The notes under the pieces were generated by a model that saw only the letters and a program-made list of their open reading frames with translations, did no database searches and was not told where the DNA came from. A DNA stretch of 64,000 nt from Candidatus Woesebacteria bacterium (GTDB lineage: Bacteria > Patescibacteriota > Saccharimonadia > Saccharimonadales > EFPC-124): positions 34,211 through 98,210 of the forward strand of contig JASFQB010000006.1 in assembly GCA_050115675.1 (NCBI GenBank), given 5' to 3'. Both the position numbers and the translations under genes were made by a program. Shown here piece by piece: positions 1-64,000 of the stretch. Every line of letters starts with the position of its first letter. Within the stretch, counting starts at the first letter, position 1.

Positions 1-130
1 ATTACAAAAGGCAAACTTAACTTCATACCATAAACGGTATGGGCAAAATTTGGTAACTTTACGGACGCGCTTTGCGGCGACGTTCTGTTTTAAATATTTT
101 TAAAGCACGTCAAGAACCAATGCACCGCTC

Positions 131-215
131 GGCAAGGTTTCTCCAAAACTCTGCTATACTTACTGCCATCAGGGCGTAGGCGTAGTTATGAAGGAGAAAC
201 CTTGCCATTTTTTAT
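131..215 (+). terminator. Long perfect hairpin (arms 131-144 and 193-206, about 48-nt loop) followed by a T-run; terminator of an upstream gene or 3' end of a small RNA
   Basis: ggcaaggtttctcc ... ggagaaaccttgcc then attttttat read directly; no ORF >=60 aa in 1-313 on either strand. Confidence 0.4.
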
Positions 216-307
216 GTCACATAAATAAATTATTAAAAAGTAGCACTACACACACTACCATCTTAGTCTATTTAATGCTATAATTAGTGTAGATCAACGC
301 GCGTGTT

Positions 308-336
308 TTGACATTAAGCTAAGTTTGTTATATAAT
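308..336 (+). promoter_or_regulatory. Consensus sigma-70 promoter TTGACA-N17-TATAAT
   Basis: TTGACA 308-313, 17-nt spacer, TATAAT 331-336, 20 nt upstream of ATG 357. Confidence 0.7.
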
Positions 337-356
337 TCATAATAGTAACAGTACCT

Positions 357-1433
357 ATGGGAAGAAGACAAATGAACGAAACAACCGAACTAGCAGTAGT
401 AGATATAAATGCTGCGGTCAAGGAAATATTATCAACCATCGAACGCGAACGCGAACGCGAAATAGTTGCGCGTCGCTTTGGCCTGTACGAACGAAAAGAA
501 ACACTAGAGCAAATTGGAGAGCTGCTAGGCATTACTCGCGAGCGAGTACGTCAGCTAGAGAAGGCAATTATGATTCGCCTTAAAATCTCTGCCGAAGACA
601 ACTTACCTCACATAGAAAAACTAGAAAAACTTCTTGTCCGAAACCTGTACGACCTTGGTCGAGTAGCTAAGCTAAGCGACCTTACTGCTCAAATTACCCC
701 TAAAAATACAGAGCGCGACCGAGCGCACATTGCATTTGTTGCCGAACTAGCCCCCAGAATTGTTGTTATAGAAGAAAACGACCAATACCACCACAGCATT
801 GCCATTAAAGAGCACCACGACGAAAAAAAGGTTAAATCTTTTGTTGATGAGATTGTCGGCAGTATTAAAAAACACGGCGAGCCTATTAGCACAGAGGACC
901 TTCACCAAAAAAGCGAACACGACCACCCCGACCACGTTCGCGCACTTGCCAGCCTAAGTAAAGATTTGGCTACCCTAAAAGACAAATGGGGACTAAGCAA
1001 ATGGCCAACCGTCAATCCAAAAAATATTCGCGATAAAATTTACGTCATTTTACAGCAGCACAACAGCCCAATGCACTTTAACGGAATCGCCAAGGCTATT
1101 AAAGGCTCTGACTTTAAGCGAAAAGACGTTACAACTCAGGCTATTCACAACGAACTAATCAAAGATAGCCGTTTTGTATTGATTGGCCGCGGTATTTATG
1201 CCTTAAAAGAGTGGGGTTTTAAAAAAGGTACGGTTGCAGACATAATCACCGAAATTCTTAAAAAAGAAGGTGGCCCACTGCATCGCGACGAAATTGTTAA
1301 ACGCGTACTTAAACACCGTCAGGTAAAAGAAACTACAATCCTGCTTAATTTGCAGGGCAAACAGCACTTTAAGCGAGTGGCTAAGGCAACATACGCAATT
1401 GCTGATACTCCCGCTACTACAAAACAGAAGTAA
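357..1433 (+). CDS. Sigma-70 region-4 HTH protein with C-terminal HARE-HTH / winged-helix-like modules
   Basis: ARRFGL..TLEQIGELLGITRERVRQLEKAIMIRLK matches sigma region 4; C-terminal IYVILQQH..RFVLIGRGIYALKEWG resembles HARE-HTH. Alternative start ATG 372. Confidence 0.75.
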   Translation: MGRRQMNETTELAVVDINAAVKEILSTIEREREREIVARRFGLYERKETLEQIGELLGITRERVRQLEKAIMIRLKISAEDNLPHIEKLEKLLVRNLYDLGRVAKLSDLTAQITPKNTERDRAHIAFVAELAPRIVVIEENDQYHHSIAIKEHHDEKKVKSFVDEIVGSIKKHGEPISTEDLHQKSEHDHPDHVRALASLSKDLATLKDKWGLSKWPTVNPKNIRDKIYVILQQHNSPMHFNGIAKAIKGSDFKRKDVTTQAIHNELIKDSRFVLIGRGIYALKEWGFKKGTVADIITEILKKEGGPLHRDEIVKRVLKHRQVKETTILLNLQGKQHFKRVAKATYAIADTPATTKQK

Positions 1434-1476
1434 GCATTTGCGCTAAAGCGCAGTTTGCGAGACAATAATAAAAACT

Positions 1477-4239
1477 ATGGATTCAATATTCTCGTTACTT
1501 TTAGGTGCAATTGGCAAGTGGTATATATGGCTACCAATTGTCGTCGTACTTGTATATTTAGCCTTCAGGAACAACAGGCGAGCAAAGACCCTGCTTGATA
1601 TGGAGCACACTTTGTTGATCCTCGAAATTCCACGCACCAACGACAAAAAAGAACTGGCTGCCGAACATATGTTTGCAAGCCTGCACGGTATATTGCGATC
1701 TAAAAAAGAACTAGCCGCACAGGGTGGGCTACAAGAGCACATTAGTTTTGAAATCGCCGCAATAAACAAGCAAATCAAGTTTTACGTTTGGGTTCCAAAA
1801 CATTTACGTAACTTTGTAGAAGGCCAAATTTATGCTCAATATCCAACCGTACAAATTCATGAAGCAGACGAAGATTATGCCGCCCAAAGTGCAGGACAGC
1901 CCGTACAGCATGTGACCGAGCTGACGTTAACCGATAACGAAGTTTTGCCAATTAAAAGCTTTCAGAGTTTTGAAGTTGACCCTTTGGCTGGCATAACTGC
2001 AACTCTTGCAAAGCTAGAAGAATCCAACGAAGAAATGTGGATTCAGATCTTGGCGCGTCCAATTGCCGATGATTGGCACAAAAAATCTAGTGCATACATA
2101 TCCAAGGTTAAATCTGGCAAAAGCAGCAACGCTACCATTAAATATTTGTTTCAGGCACTTGGAGCTTTAACCAAACCACCCGAAGGCAAAGATGCCTCAA
2201 AAGCACCCGAGCTTAGCGAAAGAACAAAAGGCCGCATTAGCGAAGTAGAGAAGAAGAGCAATAAGCTTGGCTATCAGGTTAAAATTCGCATTGCATACCT
2301 TGGCAACGACCAAACAACCGCCAGGCTGCGCATGCAGGCTATTATCGGCACATTTAAGCAGTTTAACTCAACCAACCTAAACGGGTTTAAGCAAAAGGGG
2401 ATCGACGCATCAGAAGACGGCGTAGCGCAGTACAGAGCGCGCTTTTTTGTGGACAGGGGATACATTTTAAATATTGAAGAACTTGCCAGCTTATTTCACT
2501 TTCCACACACAAATGTCGAGACTCCAAGTATTGTTTGGGCCAGCTCAAAAACGGCCGAGCCTCCTGCGAAGCTTCCTGTAATAACAGGGGAGGCAGTTCA
2601 CGACAACGAGGTGAGCGCCTTTGGACTTACAAACTTTAGAGGCGTAAATCAGCAATTTGGACTTTATCGCTCTGACCGCGGCCGTCATGTATACATTATT
2701 GGACAGACCGGAGCGGGTAAATCTGGGCTTTTAGAGCTGTTTGCTCTTTCTGACGTTTTTCACAACCAGGGCTACGCAATTATTGACCCACACGGCGACT
2801 TTGCCATTAACAACATGCGGTTCATTCCGGCTTCGCGAATTAAAGACGTGGTTTACTTTAACCCGTCTGATACAGCGTTTCCAGTTGGATTTAACCCAAT
2901 GGAGGTTACCAATCCAGCCCTAAAAAACAACATTAGCTCTGAAATTATCGGCGTGCTAAAACGTATGTTTGGCGACAGCTGGGGGCCTCGCTTGGAGTAT
3001 ATTTTGCGCTACACCATTTTGGCGCTTTTGGATTACCCCGACTCAACAATGCTTGATATTACCAGAATGTTAACAGATAAAAAATTTCGCAAGGATGTTT
3101 TATCACGAGTGACAGACACAGTTGTGCTAAACTTTTGGAACATTGAATTTGGCAGTTGGAACGATAAGTTTGCTAACGAGGCTATTGCCCCTGTTTTAAA
3201 CAAGGTTGGAGCCTTTACTGCCAACCCGATTATTCGTAACATTATTGGTCAACCAAAGTCCACATTTAACATTCGCCAGCTAATGGACGAAGGTAAGATT
3301 TTAATTGTAAACCTAAGCAAAGGCCTTGTAGGCGAGGATAACGCTGCCATTTTGGGCGCCTTTTTGGTTATTAAAATTCAGCTTGCCGCCATGAGCCGCT
3401 CTGACATTGCAAACCTAGACGACCGCCGTCCATTTTACCTATACGTTGACGAGTTTCAAAACTTTGCAACAGACTCTTTTGCAACAATTTTGTCTGAGGC
3501 CCGAAAGTACGGACTAAACCTAACCGTGGCAAACCAGTACGTGTCACAGATGCAAGACACCGTGCGCGCAGCCGTATTTGGCAACGTTGGTACCACAATA
3601 AGCTTTAGAGTTAGTGCCGACGACGCGCCAATTTTAGCAAAGCCTTTTGCGCCACAATTTATGCCAGAGGATCTTCTGCAAATGCACAACCGACACTTTA
3701 TAGCTAGCATGGTTATTAGAGGTGAAAAAGCCAATGCTTTTTCGGCTACGACTTTAACATTACCACCAGCGCAAACCGACTTTACGCCTCAGATTGTTGA
3801 AAATACGCGCCGTCAATACGCCCGCACGCGTCATGAGGTTGAAGATATGATTAGCGAGAAAAACCAAGCGTTTACCCCACCACAGCAACAAGCTCCGCAA
3901 TCACAAGCACTTGCCAAAAAACACCCTATATCAGCTAGCGCAACTCCTGTTAAAAGATTCGACAATAGACCATTTGGCAACAATGGCCCAGAGCGGCCAA
4001 ATAAAGAGAGGGCCGAATTTAAATCAGCGTCACCACAAAAAACCAGCATACGCCCCCCTGAACAACCTCAGCGCATCAATAATCAAGATGAGGTCAAGCC
4101 AAGTAACAGCGAAACCAGCGAAAACAAAAAACGTCGTCGTCGAGGTGGAAAAAATAAAAACAATAGGAACGACAACAATTCAAATAATTCTCAACACAAA
4201 TCACCCAATAGTTTTGAAGCAGACATTCGCCTTAGATAA
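1477..4239 (+). CDS. TraD/VirD4-like P-loop ATPase (type IV coupling protein / FtsK-HerA superfamily) with N-terminal TM segment and low-complexity basic C-terminal tail
   Basis: Walker A GQTGAGKSG, Walker B FYLYVDEFQNF, ARKYGLNLTVANQY; the last ~170 aa are Q/P/N/K/R-rich (KKRRRRGGKNKNNRND). Confidence 0.75.
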   Translation: MDSIFSLLLGAIGKWYIWLPIVVVLVYLAFRNNRRAKTLLDMEHTLLILEIPRTNDKKELAAEHMFASLHGILRSKKELAAQGGLQEHISFEIAAINKQIKFYVWVPKHLRNFVEGQIYAQYPTVQIHEADEDYAAQSAGQPVQHVTELTLTDNEVLPIKSFQSFEVDPLAGITATLAKLEESNEEMWIQILARPIADDWHKKSSAYISKVKSGKSSNATIKYLFQALGALTKPPEGKDASKAPELSERTKGRISEVEKKSNKLGYQVKIRIAYLGNDQTTARLRMQAIIGTFKQFNSTNLNGFKQKGIDASEDGVAQYRARFFVDRGYILNIEELASLFHFPHTNVETPSIVWASSKTAEPPAKLPVITGEAVHDNEVSAFGLTNFRGVNQQFGLYRSDRGRHVYIIGQTGAGKSGLLELFALSDVFHNQGYAIIDPHGDFAINNMRFIPASRIKDVVYFNPSDTAFPVGFNPMEVTNPALKNNISSEIIGVLKRMFGDSWGPRLEYILRYTILALLDYPDSTMLDITRMLTDKKFRKDVLSRVTDTVVLNFWNIEFGSWNDKFANEAIAPVLNKVGAFTANPIIRNIIGQPKSTFNIRQLMDEGKILIVNLSKGLVGEDNAAILGAFLVIKIQLAAMSRSDIANLDDRRPFYLYVDEFQNFATDSFATILSEARKYGLNLTVANQYVSQMQDTVRAAVFGNVGTTISFRVSADDAPILAKPFAPQFMPEDLLQMHNRHFIASMVIRGEKANAFSATTLTLPPAQTDFTPQIVENTRRQYARTRHEVEDMISEKNQAFTPPQQQAPQSQALAKKHPISASATPVKRFDNRPFGNNGPERPNKERAEFKSASPQKTSIRPPEQPQRINNQDEVKPSNSETSENKKRRRRGGKNKNNRNDNNSNNSQHKSPNSFEADIRLR

Positions 4240-4298
4240 AAACACATGTGATATGATATAAAAGCTAATCTCAACACCAATCACATTTGGGAGTAAGC

Positions 4299-4496
4299 AT
4301 GAGAAAGCAACTTAGGACCCTACTAGTTGCTGCCATTGTTGCGCTACCTGGAATTGGCGTTTTAATATCGGCCAAGTTTGGCAACGAGCAACATATTGCA
4401 CTTGCAACAAACGTTGTATTGGTCATGGCCATCGTTGGCATCACTTTAGCTGTAATTGGCGAAGTTGCAAGACGCTACAAAAGTAAACAGCGATAA
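4299..4496 (+). CDS. Small membrane protein (two hydrophobic segments)
   Basis: RBS GGGAG 5 nt before ATG 4299; hydrophobic LLVAAIVALPGIGVLI and VVLVMAIVGITLAVIG. Confidence 0.5.
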   Translation: MRKQLRTLLVAAIVALPGIGVLISAKFGNEQHIALATNVVLVMAIVGITLAVIGEVARRYKSKQR

Positions 4497-4560
4497 AGTT
4501 GCGCTTGATAAACTTTTTTGGTAGCATGAGGTAGATTTTCTGAAGAAGAGGTGATCTGAT

Positions 4561-5031
4561 ATGGGCCACTCAGACAGGACCATCACCCAAAAGCAAATCG
4601 TATTGGCAGGTGATCCGCCAAAAGGTAGGTGCGAGAACGTAAGCTCGCTCATTGTAACTGGACTTTATGGCTTTGTTGTCATTGACAGAACAAGCTGGCT
4701 GCTTCATCCACACAGAGTGGAGTGGGATACGATACAGACCGCTCAGACAGCAGTCACCTTCACAATGATTATGGATTATGGCAAAGATTCACTTACCGTT
4801 TGCGGTGGCAGAACCACCCAGCAACGCGCAAATGGCTTTTCTTCGTACAGAAGGGTCTTTATTGCAAGAACAAGAAGAGACGTCGTCGAAGGCCTCAAAA
4901 CTATGCAGACAATTTCTAAGCTTGTGACGATTAGAGACAACGGCGAAGACCTTAGGCCAGATCAGAATTTTCGCAGTGGTGACCTTGCCACATATATCAA
5001 GATCGGCCGATCAGTAGAACTGATTAGTTAA
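4561..5031 (+). CDS. Hypothetical protein (orphan, no recognisable motif)
   Basis: 156-aa ORF with RBS GAGGTGA 6 nt upstream and a downstream hairpin terminator. Confidence 0.5.
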   Translation: MGHSDRTITQKQIVLAGDPPKGRCENVSSLIVTGLYGFVVIDRTSWLLHPHRVEWDTIQTAQTAVTFTMIMDYGKDSLTVCGGRTTQQRANGFSSYRRVFIARTRRDVVEGLKTMQTISKLVTIRDNGEDLRPDQNFRSGDLATYIKIGRSVELIS

Positions 5032-5047
5032 ATCAAAGCGACCGACC

Positions 5048-5092
5048 CGCCCCGTTATGCTCATGCAGAGCTGACGGGGCGATACTTATTTT
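5048..5092 (+). terminator. Hairpin terminator after ORF 4561-5031
   Basis: cgccccgt (5048-5055) pairs with acggggcg (5074-5081), followed by a T-rich tail. Confidence 0.55.
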
Positions 5093-5642
5093 ATAACACG
5101 CGCGCAAAAAATAAGAGACTGCCGCCTAAGCTGCCTACAAATGAGACAGCGGAACACAAGAACATCTAGAACAAAAATAGAACATTTTAACAATGCTCGT
5201 CTTGCAGTTTCTAAAATAAATATAATCAATTATCATTGCTGCATAGCACAATGATATTTTTATAAAAATAAGAAAATAGCCAAAACACAAAAACAGGCAA
5301 AACAAGAACAGCCAAAACCCATGATATTCAAAGATCACAAAAATAGAGGAGACAAGCACAGCAAAAGCCTAAAGATATCTCAAAACACATATACATACAC
5401 ACAAAAAAACATTAGATATCTTATGTCGCACAATATATCTTTTACGACATTGTCTAGATTGCACATAGTTGATTGGTAACCAGATGATCACCGAACAAAC
5501 TAGTCTTATATGCTTAGAATGAGGGGCAGGTCAGTTGAAATATAATTTTTTATATATAGAGAGACCTAAGAGCTGCAAGCCTGTTATGCATAAGTAAATA
5601 CATAAAAAAACACACGTCTTCAAACCAGCAGAGCCATTTGAC

Positions 5643-5651
5643 TTATCCACA
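5643..5651 (+). promoter_or_regulatory. Perfect DnaA-box 9-mer TTATCCACA in a long noncoding spacer
   Basis: Exact consensus read directly; lies at the A-rich to T-rich composition switch. Confidence 0.35.
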
Positions 5652-5857
5652 GGTACGCATTGTAATTTGCTTTTTTAATTTTTGTTGTTATTTTATATAT
5701 TTTTTTGTGTTTTCACGCCTCCCCGCCATTTTACTACCTTACCCTACTTTATTTGACTTTTTGCATATGTATTTTTTATATATATTTTTTATGTGCAGAA
5801 ACAATTAGTTATATAAGAACAAAAAACGAACATTTTAGTAGAGAAGCGCTAGTGCGC

Positions 5858-6781
5858 TCATTTGTAAAATGCTTTGTTTAGAACCCTTACGTCCACGTAT
5901 TGTGGCGTAATGTTTTTTGAATCAAAATATTTTAGTGCATTAGAGATATCCTCTGCCTGCTGCAACGGGTCACGATCGATATGTGTTTTTATTGGGTATT
6001 CCCTACCCTCAAGCGTTAGATCAATTTCACGAGTTGAGGTTGGTATTATCACTGCTTTTACCTTGCCTTGGTCGTTGGTATTTACTGCGCCTACAAGCTG
6101 TCCCAAAAAGCGTATAAAGCGCCGTGAAGCTACGGAGCTCCCCGAATCGGGTGATATGCCACTTTTATCCTCAACAGAGACCAAAGGCTGTTTAAAGTTG
6201 TCGTAAGTAAAGGCTACACCTTGATCGTCTACATAAAACTTTTGAGAATCCACTTGCCAGACTAATATGGGCTGCCTAAATTCAACCTCAAATTCTACAT
6301 CGCCACCATACCATTGCCGATAAGCTTCAAAATTTTCGATTTCTCCGTGTTTTTGCTGCATGTAATAATTTATTTGGTCAGTATCAAGCAAAAAGCCAAA
6401 GCGCTCTATTGGTCTTTCGCCAAAATATTCTTTTAATGAGCTTTGGTATTCAGAGATATTCGGAGTAGCATCTGTTAAGGCTATATAGTTGATCTTGCAA
6501 TCAGCTATGTAGTTAACTATCAAAAATGCCATAAACATCATCCCCAAAGCCAATAATCCTAATACTCGCAATATTTTTTTTCGTTCTTGATATAGTTCGT
6601 GAGCTTTTAGCCTTGGAGTCTTTAGCTGAGACCTACTTGCAGCAGTTGGCTTAACTTTTGCAGAAGTACTACCTGTTAAAGTGCGACTTCGCCTAAACAC
6701 ATAGCCAGCTTGATCAACAGACATTTTCTTTGGCTGTCGGCCAGACTCCTTTTTGTTTGTGTTTTTTTTGAACCACCCCAT
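5858..6781 (-). CDS. ftsQ: Cell division protein FtsQ/DivIB-like (N-terminal TM, POTRA-like region)
   Basis: Position directly after murG in the dcw cluster; single TM LGLLALGMMFMAFLIV followed by an extracytoplasmic domain. Confidence 0.6.
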   Translation of the reverse strand: MGWFKKNTNKKESGRQPKKMSVDQAGYVFRRSRTLTGSTSAKVKPTAASRSQLKTPRLKAHELYQERKKILRVLGLLALGMMFMAFLIVNYIADCKINYIALTDATPNISEYQSSLKEYFGERPIERFGFLLDTDQINYYMQQKHGEIENFEAYRQWYGGDVEFEVEFRQPILVWQVDSQKFYVDDQGVAFTYDNFKQPLVSVEDKSGISPDSGSSVASRRFIRFLGQLVGAVNTNDQGKVKAVIIPTSTREIDLTLEGREYPIKTHIDRDPLQQAEDISNALKYFDSKNITPQYVDVRVLNKAFYK

Positions 6782-6786
6782 TTTTA

Positions 6787-7965
6787 CTATTTAGCAACCT
6801 CCTGATGTTTGTGTATTGCAGCGGCCTCGGCTATCAATGCAGCGGTATCAACTGCAGCATCTGGCTTGGCAAACGAATGCAGACGCTGGCCCAATATTTT
6901 AGCTTTATCGGGATTATCTATCAACATGCGAATCGCCTTAAGCAGCATTAGCGGATTAACGACTAACTTGTCCTCGTCTATTACTATCGCCGCCTTGTCT
7001 TTTTGGTAAACTGCCGCATTTTTAAGCTGGTGACCGCCAGTTAATAGCGGGTTTGGAATAATTATTACAGGCTTTGTCATTGCAGCCAACTCCTGCATTG
7101 TAGTTGCTCCAGCGCGAGTTACTACAACATCTGCCGCACCAAACACTGGCGCCATGCCTGTAGAGATAAATGGCTTGATGATATAATCTATGTCCTCTGG
7201 CGCTTGCAAAACTACCTCTTTGTAGCCCAGATCACCAGTGATGTGAACAACAGCGGCACTTGGCAGTAGCTGTAAAGCAATCGTAGTCATTGACCTGTTG
7301 ATATTACGCGCACCAAGGCCACCGCCAGTTACTACAACTAAAGGTTTTTTCGTATTATGCAAGCCCAAGGCAGCTTTTAACTTTTGCTTTTGTGCGTCGG
7401 ATACAGGACGAAAACTTGAACTTACAGGTATGCCCACATAGTGGGTTCGCCCTTTTGGATAGTTGTAATTTTCTACTGGGCTACCAGTTGCGATACTGGC
7501 TGCATGCTTTGCAATGACACGATTCGTAAAACCCGGGTGAGCATCTGAGTCGTGTACCACTACAGGAATGTGCAATAAGTTTGCCGCAAGTCCAACTGGC
7601 ATACACACAAAACCACCTTTTGTAAAAACTACATCCGGCTTAACGCGAACTAACAAGATCAAACTCTGCACAAAACCAATTGCCGTATAAAATAGATCGC
7701 GAAGGTTTAATAAAACAGTCTGTATATCCAAAATTTGACGCAATATCGACATTTTGTGATAGCGCCTAAACTTACCGGCAAAAATTTGCTTCGTTTTCAC
7801 TGGCACAGAAGCTTTGCTCATAATTTGCGCTGCCTGAGCACCAAAATTTTTGTCGGTAACAAAATACGCCTTTAGTTTTGGGTCGTGTTTTGTTAGCTCG
7901 TTAATTACGGCCAATACGGGAGTTACGTGCCCACCTGACCCCCCGCCCGCTGCTACGATCTTCAT
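6787..7965 (-). CDS. murG: Undecaprenyldiphospho-muramoylpentapeptide beta-N-acetylglucosaminyltransferase MurG
   Basis: N-terminal MKIVAAGGGSGGHVTPVLAV G-loop, RAGATTMQELA; RBS AAGGAG 6 nt upstream. Confidence 0.9.
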   Translation of the reverse strand: MKIVAAGGGSGGHVTPVLAVINELTKHDPKLKAYFVTDKNFGAQAAQIMSKASVPVKTKQIFAGKFRRYHKMSILRQILDIQTVLLNLRDLFYTAIGFVQSLILLVRVKPDVVFTKGGFVCMPVGLAANLLHIPVVVHDSDAHPGFTNRVIAKHAASIATGSPVENYNYPKGRTHYVGIPVSSSFRPVSDAQKQKLKAALGLHNTKKPLVVVTGGGLGARNINRSMTTIALQLLPSAAVVHITGDLGYKEVVLQAPEDIDYIIKPFISTGMAPVFGAADVVVTRAGATTMQELAAMTKPVIIIPNPLLTGGHQLKNAAVYQKDKAAIVIDEDKLVVNPLMLLKAIRMLIDNPDKAKILGQRLHSFAKPDAAVDTAALIAEAAAIHKHQEVAK

Positions 7966-9175
7966 TCTTTACTCCTTTTGACCCATCTGTTGTTTGATGC
8001 ACTGTATATCTTGAAACCTGAAAAGCTAAACCCAACGCCATCATTATAAACAATAAGCTCGTGCCTCCAAAGCTCAAGAACGGCAATGTTACGCCTGTTA
8101 GCGGCAATAGTCCAAGCATCGCACCAACATTTACCACAGCATGCGTAAAGACCCACCCAAACACGCCTGCGATTATTAGTTTGTTGTATTCTATAGTAAC
8201 ATTATCCATGATTTTTAGCAGCCTAAAAAATAGCCCGCCAAAAATTACCAATATTGCTGATGTTCCGATAAAACCAAATTTTTCTGCCACTATGGCAAAT
8301 ATTGAGTCGTTGGCAGCTTCTGGCAGATATCCAAATGCCTGTATACTACGCCCCAACCCTTTGCCCGATACTCCCCCACTACCTATTGCAATTAGCGCTT
8401 GGTTTATATGATAGCCTGAAGAATCATCGCTATCTGAGGCTCCAGAAACAAAAGTTGTAATGCGCTCCATGCGATGTGGTGATGTTAGTGTAAAAATTAC
8501 ACCAGCTGCCAACAACGCTGCGGCTGTCAGTAAAATATACTTTTTATTTAGCCCACCTACGTAAAGCATGATTGCAACAATACCAAACATGGCTATACCC
8601 GTACCAAGGTCTTTTTGCAAGCCAATAATAATTATCGAAACCAACAGCATAAGCATCCCAAGAGGCACCAATGTTTCGTTTACGCTGTTTATCTTGCCTA
8701 GAGAAATCCTGTTCGCCAGAAAACCCGCGACAAAAATTAGTAAAGCAAATTTCAAAGCCTCTGCTGGCTGCAATGTCGAAAACCCCAGGTTAAGCCAACG
8801 ACACGCTCCATTTGTGCACAAAACAAACGAACTGCCAGCAAAAACGATCGGTATTAAACAAAGAATCAATGCACCAACCAAAATTTTGCCCTGATTTTTT
8901 TGCCAAAAGCTAAGCGGAATAAAACTTACTATCAAAAACGCAACTACTCCTGCAAGTAGGTAAAGCAGCTGTTTGTACATAAAGTAATCTTGGCTCAACT
9001 GATTGCCGGCAGCGTTAATGCGCGCGGTTAGCGCTGGGCTAATAGAATAAATTACAATTAGACCCAATAGCATCAAGATGCTCATAAAAAGCACCAGCAT
9101 AATATCCGGACGATGTCGTCTGACAACTTCCGTCGTTGATGCATATGACTGCCGCAGTCTACTGCTTTGGATCAA
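7901..9175 (-). CDS. ftsW: FtsW/RodA (SEDS) family lipid II polymerase/flippase
   Basis: Multi-TM SEDS-like sequence in dcw context. Start set at TTG 9175 overlapping the mraY stop (uncertain). The 3' end overlaps murG by 65 nt. Confidence 0.8.
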   Translation of the reverse strand: MIQSSRLRQSYASTTEVVRRHRPDIMLVLFMSILMLLGLIVIYSISPALTARINAAGNQLSQDYFMYKQLLYLLAGVVAFLIVSFIPLSFWQKNQGKILVGALILCLIPIVFAGSSFVLCTNGACRWLNLGFSTLQPAEALKFALLIFVAGFLANRISLGKINSVNETLVPLGMLMLLVSIIIIGLQKDLGTGIAMFGIVAIMLYVGGLNKKYILLTAAALLAAGVIFTLTSPHRMERITTFVSGASDSDDSSGYHINQALIAIGSGGVSGKGLGRSIQAFGYLPEAANDSIFAIVAEKFGFIGTSAILVIFGGLFFRLLKIMDNVTIEYNKLIIAGVFGWVFTHAVVNVGAMLGLLPLTGVTLPFLSFGGTSLLFIMMALGLAFQVSRYTVHQTTDGSKGVKNEDRSSGRGVRWARNSRIGRN

Positions 9176-10206
9176 TTTATAAATCCTCCTGCAAACGCCA
9201 AAATCACACCCAAAACCGCACAGACCTGGCCAACAACCCAAAACCGCATTGTAACTTTAGTCTCTGGCCAGCCAATTGCCTCAAGATGATGATGTACGGG
9301 TGCAGAAATAAATACTTTACGTTTGAAGAACTTTTTAGAAACAATTTGCACAAGACTAGAACCAGCCTCTAGTACAAAAACAAAGCCAATTACAGGCAAC
9401 AAAAATAGCGAATCTGTTAGCATCGCAACAACACCCAACGCCGTACCCAACGCAAACGATCCTACATCGCCCATAAAAAACCTTGCAGGATAAATATTAA
9501 ACCATACATACGCAAACAGTGCACCAACTACCGTAAAGCAAAAGGCAGCAATTCCAAAATTGCCCTGCAAAGCAGCTATAACTCCAAAAACACCGTACGC
9601 TGTAGATAACAAACCGCCAGCAAGCCCATCTAGCCCATCACTAATATTTACTGCATTCCCCGTACTTACAACCACCAGTACAAACAGTGGTATTAACGCT
9701 AGTCCCAGGGACCAATCACCTACAAATGGTACGTGTATTGTTGTATAGCCTAACTTGTAGTAAAAAAATCCTGCGCCAACCAAAGCCACTAATGTAATCA
9801 TGGCAAACTTTATTGGCGATCTAAGCCCCTTGACTCCCCCGCCAAGACCGCGGATGTTAATATAATCATCAATTAAACCAACAGCACCCGCTGCAACCAA
9901 GGCAGCCAAAGGCAACCAGGTTTGTTGGCGGTCAAGATTAAAAATTAGCGTTATTATGGTGATTGCGGACACCATTATCATACCGGCCATTGTTGGGATA
10001 TTGCGTTTAAATTTTTCTGCGTGCAGCTTTGTAAAAACCGTTAGTTTTTCACCAGTGGTTGATGTTGACCTCTGTTGTTTCCAAAATTTATAACGATAAG
10101 CAAAAAATGTATAAAAAGGCGTAAGTAGCATTGCCACGCAAAACGTTAAAAAGCTAAGCGAAAAAAGTAGCGTTGCCTCTTGAGTTAACTGTTGAATAGA
10201 AAACAT
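9172..10206 (-). CDS. mraY: Phospho-N-acetylmuramoyl-pentapeptide transferase MraY
   Basis: NISDGLDGLAGG, MGDVGSFALG, PVHHHLE motifs; TGA stop. Confidence 0.9.
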   Translation of the reverse strand: MFSIQQLTQEATLLFSLSFLTFCVAMLLTPFYTFFAYRYKFWKQQRSTSTTGEKLTVFTKLHAEKFKRNIPTMAGMIMVSAITIITLIFNLDRQQTWLPLAALVAAGAVGLIDDYINIRGLGGGVKGLRSPIKFAMITLVALVGAGFFYYKLGYTTIHVPFVGDWSLGLALIPLFVLVVVSTGNAVNISDGLDGLAGGLLSTAYGVFGVIAALQGNFGIAAFCFTVVGALFAYVWFNIYPARFFMGDVGSFALGTALGVVAMLTDSLFLLPVIGFVFVLEAGSSLVQIVSKKFFKRKVFISAPVHHHLEAIGWPETKVTMRFWVVGQVCAVLGVILAFAGGFIN

Positions 10207-10214
10207 ATTTATCC

Positions 10215-11972
10215 TTAGCTTTTAGGTTGAATTTTTAAATAATCGAGCATCCAGTTTGAGATATCTGCAAAAATTGGCGCCGTAACTGCTCCAGCTGTTT
10301 CACTGCTGCTAATTTTTGCGTCCTTAACACGTACCATTATGACATACTGAGGTGCATCGTTGCCACCAAAACCAACATATGACCCAATTGCATTGTCGTC
10401 TGTATACTTCCCCGTTTCGGGATCAATTACTTGAGATGTGCCTGTCTTTCCACCAACAGTATAGCCAGATTTATCAATATTTTTAAATGATTTTGACCGC
10501 GCCTCAACTAACATTTGCTTTAACTTATTTGATGTATCTGCAGTTATTACACCTGCTTTAATAATTTCTGGATTAATATCTTGAGATATTTCACCATCTT
10601 TTAGGTAAGCATCTACCACCTGGGGCTTATAATACGTACCGCCGTTTATTGCCGAAGAAAACGCCGCCGCAACTTGCACCATTGTTGTGTCCATGCCTTG
10701 ACCAAAAGTCATGTTTGCATAACGCACATTGTTTCCCTCTGCTTGATCTGGCGCAATTATTCTACCTGGCGACTCCCAAGCCTGCTCGATTCCTGTTAGC
10801 TTGCCAAACATAAATCTGTCGCTAAAGTAACCATATAGCTTGTCTCGCGCAGTGCGGTTAATTTCCCCGCCACCCAACTGCTGTAAAACATGAACAACTC
10901 CTGTGTTAAGCGAATATTCCAAAACTTCTGTCATACTGCGAGTACCACTTACGCTTTGCAGAACGTTTTTAATGTTTGCGTCATCAACTTGAACAGAACC
11001 AGTGTTTTGATAGGTCGAATTCGGGCTTACAACGCCTTCGTTCAGTCCTGTCGCCATGGTTAGTGATTTTATGACAGAGCCAGCCTCGTATGGGTCACTA
11101 ACAACGTGATTTACAAACAAATCGTAGTCCGAAACTTCGTAATATTTTGCTGGATCATATGTCGGACAGTCTGCCATTGCTAAAACAGCCCCCGTCTGCG
11201 GATCCATAACAATAGCACTACCTGTTTTTGCGTTTGCTTTTTCAAGGCCATCCTTTAACGCCTGCTCAACATATGCTTGCACATTTCTATCAATATTTAA
11301 CAGTAAATCTTGGCCGTTTTGAGCAGGAGTTTGAATATCTTCATCACTTATCGAAATTGGTATGCCGTTAACATCTGTAACTGTCTTTAGCATGCCGTCT
11401 GCACCAGAAAGCATGTCATTTAATTGCTGCTCAACTCCATATTGACCCACACCTTCTGAGTTAACATAGCCCAATAGCTGCGCACCCATCTGGCCCTCTG
11501 GATAAACTCGTCTTTCTTGCTTTTGCAACCCAATTCCTGGCAGATTTTCTTCTTTTACTAGCTTTGCCTGATCATTGTTTAGCATCTTGGCCATAACTGC
11601 ATACTGACGATCTTTATCCGACAAAGACTCTTCAAAGCCGTCTACAAGATTTCCGCCTGCAATTTTACGCAAAAAAGTGGTTGTCCCTTCTACATCGTCA
11701 ACATATCTTGGATCGGCGTACGCAGTGTAGGCTGGCTCGTTCAACGCAAGAGGAACGTTACTACTTGCGCCATCTTTGGCATAAATTAGACCTCGCGTAG
11801 CTGGGATAGAAAATTTTGCCATATGCTCATTAAGTGCCTCTGCCTCATAATAATCATTTTGAATAATTTGCAGCACAAACAAACGGACAATGTATATTGC
11901 TCCAATCGCCAGCATAATCCAAACAAGGGTGCGCGTTCGGTTTGACCTAAGCAGCATAATATTCATAAGCAA
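10215..11972 (-). CDS. ftsI: Class B penicillin-binding protein (FtsI/PBP2-type transpeptidase)
   Basis: SVIK (SxxK), SLN (SxN), KTGTS (KTG) motifs; N-terminal TM; dcw context. Confidence 0.85.
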   Translation of the reverse strand: MLMNIMLLRSNRTRTLVWIMLAIGAIYIVRLFVLQIIQNDYYEAEALNEHMAKFSIPATRGLIYAKDGASSNVPLALNEPAYTAYADPRYVDDVEGTTTFLRKIAGGNLVDGFEESLSDKDRQYAVMAKMLNNDQAKLVKEENLPGIGLQKQERRVYPEGQMGAQLLGYVNSEGVGQYGVEQQLNDMLSGADGMLKTVTDVNGIPISISDEDIQTPAQNGQDLLLNIDRNVQAYVEQALKDGLEKANAKTGSAIVMDPQTGAVLAMADCPTYDPAKYYEVSDYDLFVNHVVSDPYEAGSVIKSLTMATGLNEGVVSPNSTYQNTGSVQVDDANIKNVLQSVSGTRSMTEVLEYSLNTGVVHVLQQLGGGEINRTARDKLYGYFSDRFMFGKLTGIEQAWESPGRIIAPDQAEGNNVRYANMTFGQGMDTTMVQVAAAFSSAINGGTYYKPQVVDAYLKDGEISQDINPEIIKAGVITADTSNKLKQMLVEARSKSFKNIDKSGYTVGGKTGTSQVIDPETGKYTDDNAIGSYVGFGGNDAPQYVIMVRVKDAKISSSETAGAVTAPIFADISNWMLDYLKIQPKS

Positions 11973-11975
11973 TAA

Positions 11976-12326
11976 CTATTGCACGTAATTGGTTTCGCTA
12001 GGAGTTGTCATAGCTTTAGCAACATCACTTTGCTTAACACGTTCTAAAGCCTGCAGCCTAGCATTTTCTACCTCTAAATCACGCTTTTCTGCAAGAAGCT
12101 CGTCTTCTTTGGTTTTTAAATCGTTAATTTGATAACCATACGTACTGGTTTTTGTAATTTGAGTTAAATAGATCAATCCCAAAACACATAGCATCACCGC
12201 AATAACAACAGTGTGGGTCACAGGGCCAAAACCTGATCTAATCTGGTGTCTGACAGTATTCTGATTGCGTCGCCAAGTGCGAGGATTTGTTGACTGCCTC
12301 GCATTTAGAGTTTGATACTGAGCCAT
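11976..12326 (-). CDS. ftsL: FtsL/DivIC-like septum formation protein (TM plus coiled coil)
   Basis: Position between rsmH and ftsI; TM VVIAVMLCVLGLIYL followed by a heptad-like EDELLAEKRDLEVENARLQ. Confidence 0.5.
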   Translation of the reverse strand: MAQYQTLNARQSTNPRTWRRNQNTVRHQIRSGFGPVTHTVVIAVMLCVLGLIYLTQITKTSTYGYQINDLKTKEDELLAEKRDLEVENARLQALERVKQSDVAKAMTTPSETNYVQ

Positions 12327-12489
12327 TAAACTTACTTTCGATTTTTATTTTTATGTTTTTGTCTTGGCGCTGCCGCCCAATTTTTTATCAGACGGCAGCT
12401 TTTTGTGTGCTTTCGCGCTATTTGCTGTGGTTTACAACCACTTTGATGCATGTTGCGCGTGAGCGATCAACTACCTGAATTGGCATAGT

Positions 12490-13413
12490 TTACGCCCTTT
12501 CTTGTTGTGTTTTTATTTTCACTGCGGCTCGTAACTTTGCACTACGTGCTCGCGGATTGTGAACGTCGTCAGTGGCACCGCTGATTGGTTTTTTGGTCAA
12601 CAAAGACAGCTCGGCTTCGTAGCCTGCCTCTGCCTGTTCTTTAAAGAACTGCTTAACCAATCTATCCTCAAGACTATGAAAGCTAATTATTGCTACCCTG
12701 CCCCCTGGTCGCAAAAGTTGCGGCAAAAGTTTAAGGGTATCTTTAATTTGGCCCAGCTCGTCATTAAGTTCGATGCGAATTGCTTGAAAGGTACGCGTAG
12801 CTGGATGGGTTTTACTCCATTTGCCACGAACTGCTTTAGCGACAACCGAAGCCAACTCGTCCGTTGACTTTATTGGCCTAGAAGCAATTATCTGTCGAGC
12901 AATGGCAGCGGCTTTTGGCTCTTCGCCATACTCGCGCAAAATTGCAACTAACTTATCTTGATCATACGTATTTACAATGTCTGCAGCCGTTTTTGACTGA
13001 GTTTGATCCATGCGCATATCAAGTGGCCCCGAACGTTGAATACTAAACCCACGTTCGGCGTTGTCTAATTGCGGTGACGACACCCCAAGATCTATAAGAA
13101 TCATATCAAACTGCTCGCCTGACTCAGCTAAGCTTTTAGCTGCACTTGCAAAATCTTTTTTAATAATACAAGCACCAGCCTCGCGCAGCTGTTGCAGCGA
13201 AGTTATGGCATATTCATCTCGATCGACCAACGTCGCTTGCGACGTTTTACCAATCTTACCAATCACTACTTTTGCATGACCGCCATAACCAGCCGTCAAA
13301 TCCAGGTATGTTTCACCTGTTTTTGGGGCAAGCATTTCGACTGTCTGCTTTAGTAAGACCGGTTGATGTTGGAGTTGTTGTGGTGGTGTTGTTTTTTTCA
13401 TTTTTGAGGTCAC
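12490..13413 (-). CDS. rsmH: 16S rRNA (cytosine1402-N4)-methyltransferase RsmH
   Basis: HQPVLL, DLTAGYGGHA, DLGVSSPQLD, SFHSLEDR motifs. Confidence 0.9.
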   Translation of the reverse strand: MTSKMKKTTPPQQLQHQPVLLKQTVEMLAPKTGETYLDLTAGYGGHAKVVIGKIGKTSQATLVDRDEYAITSLQQLREAGACIIKKDFASAAKSLAESGEQFDMILIDLGVSSPQLDNAERGFSIQRSGPLDMRMDQTQSKTAADIVNTYDQDKLVAILREYGEEPKAAAIARQIIASRPIKSTDELASVVAKAVRGKWSKTHPATRTFQAIRIELNDELGQIKDTLKLLPQLLRPGGRVAIISFHSLEDRLVKQFFKEQAEAGYEAELSLLTKKPISGATDDVHNPRARSAKLRAAVKIKTQQERA

Positions 13414-13465
13414 CTATCCGATAGTCAATGTTTTTGTTTTTTGTAAAATGTTTTTGTTTTTGTGG

Positions 13466-13518
13466 TTAATGGACTGTTGTGGTGAGCTATTTCGAAGAAA
13501 TAGCGAAATGTCCATTAA
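13466..13518 (-). other. Two-tier stem-loop in the mraZ-rsmH spacer
   Basis: Outer stem ttaatggac (13466-13474) / gtccattaa (13510-13518); inner stem gctatttc (13486-13493) / gaaatagc (13497-13504). Confidence 0.4.
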
Positions 13519-13683
13519 AAGTTTTGAGAGACTTATGTGAGGTGGAGTTTTTGGGAGGTGTTTTTGTAGAGAAAGTACAAGAGATTTTTAAAGTGGATCT
13601 CCATGCCCACCCACTGACTATCGAATAGCTGACCTCAAGATTGGCCTTCATCTTCGATCGTACCAAATTGTTAACGTACCCCC

Positions 13684-14046
13684 TTACTCGCCCGCACTCA
13701 AGCGCCAATAAGCACCCGCGCGGACCGCAACAATGGTCTTTTTTACTTCGGCATGATCTAGCAAATGTTGCTCAATACTGACGCGACCTTGCTTTTGATC
13801 AAGCCCAGCCTCTGTTTTACCAGTTCTAAACTGAACATTTAAGTCCGCTACCCTTTCGTCAAGAATGCTGCCTTTTAGTTCAGGCTCAACCATCTCTTCC
13901 CACACGTTTTTTGGATACATGTGAAGATAGTTTTTAAAACCTCTGGTAATAACTACCCCGCTTGCAAATTCAGCTCTAAGCTCAGCTGGAATTGTCAGCC
14001 TTCGCTTGTCATCAAGTTTGCGTTCAAAGTAGTCTACTGTGGCCAT
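13684..14046 (-). CDS. mraZ: Transcriptional regulator MraZ
   Basis: MATVDYFERKLDDKRRLTIPAELR and a second GRVSIEQHL half (duplicated AbrB-like fold); first gene of the dcw cluster. Start taken at MATV, not at the upstream ORF-track start. Confidence 0.85.
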   Translation of the reverse strand: MATVDYFERKLDDKRRLTIPAELRAEFASGVVITRGFKNYLHMYPKNVWEEMVEPELKGSILDERVADLNVQFRTGKTEAGLDQKQGRVSIEQHLLDHAEVKKTIVAVRAGAYWRLSAGE

Positions 14047-14087
14047 ATTTTTTGTTATTTGCAGTGGTTTTTGTTTTGGTGGTTGGT

Positions 14088-14147
14088 TACCCACCGCTAC
14101 CCACTACCAACAGTCTACTACCCACAATTACCCACATCAACCCCCAC
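14088..14147 (-). promoter_or_regulatory. Array of five GTGGG(TA) direct repeats (candidate MraZ operator) overlapping a candidate promoter
   Basis: Minus-strand GTGGG starts at 14147, 14135, 14125, 14104, 14094 (spacings 12, 10, 21, 10). Candidate TTGATG-N17-TAGACT spans the middle repeats. Confidence 0.6.
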
Positions 14148-14178
14148 GTGTGAAAATCCTTTAAACCGCAACCTCGAT

Positions 14179-14200
14179 TTATCCACATAACTGTGGATAT
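14179..14200. promoter_or_regulatory. Palindrome containing a perfect DnaA box (TTATCCACA taac TGTGGATAT)
   Basis: TTATCCACA 14179-14187; 8-bp perfect inverted arms 14180-14187 / 14192-14199. Confidence 0.4.
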
Positions 14201-14303
14201 GTATATAAAAAACAGATACACCCTGCTCGCGCATTTTTCTGCAACCTGTGTATAAAAATACCGCAGCAATTATGCTACGGCATTTTTTACCTATGCATTA
14301 AGG

Positions 14304-14588
14304 TTAGGTGTTCTGCAAAAATGCTATCAAAGCCGCATCGTATCTACTTGTTGCCTGAATAACTGCTAAGCCAACTAGTAAATATGCATTTATAACCACC
14401 GAAAGAATAATTGCAGATTTTTTGATATCATTGCGAAGCTGCTTATTAAGCACTTCTTTTTTATGACCAGCATTCACAGCATCTGCCTGTTCTTTGTTAT
14501 TCTGAATTTTTATTTTTGCTTTCATACTACATGCAATATAGCATAAGCTTTTTAAAATGTCAATGTCATGACCATAATTATGTTGCAA
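14304..14588 (-). CDS. Hypothetical small protein with C-terminal TM segment
   Basis: ORF only; likely start MKAKIKI at 14525; hydrophobic AIILSVVINAYLLVGLAVI. Confidence 0.4.
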   Translation of the reverse strand: MQHNYGHDIDILKSLCYIACSMKAKIKIQNNKEQADAVNAGHKKEVLNKQLRNDIKKSAIILSVVINAYLLVGLAVIQATSRYDAALIAFLQNT

Positions 14589-14679
14589 ATACGCAATAAT
14601 CTTTTTTAATAACTATTGACCATACATGACAATGATGAGACTATAGTCAAGTTGCCTGTCCTACTAGGAGTTGAGCGAA

Positions 14680-14967
14680 ATGATCAGCCTTTTTGCCACC
14701 GACAACAAACTACGCAAAATGAAAGTTGACGAGCTTGACAGGTACTATAAAAGATACCTTCAACTACACAAAGAATGGGGTTGGGCTTTTTGGGCTATTG
14801 CTGCAGTTGTCCTAGTATCGATACTCGAACAAACCCTTAACACATATTTTTTACTACTCGCCCAGACACTATGTATATTGATCGAGTCCTACTATCTTTT
14901 TCGCACAAAAAAGGTAGGGCGCATTCTTAGTGAGAAAAACGATAACTGGAGAGATAATGGCAGTTAA
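14680..14967 (+). CDS. Hypothetical small membrane protein
   Basis: RBS AGGAG 9 nt before ATG 14680; two hydrophobic segments. Confidence 0.45.
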   Translation: MISLFATDNKLRKMKVDELDRYYKRYLQLHKEWGWAFWAIAAVVLVSILEQTLNTYFLLLAQTLCILIESYYLFRTKKVGRILSEKNDNWRDNGS

Positions 14968-15018
14968 TCATCTGACACCTGCCATCTGGGCACCACATAA
15001 CGTGGTGCCCTTTTACGT

Positions 15019-15861
15019 TTATAAGTCATTAATTATTCGATTGTTGGCATGCAGCCAGCCATTGACAGTGCCACAATCAAGATATTCGCCCTTATTTCTT
15101 ATTATCGCGATATCATTACCAGCAGACACATATTCGTTTAGGGAGTCAGTTATCCTAAATTCTCCATCATGCGCCCGACTTATGTCTTTTTGCAAAAAAT
15201 CAAAAAAATATCTATCGAAAAGATAAAAGCTGGCGTTATTTAGATTAGACGGAGCATCATGTGGCTTAGGTTTTTCTACAATATGATCAAAAAGCTCGAT
15301 ATTACCATTAGATTTTGCAGCAATAATTCCGTATTTGCTTACTTCGCTTTGAGGGACCTCTATCGCAAGCATGGCTGAATCAGTATCGGCATCTTGCGCA
15401 TTTTTTAAAAAGTATGCCGCTTCGGATTGTCCGTCGCCATTATAGATAAACTGGTCACCCATGATTACTAGCGTTTTTTGGCCATCGTCTGGCATTGCCT
15501 GATAAGCCAACCACACTGGGACTGATGTTCCGTATGGCTTATTGCTGCCATGATTTTGCACAATAAATTCAAATTTAATATTTTTTGGCGGAGCAACTAA
15601 ACCTAGCATATCTTGCTTATTGGCGTCTTTTAGGTGTTGTTCTAAAGCTAAATTTCTACCATAATAACTACGCAATTGCGCACAATCTTCTCCAACCACA
15701 AAATAAAACTCGGTAACTCCTGCAGCAATGCAATCTTGAACAATATAATCGATAACCGGGCGATTCAATACTGGCAGCATGCATTTTTCTACAGATTTTG
15801 TCACAGGTAGACGACGCGTACCAAAACCCGCAACTGGTATGACCGCCCTCGTGCACTTCAT
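15019..15861 (-). CDS. galU: UTP-glucose-1-phosphate uridylyltransferase (GalU-type)
   Basis: AVIPVAGFGTRRLPVTKSVEKCMLPV N-terminal nucleotidyltransferase motif. Confidence 0.85.
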   Translation of the reverse strand: MKCTRAVIPVAGFGTRRLPVTKSVEKCMLPVLNRPVIDYIVQDCIAAGVTEFYFVVGEDCAQLRSYYGRNLALEQHLKDANKQDMLGLVAPPKNIKFEFIVQNHGSNKPYGTSVPVWLAYQAMPDDGQKTLVIMGDQFIYNGDGQSEAAYFLKNAQDADTDSAMLAIEVPQSEVSKYGIIAAKSNGNIELFDHIVEKPKPHDAPSNLNNASFYLFDRYFFDFLQKDISRAHDGEFRITDSLNEYVSAGNDIAIIRNKGEYLDCGTVNGWLHANNRIINDL

Positions 15862-15865
15862 TATT

Positions 15866-17134
15866 TTAGAGACCTCTAATTTTTGCTAACGTTTTTGAAA
15901 ACCAAACCGCACTTGGCCTTGCCGTACGCTTCATGGTTTTTCTATCGACAGCAATTAGCCCAAATTTTGGCCAGTAGCCAGATGCCCACTCAAAGTTATC
16001 TAACAAGCTCCAATGCAAATATCCTTCAAGTTTAACTCCTTTTTGCAGTGCTTTGCTCATTGCTATTAAAGATTGAGTTATCCACCATTTGCGGTATTCA
16101 TCATCGCGGTCTGCCAAGCCGTTTTCAGTTACAATTAGCGGTAATTCGTATTTGTTGTACAAACGCTCAAGTACAAACTCGATATTTTGCGGCTGCATAC
16201 CCCAACCTAAATCATTTACTTTTTGGTCTGGATTATGTATTCTGTAGCCGTAATAACGATTTGTAAAATAATAATTCACCCCAATAAAATCTAGATGCTT
16301 TTTGGTTAAATTCAGTATAAAATTGTCGGCGCCCCATGTTGCAATATCTGCCGCCAGCTTTGTTACAACAGCGTTATCGCCAGCATATTGATGAGCGGAC
16401 GTTTTTGCAAGCCCCACTATATACTTGCGACTAGTTTGATGTGCTAGTTCGTAAACTTTTTTATGAGCATTTATTAAATTAGCATAAACTTTAAGCCCTA
16501 ATAGCTTGTTCTGAACTTGAGGCGGCCACTCACCTAAAATATAGCCCTTTGACATGTACGTCTCTGGCTCATTTATGGTAATTACATATCTAAAATCGCA
16601 GCCAAGTTCTTGAAAAATCTTCTCGCAAAAACGCACAAAATATTTTATGTTAGACGACTTTTCAAAGCCGCCCATTGCCGTAAACCAAACTGGCATTGTC
16701 CAGTGCCAAAAAGTAACAATTGGTTCGATTTTATTTTTATTTAGCTCACGCAGATAGCTTCGGTAATGAGTGATCGCCTCTGCGTTCCAGCTGCCTTCTT
16801 CTGGCTCGATACGCGACCATTCTATGCTAAATCTATAGCTATTCATGTTTAATTTCTTTAGCGCTGCAAAATCTTCTTTATAAAGCTTGTAATGGCCTAC
16901 ACCACGCCCAGAAATATAGTTATCTGGATCTGCTGCCTCGTCTTTAATTTCATTCCACTTTGGCAAATAGCTTGCCTGATATTTTGCCTGCTCGGCCAAA
17001 GCTTTTGCATTCTCTAACTCCCAGACAGTCCACTGATTGTGATTACTACCCTCTACTTGATGCGCCGACGTAGAAGCTCCCCATAAAAAACGCTTGGGAA
17101 AATTTAGTGGCAAATCTTGGTTTTGTTCGCTCAT
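15866..17134 (-). CDS. Glycoside hydrolase family 1 (beta-glucosidase-like)
   Basis: ITINEPE (acid/base Glu) and VTENGLA (nucleophile Glu) motifs. Start at MSEQ (17134) supported by a -10 box 7 nt upstream. Confidence 0.85.
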   Translation of the reverse strand: MSEQNQDLPLNFPKRFLWGASTSAHQVEGSNHNQWTVWELENAKALAEQAKYQASYLPKWNEIKDEAADPDNYISGRGVGHYKLYKEDFAALKKLNMNSYRFSIEWSRIEPEEGSWNAEAITHYRSYLRELNKNKIEPIVTFWHWTMPVWFTAMGGFEKSSNIKYFVRFCEKIFQELGCDFRYVITINEPETYMSKGYILGEWPPQVQNKLLGLKVYANLINAHKKVYELAHQTSRKYIVGLAKTSAHQYAGDNAVVTKLAADIATWGADNFILNLTKKHLDFIGVNYYFTNRYYGYRIHNPDQKVNDLGWGMQPQNIEFVLERLYNKYELPLIVTENGLADRDDEYRKWWITQSLIAMSKALQKGVKLEGYLHWSLLDNFEWASGYWPKFGLIAVDRKTMKRTARPSAVWFSKTLAKIRGL

Positions 17135-17141
17135 ACAGTAC

Positions 17142-17147
17142 ATTATA
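17142..17147 (-). promoter_or_regulatory. -10 box TATAAT, 7 nt upstream of the GH1 ATG (leaderless architecture)
   Basis: Minus strand ggTTATAAT gtactgt ATG. Confidence 0.5.
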
Positions 17148-17312
17148 ACCTAACTTAATTTGATGTTGTTAGCGATACTTTTGCCGCCAGCAACACAAGC
17201 TCAAAACTTAGGTTATGGGCTCAGTTTTTATAAAATATTTTTTGCTCAACTCTCTAGTCCGCACAGTAGAGCCGCCGCCGCAACACTCTGCCACAAACCA
17301 TTCAAGCTGTTC

Positions 17313-17573
17313 TTAATTCATCTGTTCAACCACTCGTTCTGAACCATCAGGCAACAGTTCGTACATGCGTGCAACTACAGCAACAGGAGTCCTGGAATCA
17401 CTATTAACGCTGCCTGAATTACGGCTCAAATTACCTGATTCCTTTAGGGCACATGCCTGACCTGCAACTGCCAAACCAGCGCTAACAGCGCCTAAAATCT
17501 GTCCCGCAGGCTTAGCATATTCCGCAGCAGCACGAAGCGCACCAAGCATACCACCTACGCCATCATCAGACAT
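17313..17573 (-). CDS. Hypothetical small Gly/Ala-rich protein
   Basis: ORF; start assumed at MSDDG; preceded by a hairpin terminator of the upstream gene. Confidence 0.4.
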   Translation of the reverse strand: MSDDGVGGMLGALRAAAEYAKPAGQILGAVSAGLAVAGQACALKESGNLSRNSGSVNSDSRTPVAVVARMYELLPDGSERVVEQMN

Positions 17574-17665
17574 TTCAATATTCTCTCTAGCGAAGTTGCT
17601 AGTACGTTTTAACAAATCGCCGCACAAAACTAAAGGGTGTCGCAAAAAAACGACACCCAAGTAAT

Positions 17666-17959
17666 TTACATCTGCTCGATGTTTAAACCGTTAAAAAGAC
17701 GACTAAGCTTAATGATATAGAGCGTATTCAAGATAATCATCGTCGCTGTCGCCCCATACGCGCCCATCCTCGTTATGTACAACAAAGAAACTTCTGGCTC
17801 CCAAATCCGCGGACCACCGCAAATGCTTAGCAAAAAACTAACAAAACCGGACACACCACTGGCAATACCCGTGTAAAGCATTCTCGTTGACAGCATATGC
17901 TTTTTATCTAGCCAAGCTCTCATGTCAACTTGCTGCGAGCATGCCGTTTGTTGGTTCAT
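17666..17959 (-). CDS. Hypothetical small membrane protein
   Basis: RBS GGGAGGGG 5 nt before ATG 17959; two or three hydrophobic segments; downstream hairpin gggtgtcg/cgacaccc plus T tract. Confidence 0.5.
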   Translation of the reverse strand: MNQQTACSQQVDMRAWLDKKHMLSTRMLYTGIASGVSGFVSFLLSICGGPRIWEPEVSLLYITRMGAYGATATMIILNTLYIIKLSRLFNGLNIEQM

Positions 17960-18073
17960 CACTACCCCTCCCAATTTTTACCGCCTCAGCAAGCAGAGCC
18001 ATACTATCAATGGATCCAAGGAGTGTCAAGGACACAAGCCAATAACACTCCTTGGATCAAAGCGTTTTGCAAC

Positions 18074-18319
18074 TCAGCTGTTTGTTGCGCTGCTTCGCAT
18101 AATTCGAGCACACTTACTGGCAAAAAAGGATCCTACAAAACCAATACACGCAATGACAACAATTACGCCAAAGATAAACAGCAACACTCCCAATGACTTA
18201 GCTGTTAGTACAACTACAATCGCCAATAGCGACAGTATCGTACCAACAGAATAAAGAATCATCGCCAGCTTACCGCTCTTGGCAGCTGCCCCAGAACTAG
18301 GCGCATTAAGGTTCTTCAT
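18074..18319 (-). CDS. Hypothetical small membrane protein (two TM)
   Basis: RBS GGAGGAG 2-3 nt before ATG 18319; strongly hydrophobic core. Confidence 0.55.
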   Translation of the reverse strand: MKNLNAPSSGAAAKSGKLAMILYSVGTILSLLAIVVVLTAKSLGVLLFIFGVIVVIACIGFVGSFFASKCARIMRSSATNS

Positions 18320-18378
18320 TACTCCTCCAACGGTTCGCGTTTTGAATACAAAAAAATTATCGCACAAAAAGCACCAGG

Positions 18379-18996
18379 CTACAATCGCGAACAGCAACCA
18401 CTGGGCTCAGGAATAGAAATTCTTGTACGCAATCGTACAAGAGAATAGACTTTTATCACCAAACCCACAGTTGCCACCACACCCACAAACCAAACACTCT
18501 GCGTCATAACCATTACTATAAAAACAAGTGACGAGTTTGCCATTTTACCCAAAGGAGACCAATTGAGATTATATAGTTTTTTATCAACCAAATAAAAATA
18601 GTTCGGGCTCAATAATGGCCAATGAATAAATATCAACGACAAATAATTATCTATGACTAAAAAATTACCAATATATATCAAAAGAGGCACCACAAACTGC
18701 GGATTAAAAGCCATGTAGCTTCCATATACCAAAGTAACGCAAAAACGGTCGCACAAGATGTCTAAGACCGCACCAGTGCGAGTTTCTAGTCCAAAACGCC
18801 TAGCAATAAATCCATCTGCTACGTCTCCCAGCCAATACGCCGCAAGCCCAACAAACAACCACTCAACTTTTTGCGTTGCAATATACATTCCAACAAAGAC
18901 TGCGCAAAAAACAGTCCTGACAGCGGTAATTAGCGTTGGTACCGTTAAAAGTCGTTCGTTTTTTGGCAAATTGCAGCCATGATGTTTGCAAGTCAT
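18379..18996 (-). CDS. CDP-alcohol phosphatidyltransferase family protein
   Basis: DVADGFIARRFGLETRTGAVLDILCDR fits D-x2-DG-x2-AR-x8-G-x3-D-x3-D. Confidence 0.75.
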   Translation of the reverse strand: MTCKHHGCNLPKNERLLTVPTLITAVRTVFCAVFVGMYIATQKVEWLFVGLAAYWLGDVADGFIARRFGLETRTGAVLDILCDRFCVTLVYGSYMAFNPQFVVPLLIYIGNFLVIDNYLSLIFIHWPLLSPNYFYLVDKKLYNLNWSPLGKMANSSLVFIVMVMTQSVWFVGVVATVGLVIKVYSLVRLRTRISIPEPSGCCSRL

Positions 18997-19011
18997 AATG
19001 CGAACATTATA

Positions 19012-19737
19012 CTACTTTAATGTAGTTTTTTCACCTCTGGCGGCCAAATATTTCTTCCGCTCATCCTCAGACAAGCGCTCTATGCTGTAGCGCAACTTCG
19101 TGCGTGGCATGTCGCATGCATGTTTATCTAAAAATTCATGCAAAACCCTCGTGTCCCTCTTGCCTACCTCTCGCAGCATCCAGCCAACCGCTTTGTGTAT
19201 TAAATCATGTTTATCGTCTAAAAGAAGTTTAGAAATTGCAATTGTATCTGCAAAATCGCCCAAACCAATAAATTTTGCCGTGCTAATTATTGCAATTCGC
19301 CTATCCCAAATATTGTTAGACTTTGCAAGCTTATATAGTACGTCACGTGGCCTATCTACCGAATATCCGCCAACAACATCCTTACTGCTAAGATCCACGA
19401 GATCCCAATTGTTTATATATTTAGTGTTTTTTAGGTATAAATCAAAAAGTTGTTTATAATGTTGTTTATCTGCTTTCTTGGCTTGCTCAACCATGATAAT
19501 TAGCGCGACAAGACGCTCTTCGTGGATTTTGCTGTGAAGCAACTTCTCTATTGTAGGCAAGTCAAGGTTTTTAAATTGTTTTACAATTGCACGCACCTGA
19601 GGATTTTTTAAACCAACAAAAATGTCACCTTCGCCGTACTGACCTGGCCCAGTTTTAAAAAAACGTTGTAAATTTTTCGCCACCTCAGAGTTGGCATTTT
19701 CCTCAATTAATTTAGTAATTTTTGCCAAATTGTCCAT
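19012..19737 (-). CDS. DNA alkylation repair protein (AlkD-like HEAT-repeat family)
   Basis: AKNLQRFFKTGPGQYGEGDIFVGLKNPQVR and WDLVD motifs typical of the family. Confidence 0.8.
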   Translation of the reverse strand: MDNLAKITKLIEENANSEVAKNLQRFFKTGPGQYGEGDIFVGLKNPQVRAIVKQFKNLDLPTIEKLLHSKIHEERLVALIIMVEQAKKADKQHYKQLFDLYLKNTKYINNWDLVDLSSKDVVGGYSVDRPRDVLYKLAKSNNIWDRRIAIISTAKFIGLGDFADTIAISKLLLDDKHDLIHKAVGWMLREVGKRDTRVLHEFLDKHACDMPRTKLRYSIERLSEDERKKYLAARGEKTTLK

Positions 19738-19797
19738 AAATACAATATATTACACTTGTTATCATTTAGGCCAACGTGTGTTAATGTCTTCATCAAT

Positions 19798-20466
19798 ATG
19801 CCAAAGTATAAAAAAATTCACCAGATCCCACAAATTGACCGTCCTCGCGAGAAATTACAGCGCAAGGGCGTTAAAGCGCTGTCCGACTTTGAACTGCTTG
19901 AAGTCTTAATCGGCAGCGGAAACAAGCAAGCTGATGTTGGGCAAATTGCCAGACAGGCTCAAAAATTGCTACAAAAAGGCGTTAGCGGAGTAACTTACGA
20001 TTCGCTAATACAGCTGCCCGGCATTAGCATAGCGCAGGCAAGCAAAATACTATCTGCGCTAGAGCTAGCCAGACGACACCTGGTACGCGATACAGAACCT
20101 CTAATAAGCCAACAGGGAATTTTAGCTAGACTAACCGATATTCGATCAAAGCAGCAAGAATATCTTGTTTGCCTATCTTTGGATGGAGGACAAAGATTGA
20201 TCTCTCAGCGCACAATTACAGTTGGCACGCTTGACTCAGTTTTAGCTCATCCTCGTGAGGTGTTTTCTGACCCAATTGTTGATCGAGCAGCCAGCATCAT
20301 TGTGGCGCACAATCACCCATCAGGAGACCCACAGCCCAGCGCAAAAGATATGACGCTAACCCAGCAGTTAGTTGCTGCGGGGCAACTCTTAGGAATACCC
20401 CTCAGAGATCACATAATTGTTAGCAAAACTAGCCACTTCAGTTTTAGACAAAACAGACTTCTATAA
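19798..20466 (+). CDS. radC: RadC-like JAB/MPN domain protein
   Basis: HNHPSGDPQPSAKD JAMM motif, N-terminal PREKL..G...LSD.ELL; start taken at MPKYKK. Confidence 0.85.
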   Translation: MPKYKKIHQIPQIDRPREKLQRKGVKALSDFELLEVLIGSGNKQADVGQIARQAQKLLQKGVSGVTYDSLIQLPGISIAQASKILSALELARRHLVRDTEPLISQQGILARLTDIRSKQQEYLVCLSLDGGQRLISQRTITVGTLDSVLAHPREVFSDPIVDRAASIIVAHNHPSGDPQPSAKDMTLTQQLVAAGQLLGIPLRDHIIVSKTSHFSFRQNRLL

Positions 20467-20490
20467 CCACATAATCAAGGATGAAAGCTC

Positions 20491-21429
20491 ATGAGCGTCT
20501 GCTATTTTGAATCGCTAAAAATATCAAACAAACTTTTATGCAAAGAGATTGCAAATCATTTAAAATTCCGCCAGCACCTTGGCAAAGCTATCGTAGTATG
20601 CGAAACTCCTAGCACCTTGCTTGGCACAACGCGCAAACAATGGTTAAAACTAGCACGCAGTGTACAAAACGAAAGATCTGCCACTATCAACGCAGAACGG
20701 TTATTGCGTCTAACTAATGCCATAACACACATGCATAAAATGCAATTCATTGCCAAAACACCAATGCAATCACAAAATGCTCACGTTTATTTTATTGATC
20801 CAAAAGATCTAGAAGAAGCAATACTACCAGTAAACACATACAGTTTTTACATAACTTGTCCGATAAACAAAGAATTGCTTAATCACTGCATAGAGCAATT
20901 ACCCTCTAACGCTATGATAGTAGATTTTTCTAACTCAATTACAGACCATTCAGAAACACTAAAACCAAAATCAAAGCTTGAATCACAGGTTTTTAAATAT
21001 TGGAGTGAAGTCGAGACATTTCTTGATAGACATAAAGTTGACATTACAAAGCTTACAAATCGCAACAATCAACAAATTGAAGCAATTAACGACGCACTAG
21101 ATACCCTACTAGACGCAGACTATCATTTTTTACAGCTTGCCAGCGCCTTTCAGCATCAAGTAGAACTTGCGCAGCCACTATTACTTGATCCCGAAATGCA
21201 ACGCCAATACGACGTCTTGATGTTACTTGCTCATCGAGTTCAAACGCTAAGCCCAAGCTCACTTGCGGCCAAATTTACACACAACCTAAACGACGATGCC
21301 TTCTTTTTGCACGACATCAGTTTGGAGTTCGAAGAAGATTTACTGCCAATTTACGAGACAATCGAGCACCACAAAAAGGCCGGGCGCAATCGCCTTGCAC
21401 GCGCACTTACCTTTGCGATGTCACATTAA
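20491..21429 (+). CDS. Hypothetical protein (312 aa, no recognisable motif)
   Basis: Long uninterrupted ORF; ends 6 nt from the convergent DUF4868-like gene. Confidence 0.6.
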   Translation: MSVCYFESLKISNKLLCKEIANHLKFRQHLGKAIVVCETPSTLLGTTRKQWLKLARSVQNERSATINAERLLRLTNAITHMHKMQFIAKTPMQSQNAHVYFIDPKDLEEAILPVNTYSFYITCPINKELLNHCIEQLPSNAMIVDFSNSITDHSETLKPKSKLESQVFKYWSEVETFLDRHKVDITKLTNRNNQQIEAINDALDTLLDADYHFLQLASAFQHQVELAQPLLLDPEMQRQYDVLMLLAHRVQTLSPSSLAAKFTHNLNDDAFFLHDISLEFEEDLLPIYETIEHHKKAGRNRLARALTFAMSH

Positions 21430-21435
21430 CCTACC

Positions 21436-22440
21436 CTATGCCCCTGGAGCTTCTTCGGCGGTCTTTAGGGGCTTTTTGCTTCTAATTTCATAGCGCATAC
21501 CAGTCATTTGCGACTCAACATAATCATCGTTTAAAAGATTTACAAAAATCTTTAAATCTTTTTCACTCATAATGATAATTGCACCTTCTTCATCAACCAT
21601 CAGCTCCAGACCAAGCTCCTCGGCTGCCGCAATTAACTCATCTTGTTTTACCAAACCTGGGTCAATAATTTGCAACTTATTAATAAGCGCCTTGTTACCT
21701 TTTACTAAAGACTGCATGTCCATATCGTCCGCAAAACTTAATTTGTAGTGAGCTTCAATTGCGCGCACCTTTTTTTCTGCAATACTAGCTTTTTTAGCGT
21801 TATAACCGAACAACTGCTCTAATTTTGACTGGTTAAACACATACACATCGCCCTCAAGTACCAAAAGTTGATTATCGGACGGAATACGCAGCACGCCTGC
21901 ATCAACAGAAACAAACTTTTGACCCTCAACCATCCAAGCACCTTCGCCTTTTAACAACTGAGCGGACGGCAGCTTTTTAATAACATAAAAATCTTTTTCC
22001 ATTTTTGGGTGACTGCATTTTGCCACAATTCCACGCATACGCTTAAGGTCGTGATCTTCTTCAAATTGCTCAATTGCATGTTGGTGGGTTTTTAGCCAAT
22101 TTATAACATCTGACAACTGATCAACTCGCCTAACCTGAGTTTTTTGCAAAACGTTTTGTTCGCTTTCTGCCTCCTCAAACCCTCTAACCAGTAGCCCGGT
22201 CTGTGCACCATCTAAAACATATTCCATCAAGCCATCAATAAACAAAGGCTGCAGTTGTTTTTCAAGATCGCCCTGCAATTTTACGCCATATACAACATTA
22301 TTTTTATTTAACAGATACAAATCAATTTTAAGTTCTTCTTTGTATTCAAAAAGGTTGTTTGCCCATGTAAAAACATCAGTTTCTTGCTCTTGCTGGGCTT
22401 GTGGCTGTGATAATGGTTCCATATTGCTAATAAACTCCAA
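21436..22440 (-). CDS. DUF4868 / KwaB-like protein (tentative)
   Basis: Size (~330 aa) and C-terminal pattern VYVFNQSKLEQLFGY..KALINKLQII..IFVNLLNDDYVESQMTGMRYEIRSKK resemble my memory of DUF4868. Start uncertain (TTG 22440 or ATG 22422). Confidence 0.5.
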   Translation of the reverse strand: MEFISNMEPLSQPQAQQEQETDVFTWANNLFEYKEELKIDLYLLNKNNVVYGVKLQGDLEKQLQPLFIDGLMEYVLDGAQTGLLVRGFEEAESEQNVLQKTQVRRVDQLSDVINWLKTHQHAIEQFEEDHDLKRMRGIVAKCSHPKMEKDFYVIKKLPSAQLLKGEGAWMVEGQKFVSVDAGVLRIPSDNQLLVLEGDVYVFNQSKLEQLFGYNAKKASIAEKKVRAIEAHYKLSFADDMDMQSLVKGNKALINKLQIIDPGLVKQDELIAAAEELGLELMVDEEGAIIIMSEKDLKIFVNLLNDDYVESQMTGMRYEIRSKKPLKTAEEAPGA

Positions 22441-22503
22441 AATTCACCGTATTTACGGCATTAGTTAGGCTTTAAGTTTTATTTTACGCTAAAACGGCAG
22501 ATT

Positions 22504-22725
22504 TTATGGTTGTAAAATCTGCACATGCTTAAAGTTTGATGTCTGGCCACGTATAATCGTAACTTTTGATTTTGCTATTCTAAAGTGTTTTGCCAGCAGC
22601 CTTATCACAGCTTCGTTTGCCTGACCATCAACAGGACGAGCTCTAACATAAACCGTCATATTGTTACCCTCAGCCATAATCATTTCGCGCGAACCGCCAG
22701 TTTTAACTCTTACTGTATAAATCAT
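22504..22725 (-). CDS. DUF167 (YggU/UPF0235) family protein
   Basis: VRARPVDGQANEAVIRLLAKHF matches the family core. Confidence 0.7.
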   Translation of the reverse strand: MIYTVRVKTGGSREMIMAEGNNMTVYVRARPVDGQANEAVIRLLAKHFRIAKSKVTIIRGQTSNFKHVQILQP

Positions 22726-24070
22726 TGATTTTTTGTCCTAAATCTTCAATTTTAATACGTTCTTGTTTCATGCTGTCGCGATGACGAATGGTTACAGAAT
22801 CATCATTCAAACTGTCAAAATCTACTGTTACACAGTACGGAGTGCCAATTTCGTCTTGGCGGCGATATCGCTTACCAATGCTGCCAGTTTCGTCATACTC
22901 AATGTTGTAATTTGTACATTGAACAAGTTTTTTGTACGCTTTTTCAGAGGTGCCTTGCAGTTCTTGCTTTTTAGATAGCGGCAAAACTGCAATTTTTACA
23001 GGTGCGACTTTAGGATCCATCTTTAACACAACTCTGGTTTCGCCATTAACCTCTTCTTCGCAATAAGAGTTTGTAAGTACTGCCATCATCATACGACCAA
23101 CACCAACAGAGCTTTCGATAACGTTTGGTGTGTAGCGCTCGCGCGTCTGATCATCAAAATACGTTAAATCTTTATTACTAAACTGCATATGATTGCCCAA
23201 ATCAAAATCACCGCGATTATGCGTGCCCCAAAGCTCCTTAAAGCCTTGCGAAAAATTAAAATAGATATCGTGTGCAGCACGTGCATAATGCGCACGCTCG
23301 TTAATGTCGTGCTCGTGCCACATAAGGTTTTCTTCTTTAACGCCTAGCTGTTTAGTCATAAACTCCCAAGCAAAATCACGCCAGCGTTGATACTGAGCAT
23401 CTTCCATTGTGGGATGTATAAAATACTGCATTTCCATTTGTTCAAGCTCGCGGACCCTAAAAATAAAGTCGCGCGGGCTAATTTCGTTACGAAATGCTTT
23501 ACCAATTTGAGCTATACCAAATGGAATCTTGCTGCGAGTAGTTTCGCGCACATTCTCGAAGTTAGTAAAAATACTTCCGGCAGTCTCTGGGCGCAAGTAC
23601 GCAACCGAACTTTCGTCCTCAACTGGACCAACCCAAGTTTTCATCATCATATTATAAAAGCGTGGCTCAGTCAGGGTTTTTTTGCCGCATTTTGGACAGG
23701 CGGCGTCTTGCAGCAAGTCTTTAAGCTCAACTAAGTCGTTTGTGTCTTTGCCCGCCAAATGGTCGGCTCTAAAGCGGCCGCCACAGCTTTTACAATCTAC
23801 CAACGGATCAGTAAAGCCTGCAACATGGCCACTTGCCTGCCATAATTTTGGATTTTGAATAATTGCACCATCAACACCAAAGACTTCGCGATTTTCGCGA
23901 ACCATAGCCTGCCACCAAAGCTGCTTAATATTGTTTACAAGCTCCACTCCATATGGACCGTAATCCCAAAAACCCGCCAAACCACCATAAATTTCGCTAG
24001 CCTGAAAAACAAAACCTCGGCGCTTGGCTAAACTTACTAATGTTTCTAATGAAACTTGTTGCTTACTCAT
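22703..24070 (-). CDS. glyQS: Glycine-tRNA ligase (homodimeric GlyQS type)
   Basis: RRGFVFQASEIYGGLAGFWDYGPYG N-terminus; class II motifs. Confidence 0.9.
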   Translation of the reverse strand: MSKQQVSLETLVSLAKRRGFVFQASEIYGGLAGFWDYGPYGVELVNNIKQLWWQAMVRENREVFGVDGAIIQNPKLWQASGHVAGFTDPLVDCKSCGGRFRADHLAGKDTNDLVELKDLLQDAACPKCGKKTLTEPRFYNMMMKTWVGPVEDESSVAYLRPETAGSIFTNFENVRETTRSKIPFGIAQIGKAFRNEISPRDFIFRVRELEQMEMQYFIHPTMEDAQYQRWRDFAWEFMTKQLGVKEENLMWHEHDINERAHYARAAHDIYFNFSQGFKELWGTHNRGDFDLGNHMQFSNKDLTYFDDQTRERYTPNVIESSVGVGRMMMAVLTNSYCEEEVNGETRVVLKMDPKVAPVKIAVLPLSKKQELQGTSEKAYKKLVQCTNYNIEYDETGSIGKRYRRQDEIGTPYCVTVDFDSLNDDSVTIRHRDSMKQERIKIEDLGQKINDLYSKS

Positions 24071-24078
24071 AATAGCTA

Positions 24079-24084
24079 ATTATA
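24079..24084 (-). promoter_or_regulatory. -10 box TATAAT, 8 nt upstream of the glyQS ATG
   Basis: Minus strand gTTATAAT tagctatt ATG. Confidence 0.5.
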
Positions 24085-24122
24085 ACAGATAAACGCGCTA
24101 CAAAAAGGCATAGCCAAATAAC

Positions 24123-24151
24123 TTGACAAAATGGCATAAAAATGCTAAACT
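24123..24151 (+). promoter_or_regulatory. Sigma-70 promoter TTGACA-N17-TAAACT with extended TG
   Basis: TTGACA 24123-24128; TGcTAAACT 24143-24151. Confidence 0.65.
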
Positions 24152-24197
24152 AACAACATTGACGCTTTTTAGCGCCACACCTTGCATAGGAGCTGCA

Positions 24198-24767
24198 TTG
24201 AGGATTTACAAGATCGATACGACCCCCCTTCCTCCGTTCTTTTGGGAGAGGACGTCTCTTGATCCCCTGTGCGACGCACTGAGCCCCAATGAAGTCCGAG
24301 AACTCGACGATGCCAGCTATTACGGCAGCATTTTCACAGACCGTTACGTAAAGCAGCGAGAAGAAGACTACCAGCATTGGCTGGAGTATGGCACGCTTCG
24401 CACAGACTGCGAATACGATGATTACGATTGTCGTGACGACAGCCTTGGCTGCCAGCACTGCGGTGGTTTTGCATGCTGGGGCGCATGTCAATACGATGAC
24501 GATGACTTCTCGTTTGCCACATCGCATCTTCCCGACTTGGACGAGGGGGAATGCATTTACAGATCCAAACCTTCTTGCAAACGCAAGGATCGCGAGTGGG
24601 TCACGCTCAATAACGGCGGGATCGCGCCCAAGGTGAAGCGGCACAACCGCGGTCACCGCGCAAACCGCAAGAAGCGATTCGACCTCGGCATCGCCGAGCA
24701 GCGTCGCTGGCGTCGCGACAAGCTTGCCGAGATCGCTGGCGCCCTTTGTCAGGAGGACTACTCTTAG
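24198..24767 (+). CDS. Hypothetical Cys-rich acidic protein with strongly basic C-terminal tail (higher-GC islet)
   Basis: RBS AGGAG 24188-24192 then TTG 24198; CEYDDYDCRDDSLGCQHCGGFACWGAC cluster; tail KVKRHNRGHRANRKKRF; own terminator. Confidence 0.55.
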   Translation: MRIYKIDTTPLPPFFWERTSLDPLCDALSPNEVRELDDASYYGSIFTDRYVKQREEDYQHWLEYGTLRTDCEYDDYDCRDDSLGCQHCGGFACWGACQYDDDDFSFATSHLPDLDEGECIYRSKPSCKRKDREWVTLNNGGIAPKVKRHNRGHRANRKKRFDLGIAEQRRWRRDKLAEIAGALCQEDYS

Positions 24768-24771
24768 TCAC

Positions 24772-24816
24772 CTGCCCGGTTTCTCATTTGTCTTTGACAT
24801 CTGCGAAACCGGGCAG
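24772..24816 (+). terminator. 12-bp stem hairpin terminator
   Basis: ctgcccggtttc (24772-24783) / gaaaccgggcag (24805-24816) then ttctaattt. Confidence 0.65.
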
Positions 24817-24881
24817 TTCTAATTTGCATTTGCTATGAACTTATTATATCTTATAGATTAAGGCACCCTACATAGAATAGA

Positions 24882-25673
24882 ATGGAGTCTGTAATGGGCA
24901 ATCTTCCTACTCTGCCTAGCACTGTCGAGCAAGGGCTTTCAGTACTAAGTGAACTAATTAACAACTCTGGCGGCAATTTTAAAACCGCATATCAGTTTGC
25001 ACGTCAGCTTAATGATGCGTTTGTTGACGACCCGCGTACTTGGTCTCAGCTTGTTTTGGTTTGCAATTTAACAGATCGCAATGACGAGGCAACTAATGTT
25101 CAAGTTGCTGCAAGATCACGATGTCCAACATGGAGCAATCTTCATGAAGGCGACTGCGAAAGAGACCAAGCACTCTACTGCATACGATATAAGCTGCTAG
25201 GCAGCGCCGAGCGTCACATTGAGCGCGCCATAAGGCTGCACGCAGACAATCCAAATCGCTTGGCTGCGCTGCAAATGGTGCACGGCAGAATTTGCTATGC
25301 CAGAGGGCATTATCAACTAGCCATCTCGTACCTTGACAACGCGCTACGTCAGTGGAATGCACTTACAAAAAGAATTAACAGTGGCGAAAAAAACTTAGAC
25401 CGTGCAGATCCGCAATGGCGACTTAATTGTATGCGCTGGTTGCTTAAATCTACCATTGCCAACAGTGGCCGCTGCAACCGCTCAAAAGATATTTTTGACG
25501 AATTGCGCATCTGGGCAAGAGCATGTGGACGAACCAAGGTTCCCATGCACACAAGGCTCGCGTCGTACGGCAAATTCTTTAATAAGCTCGACGACCTAAT
25601 TAAGTCTCCGTATGGGCACGAGCTACTGCGACGCCTAGGGTTTGAGACACTTGCCCGCAGACTACTTCTTTAA
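24882..25673 (+). CDS. Hypothetical helical-repeat (TPR-like?) protein (higher-GC islet)
   Basis: 263-aa ORF, alternative start ATG 24894 with GGAG upstream; helical repeat-like GHYQLAISYLDNALRQW. Confidence 0.55.
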   Translation: MESVMGNLPTLPSTVEQGLSVLSELINNSGGNFKTAYQFARQLNDAFVDDPRTWSQLVLVCNLTDRNDEATNVQVAARSRCPTWSNLHEGDCERDQALYCIRYKLLGSAERHIERAIRLHADNPNRLAALQMVHGRICYARGHYQLAISYLDNALRQWNALTKRINSGEKNLDRADPQWRLNCMRWLLKSTIANSGRCNRSKDIFDELRIWARACGRTKVPMHTRLASYGKFFNKLDDLIKSPYGHELLRRLGFETLARRLLL

Positions 25674-25688
25674 AAAAGGTAGCAACCG

Positions 25689-25723
25689 CGCCCTGATTAG
25701 TACCTAGTGTGCCAATCAGGGCG
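25689..25723. terminator. Hairpin between convergent genes (10-bp stem)
   Basis: cgccctgatt (25689-25698) / aatcagggcg (25714-25723); no clean U-tract on either strand. Confidence 0.35.
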
Positions 25724-25741
25724 TTAAAAAAATAATGTCAT

Positions 25742-26416
25742 TTACTCATCTAAAGCCCTAGCTAGCCACAAACAGTCTCCAATGACCTGCCCCAGCCCGC
25801 TCACCTGTCGTAAAACAGCCGGATTTTTTGCCTGAATTAACCTTAAAAACTTTATATGATCGGCTATAAACTTGCCATTTTGACACTGTTCAAAAGCCAT
25901 GTCGTCAAAACTAAAATTATACTTTTGATCCACTTCTAATTTTTTGTCATCTGTTGATGTGCTTAAATTTATACTCCTACCCAGTAAAGCGCCAAGCTGA
26001 AGCCTAAACCACAGCTCCACAATGCAATGATCAATAGCAAGCTCATCTAAATAGACAAAAGAATCTCGCAAAAGATAATAAAAATCAGCCTCTGCTACGG
26101 TTTCTGTAGCCTTATTTACGATTTTTATCAAATCATAGCCAAGCTGCATACGATCATAATCGCTTAAAACATTTTTATAAAACCTGATTAAACGAGCGGA
26201 TGCTATCAGCCCCATCTCGCCCCGACCCTCAATTATAGTAACGTTGCTTGTTGCAAAAAGCTCCAGCCCGCCGGCCAGCTTACTTTTACTTTTACGGACA
26301 CCTTTAGCAATTGCGCTAATCTTACCATAATCTGGCGTCAGTAAACTTAGCACCCTGTCTGCCTCGCCATAATTTGTACGCCTTAAAATTATTGATTCTG
26401 TTTTATGAGTTTTCAT
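25742..26416 (-). CDS. recO: DNA repair protein RecO
   Basis: ESIILRRTNYGEADRVLSLLTPDYGKISAIAKGVRK N-terminal OB-fold signature. Confidence 0.85.
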   Translation of the reverse strand: MKTHKTESIILRRTNYGEADRVLSLLTPDYGKISAIAKGVRKSKSKLAGGLELFATSNVTIIEGRGEMGLIASARLIRFYKNVLSDYDRMQLGYDLIKIVNKATETVAEADFYYLLRDSFVYLDELAIDHCIVELWFRLQLGALLGRSINLSTSTDDKKLEVDQKYNFSFDDMAFEQCQNGKFIADHIKFLRLIQAKNPAVLRQVSGLGQVIGDCLWLARALDE

Positions 26417-26780
26417 CTATCGTCTCGGCAATAGCTTTAATTACGTCTTTAGGTTTTATTGTTGCTTTATCAAGAATTTTAGCCACTCCATAGTAACGCA
26501 AATTTTCTAATGTTACATCTTGTGGCAAAGTATTGCTAAAAATTATTGCAGGAATATCCGCCAAATCGTAATTAGATGCCAACTCATGCAATAACTGAAT
26601 TCCATTTGCCCAAGGTAGCATTAAATCAAGCAAAATAACGTCTGGCTTTTTTTGATCAATCACTTCTATTGCATCATAGCCATCACGTCGCCAAACCACA
26701 TTGAATCCGCCCTTACCTAAAACATTGCAGTACAGCTCACCAAGCCATGCCTCGTCTTCTACTAAAAGAACTGTATTCAT
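26403..26780 (-). CDS. Stand-alone response regulator receiver domain (CheY-like, no output domain)
   Basis: LLVEDE ... PDVILLDLMLP phospho-acceptor pattern; 125 aa only. Confidence 0.8.
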   Translation of the reverse strand: MNTVLLVEDEAWLGELYCNVLGKGGFNVVWRRDGYDAIEVIDQKKPDVILLDLMLPWANGIQLLHELASNYDLADIPAIIFSNTLPQDVTLENLRYYGVAKILDKATIKPKDVIKAIAETIDENS

Positions 26781-27529
26781 AATAAACTTAGCTGCTTTGA
26801 CTGAATTAAATCAACATGAAACGCAGCACCTTTATTTACCGCGCCTACGCTTAGCGCCCCACCCATAGCCTGCGCCATTTGGCTGGCAATATACAAACCT
26901 ATTCCACTATTGCCAGACCGACCCTGCATTGGCTGTAAAGTTTTTCCAAGACTACTGCCTAGCCTGCGAATATCTGCCAAGGTTAATCCAGGGCCGTTAT
27001 CACGCACGCTTGCTCTAACGCGGGCGTTACGCCGCCGAATTTTTACATCCACATCAGTTTGTGGTGGATTATGCTTAATTGCGTTGTCTATCAAATTTAT
27101 AAACACACCTCGTAGCAGATCGTTGTTTCCTACCACTAGCTGTGGCGAGGACGGCGCGCTAAAATTAATTTTTTGATCACAAGCCTTCGCTAGCGGCATT
27201 ATTTCGTGCATAGCCTCTTGGCAAACCTGACTAACGTTCACTGGTTCCATTTCAAAACCAAAATCTAGTTGGTCGCAAGTATTCAACCTATGACTTATCG
27301 TTAAGCCCTGCACTAAATTTAACGTCCTTCCGGCCGAAAGTCTGATTCGCTGCAAGGACTGTTTGCGATCGATTGGACTAGCTTGCGTCAAATCGTCTTC
27401 TAAACTACTCGCAAGATGCAGAATAATTGCCAACGGGGTTTTAAGCTCATGAGCAACAGCAACCAGCCCATCAATAGGGCCGCTGCCAGGTGTAATCTGG
27501 AAGTTCGACTGTTTTTTACCCTCACTCAT
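26777..27529 (-). CDS. Histidine kinase (DHp plus HATPase only, no TM or sensor domain)
   Basis: H-box AHELKTPLA, N-box LIDNAIKHN, DNGPGL, GIGLYIA; start taken at MSEGKK. Confidence 0.8.
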   Translation of the reverse strand: MSEGKKQSNFQITPGSGPIDGLVAVAHELKTPLAIILHLASSLEDDLTQASPIDRKQSLQRIRLSAGRTLNLVQGLTISHRLNTCDQLDFGFEMEPVNVSQVCQEAMHEIMPLAKACDQKINFSAPSSPQLVVGNNDLLRGVFINLIDNAIKHNPPQTDVDVKIRRRNARVRASVRDNGPGLTLADIRRLGSSLGKTLQPMQGRSGNSGIGLYIASQMAQAMGGALSVGAVNKGAAFHVDLIQSKQLSLL

Positions 27530-27575
27530 TTGTACTAAAAGTTTAGCACAAACCGTGCCAGGCAAGCACAATCGT

Positions 27576-28232
27576 TTACGAATTAAACGTCAAAGATGGA
27601 AGAATTGTATTGTCTAAGTCTGCCTGAAACGTGCGCGACTCTGTATAAAATTGCAGTGTTTTTTCGCGCAGTTTAAATATCATCATCACACCGTCGACAT
27701 CTTTGTCGATTTTTCCTTCAAGCCTGTTTCCGCTTATGCCGTTTGCGCTTGCAGCAGTTGATTTTACCTCGCCTTTTTTGACCTCATCTGCATATGACTC
27801 TAGGGTAGATTCATAAGATTTATCCAAAATACTTACACGCAACGCATATGGCGTACCGCTAGAAAGCGGAGGGACAGCCCCTGGCTGAAAGTACGCCTCG
27901 TAAGTACCGCTTGAGCCGTCCTTATCAATATACGCACTCCAGGTTTTTGGATACATAAAAGCTACACGCCCAAGATCATCTGGGCCAACAAACTCACGAT
28001 TTGGTAGTTTTTCTTGCTCGGCAAAAGTAGCTTGATCTTGCTCGCTCTGAACGCGCCTTGCCTCTGACTCGGCAGCGGCAATTTTTTGATCAACGTTATT
28101 TTTTTGATCCGTATAATTTATGTAGGCCCATATACCAAGCCCACCTGCAGACACAAACAGTAAGCTAAGTACGATTATAATTATTATTAGCGGGTTGAAT
28201 TCTCCACGCTGGTCAGATAATCTCTTATTCAT
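27576..28232 (-). CDS. Hypothetical N-terminally membrane-anchored protein
   Basis: ORF with TM LIIIIIVLSLLFVSAGGLGIWAY then a soluble domain; upstream of the HK in the same operon. Confidence 0.6.
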   Translation of the reverse strand: MNKRLSDQRGEFNPLIIIIIVLSLLFVSAGGLGIWAYINYTDQKNNVDQKIAAAESEARRVQSEQDQATFAEQEKLPNREFVGPDDLGRVAFMYPKTWSAYIDKDGSSGTYEAYFQPGAVPPLSSGTPYALRVSILDKSYESTLESYADEVKKGEVKSTAASANGISGNRLEGKIDKDVDGVMMIFKLREKTLQFYTESRTFQADLDNTILPSLTFNS

Positions 28233-28276
28233 ATCTATAATATTAAGTAGTCCAGAGCTGTTTGTAAAGCTTATGC

Positions 28277-28786
28277 CTACATATTTGGTTTTACAACAAA
28301 TAATTTCATCCCCAGGTCTTCAGACACAACCCTCTGACCTGGAAGGTCAAAGCCATAGCTTGCAACACGCAAAGGTTGTTTTAGCCTATTTGCCTCTTTT
28401 TGTAGTTTTTTTGAAAGACGTTTCATAAATGGACCACCCGAAAAAATAAACACACCTTTTGTATCGTCTGGCAAGTCTGTCAACCAAAAATCTCGCCAAA
28501 ATATATGAATTTTGCTACCATGCTGACGACAACGCCAGCGAGAAGCCAAGCAAAGAAGTGGGTTTATTTCATAACCATAGGCACGCAAACCGCGCGTTGC
28601 CGCCATTTTAAGCACAATTCCGTCACCAGATCCCAAATCTACAATCAAATCGTTTTTATTTAAATTTAACATTTTAAACGCAGCTTCCACGCCAGTTTTA
28701 TGCACAGGAACATACGGCGCCCCCCAAATCACAGTCAAACCAAAAACCATAATTACCAGCAACCCAACTGCAAATAGCCACTCCAC
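28277..28786 (-). CDS. Class I SAM-dependent methyltransferase with N-terminal TM
   Basis: VDLGSGDGIV motif I. Confidence 0.55.
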   Translation of the reverse strand: MEWLFAVGLLVIMVFGLTVIWGAPYVPVHKTGVEAAFKMLNLNKNDLIVDLGSGDGIVLKMAATRGLRAYGYEINPLLCLASRWRCRQHGSKIHIFWRDFWLTDLPDDTKGVFIFSGGPFMKRLSKKLQKEANRLKQPLRVASYGFDLPGQRVVSEDLGMKLFVVKPNM

Positions 28787-29004
28787 TACAATGACTCCTC
28801 TGGACGATCAAATTTTTGTTTAAGAATTGTAATTTTGTTTTCAAGCACAGAAAGCCTGCCTTTAACTTCGTCTGCTAATTTTGCTCCTTCGTCAAACTTT
28901 TTTAGCGCCTCGTCTAAATCTAGATCCTCCTTGTCAAACCAAGCTAGTAGTTCATCTAGGTCATTTAATTGCTGGCTGATTGTTTTAGGATTTTTTTCTG
29001 ACAT
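28786..29004 (-). CDS. xseB: Exodeoxyribonuclease VII small subunit
   Basis: 72 aa, LDEALKKFDEGAKLADE pattern; overlaps xseA. Confidence 0.85.
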   Translation of the reverse strand: MSEKNPKTISQQLNDLDELLAWFDKEDLDLDEALKKFDEGAKLADEVKGRLSVLENKITILKQKFDRPEESL

Positions 29005-30109
29005 TCTTCACTCCTACCTCTATTATGTTACGATACAACTCTACTGTAAGTATGTCGCCTTTTTTAACGTCTGTTGTCTTTTTAACAATAGCATCCTGCT
29101 CGTTTCTCACCAATGCGTATCCGCGTTTTAGAACGGTTTTTGGGTTGAGCTGATTAAGCGTATTTTGTGCATAGTCTAAGCGTCTCTGTTGCATTGCCAA
29201 ATGTTGTTGCATTCGCGTCAAAAGTGTTGTAGATATTGTTGATAATGTATTATTTACAGCATCAACCTGTTGTTGCATTTTATGTCTAGCAAAACGTAGT
29301 TTATGATCAATTTCATTAGCCATGGCATTACGATCTGACACCAGCAATTGCGCCGCATTACTTGGCGTTGATGCGCGAATATCAGCCACTAAATCGCACA
29401 GACTTGTGTCTGTTTCGTGGCCTACAGCTACAAGGGTTGGAATCCTGCTTGCAGCGACCATTCGCACAAGTGGCTCATCGTTAAAAACGGCCAGATCTTC
29501 AACACTGCCGCCACCCCTAGCAAGCACAACTACGTCTACGGGATTTTGGCTTTGATTAAAATAATCTAGTGCCCGCATAATTTGCCGTGGCGCATTTGAC
29601 CCTTGCACCTGAACGTCCGCAACATCAATTTGTAAACCACCCCATCTTTGACCAATAATTTTTATAAAATCTGCATAACCTGCCGATTCTACAGATGCAA
29701 TTAATCCAACGCGCTCGGGCATGACCGGCAAAATTCGTTTGCGTTCGGGTGCGAATAGCCCCTCGCCAGCAAGCTGCTTTTTAAGCATTTCGAACGAACG
29801 CTTAATGTTGCCTTCTCCAATTGGCTTAACTTCGCGAACAGTCAAGCTAAACCTTCCCCAGGCCGTAAGTCGTGGCTGAGCCATCATTTTTACCCGCATG
29901 CCATCCTCCAAAGGCGTTCTAAGCTGATATATCATCATAAAACAGCTAAGCACCCCTTCGTCATCTTTGACATCAAAAAACACAAATTTTTCTTTACTTA
30001 TCTTAAAAGAAGCAACTTCGCCCTCTATTAAAACAAATGGGTACGCATAATCAAGCGTTTGATTAACTAAAGCAATACAATCACTAACACTAAGAACTGT
30101 GTCTTGCAT
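28985..30109 (-). CDS. xseA: Exodeoxyribonuclease VII large subunit
   Basis: N-terminal OB fold (VLIEGEVASF), ARGGGSVEDL, GHETDTSL motifs. Confidence 0.9.
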   Translation of the reverse strand: MQDTVLSVSDCIALVNQTLDYAYPFVLIEGEVASFKISKEKFVFFDVKDDEGVLSCFMMIYQLRTPLEDGMRVKMMAQPRLTAWGRFSLTVREVKPIGEGNIKRSFEMLKKQLAGEGLFAPERKRILPVMPERVGLIASVESAGYADFIKIIGQRWGGLQIDVADVQVQGSNAPRQIMRALDYFNQSQNPVDVVVLARGGGSVEDLAVFNDEPLVRMVAASRIPTLVAVGHETDTSLCDLVADIRASTPSNAAQLLVSDRNAMANEIDHKLRFARHKMQQQVDAVNNTLSTISTTLLTRMQQHLAMQQRRLDYAQNTLNQLNPKTVLKRGYALVRNEQDAIVKKTTDVKKGDILTVELYRNIIEVGVKNVRKKS

Positions 30110-31112
30110 AGTGCCTTAAAGCTAAATGATACAAAACATAACCCGTAGATAAGGCAACAGCCAAAATTATTACGCGTGAGACCAACGTTGCGCTAACAGC
30201 AATCCCCGCTGGCACGCCCGCAGATGCCAAAACGGCCGCCATTAATGGCTCGTATATGCCAAGTCCGCCTGGCAAAATCGCCAATAAACCAGCGATTGTT
30301 GCCACTGCGTACGCAATAATTACAGCGCCTGGATCAACCCAAGTTCCATGCGCAATAAACGCAATATAAACAGAGGTGACCTCCGCAATATTAGCAACCA
30401 AAGCCCAGCCAAAAGCTGCGCCCATCTTACCAAGATCACCCTTAAGAACATGGTAATCATCATGAAGCTCCAAAAAAGTCTTTTCTACTTTTGTTAAACG
30501 AATAGTTTCTGGATATTTACGCCTAAAAAAATGAATTATTTTGTTTAAGATTTTTGCCGCACCATGGCTAAAACTTGCAATGCGCTCTTTAGAGCCAATT
30601 ACAAATATCACACCAATCGCACCAAAAATAATACTAACCGTTATTGCAGTTGCAATTAAAATAATAAAGCTATTGACTTTATCTTCTATCGCTAAAAAGA
30701 TAATCGCAGCAATAAGCAGCACAATAAATGAAGAAAAAGTAAAAACAAACCTTACCAACTGTGCCAGAGTGGATTTTGCGGCCGATACGCCATCGTGTTT
30801 CAATCTAAGCGCTAGGTACGAAAATCCCGAAACCCCACCGCTAGGAAATACATGATTTACAAAATTTAGCTCAATCGCCACAGATATCAACTCTCGCAAC
30901 TTTATTGGCTGGTCAATTGCCTTAAAAAAGTGCGAATACACTTTTGCTATAGCAAAAAATGCAATAAATTGGGCAACAACAATTAACGACAATACCCATA
31001 AATCAAGCTTCCATATTTGATCTAGCGCAGCAATAATATCCGACCACGCAAAAAACACAACCAGCCCTACCGCACCAAAAGTAATTATGTTTAACCAAAG
31101 CTTAAGTTTCAT
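30090..31112 (-). CDS. Flippase-like / lysylphosphatidylglycerol-synthase TM-region family membrane protein (UPF0104)
   Basis: About 8 TM segments, FPSGGVSGF and LPGGLGIYE motifs. Confidence 0.6.
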   Translation of the reverse strand: MKLKLWLNIITFGAVGLVVFFAWSDIIAALDQIWKLDLWVLSLIVVAQFIAFFAIAKVYSHFFKAIDQPIKLRELISVAIELNFVNHVFPSGGVSGFSYLALRLKHDGVSAAKSTLAQLVRFVFTFSSFIVLLIAAIIFLAIEDKVNSFIILIATAITVSIIFGAIGVIFVIGSKERIASFSHGAAKILNKIIHFFRRKYPETIRLTKVEKTFLELHDDYHVLKGDLGKMGAAFGWALVANIAEVTSVYIAFIAHGTWVDPGAVIIAYAVATIAGLLAILPGGLGIYEPLMAAVLASAGVPAGIAVSATLVSRVIILAVALSTGYVLYHLALRHYARHSS

Positions 31113-31201
31113 GCTAGACTTTATTATACAATAGAATTTGATTTTTATCAGTCGTCAATCATTAGCACAGCACAATCAACAAACACCCCAGGACTTTTCT
31201 C

Positions 31202-31210
31202 TGTTATAAT
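31202..31210 (+). promoter_or_regulatory. Extended -10 TGtTATAAT, 6 nt upstream of ATG 31217 (leaderless architecture)
   Basis: tgttataat aacaac ATG read directly. Confidence 0.55.
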
Positions 31211-31216
31211 AACAAC

Positions 31217-32383
31217 ATGATTATCTGCATACTTGGCCGCCAGCCACAGCTTGGCTTGGCCGAACTTGAGTCTCGCTTTGGCGCTGACAGCTTAAAACCA
31301 CTCGGAAACGAAGCCGCGCTTCTTGATGTTGGCCCAAAAAAGGTTAACCACGCCAACTTGGGTGGCACTATTAAAATTGCACAGCACATTGACACAATTA
31401 ACGGTCGCAGCTGGCAGGCAGCAGTTGCTTATTGCCTTAAAAACATCGACAAATTTATTAATCTGTCCGAGGATAGCAAAGTAACCCTTGGCATTAGTGC
31501 CTACGGGGTTCATGTAGCCCCGCGACAGCTTGGACACGGTGCATTGCAAATTAAAAAGCTTCTACGATCACAAAAGCGCTCTGCGCGCGTGGTGCCAAAC
31601 ACCGAAAAAATCCTAAATAGCGCCCAAGTACTACACAACCAGCTAACTGGACCTCGTGGAGTTGAAATTGTTTTTGTTGCACATAAGGGCCAAATTTTTA
31701 TTGGTAGAACCTTGTCAGTGCAAGATGTAGATAGCTACAGCAAGCGCGATTTTGAGCGCCCAGGACGAGACGCATTTATCGGCATGTTACCCCCAAAACT
31801 AGCGCAAATTTTAATTAGCCTAGCAAACCCCAAGTCAAATGACGTATTGATGGACCCATTTTGTGGAACAGGAGTGGTTTTAATGGAGTCCGCTTTGCAA
31901 AATATTCCAATTATCGGCAGCGACATTAACCCAAAAATGGTTAAATACAGCAAAGACAATCTAAAATGGCTTGAACAAAATTACAGCATCTCGCCCACCG
32001 TTAAAGAACTTACCGTGGCTGATGCCGCTAATCACACATGGAGTAATCCAATTGGCTGCGTTGCTTGCGAAACCTACCTCGGCAAGCCTCTCGCCTCTTT
32101 GCCAGACTCAAAAAATCTAGAAAAAATAACCAATGAATGCAACATAATCCTAAGAGACTTTTTAGAAAATCTTGCAAAACAAACCAAGTCTGGCACGCGC
32201 TGTGCAATAGCTGTTCCCGCCTGGAAAACACAAAATTCGCTTATTCATCTGCCAGCTGTTGACGACCTCAAGAAAATGGGCTATAATCGGATAAGTTTTT
32301 CGTATGCGAATGACAATGATCTAATCTATCATAGAACAGATCAAATCGTCGCGCGAGAGTTGTTAGTACTAACAAGAATATAA
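31217..32383 (+). CDS. UPF0020/Trm11-like SAM-dependent methyltransferase (putative RNA methylase)
   Basis: MDPFCGTGVVLMES motif I. The expected (D/N)PPY position reads CETYLG, so it is divergent. Confidence 0.55.
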   Translation: MIICILGRQPQLGLAELESRFGADSLKPLGNEAALLDVGPKKVNHANLGGTIKIAQHIDTINGRSWQAAVAYCLKNIDKFINLSEDSKVTLGISAYGVHVAPRQLGHGALQIKKLLRSQKRSARVVPNTEKILNSAQVLHNQLTGPRGVEIVFVAHKGQIFIGRTLSVQDVDSYSKRDFERPGRDAFIGMLPPKLAQILISLANPKSNDVLMDPFCGTGVVLMESALQNIPIIGSDINPKMVKYSKDNLKWLEQNYSISPTVKELTVADAANHTWSNPIGCVACETYLGKPLASLPDSKNLEKITNECNIILRDFLENLAKQTKSGTRCAIAVPAWKTQNSLIHLPAVDDLKKMGYNRISFSYANDNDLIYHRTDQIVARELLVLTRI

Positions 32384-32398
32384 AGGAAGAGTTTATTT

Positions 32399-32671
32399 AT
32401 GTCACACGTCAAAGCTGGCGGTACAGCCAAAAACGTCCACGATTCACAGGGCCAACGACTTGGCGTTAAGCGCTTTGGCGGTCAAAAAGTTCGTGAAGGC
32501 GAAGTTCTTGTACGGCAAGTTGGCCAAACCAAAGTTGCTGGCTCGGGAACCTTTTTGGGCCGCAATTACACTATTCACGCAGCAAAAGATGGCGTGGTTG
32601 GTTTTAAAGAAGTAAAAATTAAAAGATTTACTGGCAAGACCACCAAACGTACACAAGTTGTTGTAGAATAA
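32399..32671 (+). CDS. rpmA: 50S ribosomal protein L27
   Basis: HVKAGGTAKNVHDSQGQRLGVKRFGGQ. Confidence 0.95.
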   Translation: MSHVKAGGTAKNVHDSQGQRLGVKRFGGQKVREGEVLVRQVGQTKVAGSGTFLGRNYTIHAAKDGVVGFKEVKIKRFTGKTTKRTQVVVE

Positions 32672-32685
32672 AGTCGCTTTTTATC

Positions 32686-32729
32686 TAAAAAACAAATGCA
32701 CCGTTTTAAAACGGTGCATTTGTTTTTTA
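32686..32729. terminator. Bidirectional rho-independent terminator (A-run, 12+ bp stem, T-run)
   Basis: aaaaaacaaatgcaccgt tttaaa acggtgcatttgtttttt. Confidence 0.75.
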
Positions 32730-32741
32730 TAATATTTGTTT

Positions 32742-32777
32742 GGCATCGTGGTTGATAGAACTTCAAACCACGATGCC
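32742..32777. other. 12-bp perfect hairpin
   Basis: ggcatcgtggtt (32742-32753) / aaccacgatgcc (32766-32777). Confidence 0.4.
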
Positions 32778-32833
32778 ACACTTGTTTTGTTACGGTACTA
32801 TGTTCGCCTATGCTCCAAGCTAAAGACAGAGCC

Positions 32834-33133
32834 TCAAGCCGGAAGCCGCATTAGCACCTGAGCTGGATAGCCTCTGCGAGGAATAATTTGCACTTCCGCA
32901 CCTGTAACATCAATTTCTGGCAACGGAGCGCCCTCAAACGCATAGACACCTACAAGTTTACAGATAATCCTACCTGCAGAACGCTTAACAACTCTAATGC
33001 ATAGATCGTACGCGCTCACCATGCCCTCCGCCACATACACAACAGCGATACGCGTCATTACTCCTGGACCAAAACGTCTAAGAAGCTCGCGATAAGTTGG
33101 CAGCAACGTTCCGCAACCCAGATTGTCCATCAT
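32834..33133 (-). CDS. Hypothetical small protein (orphan)
   Basis: RBS GAGAGGA before ATG 33133; 99 aa; no recognisable motif. Confidence 0.45.
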   Translation of the reverse strand: MMDNLGCGTLLPTYRELLRRFGPGVMTRIAVVYVAEGMVSAYDLCIRVVKRSAGRIICKLVGVYAFEGAPLPEIDVTGAEVQIIPRRGYPAQVLMRLPA

Positions 33134-33249
33134 GAGATCCTCTCTCGTATAAGCGACACAAGCCGCAAGTTCAAACTTGCACAAGCAAGCTTTATATATA
33201 ATACAACATAATCGTTGTTTAATAAACAATAAATTTAGCGAATTATCTT

Positions 33250-33627
33250 TTATACACCCAAATGGTGCTTGATTTTATCTACAACGTCTCCAATGACGAC
33301 CTGAGATTTGATTAAATACTCATCAACCCCTAGTTGTTCTGCGCGCTCTTTGTCTTTTGCCTGACTCAAGGCTGTTAGCATAATAATTTTTACGTTCATT
33401 GTTTCTGGTGTATTGCGCAGAATATCTAGCACATCAAAGCCTGTAATTTTAGGCATCATAGCATCTAAAACAATTAAATCTGGCCTAAATGTTACCGCGG
33501 TAGAAAGAGCATCCTCACCATTGATAACATGTTTTACATCGAACCCCTCTAACTGCAGACGCGAAATATAAACATTTGCTAGCGCGCTGTCATCTTCAAC
33601 AAGTAGTATCTTTTTCTTTGGATTCAT
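33250..33627 (-). CDS. Stand-alone response regulator receiver domain (CheY-like)
   Basis: ILLVEDD, PDLIVLDAMMP, IIMLTA, K-containing C-terminus; 125 aa. Confidence 0.8.
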   Translation of the reverse strand: MNPKKKILLVEDDSALANVYISRLQLEGFDVKHVINGEDALSTAVTFRPDLIVLDAMMPKITGFDVLDILRNTPETMNVKIIMLTALSQAKDKERAEQLGVDEYLIKSQVVIGDVVDKIKHHLGV

Positions 33628-33673
33628 ACTATTTACAGTCTACAATAAACCTTTCGCTTTAACCAGTAGTCCA

Positions 33674-34906
33674 TTACTTAAGCATTTCGAAGGCTTTGAG
33701 TTTTTGAGTGTCATTTCCGCTTTTTATGTCTGACTCGGTCAAATCAACTGTAACGTCTGGCTCTATGCCCTCCTTTGAAATATTTTTGCCACCAGGGGTG
33801 TACCATTTAGCAACAGTCACCTTTAGCGCAGATCCATCGCCCAAGTTAACTATTTCTTGCACGCTACCCTTCCCAAAGGTCTTCACGCCCACCAATTTTG
33901 CAGCACCGTTATCTTTTAATGCACCAGCAACAATTTCGCTAGCACTTGCGCTCGCGCCGTCTACAAGAACAACAGTAGGGACTCCACCCAAAATTGGATT
34001 TTTATCTGATTTAAGCGTTTCAACTATTTTGTCTCCAGATTTTTCTTGCACAATAATTTTGTCGTTTAGCCACAGGCTAGAGATTTCTTGTGCAGCCGTC
34101 AAATAACCTCCTCCGTTGCCACGCATATCAAGTACTACACCTTTAACGTTTTTACTCTCAAACTCGCTTGCTGCTTGCGTAGCCAACTGTATAGTATTAC
34201 TCTCAGCAAAGCGAGAGATGCGCATATAACCTATTCCGTCACTAATCTCCCATCTTACACTTGGGTTAACAATAGAATCACGCACTATCGAAAATTCTTT
34301 CAAATCTTGATCGCGCACAACGGTAAGCTTAACTGTTGTGCCTTTTTCTCCACGAATTTCAGCTACGGCTTTTTCTATTGACCAATCTGTTGTGTCTTGG
34401 TCGTTTACTTTGGCAATTTTGTCGTTTGCCATCAATCCAGATTTTTTGGCAGGAGAATCATCTAACGTAGAGACAATTGTTAGCTGGTCGTCTTTTTTGT
34501 CAAGTTCGGCGCCAATTCCGGTAAATGTACCCTCTAGGTCGCTCATAAACTCACTACTCTCTTCTGCATTGAAGTAAACTGTGTAATCATCGCCAGCTGC
34601 CTCTACAAGACCCTTTTTTGCACCCTCAAGCAACGCGTTGGCATCTAATTTGCCATCATATTTTAAGCGTAATTTATCATAGATTTCTTCTACACCAGAG
34701 TAGTCTAGGTCAGAAACCATGTCTTTATTTTGGCTATTTACAACATATGCAATAATGCTGTCTGCTCGAGTACCTAAAACAAACGAAACAACACTAAAAA
34801 TCACGACACAAAGCACCAACGTACTTATTTTAAAACGTTTTTTTGTAAAAGCAGGTAATTTTATATTCACCGTGGCACTCCTAACTGTATCTATACTATC
34901 ACACAA
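33674..34906 (-). CDS. ctp: C-terminal processing peptidase, family S41 (PDZ domain)
   Basis: RGNGGGYL, DGASASASEIVAGALKD (Ser nucleophile region), GKGSVQ; start uncertain. Confidence 0.85.
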   Translation of the reverse strand: MCDSIDTVRSATVNIKLPAFTKKRFKISTLVLCVVIFSVVSFVLGTRADSIIAYVVNSQNKDMVSDLDYSGVEEIYDKLRLKYDGKLDANALLEGAKKGLVEAAGDDYTVYFNAEESSEFMSDLEGTFTGIGAELDKKDDQLTIVSTLDDSPAKKSGLMANDKIAKVNDQDTTDWSIEKAVAEIRGEKGTTVKLTVVRDQDLKEFSIVRDSIVNPSVRWEISDGIGYMRISRFAESNTIQLATQAASEFESKNVKGVVLDMRGNGGGYLTAAQEISSLWLNDKIIVQEKSGDKIVETLKSDKNPILGGVPTVVLVDGASASASEIVAGALKDNGAAKLVGVKTFGKGSVQEIVNLGDGSALKVTVAKWYTPGGKNISKEGIEPDVTVDLTESDIKSGNDTQKLKAFEMLK

Positions 34907-34958
34907 TCATAATCGATATGCGCGCTTTTATAACAACGGTATTTCAGCTTAATTCAAG

Positions 34959-36074
34959 TTAAAAGTGAATAAACTGCAAACCAGCCGAAGATATGACTCT
35001 TTCGCTGTAACGCCCCGTCCAGTCTAGGTTGTATTCGCTAATTAATATAGTTCCGTCACCGTAGACTGCCTCAACATACATGGCGTGACCATATGTTCCA
35101 CCCAACCAAATTGCCACATCTCCAGATTGCGGGCTGCCATCTACAGGAATCCCCTCTGCACGCGCGTTGCCTGGCCACTGATTAGCATTACCGTAGCCAC
35201 CCCAGTACGGCATATATCTGCCAGATTGCCACACCTTAAACGCGGCATAGCTAACACATTCACGACTGTACATTCCCCAACTATCTACATATTGGTCAAG
35301 GTATCCATTACACCAGTTCCACGGGCCAGAATATCCACCACCGCAGTTTGCACCCATGGCCACACTGCCTGCCCACCTTAGATTAGCAAGCCTTTGCTGC
35401 TCGCGCAGCTCCTCGATTTCGCTGTTTTTTTGACCAATTAGGTTTTGGTAAGCTGCTTCTTGACCCTGCGTATCAGCTAAAAGCTTGTTTTTTTCGGCTT
35501 CTTGCGAGTCAAGAGTGGTTTTCATATTTTTTTGATCTTCAATAACTTGCTCTACCTCTGTTTTTTTGCCTTCTAGCTGAACTTTTAGATCCTTAATATT
35601 AGACAAAGTTTTTTGAATTGTGCTTTGAATAGTATTGCGATATTCTTGTTTATCTATATAATCGCCAATGCTTTTGCTAGACGCAATCATCTCTAGCGGA
35701 GATATGTCAGCCTCAAGATACATCGAGCGCAAATTCTCGCCCAGCGCTTTTTTTTGATTAGCTATACGCGTTTCGGTATTACTAATTTGCTGCACAAGCT
35801 GTTGATGTTCTACCTCTTTTTGTTGAATTTGAGCACTTAGCGCAGCCTGCTGTGCATTAAGCGACGCAATAGCGTTTTGCAAAGTATCAGCCTCGGCCTT
35901 TAGCTTGCCTGATTCATCTTGGTAGCCGTTTATTTGCTGCTGCAAAGCCTCTATTTGCTCGTCATAAGTATCTGCTAACACCTGAACAGCAGGCTGAATT
36001 GCCAAAACAAAAACAGACAAAATAAATATAAATGATTTTAAAATAGTGCGTTTTTTTACGTTAAACCTTAACAT
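34959..36074 (-). CDS. PcsB/EnvC-like coiled-coil protein with C-terminal CHAP peptidoglycan hydrolase domain
   Basis: ~220-aa coiled coil (QQQINGYQ..LQ..) then CHAP-like Cys (ECVSYAAFKV) and His (GHAMYVEAV); directly downstream of ftsX. Confidence 0.8.
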   Translation of the reverse strand: MLRFNVKKRTILKSFIFILSVFVLAIQPAVQVLADTYDEQIEALQQQINGYQDESGKLKAEADTLQNAIASLNAQQAALSAQIQQKEVEHQQLVQQISNTETRIANQKKALGENLRSMYLEADISPLEMIASSKSIGDYIDKQEYRNTIQSTIQKTLSNIKDLKVQLEGKKTEVEQVIEDQKNMKTTLDSQEAEKNKLLADTQGQEAAYQNLIGQKNSEIEELREQQRLANLRWAGSVAMGANCGGGYSGPWNWCNGYLDQYVDSWGMYSRECVSYAAFKVWQSGRYMPYWGGYGNANQWPGNARAEGIPVDGSPQSGDVAIWLGGTYGHAMYVEAVYGDGTILISEYNLDWTGRYSERVISSAGLQFIHF

Positions 36075-36080
36075 GCGTTT

Positions 36081-37010
36081 TTACACCTTTAAGTATCTTC
36101 TAATTGCCAGCAATGCCGAAAATACACCAATCATTACACCAATTAACATTTGCGCAGGAATTATCAAAAATGGCCAGGCCTTAAAGAAGTCAATTGTGCC
36201 ATTGACCATAATTTGGTAACTTGCTAGATCGTTTGCGCGAGTCAAAAGCAATGTATATATTATTGCCAAAGAAATTATTGCTGCAAACACGCCGTACAAT
36301 GATGCTTCAACAATAAATGGCCCCCTAATAAAGCTTTTATCAGCACCAATCAGCTTCATAACCTCTATTTCGTCGCGACGGTTAAAAATTGCCATTCGAA
36401 TAGTGTTAAAGATAATCATTATAGATATCACCACAAATATTCCACCTGCAACCAATCCGGCCATTTCAGAAAACTGAGAAACACGCGCAATTGTGTCAAT
36501 TGCCGCCTTGCGCTCACCAGAATTTGATGGCTCCTCGGACTGCAATGCCTTATTTTGCTCGCTATTTATTACCGCGTTTAAAGCGTCTAGCTGGTTTGGA
36601 TCGCTAGTTTTTATACGCAAAGATGCCGGAAACGGATTTTCGCCAATTTCACCCAAGGCTTCAAGCTGAGCAAGCTCTGTTTTGTTTTGTTCGGCAAAAG
36701 CATCGCGCGCTTCTTCTTTAGAGATATACTTTACCTCTGTAACATTTGGCACTGCTTTTATTTCTTTGCCAAATCTCACAACTTCTTCTTGAGTAGCATC
36801 GTCTTTTAAATAAACTGAGATATCAATTTTTTGACGCACTTCTGCAATTGTGTCCGCAAAAACCAGCCTTGCGGTAAACGTAAACAGTACAATTAAAAGC
36901 GTCACAGTCATAACTGCGGTTGCCGCAGTTGTTAGCCAGGCATTACGCGTAAAATTATTTAAACCGTATCTTATAACTCGTAAAAAAGTAATCCATTTGC
37001 GCCTTAGCAT
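36081..37010 (-). CDS. ftsX: Cell division ABC transporter permease-like protein FtsX
   Basis: 4 TM with a large extracellular loop, MKLIGA motif; start at MLRRKW abutting the ftsE stop. Confidence 0.85.
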   Translation of the reverse strand: MLRRKWITFLRVIRYGLNNFTRNAWLTTAATAVMTVTLLIVLFTFTARLVFADTIAEVRQKIDISVYLKDDATQEEVVRFGKEIKAVPNVTEVKYISKEEARDAFAEQNKTELAQLEALGEIGENPFPASLRIKTSDPNQLDALNAVINSEQNKALQSEEPSNSGERKAAIDTIARVSQFSEMAGLVAGGIFVVISIMIIFNTIRMAIFNRRDEIEVMKLIGADKSFIRGPFIVEASLYGVFAAIISLAIIYTLLLTRANDLASYQIMVNGTIDFFKAWPFLIIPAQMLIGVMIGVFSALLAIRRYLKV

Positions 37011-37011
37011 A

Positions 37012-37698
37012 TCATCCCTGCCTGTAACTTCCTTGTGCAATATCGGCAATAATTTTGCCGTGGTCAATAGTAATAACACGCCGCTTGAGTTTGTCTACTA
37101 TGTCTTTGTTGTGCGTTGTTAGCAAAACAGTTGTTCCGTAACGATTAATTTTTTCTAGCAAGCGTACAATATCCCAAGAGTGTCGTGGATCTAGATTGCC
37201 CGTTGGCTCGTCTGCAATTAAAATTTTTGGCTGACGAACCACAGCGCGCGCAATGGCAACGCGCTGGCGCTCCCCGCCTGACAGCTCGCTTGGAAACTTC
37301 TTTTCTTTGCCTGTTAATCCCACTAGCTCTATAACCTTTGGTACGGTATGTTTAATTTCGCGGTTGCTCATGCCAACAATTTCTAGCGCAAAAGATATAT
37401 TTTCAAACACAGTGCGCTGCGGTAAAAGTTTAAAGTCCTGAAAAACAACGCCAATTTTACGTCGCAACAAAAATGTATTGCGATTTTTTAGCGTATCGTA
37501 ATCAATTCCACCAACAATAACCTTACCGCTTGAAGGTCGTTCTTCGCGGGTTAATATTTTTAGCAGAGTAGACTTGCCTGCGCCACTAGTACCTACCAAA
37601 ATTACAAATTCCTTCGGCTCTACGTGTAAACTTACGCGATTTAACGCAGGTTTTGAGTCTTTTCCATAAACTTTTGTTACTCGGTCAAGCAGGATCAT
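37012..37698 (-). CDS. ftsE: Cell division ATP-binding protein FtsE
   Basis: Walker A GTSGAGKST, signature LSGGERQR, Walker B ILIADEPTG; start at MILLDRVTKVYG (uncertain). Confidence 0.9.
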   Translation of the reverse strand: MILLDRVTKVYGKDSKPALNRVSLHVEPKEFVILVGTSGAGKSTLLKILTREERPSSGKVIVGGIDYDTLKNRNTFLLRRKIGVVFQDFKLLPQRTVFENISFALEIVGMSNREIKHTVPKVIELVGLTGKEKKFPSELSGGERQRVAIARAVVRQPKILIADEPTGNLDPRHSWDIVRLLEKINRYGTTVLLTTHNKDIVDKLKRRVITIDHGKIIADIAQGSYRQG

Positions 37699-37744
37699 CA
37701 CCTGTAATTGTAGCATAAGCACCTACATAAAGATAAGGCCTTTG

Positions 37745-38824
37745 CTAAATATTTGACTCTAAATATGCACCAATAAAACCGTCTAGTTTTCCATCTAGCA
37801 CAACAGACGCATCGTGTTCTTCGTATTTAGTGCGATTGTCTTTTACCAAAGTATAAGGATGTAAGACATAATTGCGAATTTGACTTCCCCACTCGGCAGA
37901 TTTTGTTGGGCCTTTTAGCTCATCAATTTTGTCTTTATGCTGTTCTGCTTGCAATTGAGCTAACTTTGAGCGCAAAACTTTTAGAGCGGTCTCTTTGTTT
38001 TGTAATTGCGAGCGCTCGTTTTGGATGCTTACTGTTATGCCAGTTGGTGTATGAGTTACACGAACTGCCGAATCCGTCGTATTTACACTTTGCCCACCAT
38101 GTCCACCCGCCCTGTAAACATCAATTTTTAAGTCTTTGTCGTCGATTTTTAGCTCTTCTGGCTGATTTATCTGAGGAAGAACCTCCACCAACGCAAACGA
38201 AGTCTGACGCAAGTTGTCTGCGTTAAAAGGACTTAATCGCACCAGCCTATGCACGCCATGCTCGCTGCGCAGCTTGCCATATGCAAAAGGTCCGCTTACA
38301 AGCACTGTGGCGCTCTTAATACCTGCCTCTTCGCCCGATGATTGCTCGACCACTTCGCTATTCATACCATGAGCCTCAGACCATCTTAAATACATACGCT
38401 GCAGCATTTCTGTCCAGTCCTGAGCATCAGTACCGCCCGCACCAGCGCTTAGGCGCAAAATTGCATCGTGATCATCGTAAGGGCCATCAAACAATAGGTC
38501 GTGTTTTAAATCTGCAAAACGTTTTTGAGCATCCACAAGCTGATCGTTCAGCTCTGGCAGCAAATCATCATCTTTTTCTTTAATTAGTTCAGAAATATCC
38601 GCTATGTCGCTTTTTAGCGCCAGCCATGGGTCAATTCGCGCACGTAGCTTAGCTTCTTTCTGTGCAATCAACTGGGCTTTTTGATTGTCTTGCCAAAAAT
38701 CTGGCATCTGCATTTGCTGCTGAAGCCTTTGAATTTGAAGCTGAAGCTGTTGGACTTGCAATTTTTCAAATGCAGAATCAATCTGCAAAACAAGTTCTGA
38801 TAGTTTTTGCTGAAGCTGTTGCAT
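37745..38824 (-). CDS. prfB: Peptide chain release factor 2 (uninterrupted ORF, no frameshift site)
   Basis: SPF tripeptide (RLSPFNA) and GGQ (GGHGGQSVN). Confidence 0.9.
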   Translation of the reverse strand: MQQLQQKLSELVLQIDSAFEKLQVQQLQLQIQRLQQQMQMPDFWQDNQKAQLIAQKEAKLRARIDPWLALKSDIADISELIKEKDDDLLPELNDQLVDAQKRFADLKHDLLFDGPYDDHDAILRLSAGAGGTDAQDWTEMLQRMYLRWSEAHGMNSEVVEQSSGEEAGIKSATVLVSGPFAYGKLRSEHGVHRLVRLSPFNADNLRQTSFALVEVLPQINQPEELKIDDKDLKIDVYRAGGHGGQSVNTTDSAVRVTHTPTGITVSIQNERSQLQNKETALKVLRSKLAQLQAEQHKDKIDELKGPTKSAEWGSQIRNYVLHPYTLVKDNRTKYEEHDASVVLDGKLDGFIGAYLESNI

Positions 38825-38833
38825 ATTTATGTA

Positions 38834-38839
38834 ATTATA
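38834..38839 (-). promoter_or_regulatory. -10 box TATAAT, 9 nt upstream of the prfB ATG
   Basis: Minus strand gTTATAAT tacataaat ATG. Confidence 0.5.
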
Positions 38840-38959
38840 ACTTACAACTACACATCTTTACAGAAGACACCAATTAGCATTGACTTTACTGTGGTTTATG
38901 TTACTATTTTAAATGTACGACGCAGTAGCCTGACTTTGGGCTCTTGAAAGGAATGCGCG

Positions 38960-39286
38960 ATGACCTTCTTGCTCGTTATTATCCTTGCAACGCTTGTCTT
39001 GTTGGTTGTGCTATATCTGCGATCAATTAGACGCACTGGTGAAGCAATCGTGGATAGCGTTTCTGCACCAGAAAAGGGGCGAGTTGTTGTAAATTTTGTC
39101 AATAACAGCCAAAGCGACACTGACGCCAGCGATCGATTTTCGCTATCTGTACCTGCAGTTCATGGTCCAATTTTTAGGGCTGCCGTAGGTAAACTGATCC
39201 CCTACGTTGTCTACAGTTTTAGACCCAGAGTTGATAGTCGCCGCCAAGGAGGTGCTAGTCCTATGAGTCATAACGACAACAAGTAG
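38960..39286 (+). CDS. Hypothetical small protein with N-terminal TM
   Basis: MTFLLVIILATLVLLVVLYL anchor; own strong terminator. Confidence 0.5.
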   Translation: MTFLLVIILATLVLLVVLYLRSIRRTGEAIVDSVSAPEKGRVVVNFVNNSQSDTDASDRFSLSVPAVHGPIFRAAVGKLIPYVVYSFRPRVDSRRQGGASPMSHNDNK

Positions 39287-39292
39287 GTCAAT

Positions 39293-39338
39293 GCGCAGCT
39301 TTGCAGTTCCCTCTCTGCAAAGCTGCGCCTACTTTTTT
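39293..39338 (+). terminator. Rho-independent terminator (14-bp stem plus T-run)
   Basis: gcgcagctttgcag (39293-39306) / ctgcaaagctgcgc (39315-39328) then ctactttttt. Confidence 0.75.
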
Positions 39339-39429
39339 ATAAAAGCTAATTAACTGTTTGCAAAAAAAACTTATATGTGTTACTATATTACAGGCCCATA
39401 AACTGGGCGGATAATAGAGGGGGGTTACC

Positions 39430-39735
39430 ATGCTAGTGCCGATCGCTGTTTTGGTGCCATTGGTACTTGGCAATGCCATTTCAGTCATTGCGGCTATTCT
39501 TCCACGACTAAAAAACTGGTATTGCGCCAAGGAGGTCAAGGAAGATAGGATTAATCGCATCTTTACTGGGGGAGATCACGTTATCATTAGCTTTAACAAC
39601 GGAGATAACATTATTGTTCCCTCAGAGCAATTGCCAATTTTTGAGGCAGCTACAGAAGATTCGAAAATTAGATACTGGACCTATGTCAATAGAAGGCGTG
39701 CCGAACTTCGCTTTGGCGGAGTTGGAATCGCTTAA
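39430..39735 (+). CDS. Hypothetical small protein with N-terminal hydrophobic segment
   Basis: ORF only; RBS-like gaggggggttacc upstream. Confidence 0.45.
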   Translation: MLVPIAVLVPLVLGNAISVIAAILPRLKNWYCAKEVKEDRINRIFTGGDHVIISFNNGDNIIVPSEQLPIFEAATEDSKIRYWTYVNRRRAELRFGGVGIA

Positions 39736-39806
39736 CACACAACTGGGGTGCGTAGCGCAACAAGCATTACACACCCCACCCCTCAACATTATTTTTTGAT
39801 ACAGCG

Positions 39807-41102
39807 TTATATTAAGGCTTTAACCGCAGAAATAAACTGGTCGCCCCTGTCTGCATAGCTTTTAAACATATCAAAGCTTGCACAGGCAGGACTTAGAACG
39901 ACCACATCGCCCTCTTTAGCCATTTTGCTTGCAGCCTCAACAATTTGAGTCATTTCTGAACTTTCATCAAATAAAATCACGTTATTAAAATTAGCAGCCT
40001 TTAGCGCATCAGCAACTTTATTGCGCATAGCCCCAATAGATACAACGCCTTTTACATTATGCTGTAGGATTTCGGCCGCAAGCTGATTAAAATCTGCCCC
40101 CTTGTCAGATCCACCCAAAATAAGAACTTTAGGCTGCTTAAAGGCATTAAGGGCAGCAATTACAGATCCGGGAGTGGTTGCAATACTATCGTCGTAATAT
40201 TTTACGCCAGACACTTCTGCCACAAACTTTAAGCGATGTGGCAAGCCTGTAAACGATTGCAAACCGCGCTTAATTGCCTTGACATCCTGCACGTACACCC
40301 ATGCCGCACTAATAGCAGCACAGGCATTTTCTATATTGTGTGGAAACGGCGCGTACAAAACATTGGTTGGACAAATCTGTTGACCATCAATGTAAAAAAT
40401 GTCGTCTTTTACGTATGCCGCTCCAGCTTGAGTGGTATTAAACTTTACAGCATGGTCGTTAAAGTTTGATTGATCAGCAATAAATTTAGCATACTCGTTT
40501 GCAGGGTGGTAAAAACACCAATCATCAGCAGTTTGGTATTTTCTGATATTGGCCTTTGCACCAACGTATTCCTTTATGTCAACATGAACATCCAGATGCT
40601 CTGGCTCAATCATCAAAACAACTGCTACATGTGGGCTTTTATGCAAGTCCCAAAGCTGAAAACTAGAAAGTTCAAAAACTACTACGTCGTCTTTTTTGAT
40701 CTTATCCAACTCGTCCAAAGCTGGCACACCAATGTTGCCAACAAGATGCACTTTTTTGCCAGCCGCAGACAAAATTGATGTTATAAACGAGCAAGTAGTG
40801 CCTTTGCCCTTGCTGCCCGTAACGCCAATAATCGGCGCTGAACACCTGCTAAAAAATTCTTTTGTAACAGAGGTAATTATGCTAGAATTGATTTTGTGCG
40901 GGGTTAAACTTGGTGAACGAACAATTAGATCGTACTGGCTTAGGTCGGCGCTAAATGCATCTTGACCTGCAATAACTTTAACCCCCTCTGGCACATCTGT
41001 TGGCTGCTTTTGATCTAAGATTACAACCTCGTCACCACGTGCCTTAAAATACCTAAGTGCCGATTTGCCCTCTACGCCATAACCTGCAACCGCTATCTTC
41101 AT
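39807..41102 (-). CDS. murD: UDP-N-acetylmuramoylalanine-D-glutamate ligase MurD
   Basis: MKIAVAGYGVEGKS Rossmann N-terminus, GVTGSKGKGTT P-loop, Mur ligase C-terminal domain; ATGA overlap with the upstream M16 gene. Confidence 0.8.
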   Translation of the reverse strand: MKIAVAGYGVEGKSALRYFKARGDEVVILDQKQPTDVPEGVKVIAGQDAFSADLSQYDLIVRSPSLTPHKINSSIITSVTKEFFSRCSAPIIGVTGSKGKGTTCSFITSILSAAGKKVHLVGNIGVPALDELDKIKKDDVVVFELSSFQLWDLHKSPHVAVVLMIEPEHLDVHVDIKEYVGAKANIRKYQTADDWCFYHPANEYAKFIADQSNFNDHAVKFNTTQAGAAYVKDDIFYIDGQQICPTNVLYAPFPHNIENACAAISAAWVYVQDVKAIKRGLQSFTGLPHRLKFVAEVSGVKYYDDSIATTPGSVIAALNAFKQPKVLILGGSDKGADFNQLAAEILQHNVKGVVSIGAMRNKVADALKAANFNNVILFDESSEMTQIVEAASKMAKEGDVVVLSPACASFDMFKSYADRGDQFISAVKALI

Positions 41103-42385
41103 ATAAACAACTCGCTCAACCTGCTGTGCAGCTTTTGTAATTCTTCTTGATCGATTTGACCCAAACCGCCCAAAGCCCATCTTTTGCCATTTACCAAATT
41201 ATTTACCGATGTAACTATTGTTTGTTTGTCGATTGCTTCAATTGCCTTTGGTCTTTTTGCGTAGTCATTTATGTAACCATCAAAAAAATATCTGCCACCA
41301 TACCAGCCAGCGATTGATCCTACAGTTTGACAGCCCATTTGATGTTTGCCAAGTGCAAATTGTTTGGCTGCGTTTAAATCGCTTTGCTTAATGTCACCCT
41401 TAAGAACCTTGCCAACCTCATCAACCATGATATCAACTAGTTTTGGTGCATTTTTTACGCTAACCTGGCCGCCAAAATCCCATTCGCTGGCATTGTGGCC
41501 CACATAAAAATCCGACCACATTCCATAAACTAAGCCCTGTTCGCGAGCACGACCAAGTATTAACGAATGCAGAGTCCCTGTCAAGATATGATCTAGCGCG
41601 TTCATGGCGTCTCTTTCGGTATCGCTAAAACGCCAGTTAGCCTGAACACTTAACCCAAATATTAGGTTTTCTACGTCTTTTCGCGCAATGCGAATTGGCT
41701 CTGGCGAACCCACAAGCTCTTCGTGACTCATTGCAAAACGCTCACCACGCGGCAATTGCCATTTTTCGATGTTTTTAATAATTTGCTCTGGTCGTCCATC
41801 TTTTAAATTTCCAGCGATAACAAAACGCATGTTGTCGCTTGTATGAGTTCGCCCGTAGTGCTCTTTAATATCCTTTAGCTTAACATTTGACATAGCCGCC
41901 AAACGCTCTGCGTCATCCAAAAAGCGCTCACCGCTTCTTTTGGCAATCTGCTGCCAAAGCATTCGGCCGTGTTTGTTTAGGTCGCCCGTTAACTCTTCGT
42001 GCACGTTGCCGTATTCTGCCTTAAATTCGTTTTGCAAAAATAATGGTTTTGTTATGGCAAGCCGTAGTAAATCTAAAATTCTGTCCCATTCAAAATCAGC
42101 ACAATCGGCGTCATATTTTAAACTTACTGTGTCGGTCGAGGCGTTGGAATACGCTCCATTTTTTTCGATCTCAGCGCTAAACTGTCGAGCTTGTGGCAGC
42201 TGCTCGTTTGCACCTAAAACCATATGCTCCATAATATGCGGAGTTTCGTAAATGTTATCGCTTAATGCATACTGGTATCCTGCTCTAAACTCAAAGTCAA
42301 AGCTCATTACAGTTGCATTTGGCACATGTATCAACAGCCCACGACTGCCATTATTTAAAACAACTTCTTCTACGGAATGCTTCAT
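41099..42385 (-). CDS. M16 (pitrilysin/insulinase) family zinc peptidase
   Basis: Inverted zincin motif HIMEH (HxxEH) near the N-terminus. Confidence 0.8.
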   Translation of the reverse strand: MKHSVEEVVLNNGSRGLLIHVPNATVMSFDFEFRAGYQYALSDNIYETPHIMEHMVLGANEQLPQARQFSAEIEKNGAYSNASTDTVSLKYDADCADFEWDRILDLLRLAITKPLFLQNEFKAEYGNVHEELTGDLNKHGRMLWQQIAKRSGERFLDDAERLAAMSNVKLKDIKEHYGRTHTSDNMRFVIAGNLKDGRPEQIIKNIEKWQLPRGERFAMSHEELVGSPEPIRIARKDVENLIFGLSVQANWRFSDTERDAMNALDHILTGTLHSLILGRAREQGLVYGMWSDFYVGHNASEWDFGGQVSVKNAPKLVDIMVDEVGKVLKGDIKQSDLNAAKQFALGKHQMGCQTVGSIAGWYGGRYFFDGYINDYAKRPKAIEAIDKQTIVTSVNNLVNGKRWALGGLGQIDQEELQKLHSRLSELFI

Positions 42386-42474
42386 GTATAAAATCCAGAT
42401 ATTTATTTGTTCTTGTCTTAGTTATTATCATAGCATCAATAATTGCATACAGAGATAAAAACAGCGCATAAAAA

Positions 42475-42504
42475 GTTTGAGTCGCAATTTCATGCGACCC
42501 AAAC
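42475..42504 (-). terminator. secA terminator (12-bp stem, one G-U on the minus strand, T-run)
   Basis: Minus strand gtttgggtcgca tgaaat tgcgactcaaac ttttta. Confidence 0.65.
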
Positions 42505-42526
42505 CAAGTAAGCTCAAAAGGCTTAT

Positions 42527-45127
42527 TTATTTATGCTTTTTGCGGTTTTGGCGTTCGTGCTTTCGTTTTTTACGAAGATCGGTCTTCTTTTTTGATGCAG
42601 CAGAAGCGCCACTAGATTTTTTATCATGAAATTCACGCGTTTCTGGCTGGGCAACTTCATTAACGCCCTGCTCTACGGAGTTTTCGGCGGCACGCGTTAG
42701 TTCAGTATCAAATGCTTCTTCTTGTCTGGCTGTAGGAACAACGTCTTTCATCGTTATATGGAACAATACCCTAACAACTTCTTCGCGCAATGTCGCCATG
42801 AGCTGATCAAACAAGCGTTGAGACTCAGCGCGATACTCTACCAATGGATCTCTTTGGCCAATTGATCGCAAGTTAATTCCCTCGCGCAAGTGCTGCATGT
42901 TTTCTAGATGTTGCATCCACAAAGTATCAAGTATTTGCAAATAAACATCGCGCTCCAGCTTATGAAGAAGCTCTACAGAAAACTCGCTTTGTCGCTTTTT
43001 GTTAAATGCTTCTACCTCTTTTTTGGCAAGCTCGTAGCGATCCTTTTCTTTTGCCTCGGTAATTTTTTTGATGGTTTTTTTGTCAAGCGGAATTATTGTC
43101 TCGAAAGCTTCAGCAATTTGCGGATCTTGCTTTGCAGAAATACGTGTTAAATCCTTTAGCAAATCCTTTACAAGCTTTTTGATCTCGTCGCTAATGTCTT
43201 CACTCATCAAAATTTTTCGGCGAGTACTGTAAACAGACCTTCTGTGACGGTTCATTACGTTGTCATACTGAACAACGTTTTTTCGAGAGTCAAAGTGATA
43301 ACCCTCAACCTTTTTTTGCGCAGATTCAAGAGTTTTGCTTACCGCGCGGTGCTGAATTGGCATGTCTTCGCTTACACCAAGCCTGTTCATCAACGCAGCA
43401 ATTCGATCACCCTGAAAAATTCGCATTAGATCGTCTTCGCAGCTTACATAAAACTGAGTTAATCCTGGGTCACCCTGGCGACCGCCACGGCCACGCAGCT
43501 GGTTGTCAATTCGACGAGCCTCGTGACGCTCAGAGCCAATAACCACCAAGCCACCAAGCTCGCGCACGCCTTCGCCCAAAACAATGTCAGTACCACGACC
43601 AGCAATGTTCGTAGCCAGAGTTACTGCGCCTTTTTGTCCAGCTTTTGCAATAATCATGGCCTCGTGCTCGTTATTTTTAGCGTTTAGAGTCTGGTGAGGC
43701 ACGCCAGCCTTTGTTAAGGCACGATCAAGTTTTTCGTTTTTTTCGATTGATGCACTACCTAGCAGCACAGGCCTACCTTGCTTTTGATGCTCTTTTACAG
43801 AATCAACAATAGCTTTAATTTTGCCTGATTCTGTTTTAAAGATTTTATCTGGTTGGTCATCGCGAATAACTGGCTTGTTAGACGGAATTTGCACAACATC
43901 CAAACCATAAATTTGCTGAAACTCTTCTGCCTCGGTATACGCAGTACCTGTCATGCCCGAAAGCTTACTGTATATTCGGAAGTAGTTTTGAAAGCTGATT
44001 GTCGCCAAAGTCATACTCTCTTGCAAAACCGCAACGCCTTCTTTGGCCTCTATTGCTTGGTGCAAGCCTTCGTTATAGCGGCGCCCATGCATTAAACGAC
44101 CAGTAAACTCATCTACAATAATTACTTCGTTATCTTTAGAAACCACGTAATCTTTGTCTAGTTTAAACAAAGTCTGCGCACGCAGAGCTTGATCCATGTG
44201 ATAAACAAGTTTAACATTATCTGGAGCATACAAGTTACTTACGCCAAGCATTTTTTCAACTTTTTCAACACCAACATCTGTTAGGTTAGCTGTTTTGCGC
44301 TTTTCGTCTAAAACGTAGTCATCTGAAGCAAGCTTTTTAGATATGTTTGCAAAAATATCGTAGTTATTTGCACTGCCACTTGCTGGCGCAGAAATAATAA
44401 GCGGAGTCCTGGCCTCGTCAATCAAAATTGAGTCAACTTCGTCTACTATGGCAAAGTTAAGTTCGCGCTGACGTAATAGATCAACCTCTTTAACCATATT
44501 GTCGCGCAAATAATCAAATCCAAACTCGTTGTTTGTGCCATAAGTTATGTCAGCTGCATATGCCTCTTTACGAGTACACGGGCGCAATTGGCGCATGCGT
44601 GGGTCCTCGTGGCGTTCGTTTTCGAACTTTGGGTCGTAAATAAACGACTTTTCGGCAATAATTACACCGACACTCATACCCAAAAAGCTATACAGCGGTC
44701 CCATCCAGCCAGCGTCGCGCTGGGCAAGATAATCGTTTACCGTAACAACATGCACACCTTTACGTTCGAGTGCGTTTAGATAAACAGGCAAAGTCGCAAC
44801 AAGGGTCTTACCCTCACCGGTCTTCATCTCGGCCACGTTGCCTTCGTGTAAGGCCATGCCTCCAATTAGCTGGACGTCAAAATGCCGCATCTTTAATATG
44901 CGGTCAGAGGCCTCACGAACCAACGCAAAAGCGTCTGGCAGAATGTCGTCTAGCTTTTCTTTTTTACTAATGCGCTCTTGCAAAACAGTTGTCTGTTTTT
45001 TAAGGTCGCTATTGCTTAGTGATTTGTAATGCTCCGCCAGCTTATTTATTGACGCAACGCGTTTTTTAAGACGCTTGACCGTTTTGGCTTGCGGATCTCC
45101 AAATATCTTAGTTAATACTTGTTTCAT
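42527..45127 (-). CDS. secA: Preprotein translocase ATPase SecA
   Basis: MKTGEGKTLVA Walker A, DEVDSILIDEARTPLIIS; start taken at MKQVLTKIFG. Confidence 0.95.
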   Translation of the reverse strand: MKQVLTKIFGDPQAKTVKRLKKRVASINKLAEHYKSLSNSDLKKQTTVLQERISKKEKLDDILPDAFALVREASDRILKMRHFDVQLIGGMALHEGNVAEMKTGEGKTLVATLPVYLNALERKGVHVVTVNDYLAQRDAGWMGPLYSFLGMSVGVIIAEKSFIYDPKFENERHEDPRMRQLRPCTRKEAYAADITYGTNNEFGFDYLRDNMVKEVDLLRQRELNFAIVDEVDSILIDEARTPLIISAPASGSANNYDIFANISKKLASDDYVLDEKRKTANLTDVGVEKVEKMLGVSNLYAPDNVKLVYHMDQALRAQTLFKLDKDYVVSKDNEVIIVDEFTGRLMHGRRYNEGLHQAIEAKEGVAVLQESMTLATISFQNYFRIYSKLSGMTGTAYTEAEEFQQIYGLDVVQIPSNKPVIRDDQPDKIFKTESGKIKAIVDSVKEHQKQGRPVLLGSASIEKNEKLDRALTKAGVPHQTLNAKNNEHEAMIIAKAGQKGAVTLATNIAGRGTDIVLGEGVRELGGLVVIGSERHEARRIDNQLRGRGGRQGDPGLTQFYVSCEDDLMRIFQGDRIAALMNRLGVSEDMPIQHRAVSKTLESAQKKVEGYHFDSRKNVVQYDNVMNRHRRSVYSTRRKILMSEDISDEIKKLVKDLLKDLTRISAKQDPQIAEAFETIIPLDKKTIKKITEAKEKDRYELAKKEVEAFNKKRQSEFSVELLHKLERDVYLQILDTLWMQHLENMQHLREGINLRSIGQRDPLVEYRAESQRLFDQLMATLREEVVRVLFHITMKDVVPTARQEEAFDTELTRAAENSVEQGVNEVAQPETREFHDKKSSGASAASKKKTDLRKKRKHERQNRKKHK

Positions 45128-45188
45128 GATTATCAATTTTACCTTATTACCCAAATTTAGCTGGAACACATCTGGATTTTTAGCTTAG

Positions 45189-45551
45189 TTAGCGCGAAAA
45201 AACTCGCTTAAACCAACCCTGGTGTTGCTCTTTAGCTCTTTGAACATGGGTTGCTTTGTACTTTTTAAGTTGATTTTTTAATTTTGCCTCAACAATATCT
45301 ACTGCGGCAAACATATTTAGGGTCGTTTCTTTGGCGGTCATTGCCTCGCCAGGCAAGTGCAGTATCACTTCGCAGACGTACTTTTCGCCTGCTTGATTAC
45401 TGGTTTCGCGCATTTTAACAGACGCACGAACCATTTTACGAGCCTGTCTGGGCATAAAGCGATCAAGGCGACCAACTTTTTTGTCTATGTATTTTTTCAA
45501 GTCACTGTCTAGTTCAAGGTTAACGCCTGACTTGTCGATCTGAGAAATCAT
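45189..45551 (-). CDS. hpf: Ribosome hibernation promoting factor (short HPF/RaiA family)
   Basis: LKKYIDKKVGRLDRF and IVEAKLKNQLKKYK pattern; 120 aa. Confidence 0.85.
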   Translation of the reverse strand: MISQIDKSGVNLELDSDLKKYIDKKVGRLDRFMPRQARKMVRASVKMRETSNQAGEKYVCEVILHLPGEAMTAKETTLNMFAAVDIVEAKLKNQLKKYKATHVQRAKEQHQGWFKRVFSR

Positions 45552-45617
45552 TCTCTTTTTGACCCCTTTTTAGTTATCTAAACTGGGGATAGCCTCCCAA
45601 CCGATCTGGCTACCCCC

Positions 45618-45626
45618 ATTATAGCA
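45618..45626 (-). promoter_or_regulatory. Extended -10 TGCTATAAT upstream of hpf (about 60-nt structured leader)
   Basis: Minus strand aatTTGCTATAATggggg; followed by an imperfect hairpin gggggtagcc/ggctatcccc. Confidence 0.5.
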
Positions 45627-45630
45627 AATT

Positions 45631-46926
45631 TTATATAGTTTCGCGGCCACTCATGTAATGGCGCAGTACTTGCGGTACAGTTACAGTACCATCATGATTT
45701 TGATAGTTTTCAATTATTGCTATCAAAGGACGCTGAGAAAATACAGTGGCGTCATTAGTGTGAACATACTCAATTTCTCCGTCTGAGCGCCTTACGCGCG
45801 TTTGCAGACGACGAGCTTGGTAGTCAGTCATAAAATCGGCCGTATGAGTCTCTCGATATTTATTTTGGCCAGGAAGCCAAACATCAATATCTACTCCCCT
45901 GGCATTTGGCTTGCCAATATCAGCGGTGCACTTCATTATAACTCTGTATGGAAGCTCGAGTTGCTGCATTAAGTATTCTTGTATAGCAACCATAAATTTA
46001 TGCTCTTCTAAAGATGATTGCGAAGTAGCTAGGCTTTCCATCTCCATTTTGTCAAACTGATGAAGCCTAAAAATACCTTCCATATCTTTGCCGTAACTTC
46101 CGGCCTCGCGACGAAACGAGGTGGCATACCCCAAGTATCGCAATGGCAATTCGGATTCGTCAAAAATTTCGTCTAGATGCATGCTGCCCAAAACATGTTC
46201 AGCGCTACCTTGCAGCCATTGGTCTTCGCCCTCTATTTTATAGCGATCGTCACGCGGCTCAAGGCGATCCATTGCATCATAAACCTCTGTCCTAATCATT
46301 AACGGAGGCAAAACTGGCACAAATGGCTTGCTACTAACACTAAGGTTGTTGTTAGCAATAATTTGTTTAATTACATCAGGATTTGTTAAACGAGTCATGG
46401 CAAATGTAAATAAGGCCCACTGGAGTTTAACTAAATCACCCTTTATGTAAGCAAACCTTGCACCAGCAACTTTTGCTGCGCGCTTTTTATCTATCCAGTC
46501 GCGCGCCTCGGCAATTTGCCAGTGGTTTTTTGGTTCAAAATCAAACTTTTTGGGGGTTCCCCATTCTTTTGAGACAACGTTTTCGTCTTCGGACGCGCCA
46601 ACTGGAACTTCGTCGAGTGGCATATTTGGCACTTGTTTTAAGGCGTCAAGATAGGCCTTTTCGGCACCACGTAGGCTTTCTTCAAGATCAGCCAGCTCGG
46701 TCTTTAGAGCCTTTCCACGCTCAATTTGTTGAGGATCTGGTCTACCCTGCTTAAGACTAGCTGCCAGCTCGTTTCGCTCGCGACGCAGATCCTCTATTTT
46801 TTGCAAAAAACTTCGCCTTTTGTCGTCTAGCTTTAGCAGCTTTTGCACATCAACAGCGTAGCCTTTTTGCTGCGCCGCCTGCTGCACGCGATCGGCATTT
46901 TCTCGCACATATCTAATATCTAACAT
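45631..46926 (-). CDS. serS: Serine-tRNA ligase
   Basis: MLDIRYVREN N-terminal coiled-coil arm; class II core motifs (FRREAGS). Confidence 0.95.
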   Translation of the reverse strand: MLDIRYVRENADRVQQAAQQKGYAVDVQKLLKLDDKRRSFLQKIEDLRRERNELAASLKQGRPDPQQIERGKALKTELADLEESLRGAEKAYLDALKQVPNMPLDEVPVGASEDENVVSKEWGTPKKFDFEPKNHWQIAEARDWIDKKRAAKVAGARFAYIKGDLVKLQWALFTFAMTRLTNPDVIKQIIANNNLSVSSKPFVPVLPPLMIRTEVYDAMDRLEPRDDRYKIEGEDQWLQGSAEHVLGSMHLDEIFDESELPLRYLGYATSFRREAGSYGKDMEGIFRLHQFDKMEMESLATSQSSLEEHKFMVAIQEYLMQQLELPYRVIMKCTADIGKPNARGVDIDVWLPGQNKYRETHTADFMTDYQARRLQTRVRRSDGEIEYVHTNDATVFSQRPLIAIIENYQNHDGTVTVPQVLRHYMSGRETI

Positions 46927-46933
46927 ACTTGTT

Positions 46934-46939
46934 ATTATA
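46934..46939 (-). promoter_or_regulatory. -10 box TATAAT, 7 nt upstream of the serS ATG (leaderless architecture)
   Basis: Minus strand gaTATAAT aacaagt ATG; no SD. Confidence 0.55.
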
Positions 46940-46977
46940 TCCCATTTAAGGTGTTAATACTCTAAATTTAAACTAGT

Positions 46978-47007
46978 AAAAAGTTAAGAAGTTGGCGCAA
47001 GCCAACT
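46978..47007 (-). terminator. Terminator copy 1 with conserved tail (stem 46990-47007, tail CTTCTTAACTTTTT)
   Basis: Plus strand AAAAAGTTAAGAAG (46978-46991) abutting agttggc gcaa gccaact. Confidence 0.55.
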
Positions 47008-47101
47008 CGAACAAACCAAAGCCAAAAGCCAAGCTAACACAGTTACATGTCGAACCTTAAGAGATATCACCATAATTCTATGAAAGTATATCACAGAGCT
47101 T

Positions 47102-47143
47102 AAAAAGTTAAGAAGAGCACGGTCAAAAAATACAACCGTGCTC
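47102..47143 (-). terminator. Terminator copy 2 with conserved tail (9-bp stem 47115-47143)
   Basis: Plus strand AAAAAGTTAAGAAG (47102-47115) abutting gagcacggt ... accgtgctc; 16 nt after the stop of ORF 47159-47599. Confidence 0.7.
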
Positions 47144-47158
47144 AAAATCACCGTCAAA

Positions 47159-47599
47159 TCATCTTGCAACTTCGTTAAAACTTGGGTCACTAACTGCATT
47201 TTTAGGCAAAAAAATCCAACGACGTGTGTCAATGTCACCTTCTACTGTAATACCGCTTTTTACTGCAAACTCTACCTGTCCGTTGCGGCTCACCCGAGGG
47301 CCAGATGCATGACTTCTCCCTCCACGAGGCTTCAGATCAAAGATACATGGCTCACACGAGGCCATACGCCACAGCGCTTCAGTCACTTTCCTATTACAGG
47401 AGCCCTCTTCGATGACCGACATTGCACGCCATACAAAAGCAACCACCAACGCGTCGTCAACAACCTGAACGGTCGATACTACGCCAGAATACATGTAGAA
47501 CCTATCATTGTTCTCGAGTCTTCGATCAACCAGATCATCGCACCGCAAGAGCTCTCTCCACTGCTGCACTACAGTGCTACTACGACCGAACAGCCACAT
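47159..47599 (-). CDS. Hypothetical protein (orphan module)
   Basis: Own promoter, RBS GGAG 7 nt upstream of ATG, 146-aa ORF, own terminator. Confidence 0.55.
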   Translation of the reverse strand: MWLFGRSSTVVQQWRELLRCDDLVDRRLENNDRFYMYSGVVSTVQVVDDALVVAFVWRAMSVIEEGSCNRKVTEALWRMASCEPCIFDLKPRGGRSHASGPRVSRNGQVEFAVKSGITVEGDIDTRRWIFLPKNAVSDPSFNEVAR

Positions 47600-47638
47600 A
47601 GCCGATCTCCTATCATTGATGCCTAAGATGCGTAAAGT

Positions 47639-47667
47639 ATTCTAGCGCACTTTATATGCTATGTAAA
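47639..47667 (-). promoter_or_regulatory. Promoter TTTACA-N17-TAGAAT for ORF 47159-47599
   Basis: -35 at 47662-47667, -10 at 47639-47644 (minus strand). Confidence 0.5.
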
Positions 47668-47679
47668 GGGTATTGCGGC

Positions 47680-47716
47680 AAAAAGTTAAGAGGCGCAGCC
47701 ATTTTGCGACTGCGCC
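47680..47716 (-). terminator. Terminator copy 3 with conserved tail (7-bp stem 47692-47716)
   Basis: Plus strand AAAAAGTTAAGAGG (47680-47693) abutting ggcgcag ... ctgcgcc; 13 nt after the stop of ORF 47729-48025. Confidence 0.65.
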
Positions 47717-47728
47717 AAGACCTAATTC

Positions 47729-48025
47729 TTATCTATCGCCAATTACATCTTCTAGTTTTGGCTCTTCGTCCAAATCGTTGGGCACAATCATCCAATGCTC
47801 ATCATTACTGTTTGCTAAATCAAAATATATGCACCCATCACTATCCACCCAGGTGTATGATACATAGCCTTTTCTTTGATTAGAAGGCACCAAACCAAAG
47901 CTAAATATTTTGGATGGGTAAAAATACCAAGGCTGACCGGTTTCACTGCTATCTTCACCAACTGGCGTCCTTGCAAGCCAGTCAAGAACGACCACCATGT
48001 CATTACCAACAATGCTTATTGACAC
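47729..48025 (-). CDS. Hypothetical small acidic protein (orphan module)
   Basis: RBS GGGAG 5 nt before ATG; 98 aa; own terminator. Confidence 0.55.
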   Translation of the reverse strand: MSISIVGNDMVVVLDWLARTPVGEDSSETGQPWYFYPSKIFSFGLVPSNQRKGYVSYTWVDSDGCIYFDLANSNDEHWMIVPNDLDEEPKLEDVIGDR

Positions 48026-48108
48026 ATATCAGCTCCCTGATGTCGAGTTGAAAGGCCTTAATATTTAAACATACTTATACGATTACCACAACCAGCAGCT
48101 AAATATCC

Positions 48109-49881
48109 CTACCAGCCGCCGCCACCACCTCCTCCGCCGCCACCACCGGCAAAGCCACCACCTCCCGCGCCACTGGATGACGAATTGCTCGGTGGAGCAA
48201 AGCTTGCCGTACTTGCAGTGTTAAATGCATGCAACGAATTTACAAATACAACAGCCTGAAACGTTCCCGTGCCGTGATACCAATCTGGCTCCTCTTTGTA
48301 CATATCGGCAAATTCGGCAGCCCAGTCGCGTTCAATCCCAAGTAACATTGCGTAGGGCAAAAGTTTTTCGTATAGTTTTACAAGCTGTTTTTTATCGTCT
48401 ACATCAATTTTTTCGGTCAATTTGCCATGAGGACTTTGCATTACTTTGATTCGCTCCGCCTCGGCAAGCTGCATATACATTTTTAGCCCTAACAAATACT
48501 CACGAAGCTCAACCCCTTTTTGCGCACGCGCAGGCATTGTTGAGGCCGCAATCAACAAAATTACACCCGCAGCCATCAAGCCAAGCGTAAACGGCACAAA
48601 TACAAACCCTAAACATGCTAAAATTCCACCAACCACGTAGTACGGAATTTTAGCTTTAGTAGGATTTGACCTAAAATACTGAGCCTGTGTAGCGCGATCA
48701 ACCGCATGCTTGCCAAATTCTTGAGCTTTTTTATACAACGTATTTGATAATTCGCTAATTTTTATTTTTTCGCCAACTTTAGCATTTGTACCAAAAACTA
48801 GGTCTATTACCTGTTTTTCGTCACGAGCCAAATCTTTTGGAAGCTGCGTTAATTCTAGTTCATAACTTACTTTGTCTTTAAAAACTCGCTTTTCTTTTGT
48901 TTCGTAAATTTTTACGTAATGATGCACGGCTAAATCAATAATCTGCGCCGAGATTGCGGCTGGTATAAATTTTTCTTTTAAAACAATGTCGCTAGTAATT
49001 ACACTTTCGTTTTTTGGAGGAAGATATTCTGGAACAATAGAGCCTTTACCTTGTGGGTCACGCCCATATTTGCGCCAGTTACGAATGGCAATAAACAGTG
49101 CCAACGCAGGCGGCAAAATCCCCAAGCCCACAACAGCCGCCACAATTGCAACTATTTGCTCTGTGGGCATTTTGTATGGCGCAAAGGTGTCTTTTGTAAA
49201 TCCAATCGCCAAAGTTAAGGTCTCGTTTGATCCCATTGGCCTGGTTGTAGCAGCACTAACCTGACCATTGCTCGAACTAACATTTGTTGCACAATCACTA
49301 CCGTTTGACCCAACTATGCCCGTGTAGCAGCTAGCAGTGTCTTGTTGTAATTTATCTGCAATGTCTTTCGCAATATTTATTTGAACCTGGACGTTTTGTG
49401 CAGTTTGCATCCATTGGTCGCCGTTAATATCCCAGTAAAATTCATCATGATCGCTAAAGTTTTTAGTAACGTTTTTTAAAGAGTAGCCAATTACATAAGT
49501 TTGCTCACCATGCACATACCTGTTTGCGTCGCCAATTTTTAAAACCAAATTGTCGTTTTGGCTGCTTGTTGAATAATTAATATTTTGACCAGTTTGATCT
49601 TTGACGCTTATAACATTTAGCGAAACATCATGTCCGTCGTATTTGTCTGGAATCGCGCGAATAATTCCATGGTTTTGATCGTAATCAGGAAACTCAGCCA
49701 CAATCGTCTCCTCAACCTGTAAAGTAGAGACATTTTGTGAGTCGCGATCTAAATTATAAACTGCCGTAAAGGTTTGAATTGTATAATCGTTTACATCCGC
49801 CGCCCCTGCCGGGCCCGCCAGCAGAGTTGCCGTTAATAGCACTATAATTAACTGCTTTGCTAAAAATGATAATAACTTCAT
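48109..49881 (-). CDS. DUF2207-like membrane protein with C-terminal poly-Gly tail
   Basis: Signal peptide-like N-terminus (start at MKLLSF), large extracytoplasmic domain, 3 TM, terminal SSSSGAGGGGFAGGGGGGGGGGGW typical of the family. Confidence 0.7.
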   Translation of the reverse strand: MKLLSFLAKQLIIVLLTATLLAGPAGAADVNDYTIQTFTAVYNLDRDSQNVSTLQVEETIVAEFPDYDQNHGIIRAIPDKYDGHDVSLNVISVKDQTGQNINYSTSSQNDNLVLKIGDANRYVHGEQTYVIGYSLKNVTKNFSDHDEFYWDINGDQWMQTAQNVQVQINIAKDIADKLQQDTASCYTGIVGSNGSDCATNVSSSNGQVSAATTRPMGSNETLTLAIGFTKDTFAPYKMPTEQIVAIVAAVVGLGILPPALALFIAIRNWRKYGRDPQGKGSIVPEYLPPKNESVITSDIVLKEKFIPAAISAQIIDLAVHHYVKIYETKEKRVFKDKVSYELELTQLPKDLARDEKQVIDLVFGTNAKVGEKIKISELSNTLYKKAQEFGKHAVDRATQAQYFRSNPTKAKIPYYVVGGILACLGFVFVPFTLGLMAAGVILLIAASTMPARAQKGVELREYLLGLKMYMQLAEAERIKVMQSPHGKLTEKIDVDDKKQLVKLYEKLLPYAMLLGIERDWAAEFADMYKEEPDWYHGTGTFQAVVFVNSLHAFNTASTASFAPPSNSSSSGAGGGGFAGGGGGGGGGGGW

Positions 49882-49957
49882 GCTTATAGTTAAGCATCGC
49901 GCCGTACAGATGTAAATAATATAAACCAAGCCACAGTGTGTTATATTATTTAAACAT

Positions 49958-50407
49958 ATGAAAGTAAGAATTTTAGCACGCGCAGTAACACACGACTCAA
50001 AAAAAAAGCAAATTTTGCTAGTAAAAAATAAAGGGGCAAATTTTTGGTACGCACCCGGCGGCGGCTGGGAATACGAGCACGAAACAATTAAGCAATGTGT
50101 CGTGCGCGAGGTTTTAGAAGAGACAGGTTTAAATGTAAAAATTCAAAGATTGCTTTACATGCAGGAATTTCACGAGTCCGAGCAAACCATATTTTTTGAA
50201 ACCTTTTGGCTAGCCAAACCTACACACAACCAAACATTAAATAACATGCACATTGACCAAAACGGTATTGTAGAAACCGCAAAATGGTTTAATCAAAAGC
50301 AAATTCAAGATGTAAAAGTATTTCCTGAGCGATTAAAAAGTAGTTTTTGGCATGAACTAGAACATAATATTAGCATTACGGAAGATCCCTTTATCGGAGT
50401 AAGTTAA
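49958..50407 (+). CDS. NUDIX hydrolase
   Basis: Canonical Nudix box GGGWEYEHETIKQCVVREVLEETGL. Confidence 0.85.
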   Translation: MKVRILARAVTHDSKKKQILLVKNKGANFWYAPGGGWEYEHETIKQCVVREVLEETGLNVKIQRLLYMQEFHESEQTIFFETFWLAKPTHNQTLNNMHIDQNGIVETAKWFNQKQIQDVKVFPERLKSSFWHELEHNISITEDPFIGVS

Positions 50408-50412
50408 TCGTT

Positions 50413-51555
50413 ATGGATTTAGTTTATCTATTAATCTGCGCGATATTTTTTGTAATATCAAGCAAATGGATCATTAGCATCTTTTCTGCTCGTAAATGGA
50501 TAGTGCAGGAAACAAAAAATACAGAAAAAGTCGCATTTAATCATAAACCAATTTTTGTTTTGATACCCGTTTTGGCAGAGGTTGATAGAATACAAAAAAC
50601 TGTGAGCTATTTCTTGGATACATTTAGCGGCAGGATAAACATTAAGATTGTACTCATAACAACTGAAGCCGAATATAAATATAAATTCGCTGGACCAAAT
50701 ACTATCGACATCTGCAAACGTCTAGCTCGCCAAAACAATAACAGAATCTTACATGTTCACTATCCGAAGAACAACGGTAGGATGTCGCATCAACTAAATT
50801 TCGCAATAACCAAACTTGGTAATATACTTGAGCCTGATTCTTTATTAACAGTGTATAACGCCGACTCAAAACCACACCCATTAACATTTGACTGGGTGCT
50901 TCAAAAACGCGTTCATGATCCAACGCAACAGATATTTCAACAGTATGGAGATTATACAAAAAATATTAACGGCAAAACAAATGGCATTCTTCTTTCTGCT
51001 GCATTGTGGCAGAATCGTTGGGCGCTTGGATTTGAATTGTCAAAAGTCCTGCGATCAATTCCAAATGTCAATAATAATTATCTTCTACGTCCATTAAATT
51101 ATGTTATTGGCCATGGACTTTTTATGACTCGCAATTTTTACGATCAATCCATCGGGTTCTCTGAAATATTTCATAATGAAGACGCCATATTAGGGTTAGA
51201 GATATCTTTTCTCAGACAAAAAATTATGCCCCTTCCATTCTTTGACGTATCTGACACACCCGACACAATTCGATCTTTATACACCCAAAAGATTCATTGG
51301 TTTTTTGGGCCCTATCAAGCATTTAAGTACTTTTCGTTTTTGTTAAAAAAATATCAAAATTGTTCTTTAATGGACAAGATAACTCTTGCGCTGCAATCCT
51401 TTAAGCTATTTGCACACGCAATATACTGGGTAGCAGGACCATTTTTTATATTATTCTTATTAGTTTATCCGCTAACTACGCGTAATTTACTCTATATCCT
51501 TGCAGGATATTCATGTTTTATTGCTTTTTTGTCTTACCAAACTATCTATCAATGA
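50413..51555 (+). CDS. Glycosyltransferase family 2-like membrane protein (possibly continues to 51731 after a frame change at a T6 tract)
   Basis: IFVLIPVLAEVDRI N-terminal GT-A pattern, YNADS acidic motif, C-terminal TM segments; AT-rich. Confidence 0.5.
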   Translation: MDLVYLLICAIFFVISSKWIISIFSARKWIVQETKNTEKVAFNHKPIFVLIPVLAEVDRIQKTVSYFLDTFSGRINIKIVLITTEAEYKYKFAGPNTIDICKRLARQNNNRILHVHYPKNNGRMSHQLNFAITKLGNILEPDSLLTVYNADSKPHPLTFDWVLQKRVHDPTQQIFQQYGDYTKNINGKTNGILLSAALWQNRWALGFELSKVLRSIPNVNNNYLLRPLNYVIGHGLFMTRNFYDQSIGFSEIFHNEDAILGLEISFLRQKIMPLPFFDVSDTPDTIRSLYTQKIHWFFGPYQAFKYFSFLLKKYQNCSLMDKITLALQSFKLFAHAIYWVAGPFFILFLLVYPLTTRNLLYILAGYSCFIAFLSYQTIYQ

Positions 51556-51727
51556 TATTGAGCGGAAAAGAAATTAATCATTTTATAGTTATAATAAAAT
51601 TATGCACAGGCGGCCTTGCGTGCTATATAATGCACGGGGCATCAGCTATATCGGCAGTAGTATTATCAATGAAACATTTTTTACTACATGAATCAATCGC
51701 AAAAGGCAAAACAGAAATGAAAAATAA

Positions 51728-52270
51728 ATGATATATTTAATCGGCGGAGTCTCTCGTTCTGGCAAATCATCAGCCAGAAAGCATCTACTAGACACATTCA
51801 AAATATCTGGAATTGAAACAGACTCGCTAAGAACAACTCTGGAAATTTCCATGCCAGAACTCGGTATACATCATAAAAACACTCCATCAACTAATGCTAT
51901 ACTAATGCGTCCTTATGTTGAAGCTTTTATACAATCAAGGTCGTTCTTTAATGATGATTTTGTTATTGAAGGAGATTGTATAACCCCGGCCACAGCAAGA
52001 AAATTTGCGAATACTCAAGATATAAAAACAGTATTCATTGGCTACCCCAAAACTACCGTTAATCACAAGTTCAATCAGCTTAGCCAAAAACATGAGGGCT
52101 GGACTGCAAAATTACCTGAGCAAGAATTTAAAAGAATAATCGATATTTTCATAAAAGATAGCATAATATTACAAGCAGCTTGTCACAACTATAATTTACC
52201 TTTTATTGACAGTTCAGATATGACAATCGAAACAATAGTAGGTCTTACTTGCGCCAAATTAGGGTTGTGA
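51728..52270 (+). CDS. P-loop kinase-like protein (AAA_33 / 2-phosphoglycerate-kinase-like)
   Basis: N-terminal Walker A LIGGVSRSGKSS; ATGA overlap with the upstream frame. Confidence 0.45.
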   Translation: MIYLIGGVSRSGKSSARKHLLDTFKISGIETDSLRTTLEISMPELGIHHKNTPSTNAILMRPYVEAFIQSRSFFNDDFVIEGDCITPATARKFANTQDIKTVFIGYPKTTVNHKFNQLSQKHEGWTAKLPEQEFKRIIDIFIKDSIILQAACHNYNLPFIDSSDMTIETIVGLTCAKLGL

Positions 52271-52277
52271 TTTTATC

Positions 52278-52307
52278 GTCGGGCGGAGGATATAGCCTCC
52301 GCCCGAC
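52278..52307. terminator. GC-rich 12-bp hairpin between convergent genes
   Basis: gtcgggcggagg atatag cctccgcccgac; no U-tract on either side. Confidence 0.45.
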
Positions 52308-52316
52308 AGCATCAGT

Positions 52317-52907
52317 CTAAAATAGCATATAATGGGAGATCGTCTCCACTGTACGTCGATGTATCTCCCTATGAGGCAAAGTGCCATCAAGCACGACCCA
52401 ATTTTGCTCAGCAGCCAATTGATCCATGCGATCTGATAGCGATTGATGATACTCTCTGCCCTTAAGGTCAAAGAAATCAGCACCACGAATCCTGCACCGC
52501 TCCATTGCTATATCAACAGGCACTTTTAGAAGAAATGTAATATCCGCACAAATACCACCAAAAGCAATCTCGTTTAGACGAAAGCGCAACTTTTGATCTG
52601 AAGAGAGAATGCCGTTTTGGCTATGGTACGCCTCATAAGAATCGTCCCACCTATCAGCTAGCACAATCTCACCCCTCTTCAATGCCTTCTCTGCTTTCGC
52701 GCGCTGCTCGGCGTGTAGCGCCTGAAACAAGAACAGCACACCCTCAGGAGTTGCAGTCTCCATAAAAAGAGCAAACAACTCTTTTTCTGCATCACCATAT
52801 GCTTTGCTCATAAAAACTGGCTTATTTTTTGAACGCAGGAAATCAGCAAGATGTCCAAGCTGAGTCCCCTTTCCGCATCCATCAATACCAGTAATATTAA
52901 TAAGCAA
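52317..52907 (-). CDS. Thymidylate-kinase-family (Tmk-like) P-loop nucleotide kinase, divergent
   Basis: ITGIDGCGKGTQ P-loop and ADRWDDSYEAYH resembling the Tmk DRY..S..AYQ motif. Confidence 0.6.
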   Translation of the reverse strand: MLINITGIDGCGKGTQLGHLADFLRSKNKPVFMSKAYGDAEKELFALFMETATPEGVLFLFQALHAEQRAKAEKALKRGEIVLADRWDDSYEAYHSQNGILSSDQKLRFRLNEIAFGGICADITFLLKVPVDIAMERCRIRGADFFDLKGREYHQSLSDRMDQLAAEQNWVVLDGTLPHREIHRRTVETISHYMLF

Positions 52908-52994
52908 CGTTCCTCCCTAAATAGGACTGGATGACTTACACGACAATAGCACTTCTTACCCGCATCTTGCAAACATAAATTACTTCAACACTGC

Positions 52995-53759
52995 CTACGG
53001 GCGCAAAGTCCCCGCAAACACCTGCCAAGCTAGCGCCGATTTAGCCACCAAGCTTAAAACAATATACACTCGCTCGCCGTAAAGATAGTTCTTCCACCTG
53101 CCTATCTGTCGATATTGCAGGAACATATTTACCGCAAAACTATTAAAGAATATGAATATGCTGACATAAATCCAGTATACAAAAGTTGGAATTTGCCCAC
53201 TGCCATAGTTTGCCGCGCCCATTACGTAAATAACAAAAACCAGCCAAGGCGCTAAGCCAGCAATGCAGCCAATTGCGTAACTCAGCCAATTGACCTTTTT
53301 GTTTTTTTGGTTCCAAACTTCCATAACAAGACCCATTAGATTCATAATTGCCACCAAGGCAAAAATCATAATTAGGCTAGATAAATCATAAATTCCACTT
53401 AAAAATGCAATCGCAACCATCATGGTGCTAGCGCTAATTGCGTATTCTACCCAGCGGGCTTTGTTAATGCCTCGCTTTAAATCAGCCTCGTAGCGCCTAC
53501 GATAAACTGTTGCAATTATTAGATGGGCAACAGATGACATTATTAAAAACGAGATTGTTAGCCATGCTAACGAAACCTGAAACACCTGCGAAGTGGTTGG
53601 CTGTAAACTTTGTGAAGCTACGTTATACGTTAAATAACTGGTTGTGACGGGAATTAAATAATCTTTAGCCAACAAAATCACTGCCACTGCTTGACCAGCA
53701 TGCAACAACGCCGCTATTACGTTTAACCTGCGCAACGATTCCATGGTTATATTTGACAT
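52995..53759 (-). CDS. Heliorhodopsin (7-TM retinal protein)
   Basis: Colinear with the prototype 48C12 as I recall it: RWVEYAIS (TM3 Glu, E105), GERVYIVLSLVAKSALAWQVFAGTL (TM7 Lys, K240), His20 and His79, FFNSFA. Confidence 0.85.
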   Translation of the reverse strand: MSNITMESLRRLNVIAALLHAGQAVAVILLAKDYLIPVTTSYLTYNVASQSLQPTTSQVFQVSLAWLTISFLIMSSVAHLIIATVYRRRYEADLKRGINKARWVEYAISASTMMVAIAFLSGIYDLSSLIMIFALVAIMNLMGLVMEVWNQKNKKVNWLSYAIGCIAGLAPWLVFVIYVMGAANYGSGQIPTFVYWIYVSIFIFFNSFAVNMFLQYRQIGRWKNYLYGERVYIVLSLVAKSALAWQVFAGTLRP

Positions 53760-53795
53760 ATACCTAGCCTTTGCTTAAGTTAGCTACTTTTTATT

Positions 53796-54224
53796 TTACA
53801 TCAATTTTGCGTATTCGTATATTACACGCAATGACTGCTTGTTGTTTTCGTATTTCAATATTTGCATGGCGTCTTCAAGCAGTAGCCACTTGTAGTCTTC
53901 GTGTTCTTCACTTAAGACAACTCTACTTTCTGCAGCCACCTCAACAGCATGCAAAATATCTATGCCCTTTCGACCATCTTCGGTTAGCCACTCGCTACGC
54001 ATAAGCTCGTCACTCACATGCAGGTGAATATCTATTCCAACTTCTTCAATAACCTCTCTTATTGCAGCTTGCTTAGGCGTTTCGCCTTCTTCGATTCTAC
54101 CCGTTACCGGCTGCCAAAAAGCACCATCATGCGGAACGCGCTTTATAATTAAAAATTCTATATCGTCACCTCGTCTTCGGTACACCGAGGCCAAGGCGAC
54201 GTTAATGTCGCCTGTTTTTTTCAT
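53796..54224 (-). CDS. NUDIX hydrolase
   Basis: Canonical Nudix box GRIEEGETPKQAAIREVIEEVGI. Confidence 0.85.
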   Translation of the reverse strand: MKKTGDINVALASVYRRRGDDIEFLIIKRVPHDGAFWQPVTGRIEEGETPKQAAIREVIEEVGIDIHLHVSDELMRSEWLTEDGRKGIDILHAVEVAAESRVVLSEEHEDYKWLLLEDAMQILKYENNKQSLRVIYEYAKLM

Positions 54225-54293
54225 ATAATTAAGTATACACCCCTGATGCAGATTTAACCCTAAGTTTGTTACAATTTAAATTACAAATACTAA

Positions 54294-54563
54294 ATGAAAA
54301 TATTATTTTATGAAATGTCCAATAACGCAACGCTGCAAATGACCTCACGTGAGAGCGTAGAGATCGACTACTACCCAGAGTGTCGCGGCATATGGCTCGA
54401 CCGAGGCGAACTAGATAAAATCATTGACCGATCAGGATCACAAAGTCAAAACAACCCACAGCAACAGCAATCGCATGATTCGCGTAATGACGACCATAAA
54501 CATGACGACTACAACAAAAAACACAAAAAAGAGTCATTTTTGGGCGATTTGTTTGATTTTTAA
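54294..54563 (+). CDS. TFIIB-type zinc-ribbon-like protein with degenerate Cys ligands
   Basis: VEIDYYPECRGIWLDRGELDKI and C-terminal FLGDLFDF match the family, but only one of the four expected Cys is present. Confidence 0.5.
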   Translation: MKILFYEMSNNATLQMTSRESVEIDYYPECRGIWLDRGELDKIIDRSGSQSQNNPQQQQSHDSRNDDHKHDDYNKKHKKESFLGDLFDF

Positions 54564-54608
54564 CCAGCAAACGTCACAACAAAAAGCGCGGTGCGAGGCC
54601 TGTGCTTT

Positions 54609-56138
54609 TTATTTTAACTTAATATCAGAATAAATTGCCCGGGTGCTCTCGTCAATTTCGTGTCGCAACTGAGGGAACACTACGCCCTCGCGCGCCGTAA
54701 CGCCTTCAAGAATCCAAAACAGACGCTCGCTGTAACCAAGACCACAAGCTGGAGGCATAGCGTACTCCAGCGCCTCTACAAAATCTATATCTAGCATTTG
54801 CGCCTCGTTGTCGCCCGCGTCGCGCATGGCTTGCTGTTCTTTAAAGCGGTTTAGCTGATCTACAGGGTCATTAAGCTCGCTGTAAGCCTTGCACAGCTCA
54901 CTGCCACCAAGCAACAAGTTAAATTGCTCGGTTAAACGCGGATCGTTTGGCTGAGTTTTTGCCAAAGGTTGCAAAAAAGTAGGAATGTCTATCAAAAATG
55001 CAGGACCCGCAATTTCGGTTCGAATTTTCTTCCAAAGCTTATCAATACCACGCGCACGATTGTCTTGCTTTTCAACTTCTACGCCATGTTCTTTAAGTTG
55101 CTCTTGAACTTGTCCTAGAGTGCAATCAAAAACATCTAGACCATAACGATCTTTTATAACCTCTACAAAGCTAATTCGTGGCCAGTCTTGACCATCTGGG
55201 CCAAGATCAACCTCTTGCCCATTTAAATCAAATTGGCGACGACCCCAAGTTTTATCTGCAACAAAACGTACCATTTTTTCGGTAAGTTTCATGCCCATTT
55301 CCCAGTCAGCGTATGCCCAATACCACTCCATTGCAACGTGCTCTGGTAGATGCTCGTCGGAATAATTTTCGTTTCTAAAGCGCGGACCAATGTCAAAAAC
55401 TTTTTCGTAGCCACCAACCAACAAACGCTTAAGAGGCAATTCGTGGCTAATGCGCAAATAAAAGTTTTGATCCAGGGCATCCATATGGGTGGCAAACGGA
55501 GTTGCGTCTGCCCCGCCAGTAGTTTGCTCAAGAACGGGAACGTTTATCTCTGCAAAGCCCTCTTTTATCAAGAATTGGCGAGTAGACTGCCAGAATGCAC
55601 TACGTCTAAGATAGCGCTGATAAACATCCGAATTCACATTTGTGTCAACATAGCGGCGACGCAAGCGCTCTTCTTTGTTTGTAAAGCCATCGTGAGCCGT
55701 TGGCATTGGACGCAAACTTTTGGCCAAAATGCGCATTTGCGTAACATTAACAGAGATTTCACCCGTTTTTGTTTTAATGACCTCGCCAGTAGCCTGCAAA
55801 AAGTCACCGCTGTCTAACAACGGCAATTGGTCAAAACCAAGCACGCTTTTAGCAGCATCAAGAAGGTCAACCGTATTTGCACCCAAAAATAATTGCAACG
55901 TCCCACTTGCGTCTTTTAAAACAATAAAGGCGATTTTGCCAAATTTACGAATATTGGTTATTCTACCAACGACGCTAACTTTTTTACCTTCTAGATCAGA
56001 AAACTGCTCAACTATTTGAGCAAGCTTGTGCGTCCGCACAGAATCAGCTGGGTAAGGATTTACTCCCAGTTTTTGCAAATCATGTAATTTTCGGAGGCGC
56101 TCGCCTCTAAGTTCATTAAGTGTCGCCATACTGGACAC
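54609..56138 (-). CDS. lysS: Lysine-tRNA ligase (class II)
   Basis: N-terminal OB anticodon-binding domain, class II core (FRNE, GGSELCKAYSELNDP). Start may be ATG 56129 (MATLNEL) rather than GTG 56138. Confidence 0.9.
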   Translation of the reverse strand: MSSMATLNELRGERLRKLHDLQKLGVNPYPADSVRTHKLAQIVEQFSDLEGKKVSVVGRITNIRKFGKIAFIVLKDASGTLQLFLGANTVDLLDAAKSVLGFDQLPLLDSGDFLQATGEVIKTKTGEISVNVTQMRILAKSLRPMPTAHDGFTNKEERLRRRYVDTNVNSDVYQRYLRRSAFWQSTRQFLIKEGFAEINVPVLEQTTGGADATPFATHMDALDQNFYLRISHELPLKRLLVGGYEKVFDIGPRFRNENYSDEHLPEHVAMEWYWAYADWEMGMKLTEKMVRFVADKTWGRRQFDLNGQEVDLGPDGQDWPRISFVEVIKDRYGLDVFDCTLGQVQEQLKEHGVEVEKQDNRARGIDKLWKKIRTEIAGPAFLIDIPTFLQPLAKTQPNDPRLTEQFNLLLGGSELCKAYSELNDPVDQLNRFKEQQAMRDAGDNEAQMLDIDFVEALEYAMPPACGLGYSERLFWILEGVTAREGVVFPQLRHEIDESTRAIYSDIKLK

Positions 56139-56175
56139 ATTTTAACACATATTAGAGCGCAGCGCTAACCGACAG

Positions 56176-56204
56176 TTGACAACTAGGTCATCACATATTA
56201 CTAT
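56176..56204 (+). promoter_or_regulatory. Promoter TTGACA-N17-TACTAT
   Basis: TTGACA 56176-56181, TACTAT 56199-56204. Confidence 0.6.
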
Positions 56205-56304
56205 ATTTGGTACCTGGGGAGCAATCTGCACTACAAGCGCGGTCACTCCCCCGTTTATCCCACTGTCGTACATTATGCGACAGACCAGGAGAACGGAGGT
56301 CTCC

Positions 56305-56643
56305 ATGCCACACATGGAATTAGCTATCGCCAACACCACCAGGGACGATGCGCCGCCACAAGACCGAGCGCAAGAATTACCTCACAACGAGAATGACATC
56401 ATCATAACGCTTATTGCACATGGCTTAGACGCATATCTAGACGACATAACCAAACAAGAGGGATATTTTTCTGGCCACCCAGCCAAGTTTAGATACAGTG
56501 TAGAACAAGACCATGGAGTCTGGGTGTCAAGAATCGATGTCATCTACCCCAGGAACAACGATAAACATGGTCATCTAGTTATAAAAGATGGTCAATTTCA
56601 CTACTGGAGGCTGCCTGGTGGCACTGTAGTTATCAATAACTAG
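56305..56643 (+). CDS. Hypothetical small protein (orphan module)
   Basis: RBS GGAGG 5 nt before ATG 56305; 112 aa; ~95-nt leader with several short hairpins. Confidence 0.55.
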   Translation: MPHMELAIANTTRDDAPPQDRAQELPHNENDIIITLIAHGLDAYLDDITKQEGYFSGHPAKFRYSVEQDHGVWVSRIDVIYPRNNDKHGHLVIKDGQFHYWRLPGGTVVINN

Positions 56644-56711
56644 GCAGCTGCAGCCGTAGTGCACCTTTGGACTTGCAACCAAGGACCAAGGGTGCACTAC
56701 ACAAAAAACAA

Positions 56712-56731
56712 CCCCGCTTTATATAGCGGGG
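56712..56731. terminator. Bidirectional terminator (A-run, ccccgct/agcgggg stem, T-run) serving greA and ORF 56305-56643
   Basis: acaaaaaacaa ccccgct ttatat agcgggg cgtctttttt. Confidence 0.7.
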
Positions 56732-56755
56732 CGTCTTTTTTGTGTATTTTTATGT

Positions 56756-57211
56756 CTATTTTATTTCTTCAACAGTATAAACTACTTCACCACCCGGTGT
56801 TTTTATAGACACTTCCTCGCCCATTTTTTTACCAAGCAAGGCCTGTCCAATTGGAGATTCGTCCGAAATCTTTCCCTCAAGAGGGTCGGCTTCGACAGAT
56901 CCAACAATAGTATATTCTACAGTTTTTTTGCCATTATTAAGGACAACCGTACTGCCAACAGCGACGTTACTTTTGCTTTTAGTTTTGATAATACTGGCGT
57001 TTAGCAAGATGTCTTCAATTTCTGATATGCGAGTTTCAACCTGAGCCTGCTCATCACGCGCAGCATCCCACTCGGCATTTTCTGAAAGGTCGCCAAAATC
57101 ACGAGCTTCGGCGATTTTTTGAGCAATTTCGCCACGGCGGGATTTTAGGTCTTCAAGCTCTTGCTCTAATTCCTGCTTGCCGGATTCTGTAATCTGGTAT
57201 GCCTTTTTCAT
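56756..57211 (-). CDS. greA: Transcription elongation factor GreA
   Basis: ITESGKQELEQELEDLK coiled coil and the C-terminal SPIGQALLGKKMGEEV motif. Confidence 0.9.
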   Translation of the reverse strand: MKKAYQITESGKQELEQELEDLKSRRGEIAQKIAEARDFGDLSENAEWDAARDEQAQVETRISEIEDILLNASIIKTKSKSNVAVGSTVVLNNGKKTVEYTIVGSVEADPLEGKISDESPIGQALLGKKMGEEVSIKTPGGEVVYTVEEIK

Positions 57212-57309
57212 GATTATTTTTCTCTCTTTCAAAGTTTAATATTACAATAAAATTTTTTCGAGCTTAGTCGCAATAGTATCGTTGCTCGTCCGAATAGTAT
57301 AGCACAGAA

Positions 57310-59019
57310 CTATACTATCTTTGCAAGTAGTTCTTGATCAGAAAGTAATGATACTTCTTTAGAATCTCGTGCTTTGTATTCAAGCTTGCCTTCTGCAAGA
57401 GTTTTTTCGCTAACTACAACACGACTAGGCAAGCCAATTAGGTCTGCGTCGGCAAATTTTTCACCAGGACGTACATCTCGATCATCATACAAAACAGCTA
57501 CACCTTTTGACTGAAGCTCCTGATAAAGCTGTTCTGTCTTTTGCACCACCTGAGCATTATCACCCAACCGAGCTAAATAAACCTGATATGGCGCAATTGC
57601 TTTTGGCCACACAATGCCGCGATCGTCGTGGCTAGCCTCAACAATAGCCGCCAAAGTTCGCCCAATGCCAATGCCATAACAGCCCATGTAGTATTTTTGC
57701 CGCTTGCCAGATTCGTCTGTAAATTCGGCATCTTGCATCAAATTTGTGTAGTGCCAGCCAAGCTGAAAAATATTACCAACCTCTATGCCACGTTTTTCTA
57801 TTAATTTGCCGCCATTGGGGCCAATTAACCCAGCAGCAGTCATTGCGATATCGCCTTCGACATCTGGTTTATAATCGCGGTCAATATTTACATTTAGCAA
57901 GTCTTTGTGTTTTTTGTTTGCGCCCCCGTAAGAGTTGCAAATTGTACGCAGTGAATTATCGGCAACGATAATTACTTTTTTGCCGCTTTTGCTTTGTTTT
58001 ACAAAGTTTACAGGAGATATAAATCCTGGCTCACTGCTAAGCTCCTCTCGCACTTCATCGTTAGTTGCCATTCGCAGCTCCCATGCATCTGCAAGATGCA
58101 TTAGTTTTATTTCGTTAACGTCCAAATCGCCACGAATCACTGCCAAAATATAACGATCAGTCGCCTCATCGTAATAAAGAACATCTTTTATCTGTTGCCA
58201 CAGTGGCAAATTGTGCAAATCAACACCATCTTGCATAGAGCCATTTCTCACAGCCTCTACCTCGGTCATTTCGACAGCCTCTTGGCCAAGGTTTTTATTT
58301 TCTATTTTAAAGATCGCTACGTCTTCGTGCGCAGCATAGTCGCTACCCTCCTCAATGAAGTAGCGGCTTTCGCCAGCTTCTGCCTGGGCAACAAACTCGT
58401 GGCAATACTCACCACCAATATAACCATTATCTGCCGCGACCACATCTGTTTTTAGCCCAAGCTCATCAAATATCGCTTTGTAAGCGTCCCACATTTTTTG
58501 GTAAATTTCTTTAAACTGAGCCTCTGTACTAAAGCTGTAAGCGTCTTTCATTACAAATTCGCGAACACGCAAAAGTCCACCGCGAGCGCGCATTTCGTCG
58601 CGAAACTTCATAGAAAACTGGTAGATATTAAACGGTAAATCTTTGTAGCTTATGTTAAATTTACGAACCAGATCAACAGCCATTTCTTCAGCAGTTCCAC
58701 CCAGCGCAAACTCTGCCCCGCGTCTATCTTTGACTTTCATCAGCTCAAAGCTAACAGTGGTGGTTCGATTTGTTTCTTCCCATAACTCAAGAGGGTGCAA
58801 AACTGGCATAAGTACTTCTTGGGCACCTGCCGCATCCATGTGTTTTTTTACAATACGCGCAATATTTTCGTGCACTTTTTGCCCAAGAGGCAACATAAAA
58901 TAACGCCCAGCGGTTGATTCGCGTATAAATCCGGCCTGGGTTAGTAGCCTGTGTGAATCAATTTTATAATCCACACCTTCATTCTTGCTTGTTTTGCCAA
59001 AGGCTTTAGACATTCTCAT
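57310..59019 (-). CDS. proS: Proline-tRNA ligase (bacterial type with INS editing domain)
   Basis: Class II motifs (FRDE, GCYGIGIGR), 569 aa. Confidence 0.95.
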   Translation of the reverse strand: MRMSKAFGKTSKNEGVDYKIDSHRLLTQAGFIRESTAGRYFMLPLGQKVHENIARIVKKHMDAAGAQEVLMPVLHPLELWEETNRTTTVSFELMKVKDRRGAEFALGGTAEEMAVDLVRKFNISYKDLPFNIYQFSMKFRDEMRARGGLLRVREFVMKDAYSFSTEAQFKEIYQKMWDAYKAIFDELGLKTDVVAADNGYIGGEYCHEFVAQAEAGESRYFIEEGSDYAAHEDVAIFKIENKNLGQEAVEMTEVEAVRNGSMQDGVDLHNLPLWQQIKDVLYYDEATDRYILAVIRGDLDVNEIKLMHLADAWELRMATNDEVREELSSEPGFISPVNFVKQSKSGKKVIIVADNSLRTICNSYGGANKKHKDLLNVNIDRDYKPDVEGDIAMTAAGLIGPNGGKLIEKRGIEVGNIFQLGWHYTNLMQDAEFTDESGKRQKYYMGCYGIGIGRTLAAIVEASHDDRGIVWPKAIAPYQVYLARLGDNAQVVQKTEQLYQELQSKGVAVLYDDRDVRPGEKFADADLIGLPSRVVVSEKTLAEGKLEYKARDSKEVSLLSDQELLAKIV

Positions 59020-59135
59020 TTTTTAGTTCCTTGTTATTAACAGATTAAAAATAGGTTCAAAAAATACTCGGCCGCAGGGCCGGGAGCACTAAAACTGTAA
59101 TTTTGGCTAAAAAACGCAAGTTCATAATATTTTGC

Positions 59136-59858
59136 CTAATTGACACCTATTATAAACAAATATACAAAAGCTACAAAGTTTTTTATCATATGTAAAAATA
59201 TTGGAGACCACAAACTTTGAGTCTTCTCGCGCAAATAGCACAAAAACATGCTTAGCACAAAAACATCTATACACACAACAACCGGGGCGTGCGCGAGCGC
59301 AAAAACCAGGCTCACCAGCATGCTTGCTAACCAAAACCCAAATCTTGCTCGGTAAGGCCGAAACAAAAAACCCCTAAAAACAATTTCTTCAACAAAAGGA
59401 GGAATAATCACCAGCGCAACAAATACTAACACAAGCTCGCCAATGTTTTGCGTAGCCACAAAACCAATCTCTTGTTCGGCATTAATATCAATTCCTGTAA
59501 AAATAGTGCTTAGTACCACAAGTGTAATATTTGCTAAAATCATATATACCAAAAATGACAAAAGTGCATACCAAAAATAGCTTGACTTAATCTTTTTTGT
59601 AAAACCTATACTATTCCAGCCAAAACCATAGGCCTTAATAACTACATATATTATCCCAAGAACAACCAGTTCAACGATTGCCTGCAGAACAAATAGTTTT
59701 GCATTGTTACTAATGCTTAAATTTGCAATTAACGGCAAAATCGGCTGCGCAATCAACTGTGGCCCCAAAAAAGCAACTACCGCCCAGAATGACCCGCTAA
59801 AAACTCCCCAACCCTTTGGCTGGACTCTGGGCTTTTTATCCAATGATACGTCCGACAT
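59136..59858 (-). CDS. CPBP family intramembrane glutamic endopeptidase (CAAX protease-like)
   Basis: EEIVFRGFLF and FALAH motifs; multi-TM. Confidence 0.8.
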   Translation of the reverse strand: MSDVSLDKKPRVQPKGWGVFSGSFWAVVAFLGPQLIAQPILPLIANLSISNNAKLFVLQAIVELVVLGIIYVVIKAYGFGWNSIGFTKKIKSSYFWYALLSFLVYMILANITLVVLSTIFTGIDINAEQEIGFVATQNIGELVLVFVALVIIPPFVEEIVFRGFLFRPYRARFGFWLASMLVSLVFALAHAPVVVCIDVFVLSMFLCYLREKTQSLWSPIFLHMIKNFVAFVYLFIIGVN

Positions 59859-60927
59859 CTACAATTGTTATTAAAACTATTAAGCCCATTAAGGTCATAA
59901 AGCCAGCAGCCTGAATGCTCTCTTCGCGCTCTTTAGTAAGTGGTTTTTTAAGAGCCCTAAAAATCAAGGTCACAAATAACCTACCACCATCTAACGCTGG
60001 AATCGGTAAAATGTTCATCACCGCCAAGGTTAATGAGATGATACCTATCAAAAATAGCACCGGCACAAAACCCGCTTCGCTGCTTTGCTGCAAAATACTA
60101 AATATTCCAACTGGCCCAGCAACATTTTGACCAGCACCCGCAAAATCAGCCTTAAATAATTGCGCAATGGTTTTAGCTAAGCCGTCTAAAGTCACCCACG
60201 TAAACTGCGCCGTTACACCAACACCGACAATAGGCGCCGACCATGTAGAGCGACGGGATATATCTTCTGCAGGCCCAATCCCAGAGTAGCCCTGCCCATC
60301 AATGCGCTCGCTATTTAGCGTAATTTGCAAATTTTGTGTTTGACTATTAGTAGACACTAAAATTGGCACAGTTTTGCCCGCAAAGCTTTGAGTTAGCTCA
60401 CTAAGACTTTGCGCATTCTCAATCGTATGGCCGTTTAAGCTTAAAAGTATATCGCCTGTTCTAATGCCCGCCTTTTCTGCGGGAGAATCTTTAACCACCG
60501 CACCAGCAATTACATCATTCTTTGCATATATGGTGTCGTTTGGCACTGTAAACTGGTCTTCAACCACTTGAGGCATTCCCACAAAAGCCAAAATTGTAAA
60601 TATTAATGCTGCAACCAGCCAGTTTACTGCTACCCCCGCCAAAAGGATTTTCGTTTTTGACCATAAGCTTGCGGCGCCATAGCTGCCTTTTTCTATTGCA
60701 GCATCGTGCTCGCCCTTTAATCTAACAAAACCACCCAATGGCAACCAGTTAATACTAATAATTGTGCCTTTTTTGGTTTTTTTGCTCCATGCCTTAGGAG
60801 GAAACCCTATACCAAATTCTTCAAGCTCCACACCGTTGCGTCGCGCAACTATTGCATGGCCTAGCTCGTGCAAAACCACAAGCCCAACAAACATAATAAT
60901 ACCGATGATAAAAATTAGCGTTCCCAT
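59836..60927 (-). CDS. rseP: RIP metalloprotease RseP/RasP (site-2 protease, M50, PDZ)
   Basis: HELGHAIVA (HExxH), PDZ-like region, ILPIPALDGG. Start set at MGTL (60927) because the upstream ATG overlaps the -10 box. Confidence 0.85.
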   Translation of the reverse strand: MGTLIFIIGIIMFVGLVVLHELGHAIVARRNGVELEEFGIGFPPKAWSKKTKKGTIISINWLPLGGFVRLKGEHDAAIEKGSYGAASLWSKTKILLAGVAVNWLVAALIFTILAFVGMPQVVEDQFTVPNDTIYAKNDVIAGAVVKDSPAEKAGIRTGDILLSLNGHTIENAQSLSELTQSFAGKTVPILVSTNSQTQNLQITLNSERIDGQGYSGIGPAEDISRRSTWSAPIVGVGVTAQFTWVTLDGLAKTIAQLFKADFAGAGQNVAGPVGIFSILQQSSEAGFVPVLFLIGIISLTLAVMNILPIPALDGGRLFVTLIFRALKKPLTKEREESIQAAGFMTLMGLIVLITIVDVGRIIG

Positions 60928-60934
60928 TAAAGCC

Positions 60935-60940
60935 ATTATA
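60935..60940 (-). promoter_or_regulatory. -10 box TATAAT, 7 nt upstream of rseP ATG 60927 (leaderless architecture)
   Basis: Minus strand cggTATAAT ggcttta ATG. Confidence 0.5.
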
Positions 60941-60994
60941 CCGATTTATGCCCGAGCGCCAAATATTGAAGCTCGGGTACTGCCAATAAAAAAA

Positions 60995-61327
60995 TTATTG
61001 ATCTGCAAGCTTAATTGCCAAACGACCACGAGTACGGAAAAAATGCTCCGAACGGAAGAGTCTACGCTGCCCCTCGGCGGTTTCGATAATTGCACCAGGT
61101 TCACTCACTGAGCTTCGTCCACCCAACAGCATGCGCTCTGTTGCATTAAGGCGACGCAAAATACCTTCTACAACCGTAGGCCTTCTGCCGCCCTCGCCAT
61201 CTACAGTACACGTCAGGATAACCGCTTTATCATACATGCCACTAAGCCGTGCGATTTCGCGCGGAGTAGACGTGTTGGGCACTTTGTCTCCATTCGTCAG
61301 CCACAAAGGCAAATCGGTGCTTACCAA
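60995..61327 (-). CDS. Hypothetical small protein (orphan)
   Basis: 110-aa ORF between frr and rseP; downstream hairpin cccgagc/gctcggg. Confidence 0.45.
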   Translation of the reverse strand: MVSTDLPLWLTNGDKVPNTSTPREIARLSGMYDKAVILTCTVDGEGGRRPTVVEGILRRLNATERMLLGGRSSVSEPGAIIETAEGQRRLFRSEHFFRTRGRLAIKLADQ

Positions 61328-61349
61328 GCAATTATATCAAAAACAACGG

Positions 61350-61904
61350 CTAAACAGTCATAATTTCGGATTCTTTAGCCTTTGCAGAAGCCTCTAGCTT
61401 TGTTTGAAATTCCGAAACAAAGCCATCTAGTTGTTTTTCGACTCTTTTTACATCGTCTTCTGTAAGCTCTTTTGAATCCTTTTTTAACTTGGCATCTTTT
61501 AACGCATCATGCCTGATGTTGCGCAAAGCGATACGACACTCTTCTACCTTTTCGCCAAGCTGTTTTGCAATTTGACGGCGACGCTCCTCTGTTAGGGTTG
61601 GGATTGGCACTCGCACCACTCGCCCATCGTCACTTGGATTTAAACCTAAAGTTTGATCCTCGCGAATAGCGCTAGCAATAGCACCAATATTGCTTGGGTC
61701 AAAAGGAGTTATTTGCAAAAGTTGCGCTTCGGCCGCAATTACCGTAGCAACTTGATTTAATGGCATTTTAGCACCATACGCACTAACCATTACGCCTTCG
61801 AGCATTGCCGGATGTGCGCGACCGGTTCGTATTTTTTTTAGCTCGTCTTCAAAATGAACAAAAGCCTGCTGCATTTTTGTTTTGTATGAGTTTATATCGT
61901 ACAT
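61350..61904 (-). CDS. frr: Ribosome recycling factor
   Basis: IRTGRAHPAMLEGV, PIPTLTEERR; RBS AGGAG. Confidence 0.95.
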   Translation of the reverse strand: MYDINSYKTKMQQAFVHFEDELKKIRTGRAHPAMLEGVMVSAYGAKMPLNQVATVIAAEAQLLQITPFDPSNIGAIASAIREDQTLGLNPSDDGRVVRVPIPTLTEERRRQIAKQLGEKVEECRIALRNIRHDALKDAKLKKDSKELTEDDVKRVEKQLDGFVSEFQTKLEASAKAKESEIMTV

Positions 61905-61980
61905 TTTTTCTCCTGTACTTTTATAATATCAAAAAATATTCTATAGTTATACTACACCGTTCTTGTATTTGGAGGTAATT

Positions 61981-62601
61981 ATGCGCATTAGCTGTACAGC
62001 TTTTGCTCGCGTCGTTAACCAAGATTGCTACGCTTTGTTACGCAATTCTAGCATGCTGCGAAAAGAAGGTAAGCTAAGACTTGGCCCTGTTGGCGGAGCA
62101 CTACACTGTAATAGCGATCGTCGCCAAAAGCTTATCGATCAGTTTAGCGCACACAGCTTTGAGGGAGAACGCGACCTGAGGTTTCAGATACCTGACAATT
62201 ACGCACCGCACGTAGTCGAATGGTTTGCCAGTCGTGCTGATCGCGAGATGTCCGTTTTGCGAGAGTTTTACGAAGAACTTGTCGAAGAAGAACATATCTT
62301 GTCTGACGAACAAGTATCTTCTGCAAACGAAACATTTTTAGGCTTTGCAAGTATGCGTGGAGCGCCAAAGCCTCGCTACGGCATGGTGGCGACTTTGCGC
62401 CTGTTTGAAGTATACGACGTCACCATCTCTGCAGATGCCATGCAAAAGCTTTTATGTCACGCCAGGCACAAAGACAGAGTCTATTTTGCAACTCAAGCAG
62501 AAATTCGCAACCAGCAGGATCTCGGCGGAGGATATTCTGTCGCAGAAATCGCTCCAGCGCTTGTAGATTTTAGCAACAAGCTAGTCATTCCAAATATTTA
62601 G
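61981..62601 (+). CDS. Hypothetical protein, paralog 1 of a tandem pair (possible divergent Nudix-fold)
   Basis: RBS GGAGG 6 nt before ATG 61981; PVGGAL and REFYEELVEEE separated by ~40 aa; roughly 40 percent identical by eye to the next gene. Confidence 0.65.
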   Translation: MRISCTAFARVVNQDCYALLRNSSMLRKEGKLRLGPVGGALHCNSDRRQKLIDQFSAHSFEGERDLRFQIPDNYAPHVVEWFASRADREMSVLREFYEELVEEEHILSDEQVSSANETFLGFASMRGAPKPRYGMVATLRLFEVYDVTISADAMQKLLCHARHKDRVYFATQAEIRNQQDLGGGYSVAEIAPALVDFSNKLVIPNI

Positions 62602-62608
62602 AGCAAGT

Positions 62609-62635
62609 TTGCCTACCCGTTTTAAGAGTAGGCAA
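62609..62635 (+). terminator. Terminator of paralog 1
   Basis: ttgcctac ... gtaggcaa then ttttg. Confidence 0.6.
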
Positions 62636-62637
62636 TT

Positions 62638-62665
62638 TTGATAATTGACATAAATAATATATAAT
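62638..62665 (+). promoter_or_regulatory. Promoter TTGATA-N16-TATAAT for paralog 2
   Basis: TTGATA 62638-62643, TATAAT 62660-62665. Confidence 0.55.
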
Positions 62666-62704
62666 CAGCTGCAGGTTATTTTTTCCTACATAAGGTGGCT
62701 TGTT

Positions 62705-63337
62705 ATGCGCATTGGCTGTTCGGCATTTGCCCGAATTGCAGACAATAGCACCGATAGTCCTCTCTACGCTCTTACAATCAATCGAGGCAAAGAGCTTAAA
62801 GGCCGGCTGCGGCTCTCGCCACCTGGTGGAGCATTGCAGGCGCACCCAGATGCACGACAATGGCTAGCTGATGAGTTTGGCGCACATAGCTTCGAAAAAG
62901 ACAACGACCTAAGACTTCAAGTTCCTGATCATCAAGTAAGCAATTTTGCAAACTGGTTCAGCAAACAAGAAAGTCGCGAATCAACAGTTTTGGGTGAAAT
63001 GTACGAAGAATTTGTAGAAGAAGAAGGCTTTTGGGACGAATCTGACTTTACGCGCGTCGAAGAAGAGTTTATTGGCTTTTATTGTCTGCGTGTGAAGCCT
63101 AAAAAACGCAACGGATTCCAACCAAAAATACGTTTTATCGAGGTTTACAATTTGTACGTTCCGCCAATGCTCATGCGCAAGCTTCGCGAAGCCGCTGCTG
63201 TTGCAGATGGCAAGCGCCTGTTTTTTGTGAGCAGCAGCGACATTAACTGCAGAGAGAAGACTCAATCCAGGCCTAAAATTACCAGAACAGCTGGATGCCT
63301 ACTGCACCCTAGGCCGCAAATTGTGATACCTTCATAG
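62705..63337 (+). CDS. Hypothetical protein, paralog 2 of the tandem pair
   Basis: RBS AAGGTGG before ATG 62705; MRIGCSAFAR, PPGGAL, GEMYEEFVEEEG colinear with paralog 1. Confidence 0.65.
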   Translation: MRIGCSAFARIADNSTDSPLYALTINRGKELKGRLRLSPPGGALQAHPDARQWLADEFGAHSFEKDNDLRLQVPDHQVSNFANWFSKQESRESTVLGEMYEEFVEEEGFWDESDFTRVEEEFIGFYCLRVKPKKRNGFQPKIRFIEVYNLYVPPMLMRKLREAAAVADGKRLFFVSSSDINCREKTQSRPKITRTAGCLLHPRPQIVIPS

Positions 63338-63343
63338 GCGTTT

Positions 63344-63368
63344 GTCACCCGCGCATTTTGCGGGTGAC
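63344..63368 (+). terminator. Terminator of paralog 2 (9-bp stem plus T-rich tail)
   Basis: gtcacccgc gcatttt gcgggtgac attttaattt. Confidence 0.7.
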
Positions 63369-63397
63369 ATTTTAATTTGTACAACTTTTTTGCTCAA

Positions 63398-63434
63398 ATT
63401 CAAAACACCTTGCAAAAAACAAGGTGTTTTGAAT
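63398..63434 (-). terminator. tsf terminator (about 14-bp stem)
   Basis: attcaaaacaccttg caaaaaa caaggtgttttgaat; 18 nt downstream of the tsf stop. Confidence 0.65.
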
Positions 63435-63451
63435 AAAAATCGTTTTGCTAC

Positions 63452-64000
63452 TTAAACAGAAACGCCAAGCTCAATACGACTCATCTGGCGAATAACAATG
63501 TTTTCGCCAAGTTTGGCAATGCTCTCTTTAACCAGCTGACCAACTGTTTGGTCTGGGTTTTTGATAAAAGGCTGGTTAAGAAGGCATTTTTCGGCAAAAT
63601 ATTTTTTGGCCATACCTTCAACAATTTTAGTAGCAATGTTTTCTGGCTTGCCTTCTGCTTTTACTTTTTCGGTAAATTCGGCTTCTTTTGCAGCACGAAT
63701 CTCAGCAGGAACGTCCTCTACACTTATATATTCTGGAGCAGATGCAGCAATATGCATAGCCACATCATGAACCAAAGATTTAAAGTCGTCTGTGCGAGCC
63801 ACAAAGTCAGTTTCGCAGTTGACCTCTACAATTACGCCAATTCGTTCGCCATGAACATACGTATCTACAATGCCTTGGCGTGCCTCTCGCTCGCCTTTTT
63901 TCTCGGCGCGGGTTAGGCCTTTTTTACGCATAGCTTCTAGGGCTTTGTCAAAATCACCTTCGGCCTCTACCAAAGCAGTTTTGGCGTCAGTTAAACCAAC
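63452..64000 (-). CDS. tsf: Elongation factor Ts (5' end beyond the window)
   Basis: GVIVEVNCETDFVARTDDF and the dimerisation/C-terminal module; the ORF is open to the window edge. Confidence 0.9.
   Translation of the reverse strand, partial: VGLTDAKTALVEAEGDFDKALEAMRKKGLTRAEKKGEREARQGIVDTYVHGERIGVIVEVNCETDFVARTDDFKSLVHDVAMHIAASAPEYISVEDVPAEIRAAKEAEFTEKVKAEGKPENIATKIVEGMAKKYFAEKCLLNQPFIKNPDQTVGQLVKESIAKLGENIVIRQMSRIELGVSV

Follow-up and report, generated by a model that had tools for sequence, protein, structure and literature searches.

The gene at 52995..53759 on the minus strand of the window (the whole 64,000-nucleotide stretch of DNA that was analysed) encodes a full-length heliorhodopsin (HeR) of 254 aa, with seven transmembrane (TM) helices and an extracellular beta-hairpin in loop 1, and its identity as a functional member of that family is close to certain. 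The explanation that best accounts for the evidence as a whole, and which we hold with moderate confidence, is that of a functional, vertically inherited heliorhodopsin of the Patescibacteria that would scavenge its retinal, would not pump ions and would act by regulating a partner. The useful outcome of the analysis is a negative one, as the suggestive neighbourhood of nucleotide enzymes is a variable insertion and not a conserved partnership.

Family assignment and public record

The open reading frame starts with ATG, stops with TAG and comprises 254 codons without a frameshift. Its product matches the Pfam profile Heliorhodopsin (PF18761) at 320.3 bits (cut-off 26.7; E = 9.3e-96) over profile positions 1-242 of 242, and the NCBIfam equivalog NF038020 ‘heliorhodopsin HeR’ at 320.9 bits (cut-off 100). 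The full-profile match to PF18761 means that HeR is no chance ORF, and an earlier note on this DNA, which had assigned the gene to the heliorhodopsins and had named the Pfam search as a check, is borne out by both matches, which are full-length and far above their cut-offs. A second in-frame ATG is located at codon 6 and serves as the start of one 249-aa database copy. The purine-rich stretch AAAGGCTAGG precedes the first ATG only and not the one at codon 6, and the N-terminus MSNIT is kept in relatives that are 93% identical.

The HeR sequence is not new, as it is already deposited and was correctly named by a standard pipeline. An identical protein is found in GenBank as MGD8374233.1 (‘MAG: heliorhodopsin HeR [Candidatus Woesebacteria bacterium]’, on a contig of 101,935 bp) and another in the Logan assembly of SRR11713588. 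More than 7,000 homologues were matched, the closest named ones being from Patescibacteria, Saccharimonadales and Dojkabacteria, and homologues of 60-69% identity are plentiful in Saccharibacteria MAGs. Among the best 80 loci of a scan that included one genome per GTDB species, most belong to MAGs labelled Saccharibacteria or Saccharimonadales and a few to Dojkabacteria, while Methanomassiliicoccales are also represented, at about 51% identity.

Conservation of the retinal-binding residues

HeR was aligned by HMMER to the actinobacterial prototype 48C12, using PDB entries 9ljj/6su3 as the reference. The alignment spans HeR 6-254 and 48C12 9-255 at 44% identity, in agreement with the colinearity that the earlier note had described. 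The motif RWVEY occupies residues 102-106 in TM3, and GERVYIVLSLVAKSALAWQVF represents residues 228-248 in TM7. The Schiff-base counter-ion Glu is E105 of RWVEY (codon GAA, 53445..53447, minus strand), which aligns to 48C12 E107, and the retinal Schiff-base lysine is K240 in S236-L-V-A-K240 (codon AAA, 53040..53042, minus strand), which aligns to 48C12 K241. Both residues are thus at the homologous positions, the point on which the earlier reading of the two motifs had depended. The two conserved histidines named there are likewise found, H20 (codon CAT, 53700..53702, minus strand) pairing with 48C12 H23 and H79 (codon CAT, 53523..53525, minus strand) with H80. Further aligned HeR/48C12 pairs are S75/S76, N99/N101, W103/W105, Y106/Y108, M139/M141, W172/W173, S236/S237 and W245/W246. 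In an alignment of HeR with about 55 relatives of 60-93% identity, no variation is seen at E105, H79, S236, K240 or most of the pocket residues, and H20 is conserved in at least 90% of the sequences.

Predicted structure and comparison with known heliorhodopsins

An AlphaFold2 model of HeR, built on the alignment of about 55 relatives, reached a pLDDT of 92.3 and a pTM of 0.87. It contains seven long helices and, in extracellular loop 1, a beta-hairpin formed by strands 35-46 and 51-63; as modelled, HeR thus has the heliorhodopsin fold, including the loop-1 hairpin typical of the family. In Foldseek comparisons the model was superimposed on archaeal TaHeR (6is6) with a TM-score of 0.93 and an rmsd of 1.4 A, on 48C12 (6su3) with TM-scores of 0.89-0.90, and on type-1 rhodopsins with TM-scores of 0.54-0.70 at 7-16% identity. 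Classification of HeR as a type-1 rhodopsin was rejected, as the type-1 profile PF01036 (Bac_rhodopsin) gave no match to HeR at E <= 0.01, the TM7 motif is SxxxK with Ser (S236) in place of the Asp of the type-1 DxxxK, and the resemblance is at the level of the fold alone. With loop boundaries taken from the helices of the model, the N-terminus together with intracellular loops 1-3 carries 15 Lys/Arg residues, while extracellular loops 1-3 and the C-terminus carry two. By the positive-inside rule, this predicted charge distribution fits the inverted topology of heliorhodopsins, with the N-terminus inside.

By sequence, the best match among solved structures is TaHeR, from the Thermoplasmatales archaeon SG8-52-1 (PDB 6is6, 7u55), at E = 3.6e-75 and 51% global identity for 6is6, followed by 48C12 (6su3/9ljj) at E of about 7e-56 to 7.9e-56 and 44% global identity. 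TaHeR and HeR share the counter-ion Glu, the SxxxK lysine and an identical C-terminal segment, SLVAKSALAWQVFAGTLRP, and TaHeR Y164 corresponds to HeR Y161 at the lateral fenestration discussed below. They differ in that the host of HeR is bacterial (Patescibacteria) rather than archaeal and in that extracellular loop 3 is longer by five residues in HeR. The prototype 48C12 (PDB 6su3, 6uh3, 9ljj) is matched in HeR at H23, H80, E107, S237, K241 and the fenestration residues, whereas its N138 is replaced by Val and its Q213 by Met in HeR, both as in TaHeR.

Heliorhodopsins are also known from close to the present lineage. Chiriac et al. (2022, PMC9166423) counted 98 in CPR genomes, of which 80 were from Saccharimonadia, and SLVAK was one of the motifs most often seen. 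HeR resembles these published proteins (PMC9166423; Bulzu et al. 2021, PMC8612252) in belonging to the same phylum-level group, in carrying SLVAK and in being part of a monoderm-restricted family. It is accordingly one more intact heliorhodopsin among the many catalogued in Saccharimonadia-like Patescibacteria and adds little beyond a correct annotation. Overall, the earlier note was right about the family, about the key residues being intact and about retinal genes being absent from the window, but the significance it implied is not supported, given the GenBank copy, the published CPR heliorhodopsins and the variability of the neighbourhood.

Retinal supply and the predicted lateral fenestration

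The window was scanned for retinal genes by Pfam searches of 40 ORFs at 1-45169, together with precomputed Pfam hits for 42995-63759. Within the 64-kb window, no polyprenyl synthase, phytoene synthase or desaturase, lycopene cyclase or Blh-type dioxygenase was detected by Pfam, and no type-1 rhodopsin gene either, so that the absence of crt and blh from the window, first noticed by eye, holds also at the level of profiles. The gene blh is likewise missing from rhodopsin-bearing Saccharibacteria, for which retinal has been proposed to come from actinobacterial hosts (PMC9296517). The earlier suggestion that a reduced symbiont would have to obtain retinal from its host or environment fits with this, as does HeR with the published picture of monoderm-restricted, blh-less organisms supplied by their neighbours or hosts; the idea of retinal scavenging by such organisms is itself already published (PMC9296517).

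A possible route for the uptake of external retinal can also be recognized. TaHeR is cited in PMC9296517 as a rapid binder of external retinal via an opening in the apoprotein. The rule defining the opening (bioRxiv 10.1101/2025.11.27.691015) requires, in 48C12 numbering, an aromatic side chain at 162 and at 206, a small one at 166 and at 210, and G169 and N207. All these are matched in HeR by Y161, C165 and G168 in TM5 and F205, N206 and A209 in TM6 (53133..53279, minus strand), which correspond to 48C12 F162, C166, G169, F206, N207 and A210. With every motif residue in place, HeR is predicted to have the lateral fenestration that opens beside the beta-ionone ring between TM5 and TM6. The same preprint finds the motif in 91.3% of heliorhodopsins and argues for an exogenous xanthophyll antenna at the site. 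HeR might then be a light harvester with two chromophores, in which a xanthophyll taken from outside would sit at the fenestration as a second antenna. This would extend the best explanation rather than replace it, and is a tentative and rather unlikely proposition: HeR carries the full proposed carotenoid-site motif, but the basis of the preprint is docking and sequence motifs, not measured energy transfer, and the same opening had earlier been read as an entry port for retinal (PMC9296517).

Gene neighbourhood of HeR

HeR occupies a conserved housekeeping slot, ProRS-GreA-LysRS-[HeR and variable genes]-SerRS-HPF-SecA. Along the direction of HeR the order is LysRS, a small ORF, a Zn-ribbon gene on the opposite strand, a Nudix hydrolase gene of 142 aa (Nudix142), HeR and a Tmk-like kinase gene of 196 aa (Tmk-like196), beyond which follow, all on the opposite strand, a P-loop gene of 180 aa, a small ORF, a GT-like gene of 380 aa and a second Nudix gene (Nudix149), then DUF2207 and, further on, SerRS, HPF and SecA. 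Nudix142 (53796..54224, minus strand) is situated 36 nt upstream of HeR and matches Pfam NUDIX at 63 bits; in NCBIfam it comes closest to a NudB-like model, with 73.7 bits, under the cut-off of 103. The Tmk-like gene (52317..52907, minus strand), with a TTG start preceded by a strong GGGAGG ribosome-binding site of its own, begins 87 nt downstream of HeR, and its product matches Pfam Thymidylate_kin at 73 bits and TIGR00041 at 77 bits, under the cut-off of 83.25. The P-loop gene (51728-52270, on the strand opposite to HeR) contains a Walker A motif and matches no family. The description of the neighbours as nucleotide-handling enzymes is thus supported by Pfam for the two Nudix proteins and the Tmk-like protein, but for the P-loop gene the name ‘kinase’ is unsupported.

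The AT-rich intergenic region at 54225..54293, between the divergent Nudix142 (minus strand) and Zn-ribbon (plus strand) genes, is the putative promoter site for Nudix142 and HeR. A consensus scan detected no terminator-like site between Nudix142, HeR and the Tmk-like gene, and Nudix142 and HeR are probably co-transcribed. The promoter and terminator consensus scan around HeR gave nothing above shuffled expectation, and the operon structure is consequently deduced from the spacing. A scan against Rfam found no RNA families in the whole window. The Zn-ribbon gene (54294-54563) was considered as kin of the published Znf-HeR fusions and rejected, since it matches Zn_ribbon_TFIIB and not zinc_ribbon_4 and contains one cysteine only.

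Close relatives share this arrangement in part. The layout of one JGI contig equals that of the window. In locus L082 (HeR 92.5-93% identical), the order is Zn-ribbon, Nudix, HeR, Nudix149 and DUF2207, and blastn homology to the window stops at 52996 and restarts at 50400. In L086 (HeR 92.5% identical), it is Zn-ribbon, Nudix, HeR and DUF2207, without the segment corresponding to window 50091-52993. The Tmk-like, P-loop and GT-like genes, missing in both L082 and L086 at the homology breakpoints, thus constitute a strain-variable block of 2.6 kb (50401..52994) that comprises the GT-like gene, the small ORF, the P-loop gene and the Tmk-like gene and separates HeR from the second Nudix gene. The block has a GC content of 0.376, the window one of 0.422, and the plus-strand genes of the block have 0.35-0.37. 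A PADLOC scan of the block as a possible defence island yielded no more than a weak PDC-M51B match (41.5 bits), by the Tmk-like protein, along with Nudix hits of a generic kind.

A more distant set was made up of 80 species-representative loci with HeR of 50-66% identity, examined by single-sequence and iterated-profile searches. Homologues of the Tmk-like, P-loop or GT-like genes were found beside HeR in none of the 80 by phmmer and iterated HMM searches. Nudix genes are located within +-8 kb of HeR in nine loci and adjoin it in two (L010, L032), versus a chance expectation of about 1.6 adjacent cases, given that about 1% of the flank genes are Nudix; in no locus does a Nudix gene occupy the upstream same-strand slot. 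The HeR/Nudix/Tmk-like adjacency, the conservation of which the earlier note had singled out for checking, is therefore not a conserved feature. The neighbours that do recur by phmmer across the 80 loci are housekeeping genes only (ProRS, GreA, LysRS, SerRS). The largest clusters within +-4 neighbours, named from representative sequences read by eye rather than from Pfam, comprise 11 loci each for a thioredoxin-reductase-like protein and an unknown 178-aa protein directly upstream, and 10 loci each for a cupin-like and a thermonuclease-like protein, and no counterpart of these four is found beside HeR here. At 68-74% HeR identity, the LysRS...SerRS slot is kept with other genes beside HeR, in one relative a tandem second heliorhodopsin. 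Judged from these comparisons, the variable block is not part of the HeR system and, being a strain-variable insertion, the nucleotide-enzyme neighbourhood is no guide to heliorhodopsin function.

Nudix142 differs from the block in this respect. L082, L086 and the JGI contig carry it, L083-L085 do not, and all four genomes with HeR of about 92% identity or more retain the Nudix142-HeR pair. The stability of the pair is confined to relatives whose HeR is at least 92-93% identical, a distance at which plain synteny is expected.

Is the upstream Nudix hydrolase a partner?

In the AbHeR-glutamine synthetase, TfHeR-photolyase and OcHeR-ABC transporter pairs (PMC9529153, PMC9769723, PMC11109279), a heliorhodopsin is encoded directly beside a same-strand soluble enzyme gene, as in the present locus. 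By analogy with these, a heliorhodopsin such as HeR that neighbours a soluble enzyme gene would by default be expected to act through a light-dependent protein-protein effect. The locus departs from those operons in that the neighbour is a Nudix hydrolase and the pairing is restricted to very close relatives. Ten recurrent partner classes have been defined (Cho et al. 2024): GS, NAD+ synthetase, photolyase, MerR, TerC, ABC transporter, SDR, alpha/beta hydrolase, DUF2177 and DUF2238. None of the ten adjoins HeR, the same-strand neighbours of which are the Nudix hydrolase and the Tmk-like kinase. Redox-stress genes and histidine kinases have been reported near heliorhodopsins (PMC9166423, PMC8612252); in contrast to those contexts, about 25 kb separate HeR from the closest histidine kinase of the window, and no redox gene adjoins HeR. 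Published surveys of heliorhodopsin neighbours name glutaredoxin/GSHPx, histidine kinases and the ten operon partners, and neither Nudix nor thymidylate kinase is among them.

The Nudix hydrolase directly upstream is the sole partner candidate suggested by gene order. HeR could thus belong to a light-regulated, nucleotide-sanitising module in which it would physically regulate Nudix142, and perhaps the Tmk-like kinase, coupling light or oxidative stress to a clean-up of the nucleotide pool. The two genes lie close together on one strand with no terminator-like site between them, they stay together in the closest genomes, and other heliorhodopsins regulate an enzyme encoded alongside. However, the pair is lost at 68-74% HeR identity, adjacent Nudix genes in the 80 loci are about as frequent as chance would give and never in the upstream same-strand position, the Tmk-like gene is missing from the close relatives as well as from 80 of 80 loci, and conservation over so short a distance is what plain synteny gives. 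We consider such a module unlikely. That Nudix142 and HeR would represent a new class of heliorhodopsin partnership within a genus-level lineage, with light modulating the hydrolysis of damaged or signalling nucleotides much as other heliorhodopsins modulate glutamine synthetase and photolyase, is slightly less likely again.

Proposed function

The best explanation, a retinal-scavenging and partner-regulating heliorhodopsin, would have HeR act most likely as a non-pumping, slow-cycling light sensor. All-trans-retinal produced by other organisms would enter the apoprotein by way of the TM5/TM6 opening and be bound to K240 as a protonated Schiff base, with E105 as its counter-ion. HeR may then absorb green light, upon which the retinal would isomerise and the protein enter a long-lived state in a slow photocycle without net ion transport. 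In its activated form it might alter a cytoplasmic or membrane partner protein, in a manner similar to that seen with glutamine synthetase, photolyase and the ABC transporter.

We regard it as improbable that HeR transports protons, whether gated or driven by light, in the manner of the viral V2HeR3. Some heliorhodopsins of the viral subfamily move protons (PMC12873467). According to preprint 10.1101/2025.11.27.691015, the fenestration motif is missing from that transporting subfamily, whereas HeR has it, which makes proton transport by HeR unlikely. There is, moreover, no viral context around the HeR gene. The nearest solved relatives, TaHeR and 48C12, are not known to transport ions.

Compared with two relatives of 92.5% protein identity, HeR shows a dN/dS of 0.048-0.065 at a dS of 0.6-0.8. 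A ratio of about 0.05 at near-saturated synonymous divergence indicates strong purifying selection. The notion of HeR as a relic, decaying or devoid of chromophore and persisting only by chance in a host unable to make retinal, agrees with the lack of retinal and carotenoid genes within the window but is excluded by this selection and is of negligible probability, with K240, E105, H79 and most pocket residues invariant in about 55 relatives and the ORF at full length without frameshift.

Host lineage

The LysRS and SerRS encoded in the window are 72% and 62% identical, respectively, to those of Saccharibacteria-labelled MAGs, with which the gene order is also held in common. This identity and synteny suggest that the host is most likely a member of the Saccharimonadia, and the label ‘Woesebacteria’ appears doubtful.

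Gene neighbours of heliorhodopsin

In other Saccharibacteria lineages, represented by 80 related species-representative loci (L002-L081), the heliorhodopsin gene (HeR) is most commonly accompanied, over positions -1 to +3, by four kinds of gene. These encode an uncharacterised 178-aa protein, invariably directly upstream of HeR and on the same strand (11 loci), a thioredoxin-reductase-like protein (11 loci, mostly at +2), a cupin-like protein (10 loci) and a thermonuclease-like protein (10 loci), all labelled by sequence reading rather than by Pfam scan. The 178-aa upstream protein may be a better candidate for a partner of HeR than any gene of the present window. Here, the gene adjoining HeR encodes a Nudix protein, and the window contains four Nudix genes in total, counting two tandem genes of the Sa_NUDIX family (about 206 and 210 aa; 61963-63337, plus strand), a density that clearly exceeds the share of Nudix genes among the flank genes of the 80 related loci, roughly 1%. 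With four such genes in 64 kb, the adjacency of Nudix and HeR is still weaker ground for inference. Divergent from the Nudix-HeR pair lies a gene (54294-54563, plus strand) for an 89-aa protein matching the Zn_ribbon_TFIIB family, with a single cysteine followed by a Gln/His/Asp/Lys-rich tail, and this layout is kept in all close relatives (L082, L086 and a JGI contig).

HeR is separated from the second Nudix gene by a strain-variable block of 2.6 kb (50401-52994), which the window shares with one JGI contig and which is missing from relatives with 92.5% HeR identity. It comprises genes for a GT-like protein of 380 aa, a P-loop protein of 180 aa without any family match and a Tmk-like protein of 196 aa, together with a small ORF, and the GC content of its plus-strand genes is 0.35-0.37, below the window's 0.42. 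The Tmk-like protein scores slightly under the dTMP-kinase cut-off, and also gives weak matches to a 5-hmdU DNA kinase in Pfam and to PDC-M51B in PADLOC (41.5 bits). In L085, a related Patescibacteria genome with a 69% identical HeR, the same slot between the LysRS and SerRS genes holds two tandem heliorhodopsin genes (8001-9784; 267 and 306 aa), and the LysRS there is of class I instead of class II.

The window also encodes a histidine kinase with an adjoining response regulator (26403-27571, minus strand) and a second, orphan receiver-domain protein (33250-33627, minus strand). As these are located 20-27 kb from HeR, they are too distant to be counted as the linkage of HeR to histidine kinases known from the literature.

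Aminoacyl-tRNA synthetases and taxonomic affiliation

The window encodes a 569-aa ProRS of bacterial type that contains a tRNA_edit domain (57310-59019, minus strand). It shares just 33-40% identity with the syntenic ProRS of related Saccharibacteria loci, which in L084, at least, is of an archaeal-like type with ProRS-C_1. LysRS (72%) and SerRS (62%) are much closer to their counterparts in related loci, suggesting that ProRS was replaced. The deposited record (GenBank MGD8374233.1) names the organism ‘Candidatus Woesebacteria’, a label which may be wrong, as judged from the housekeeping proteins and gene order, both nearest to MAGs labelled Saccharibacteria or Saccharimonadales.

Putative defence and mobile-element genes

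The gene at 21436-22440 (minus strand) encodes a protein resembling KwaB of the Kiwa defence system (Pfam KwaB, 56 bits; PADLOC KwaB, 65.6 bits), with no recognisable KwaA beside it. The adjoining, convergent ORF of 312 aa (20491-21429, plus strand) has no family match. Near the start of the window, a gene for a sigma-70 region 4/HARE-HTH protein (357-1433) precedes one for a 920-aa protein with TrwB/VirD4-type coupling-protein and HerA-like ATPase domains (1477-4239, plus strand), and this may be what is left of an element for conjugation or type IV secretion.
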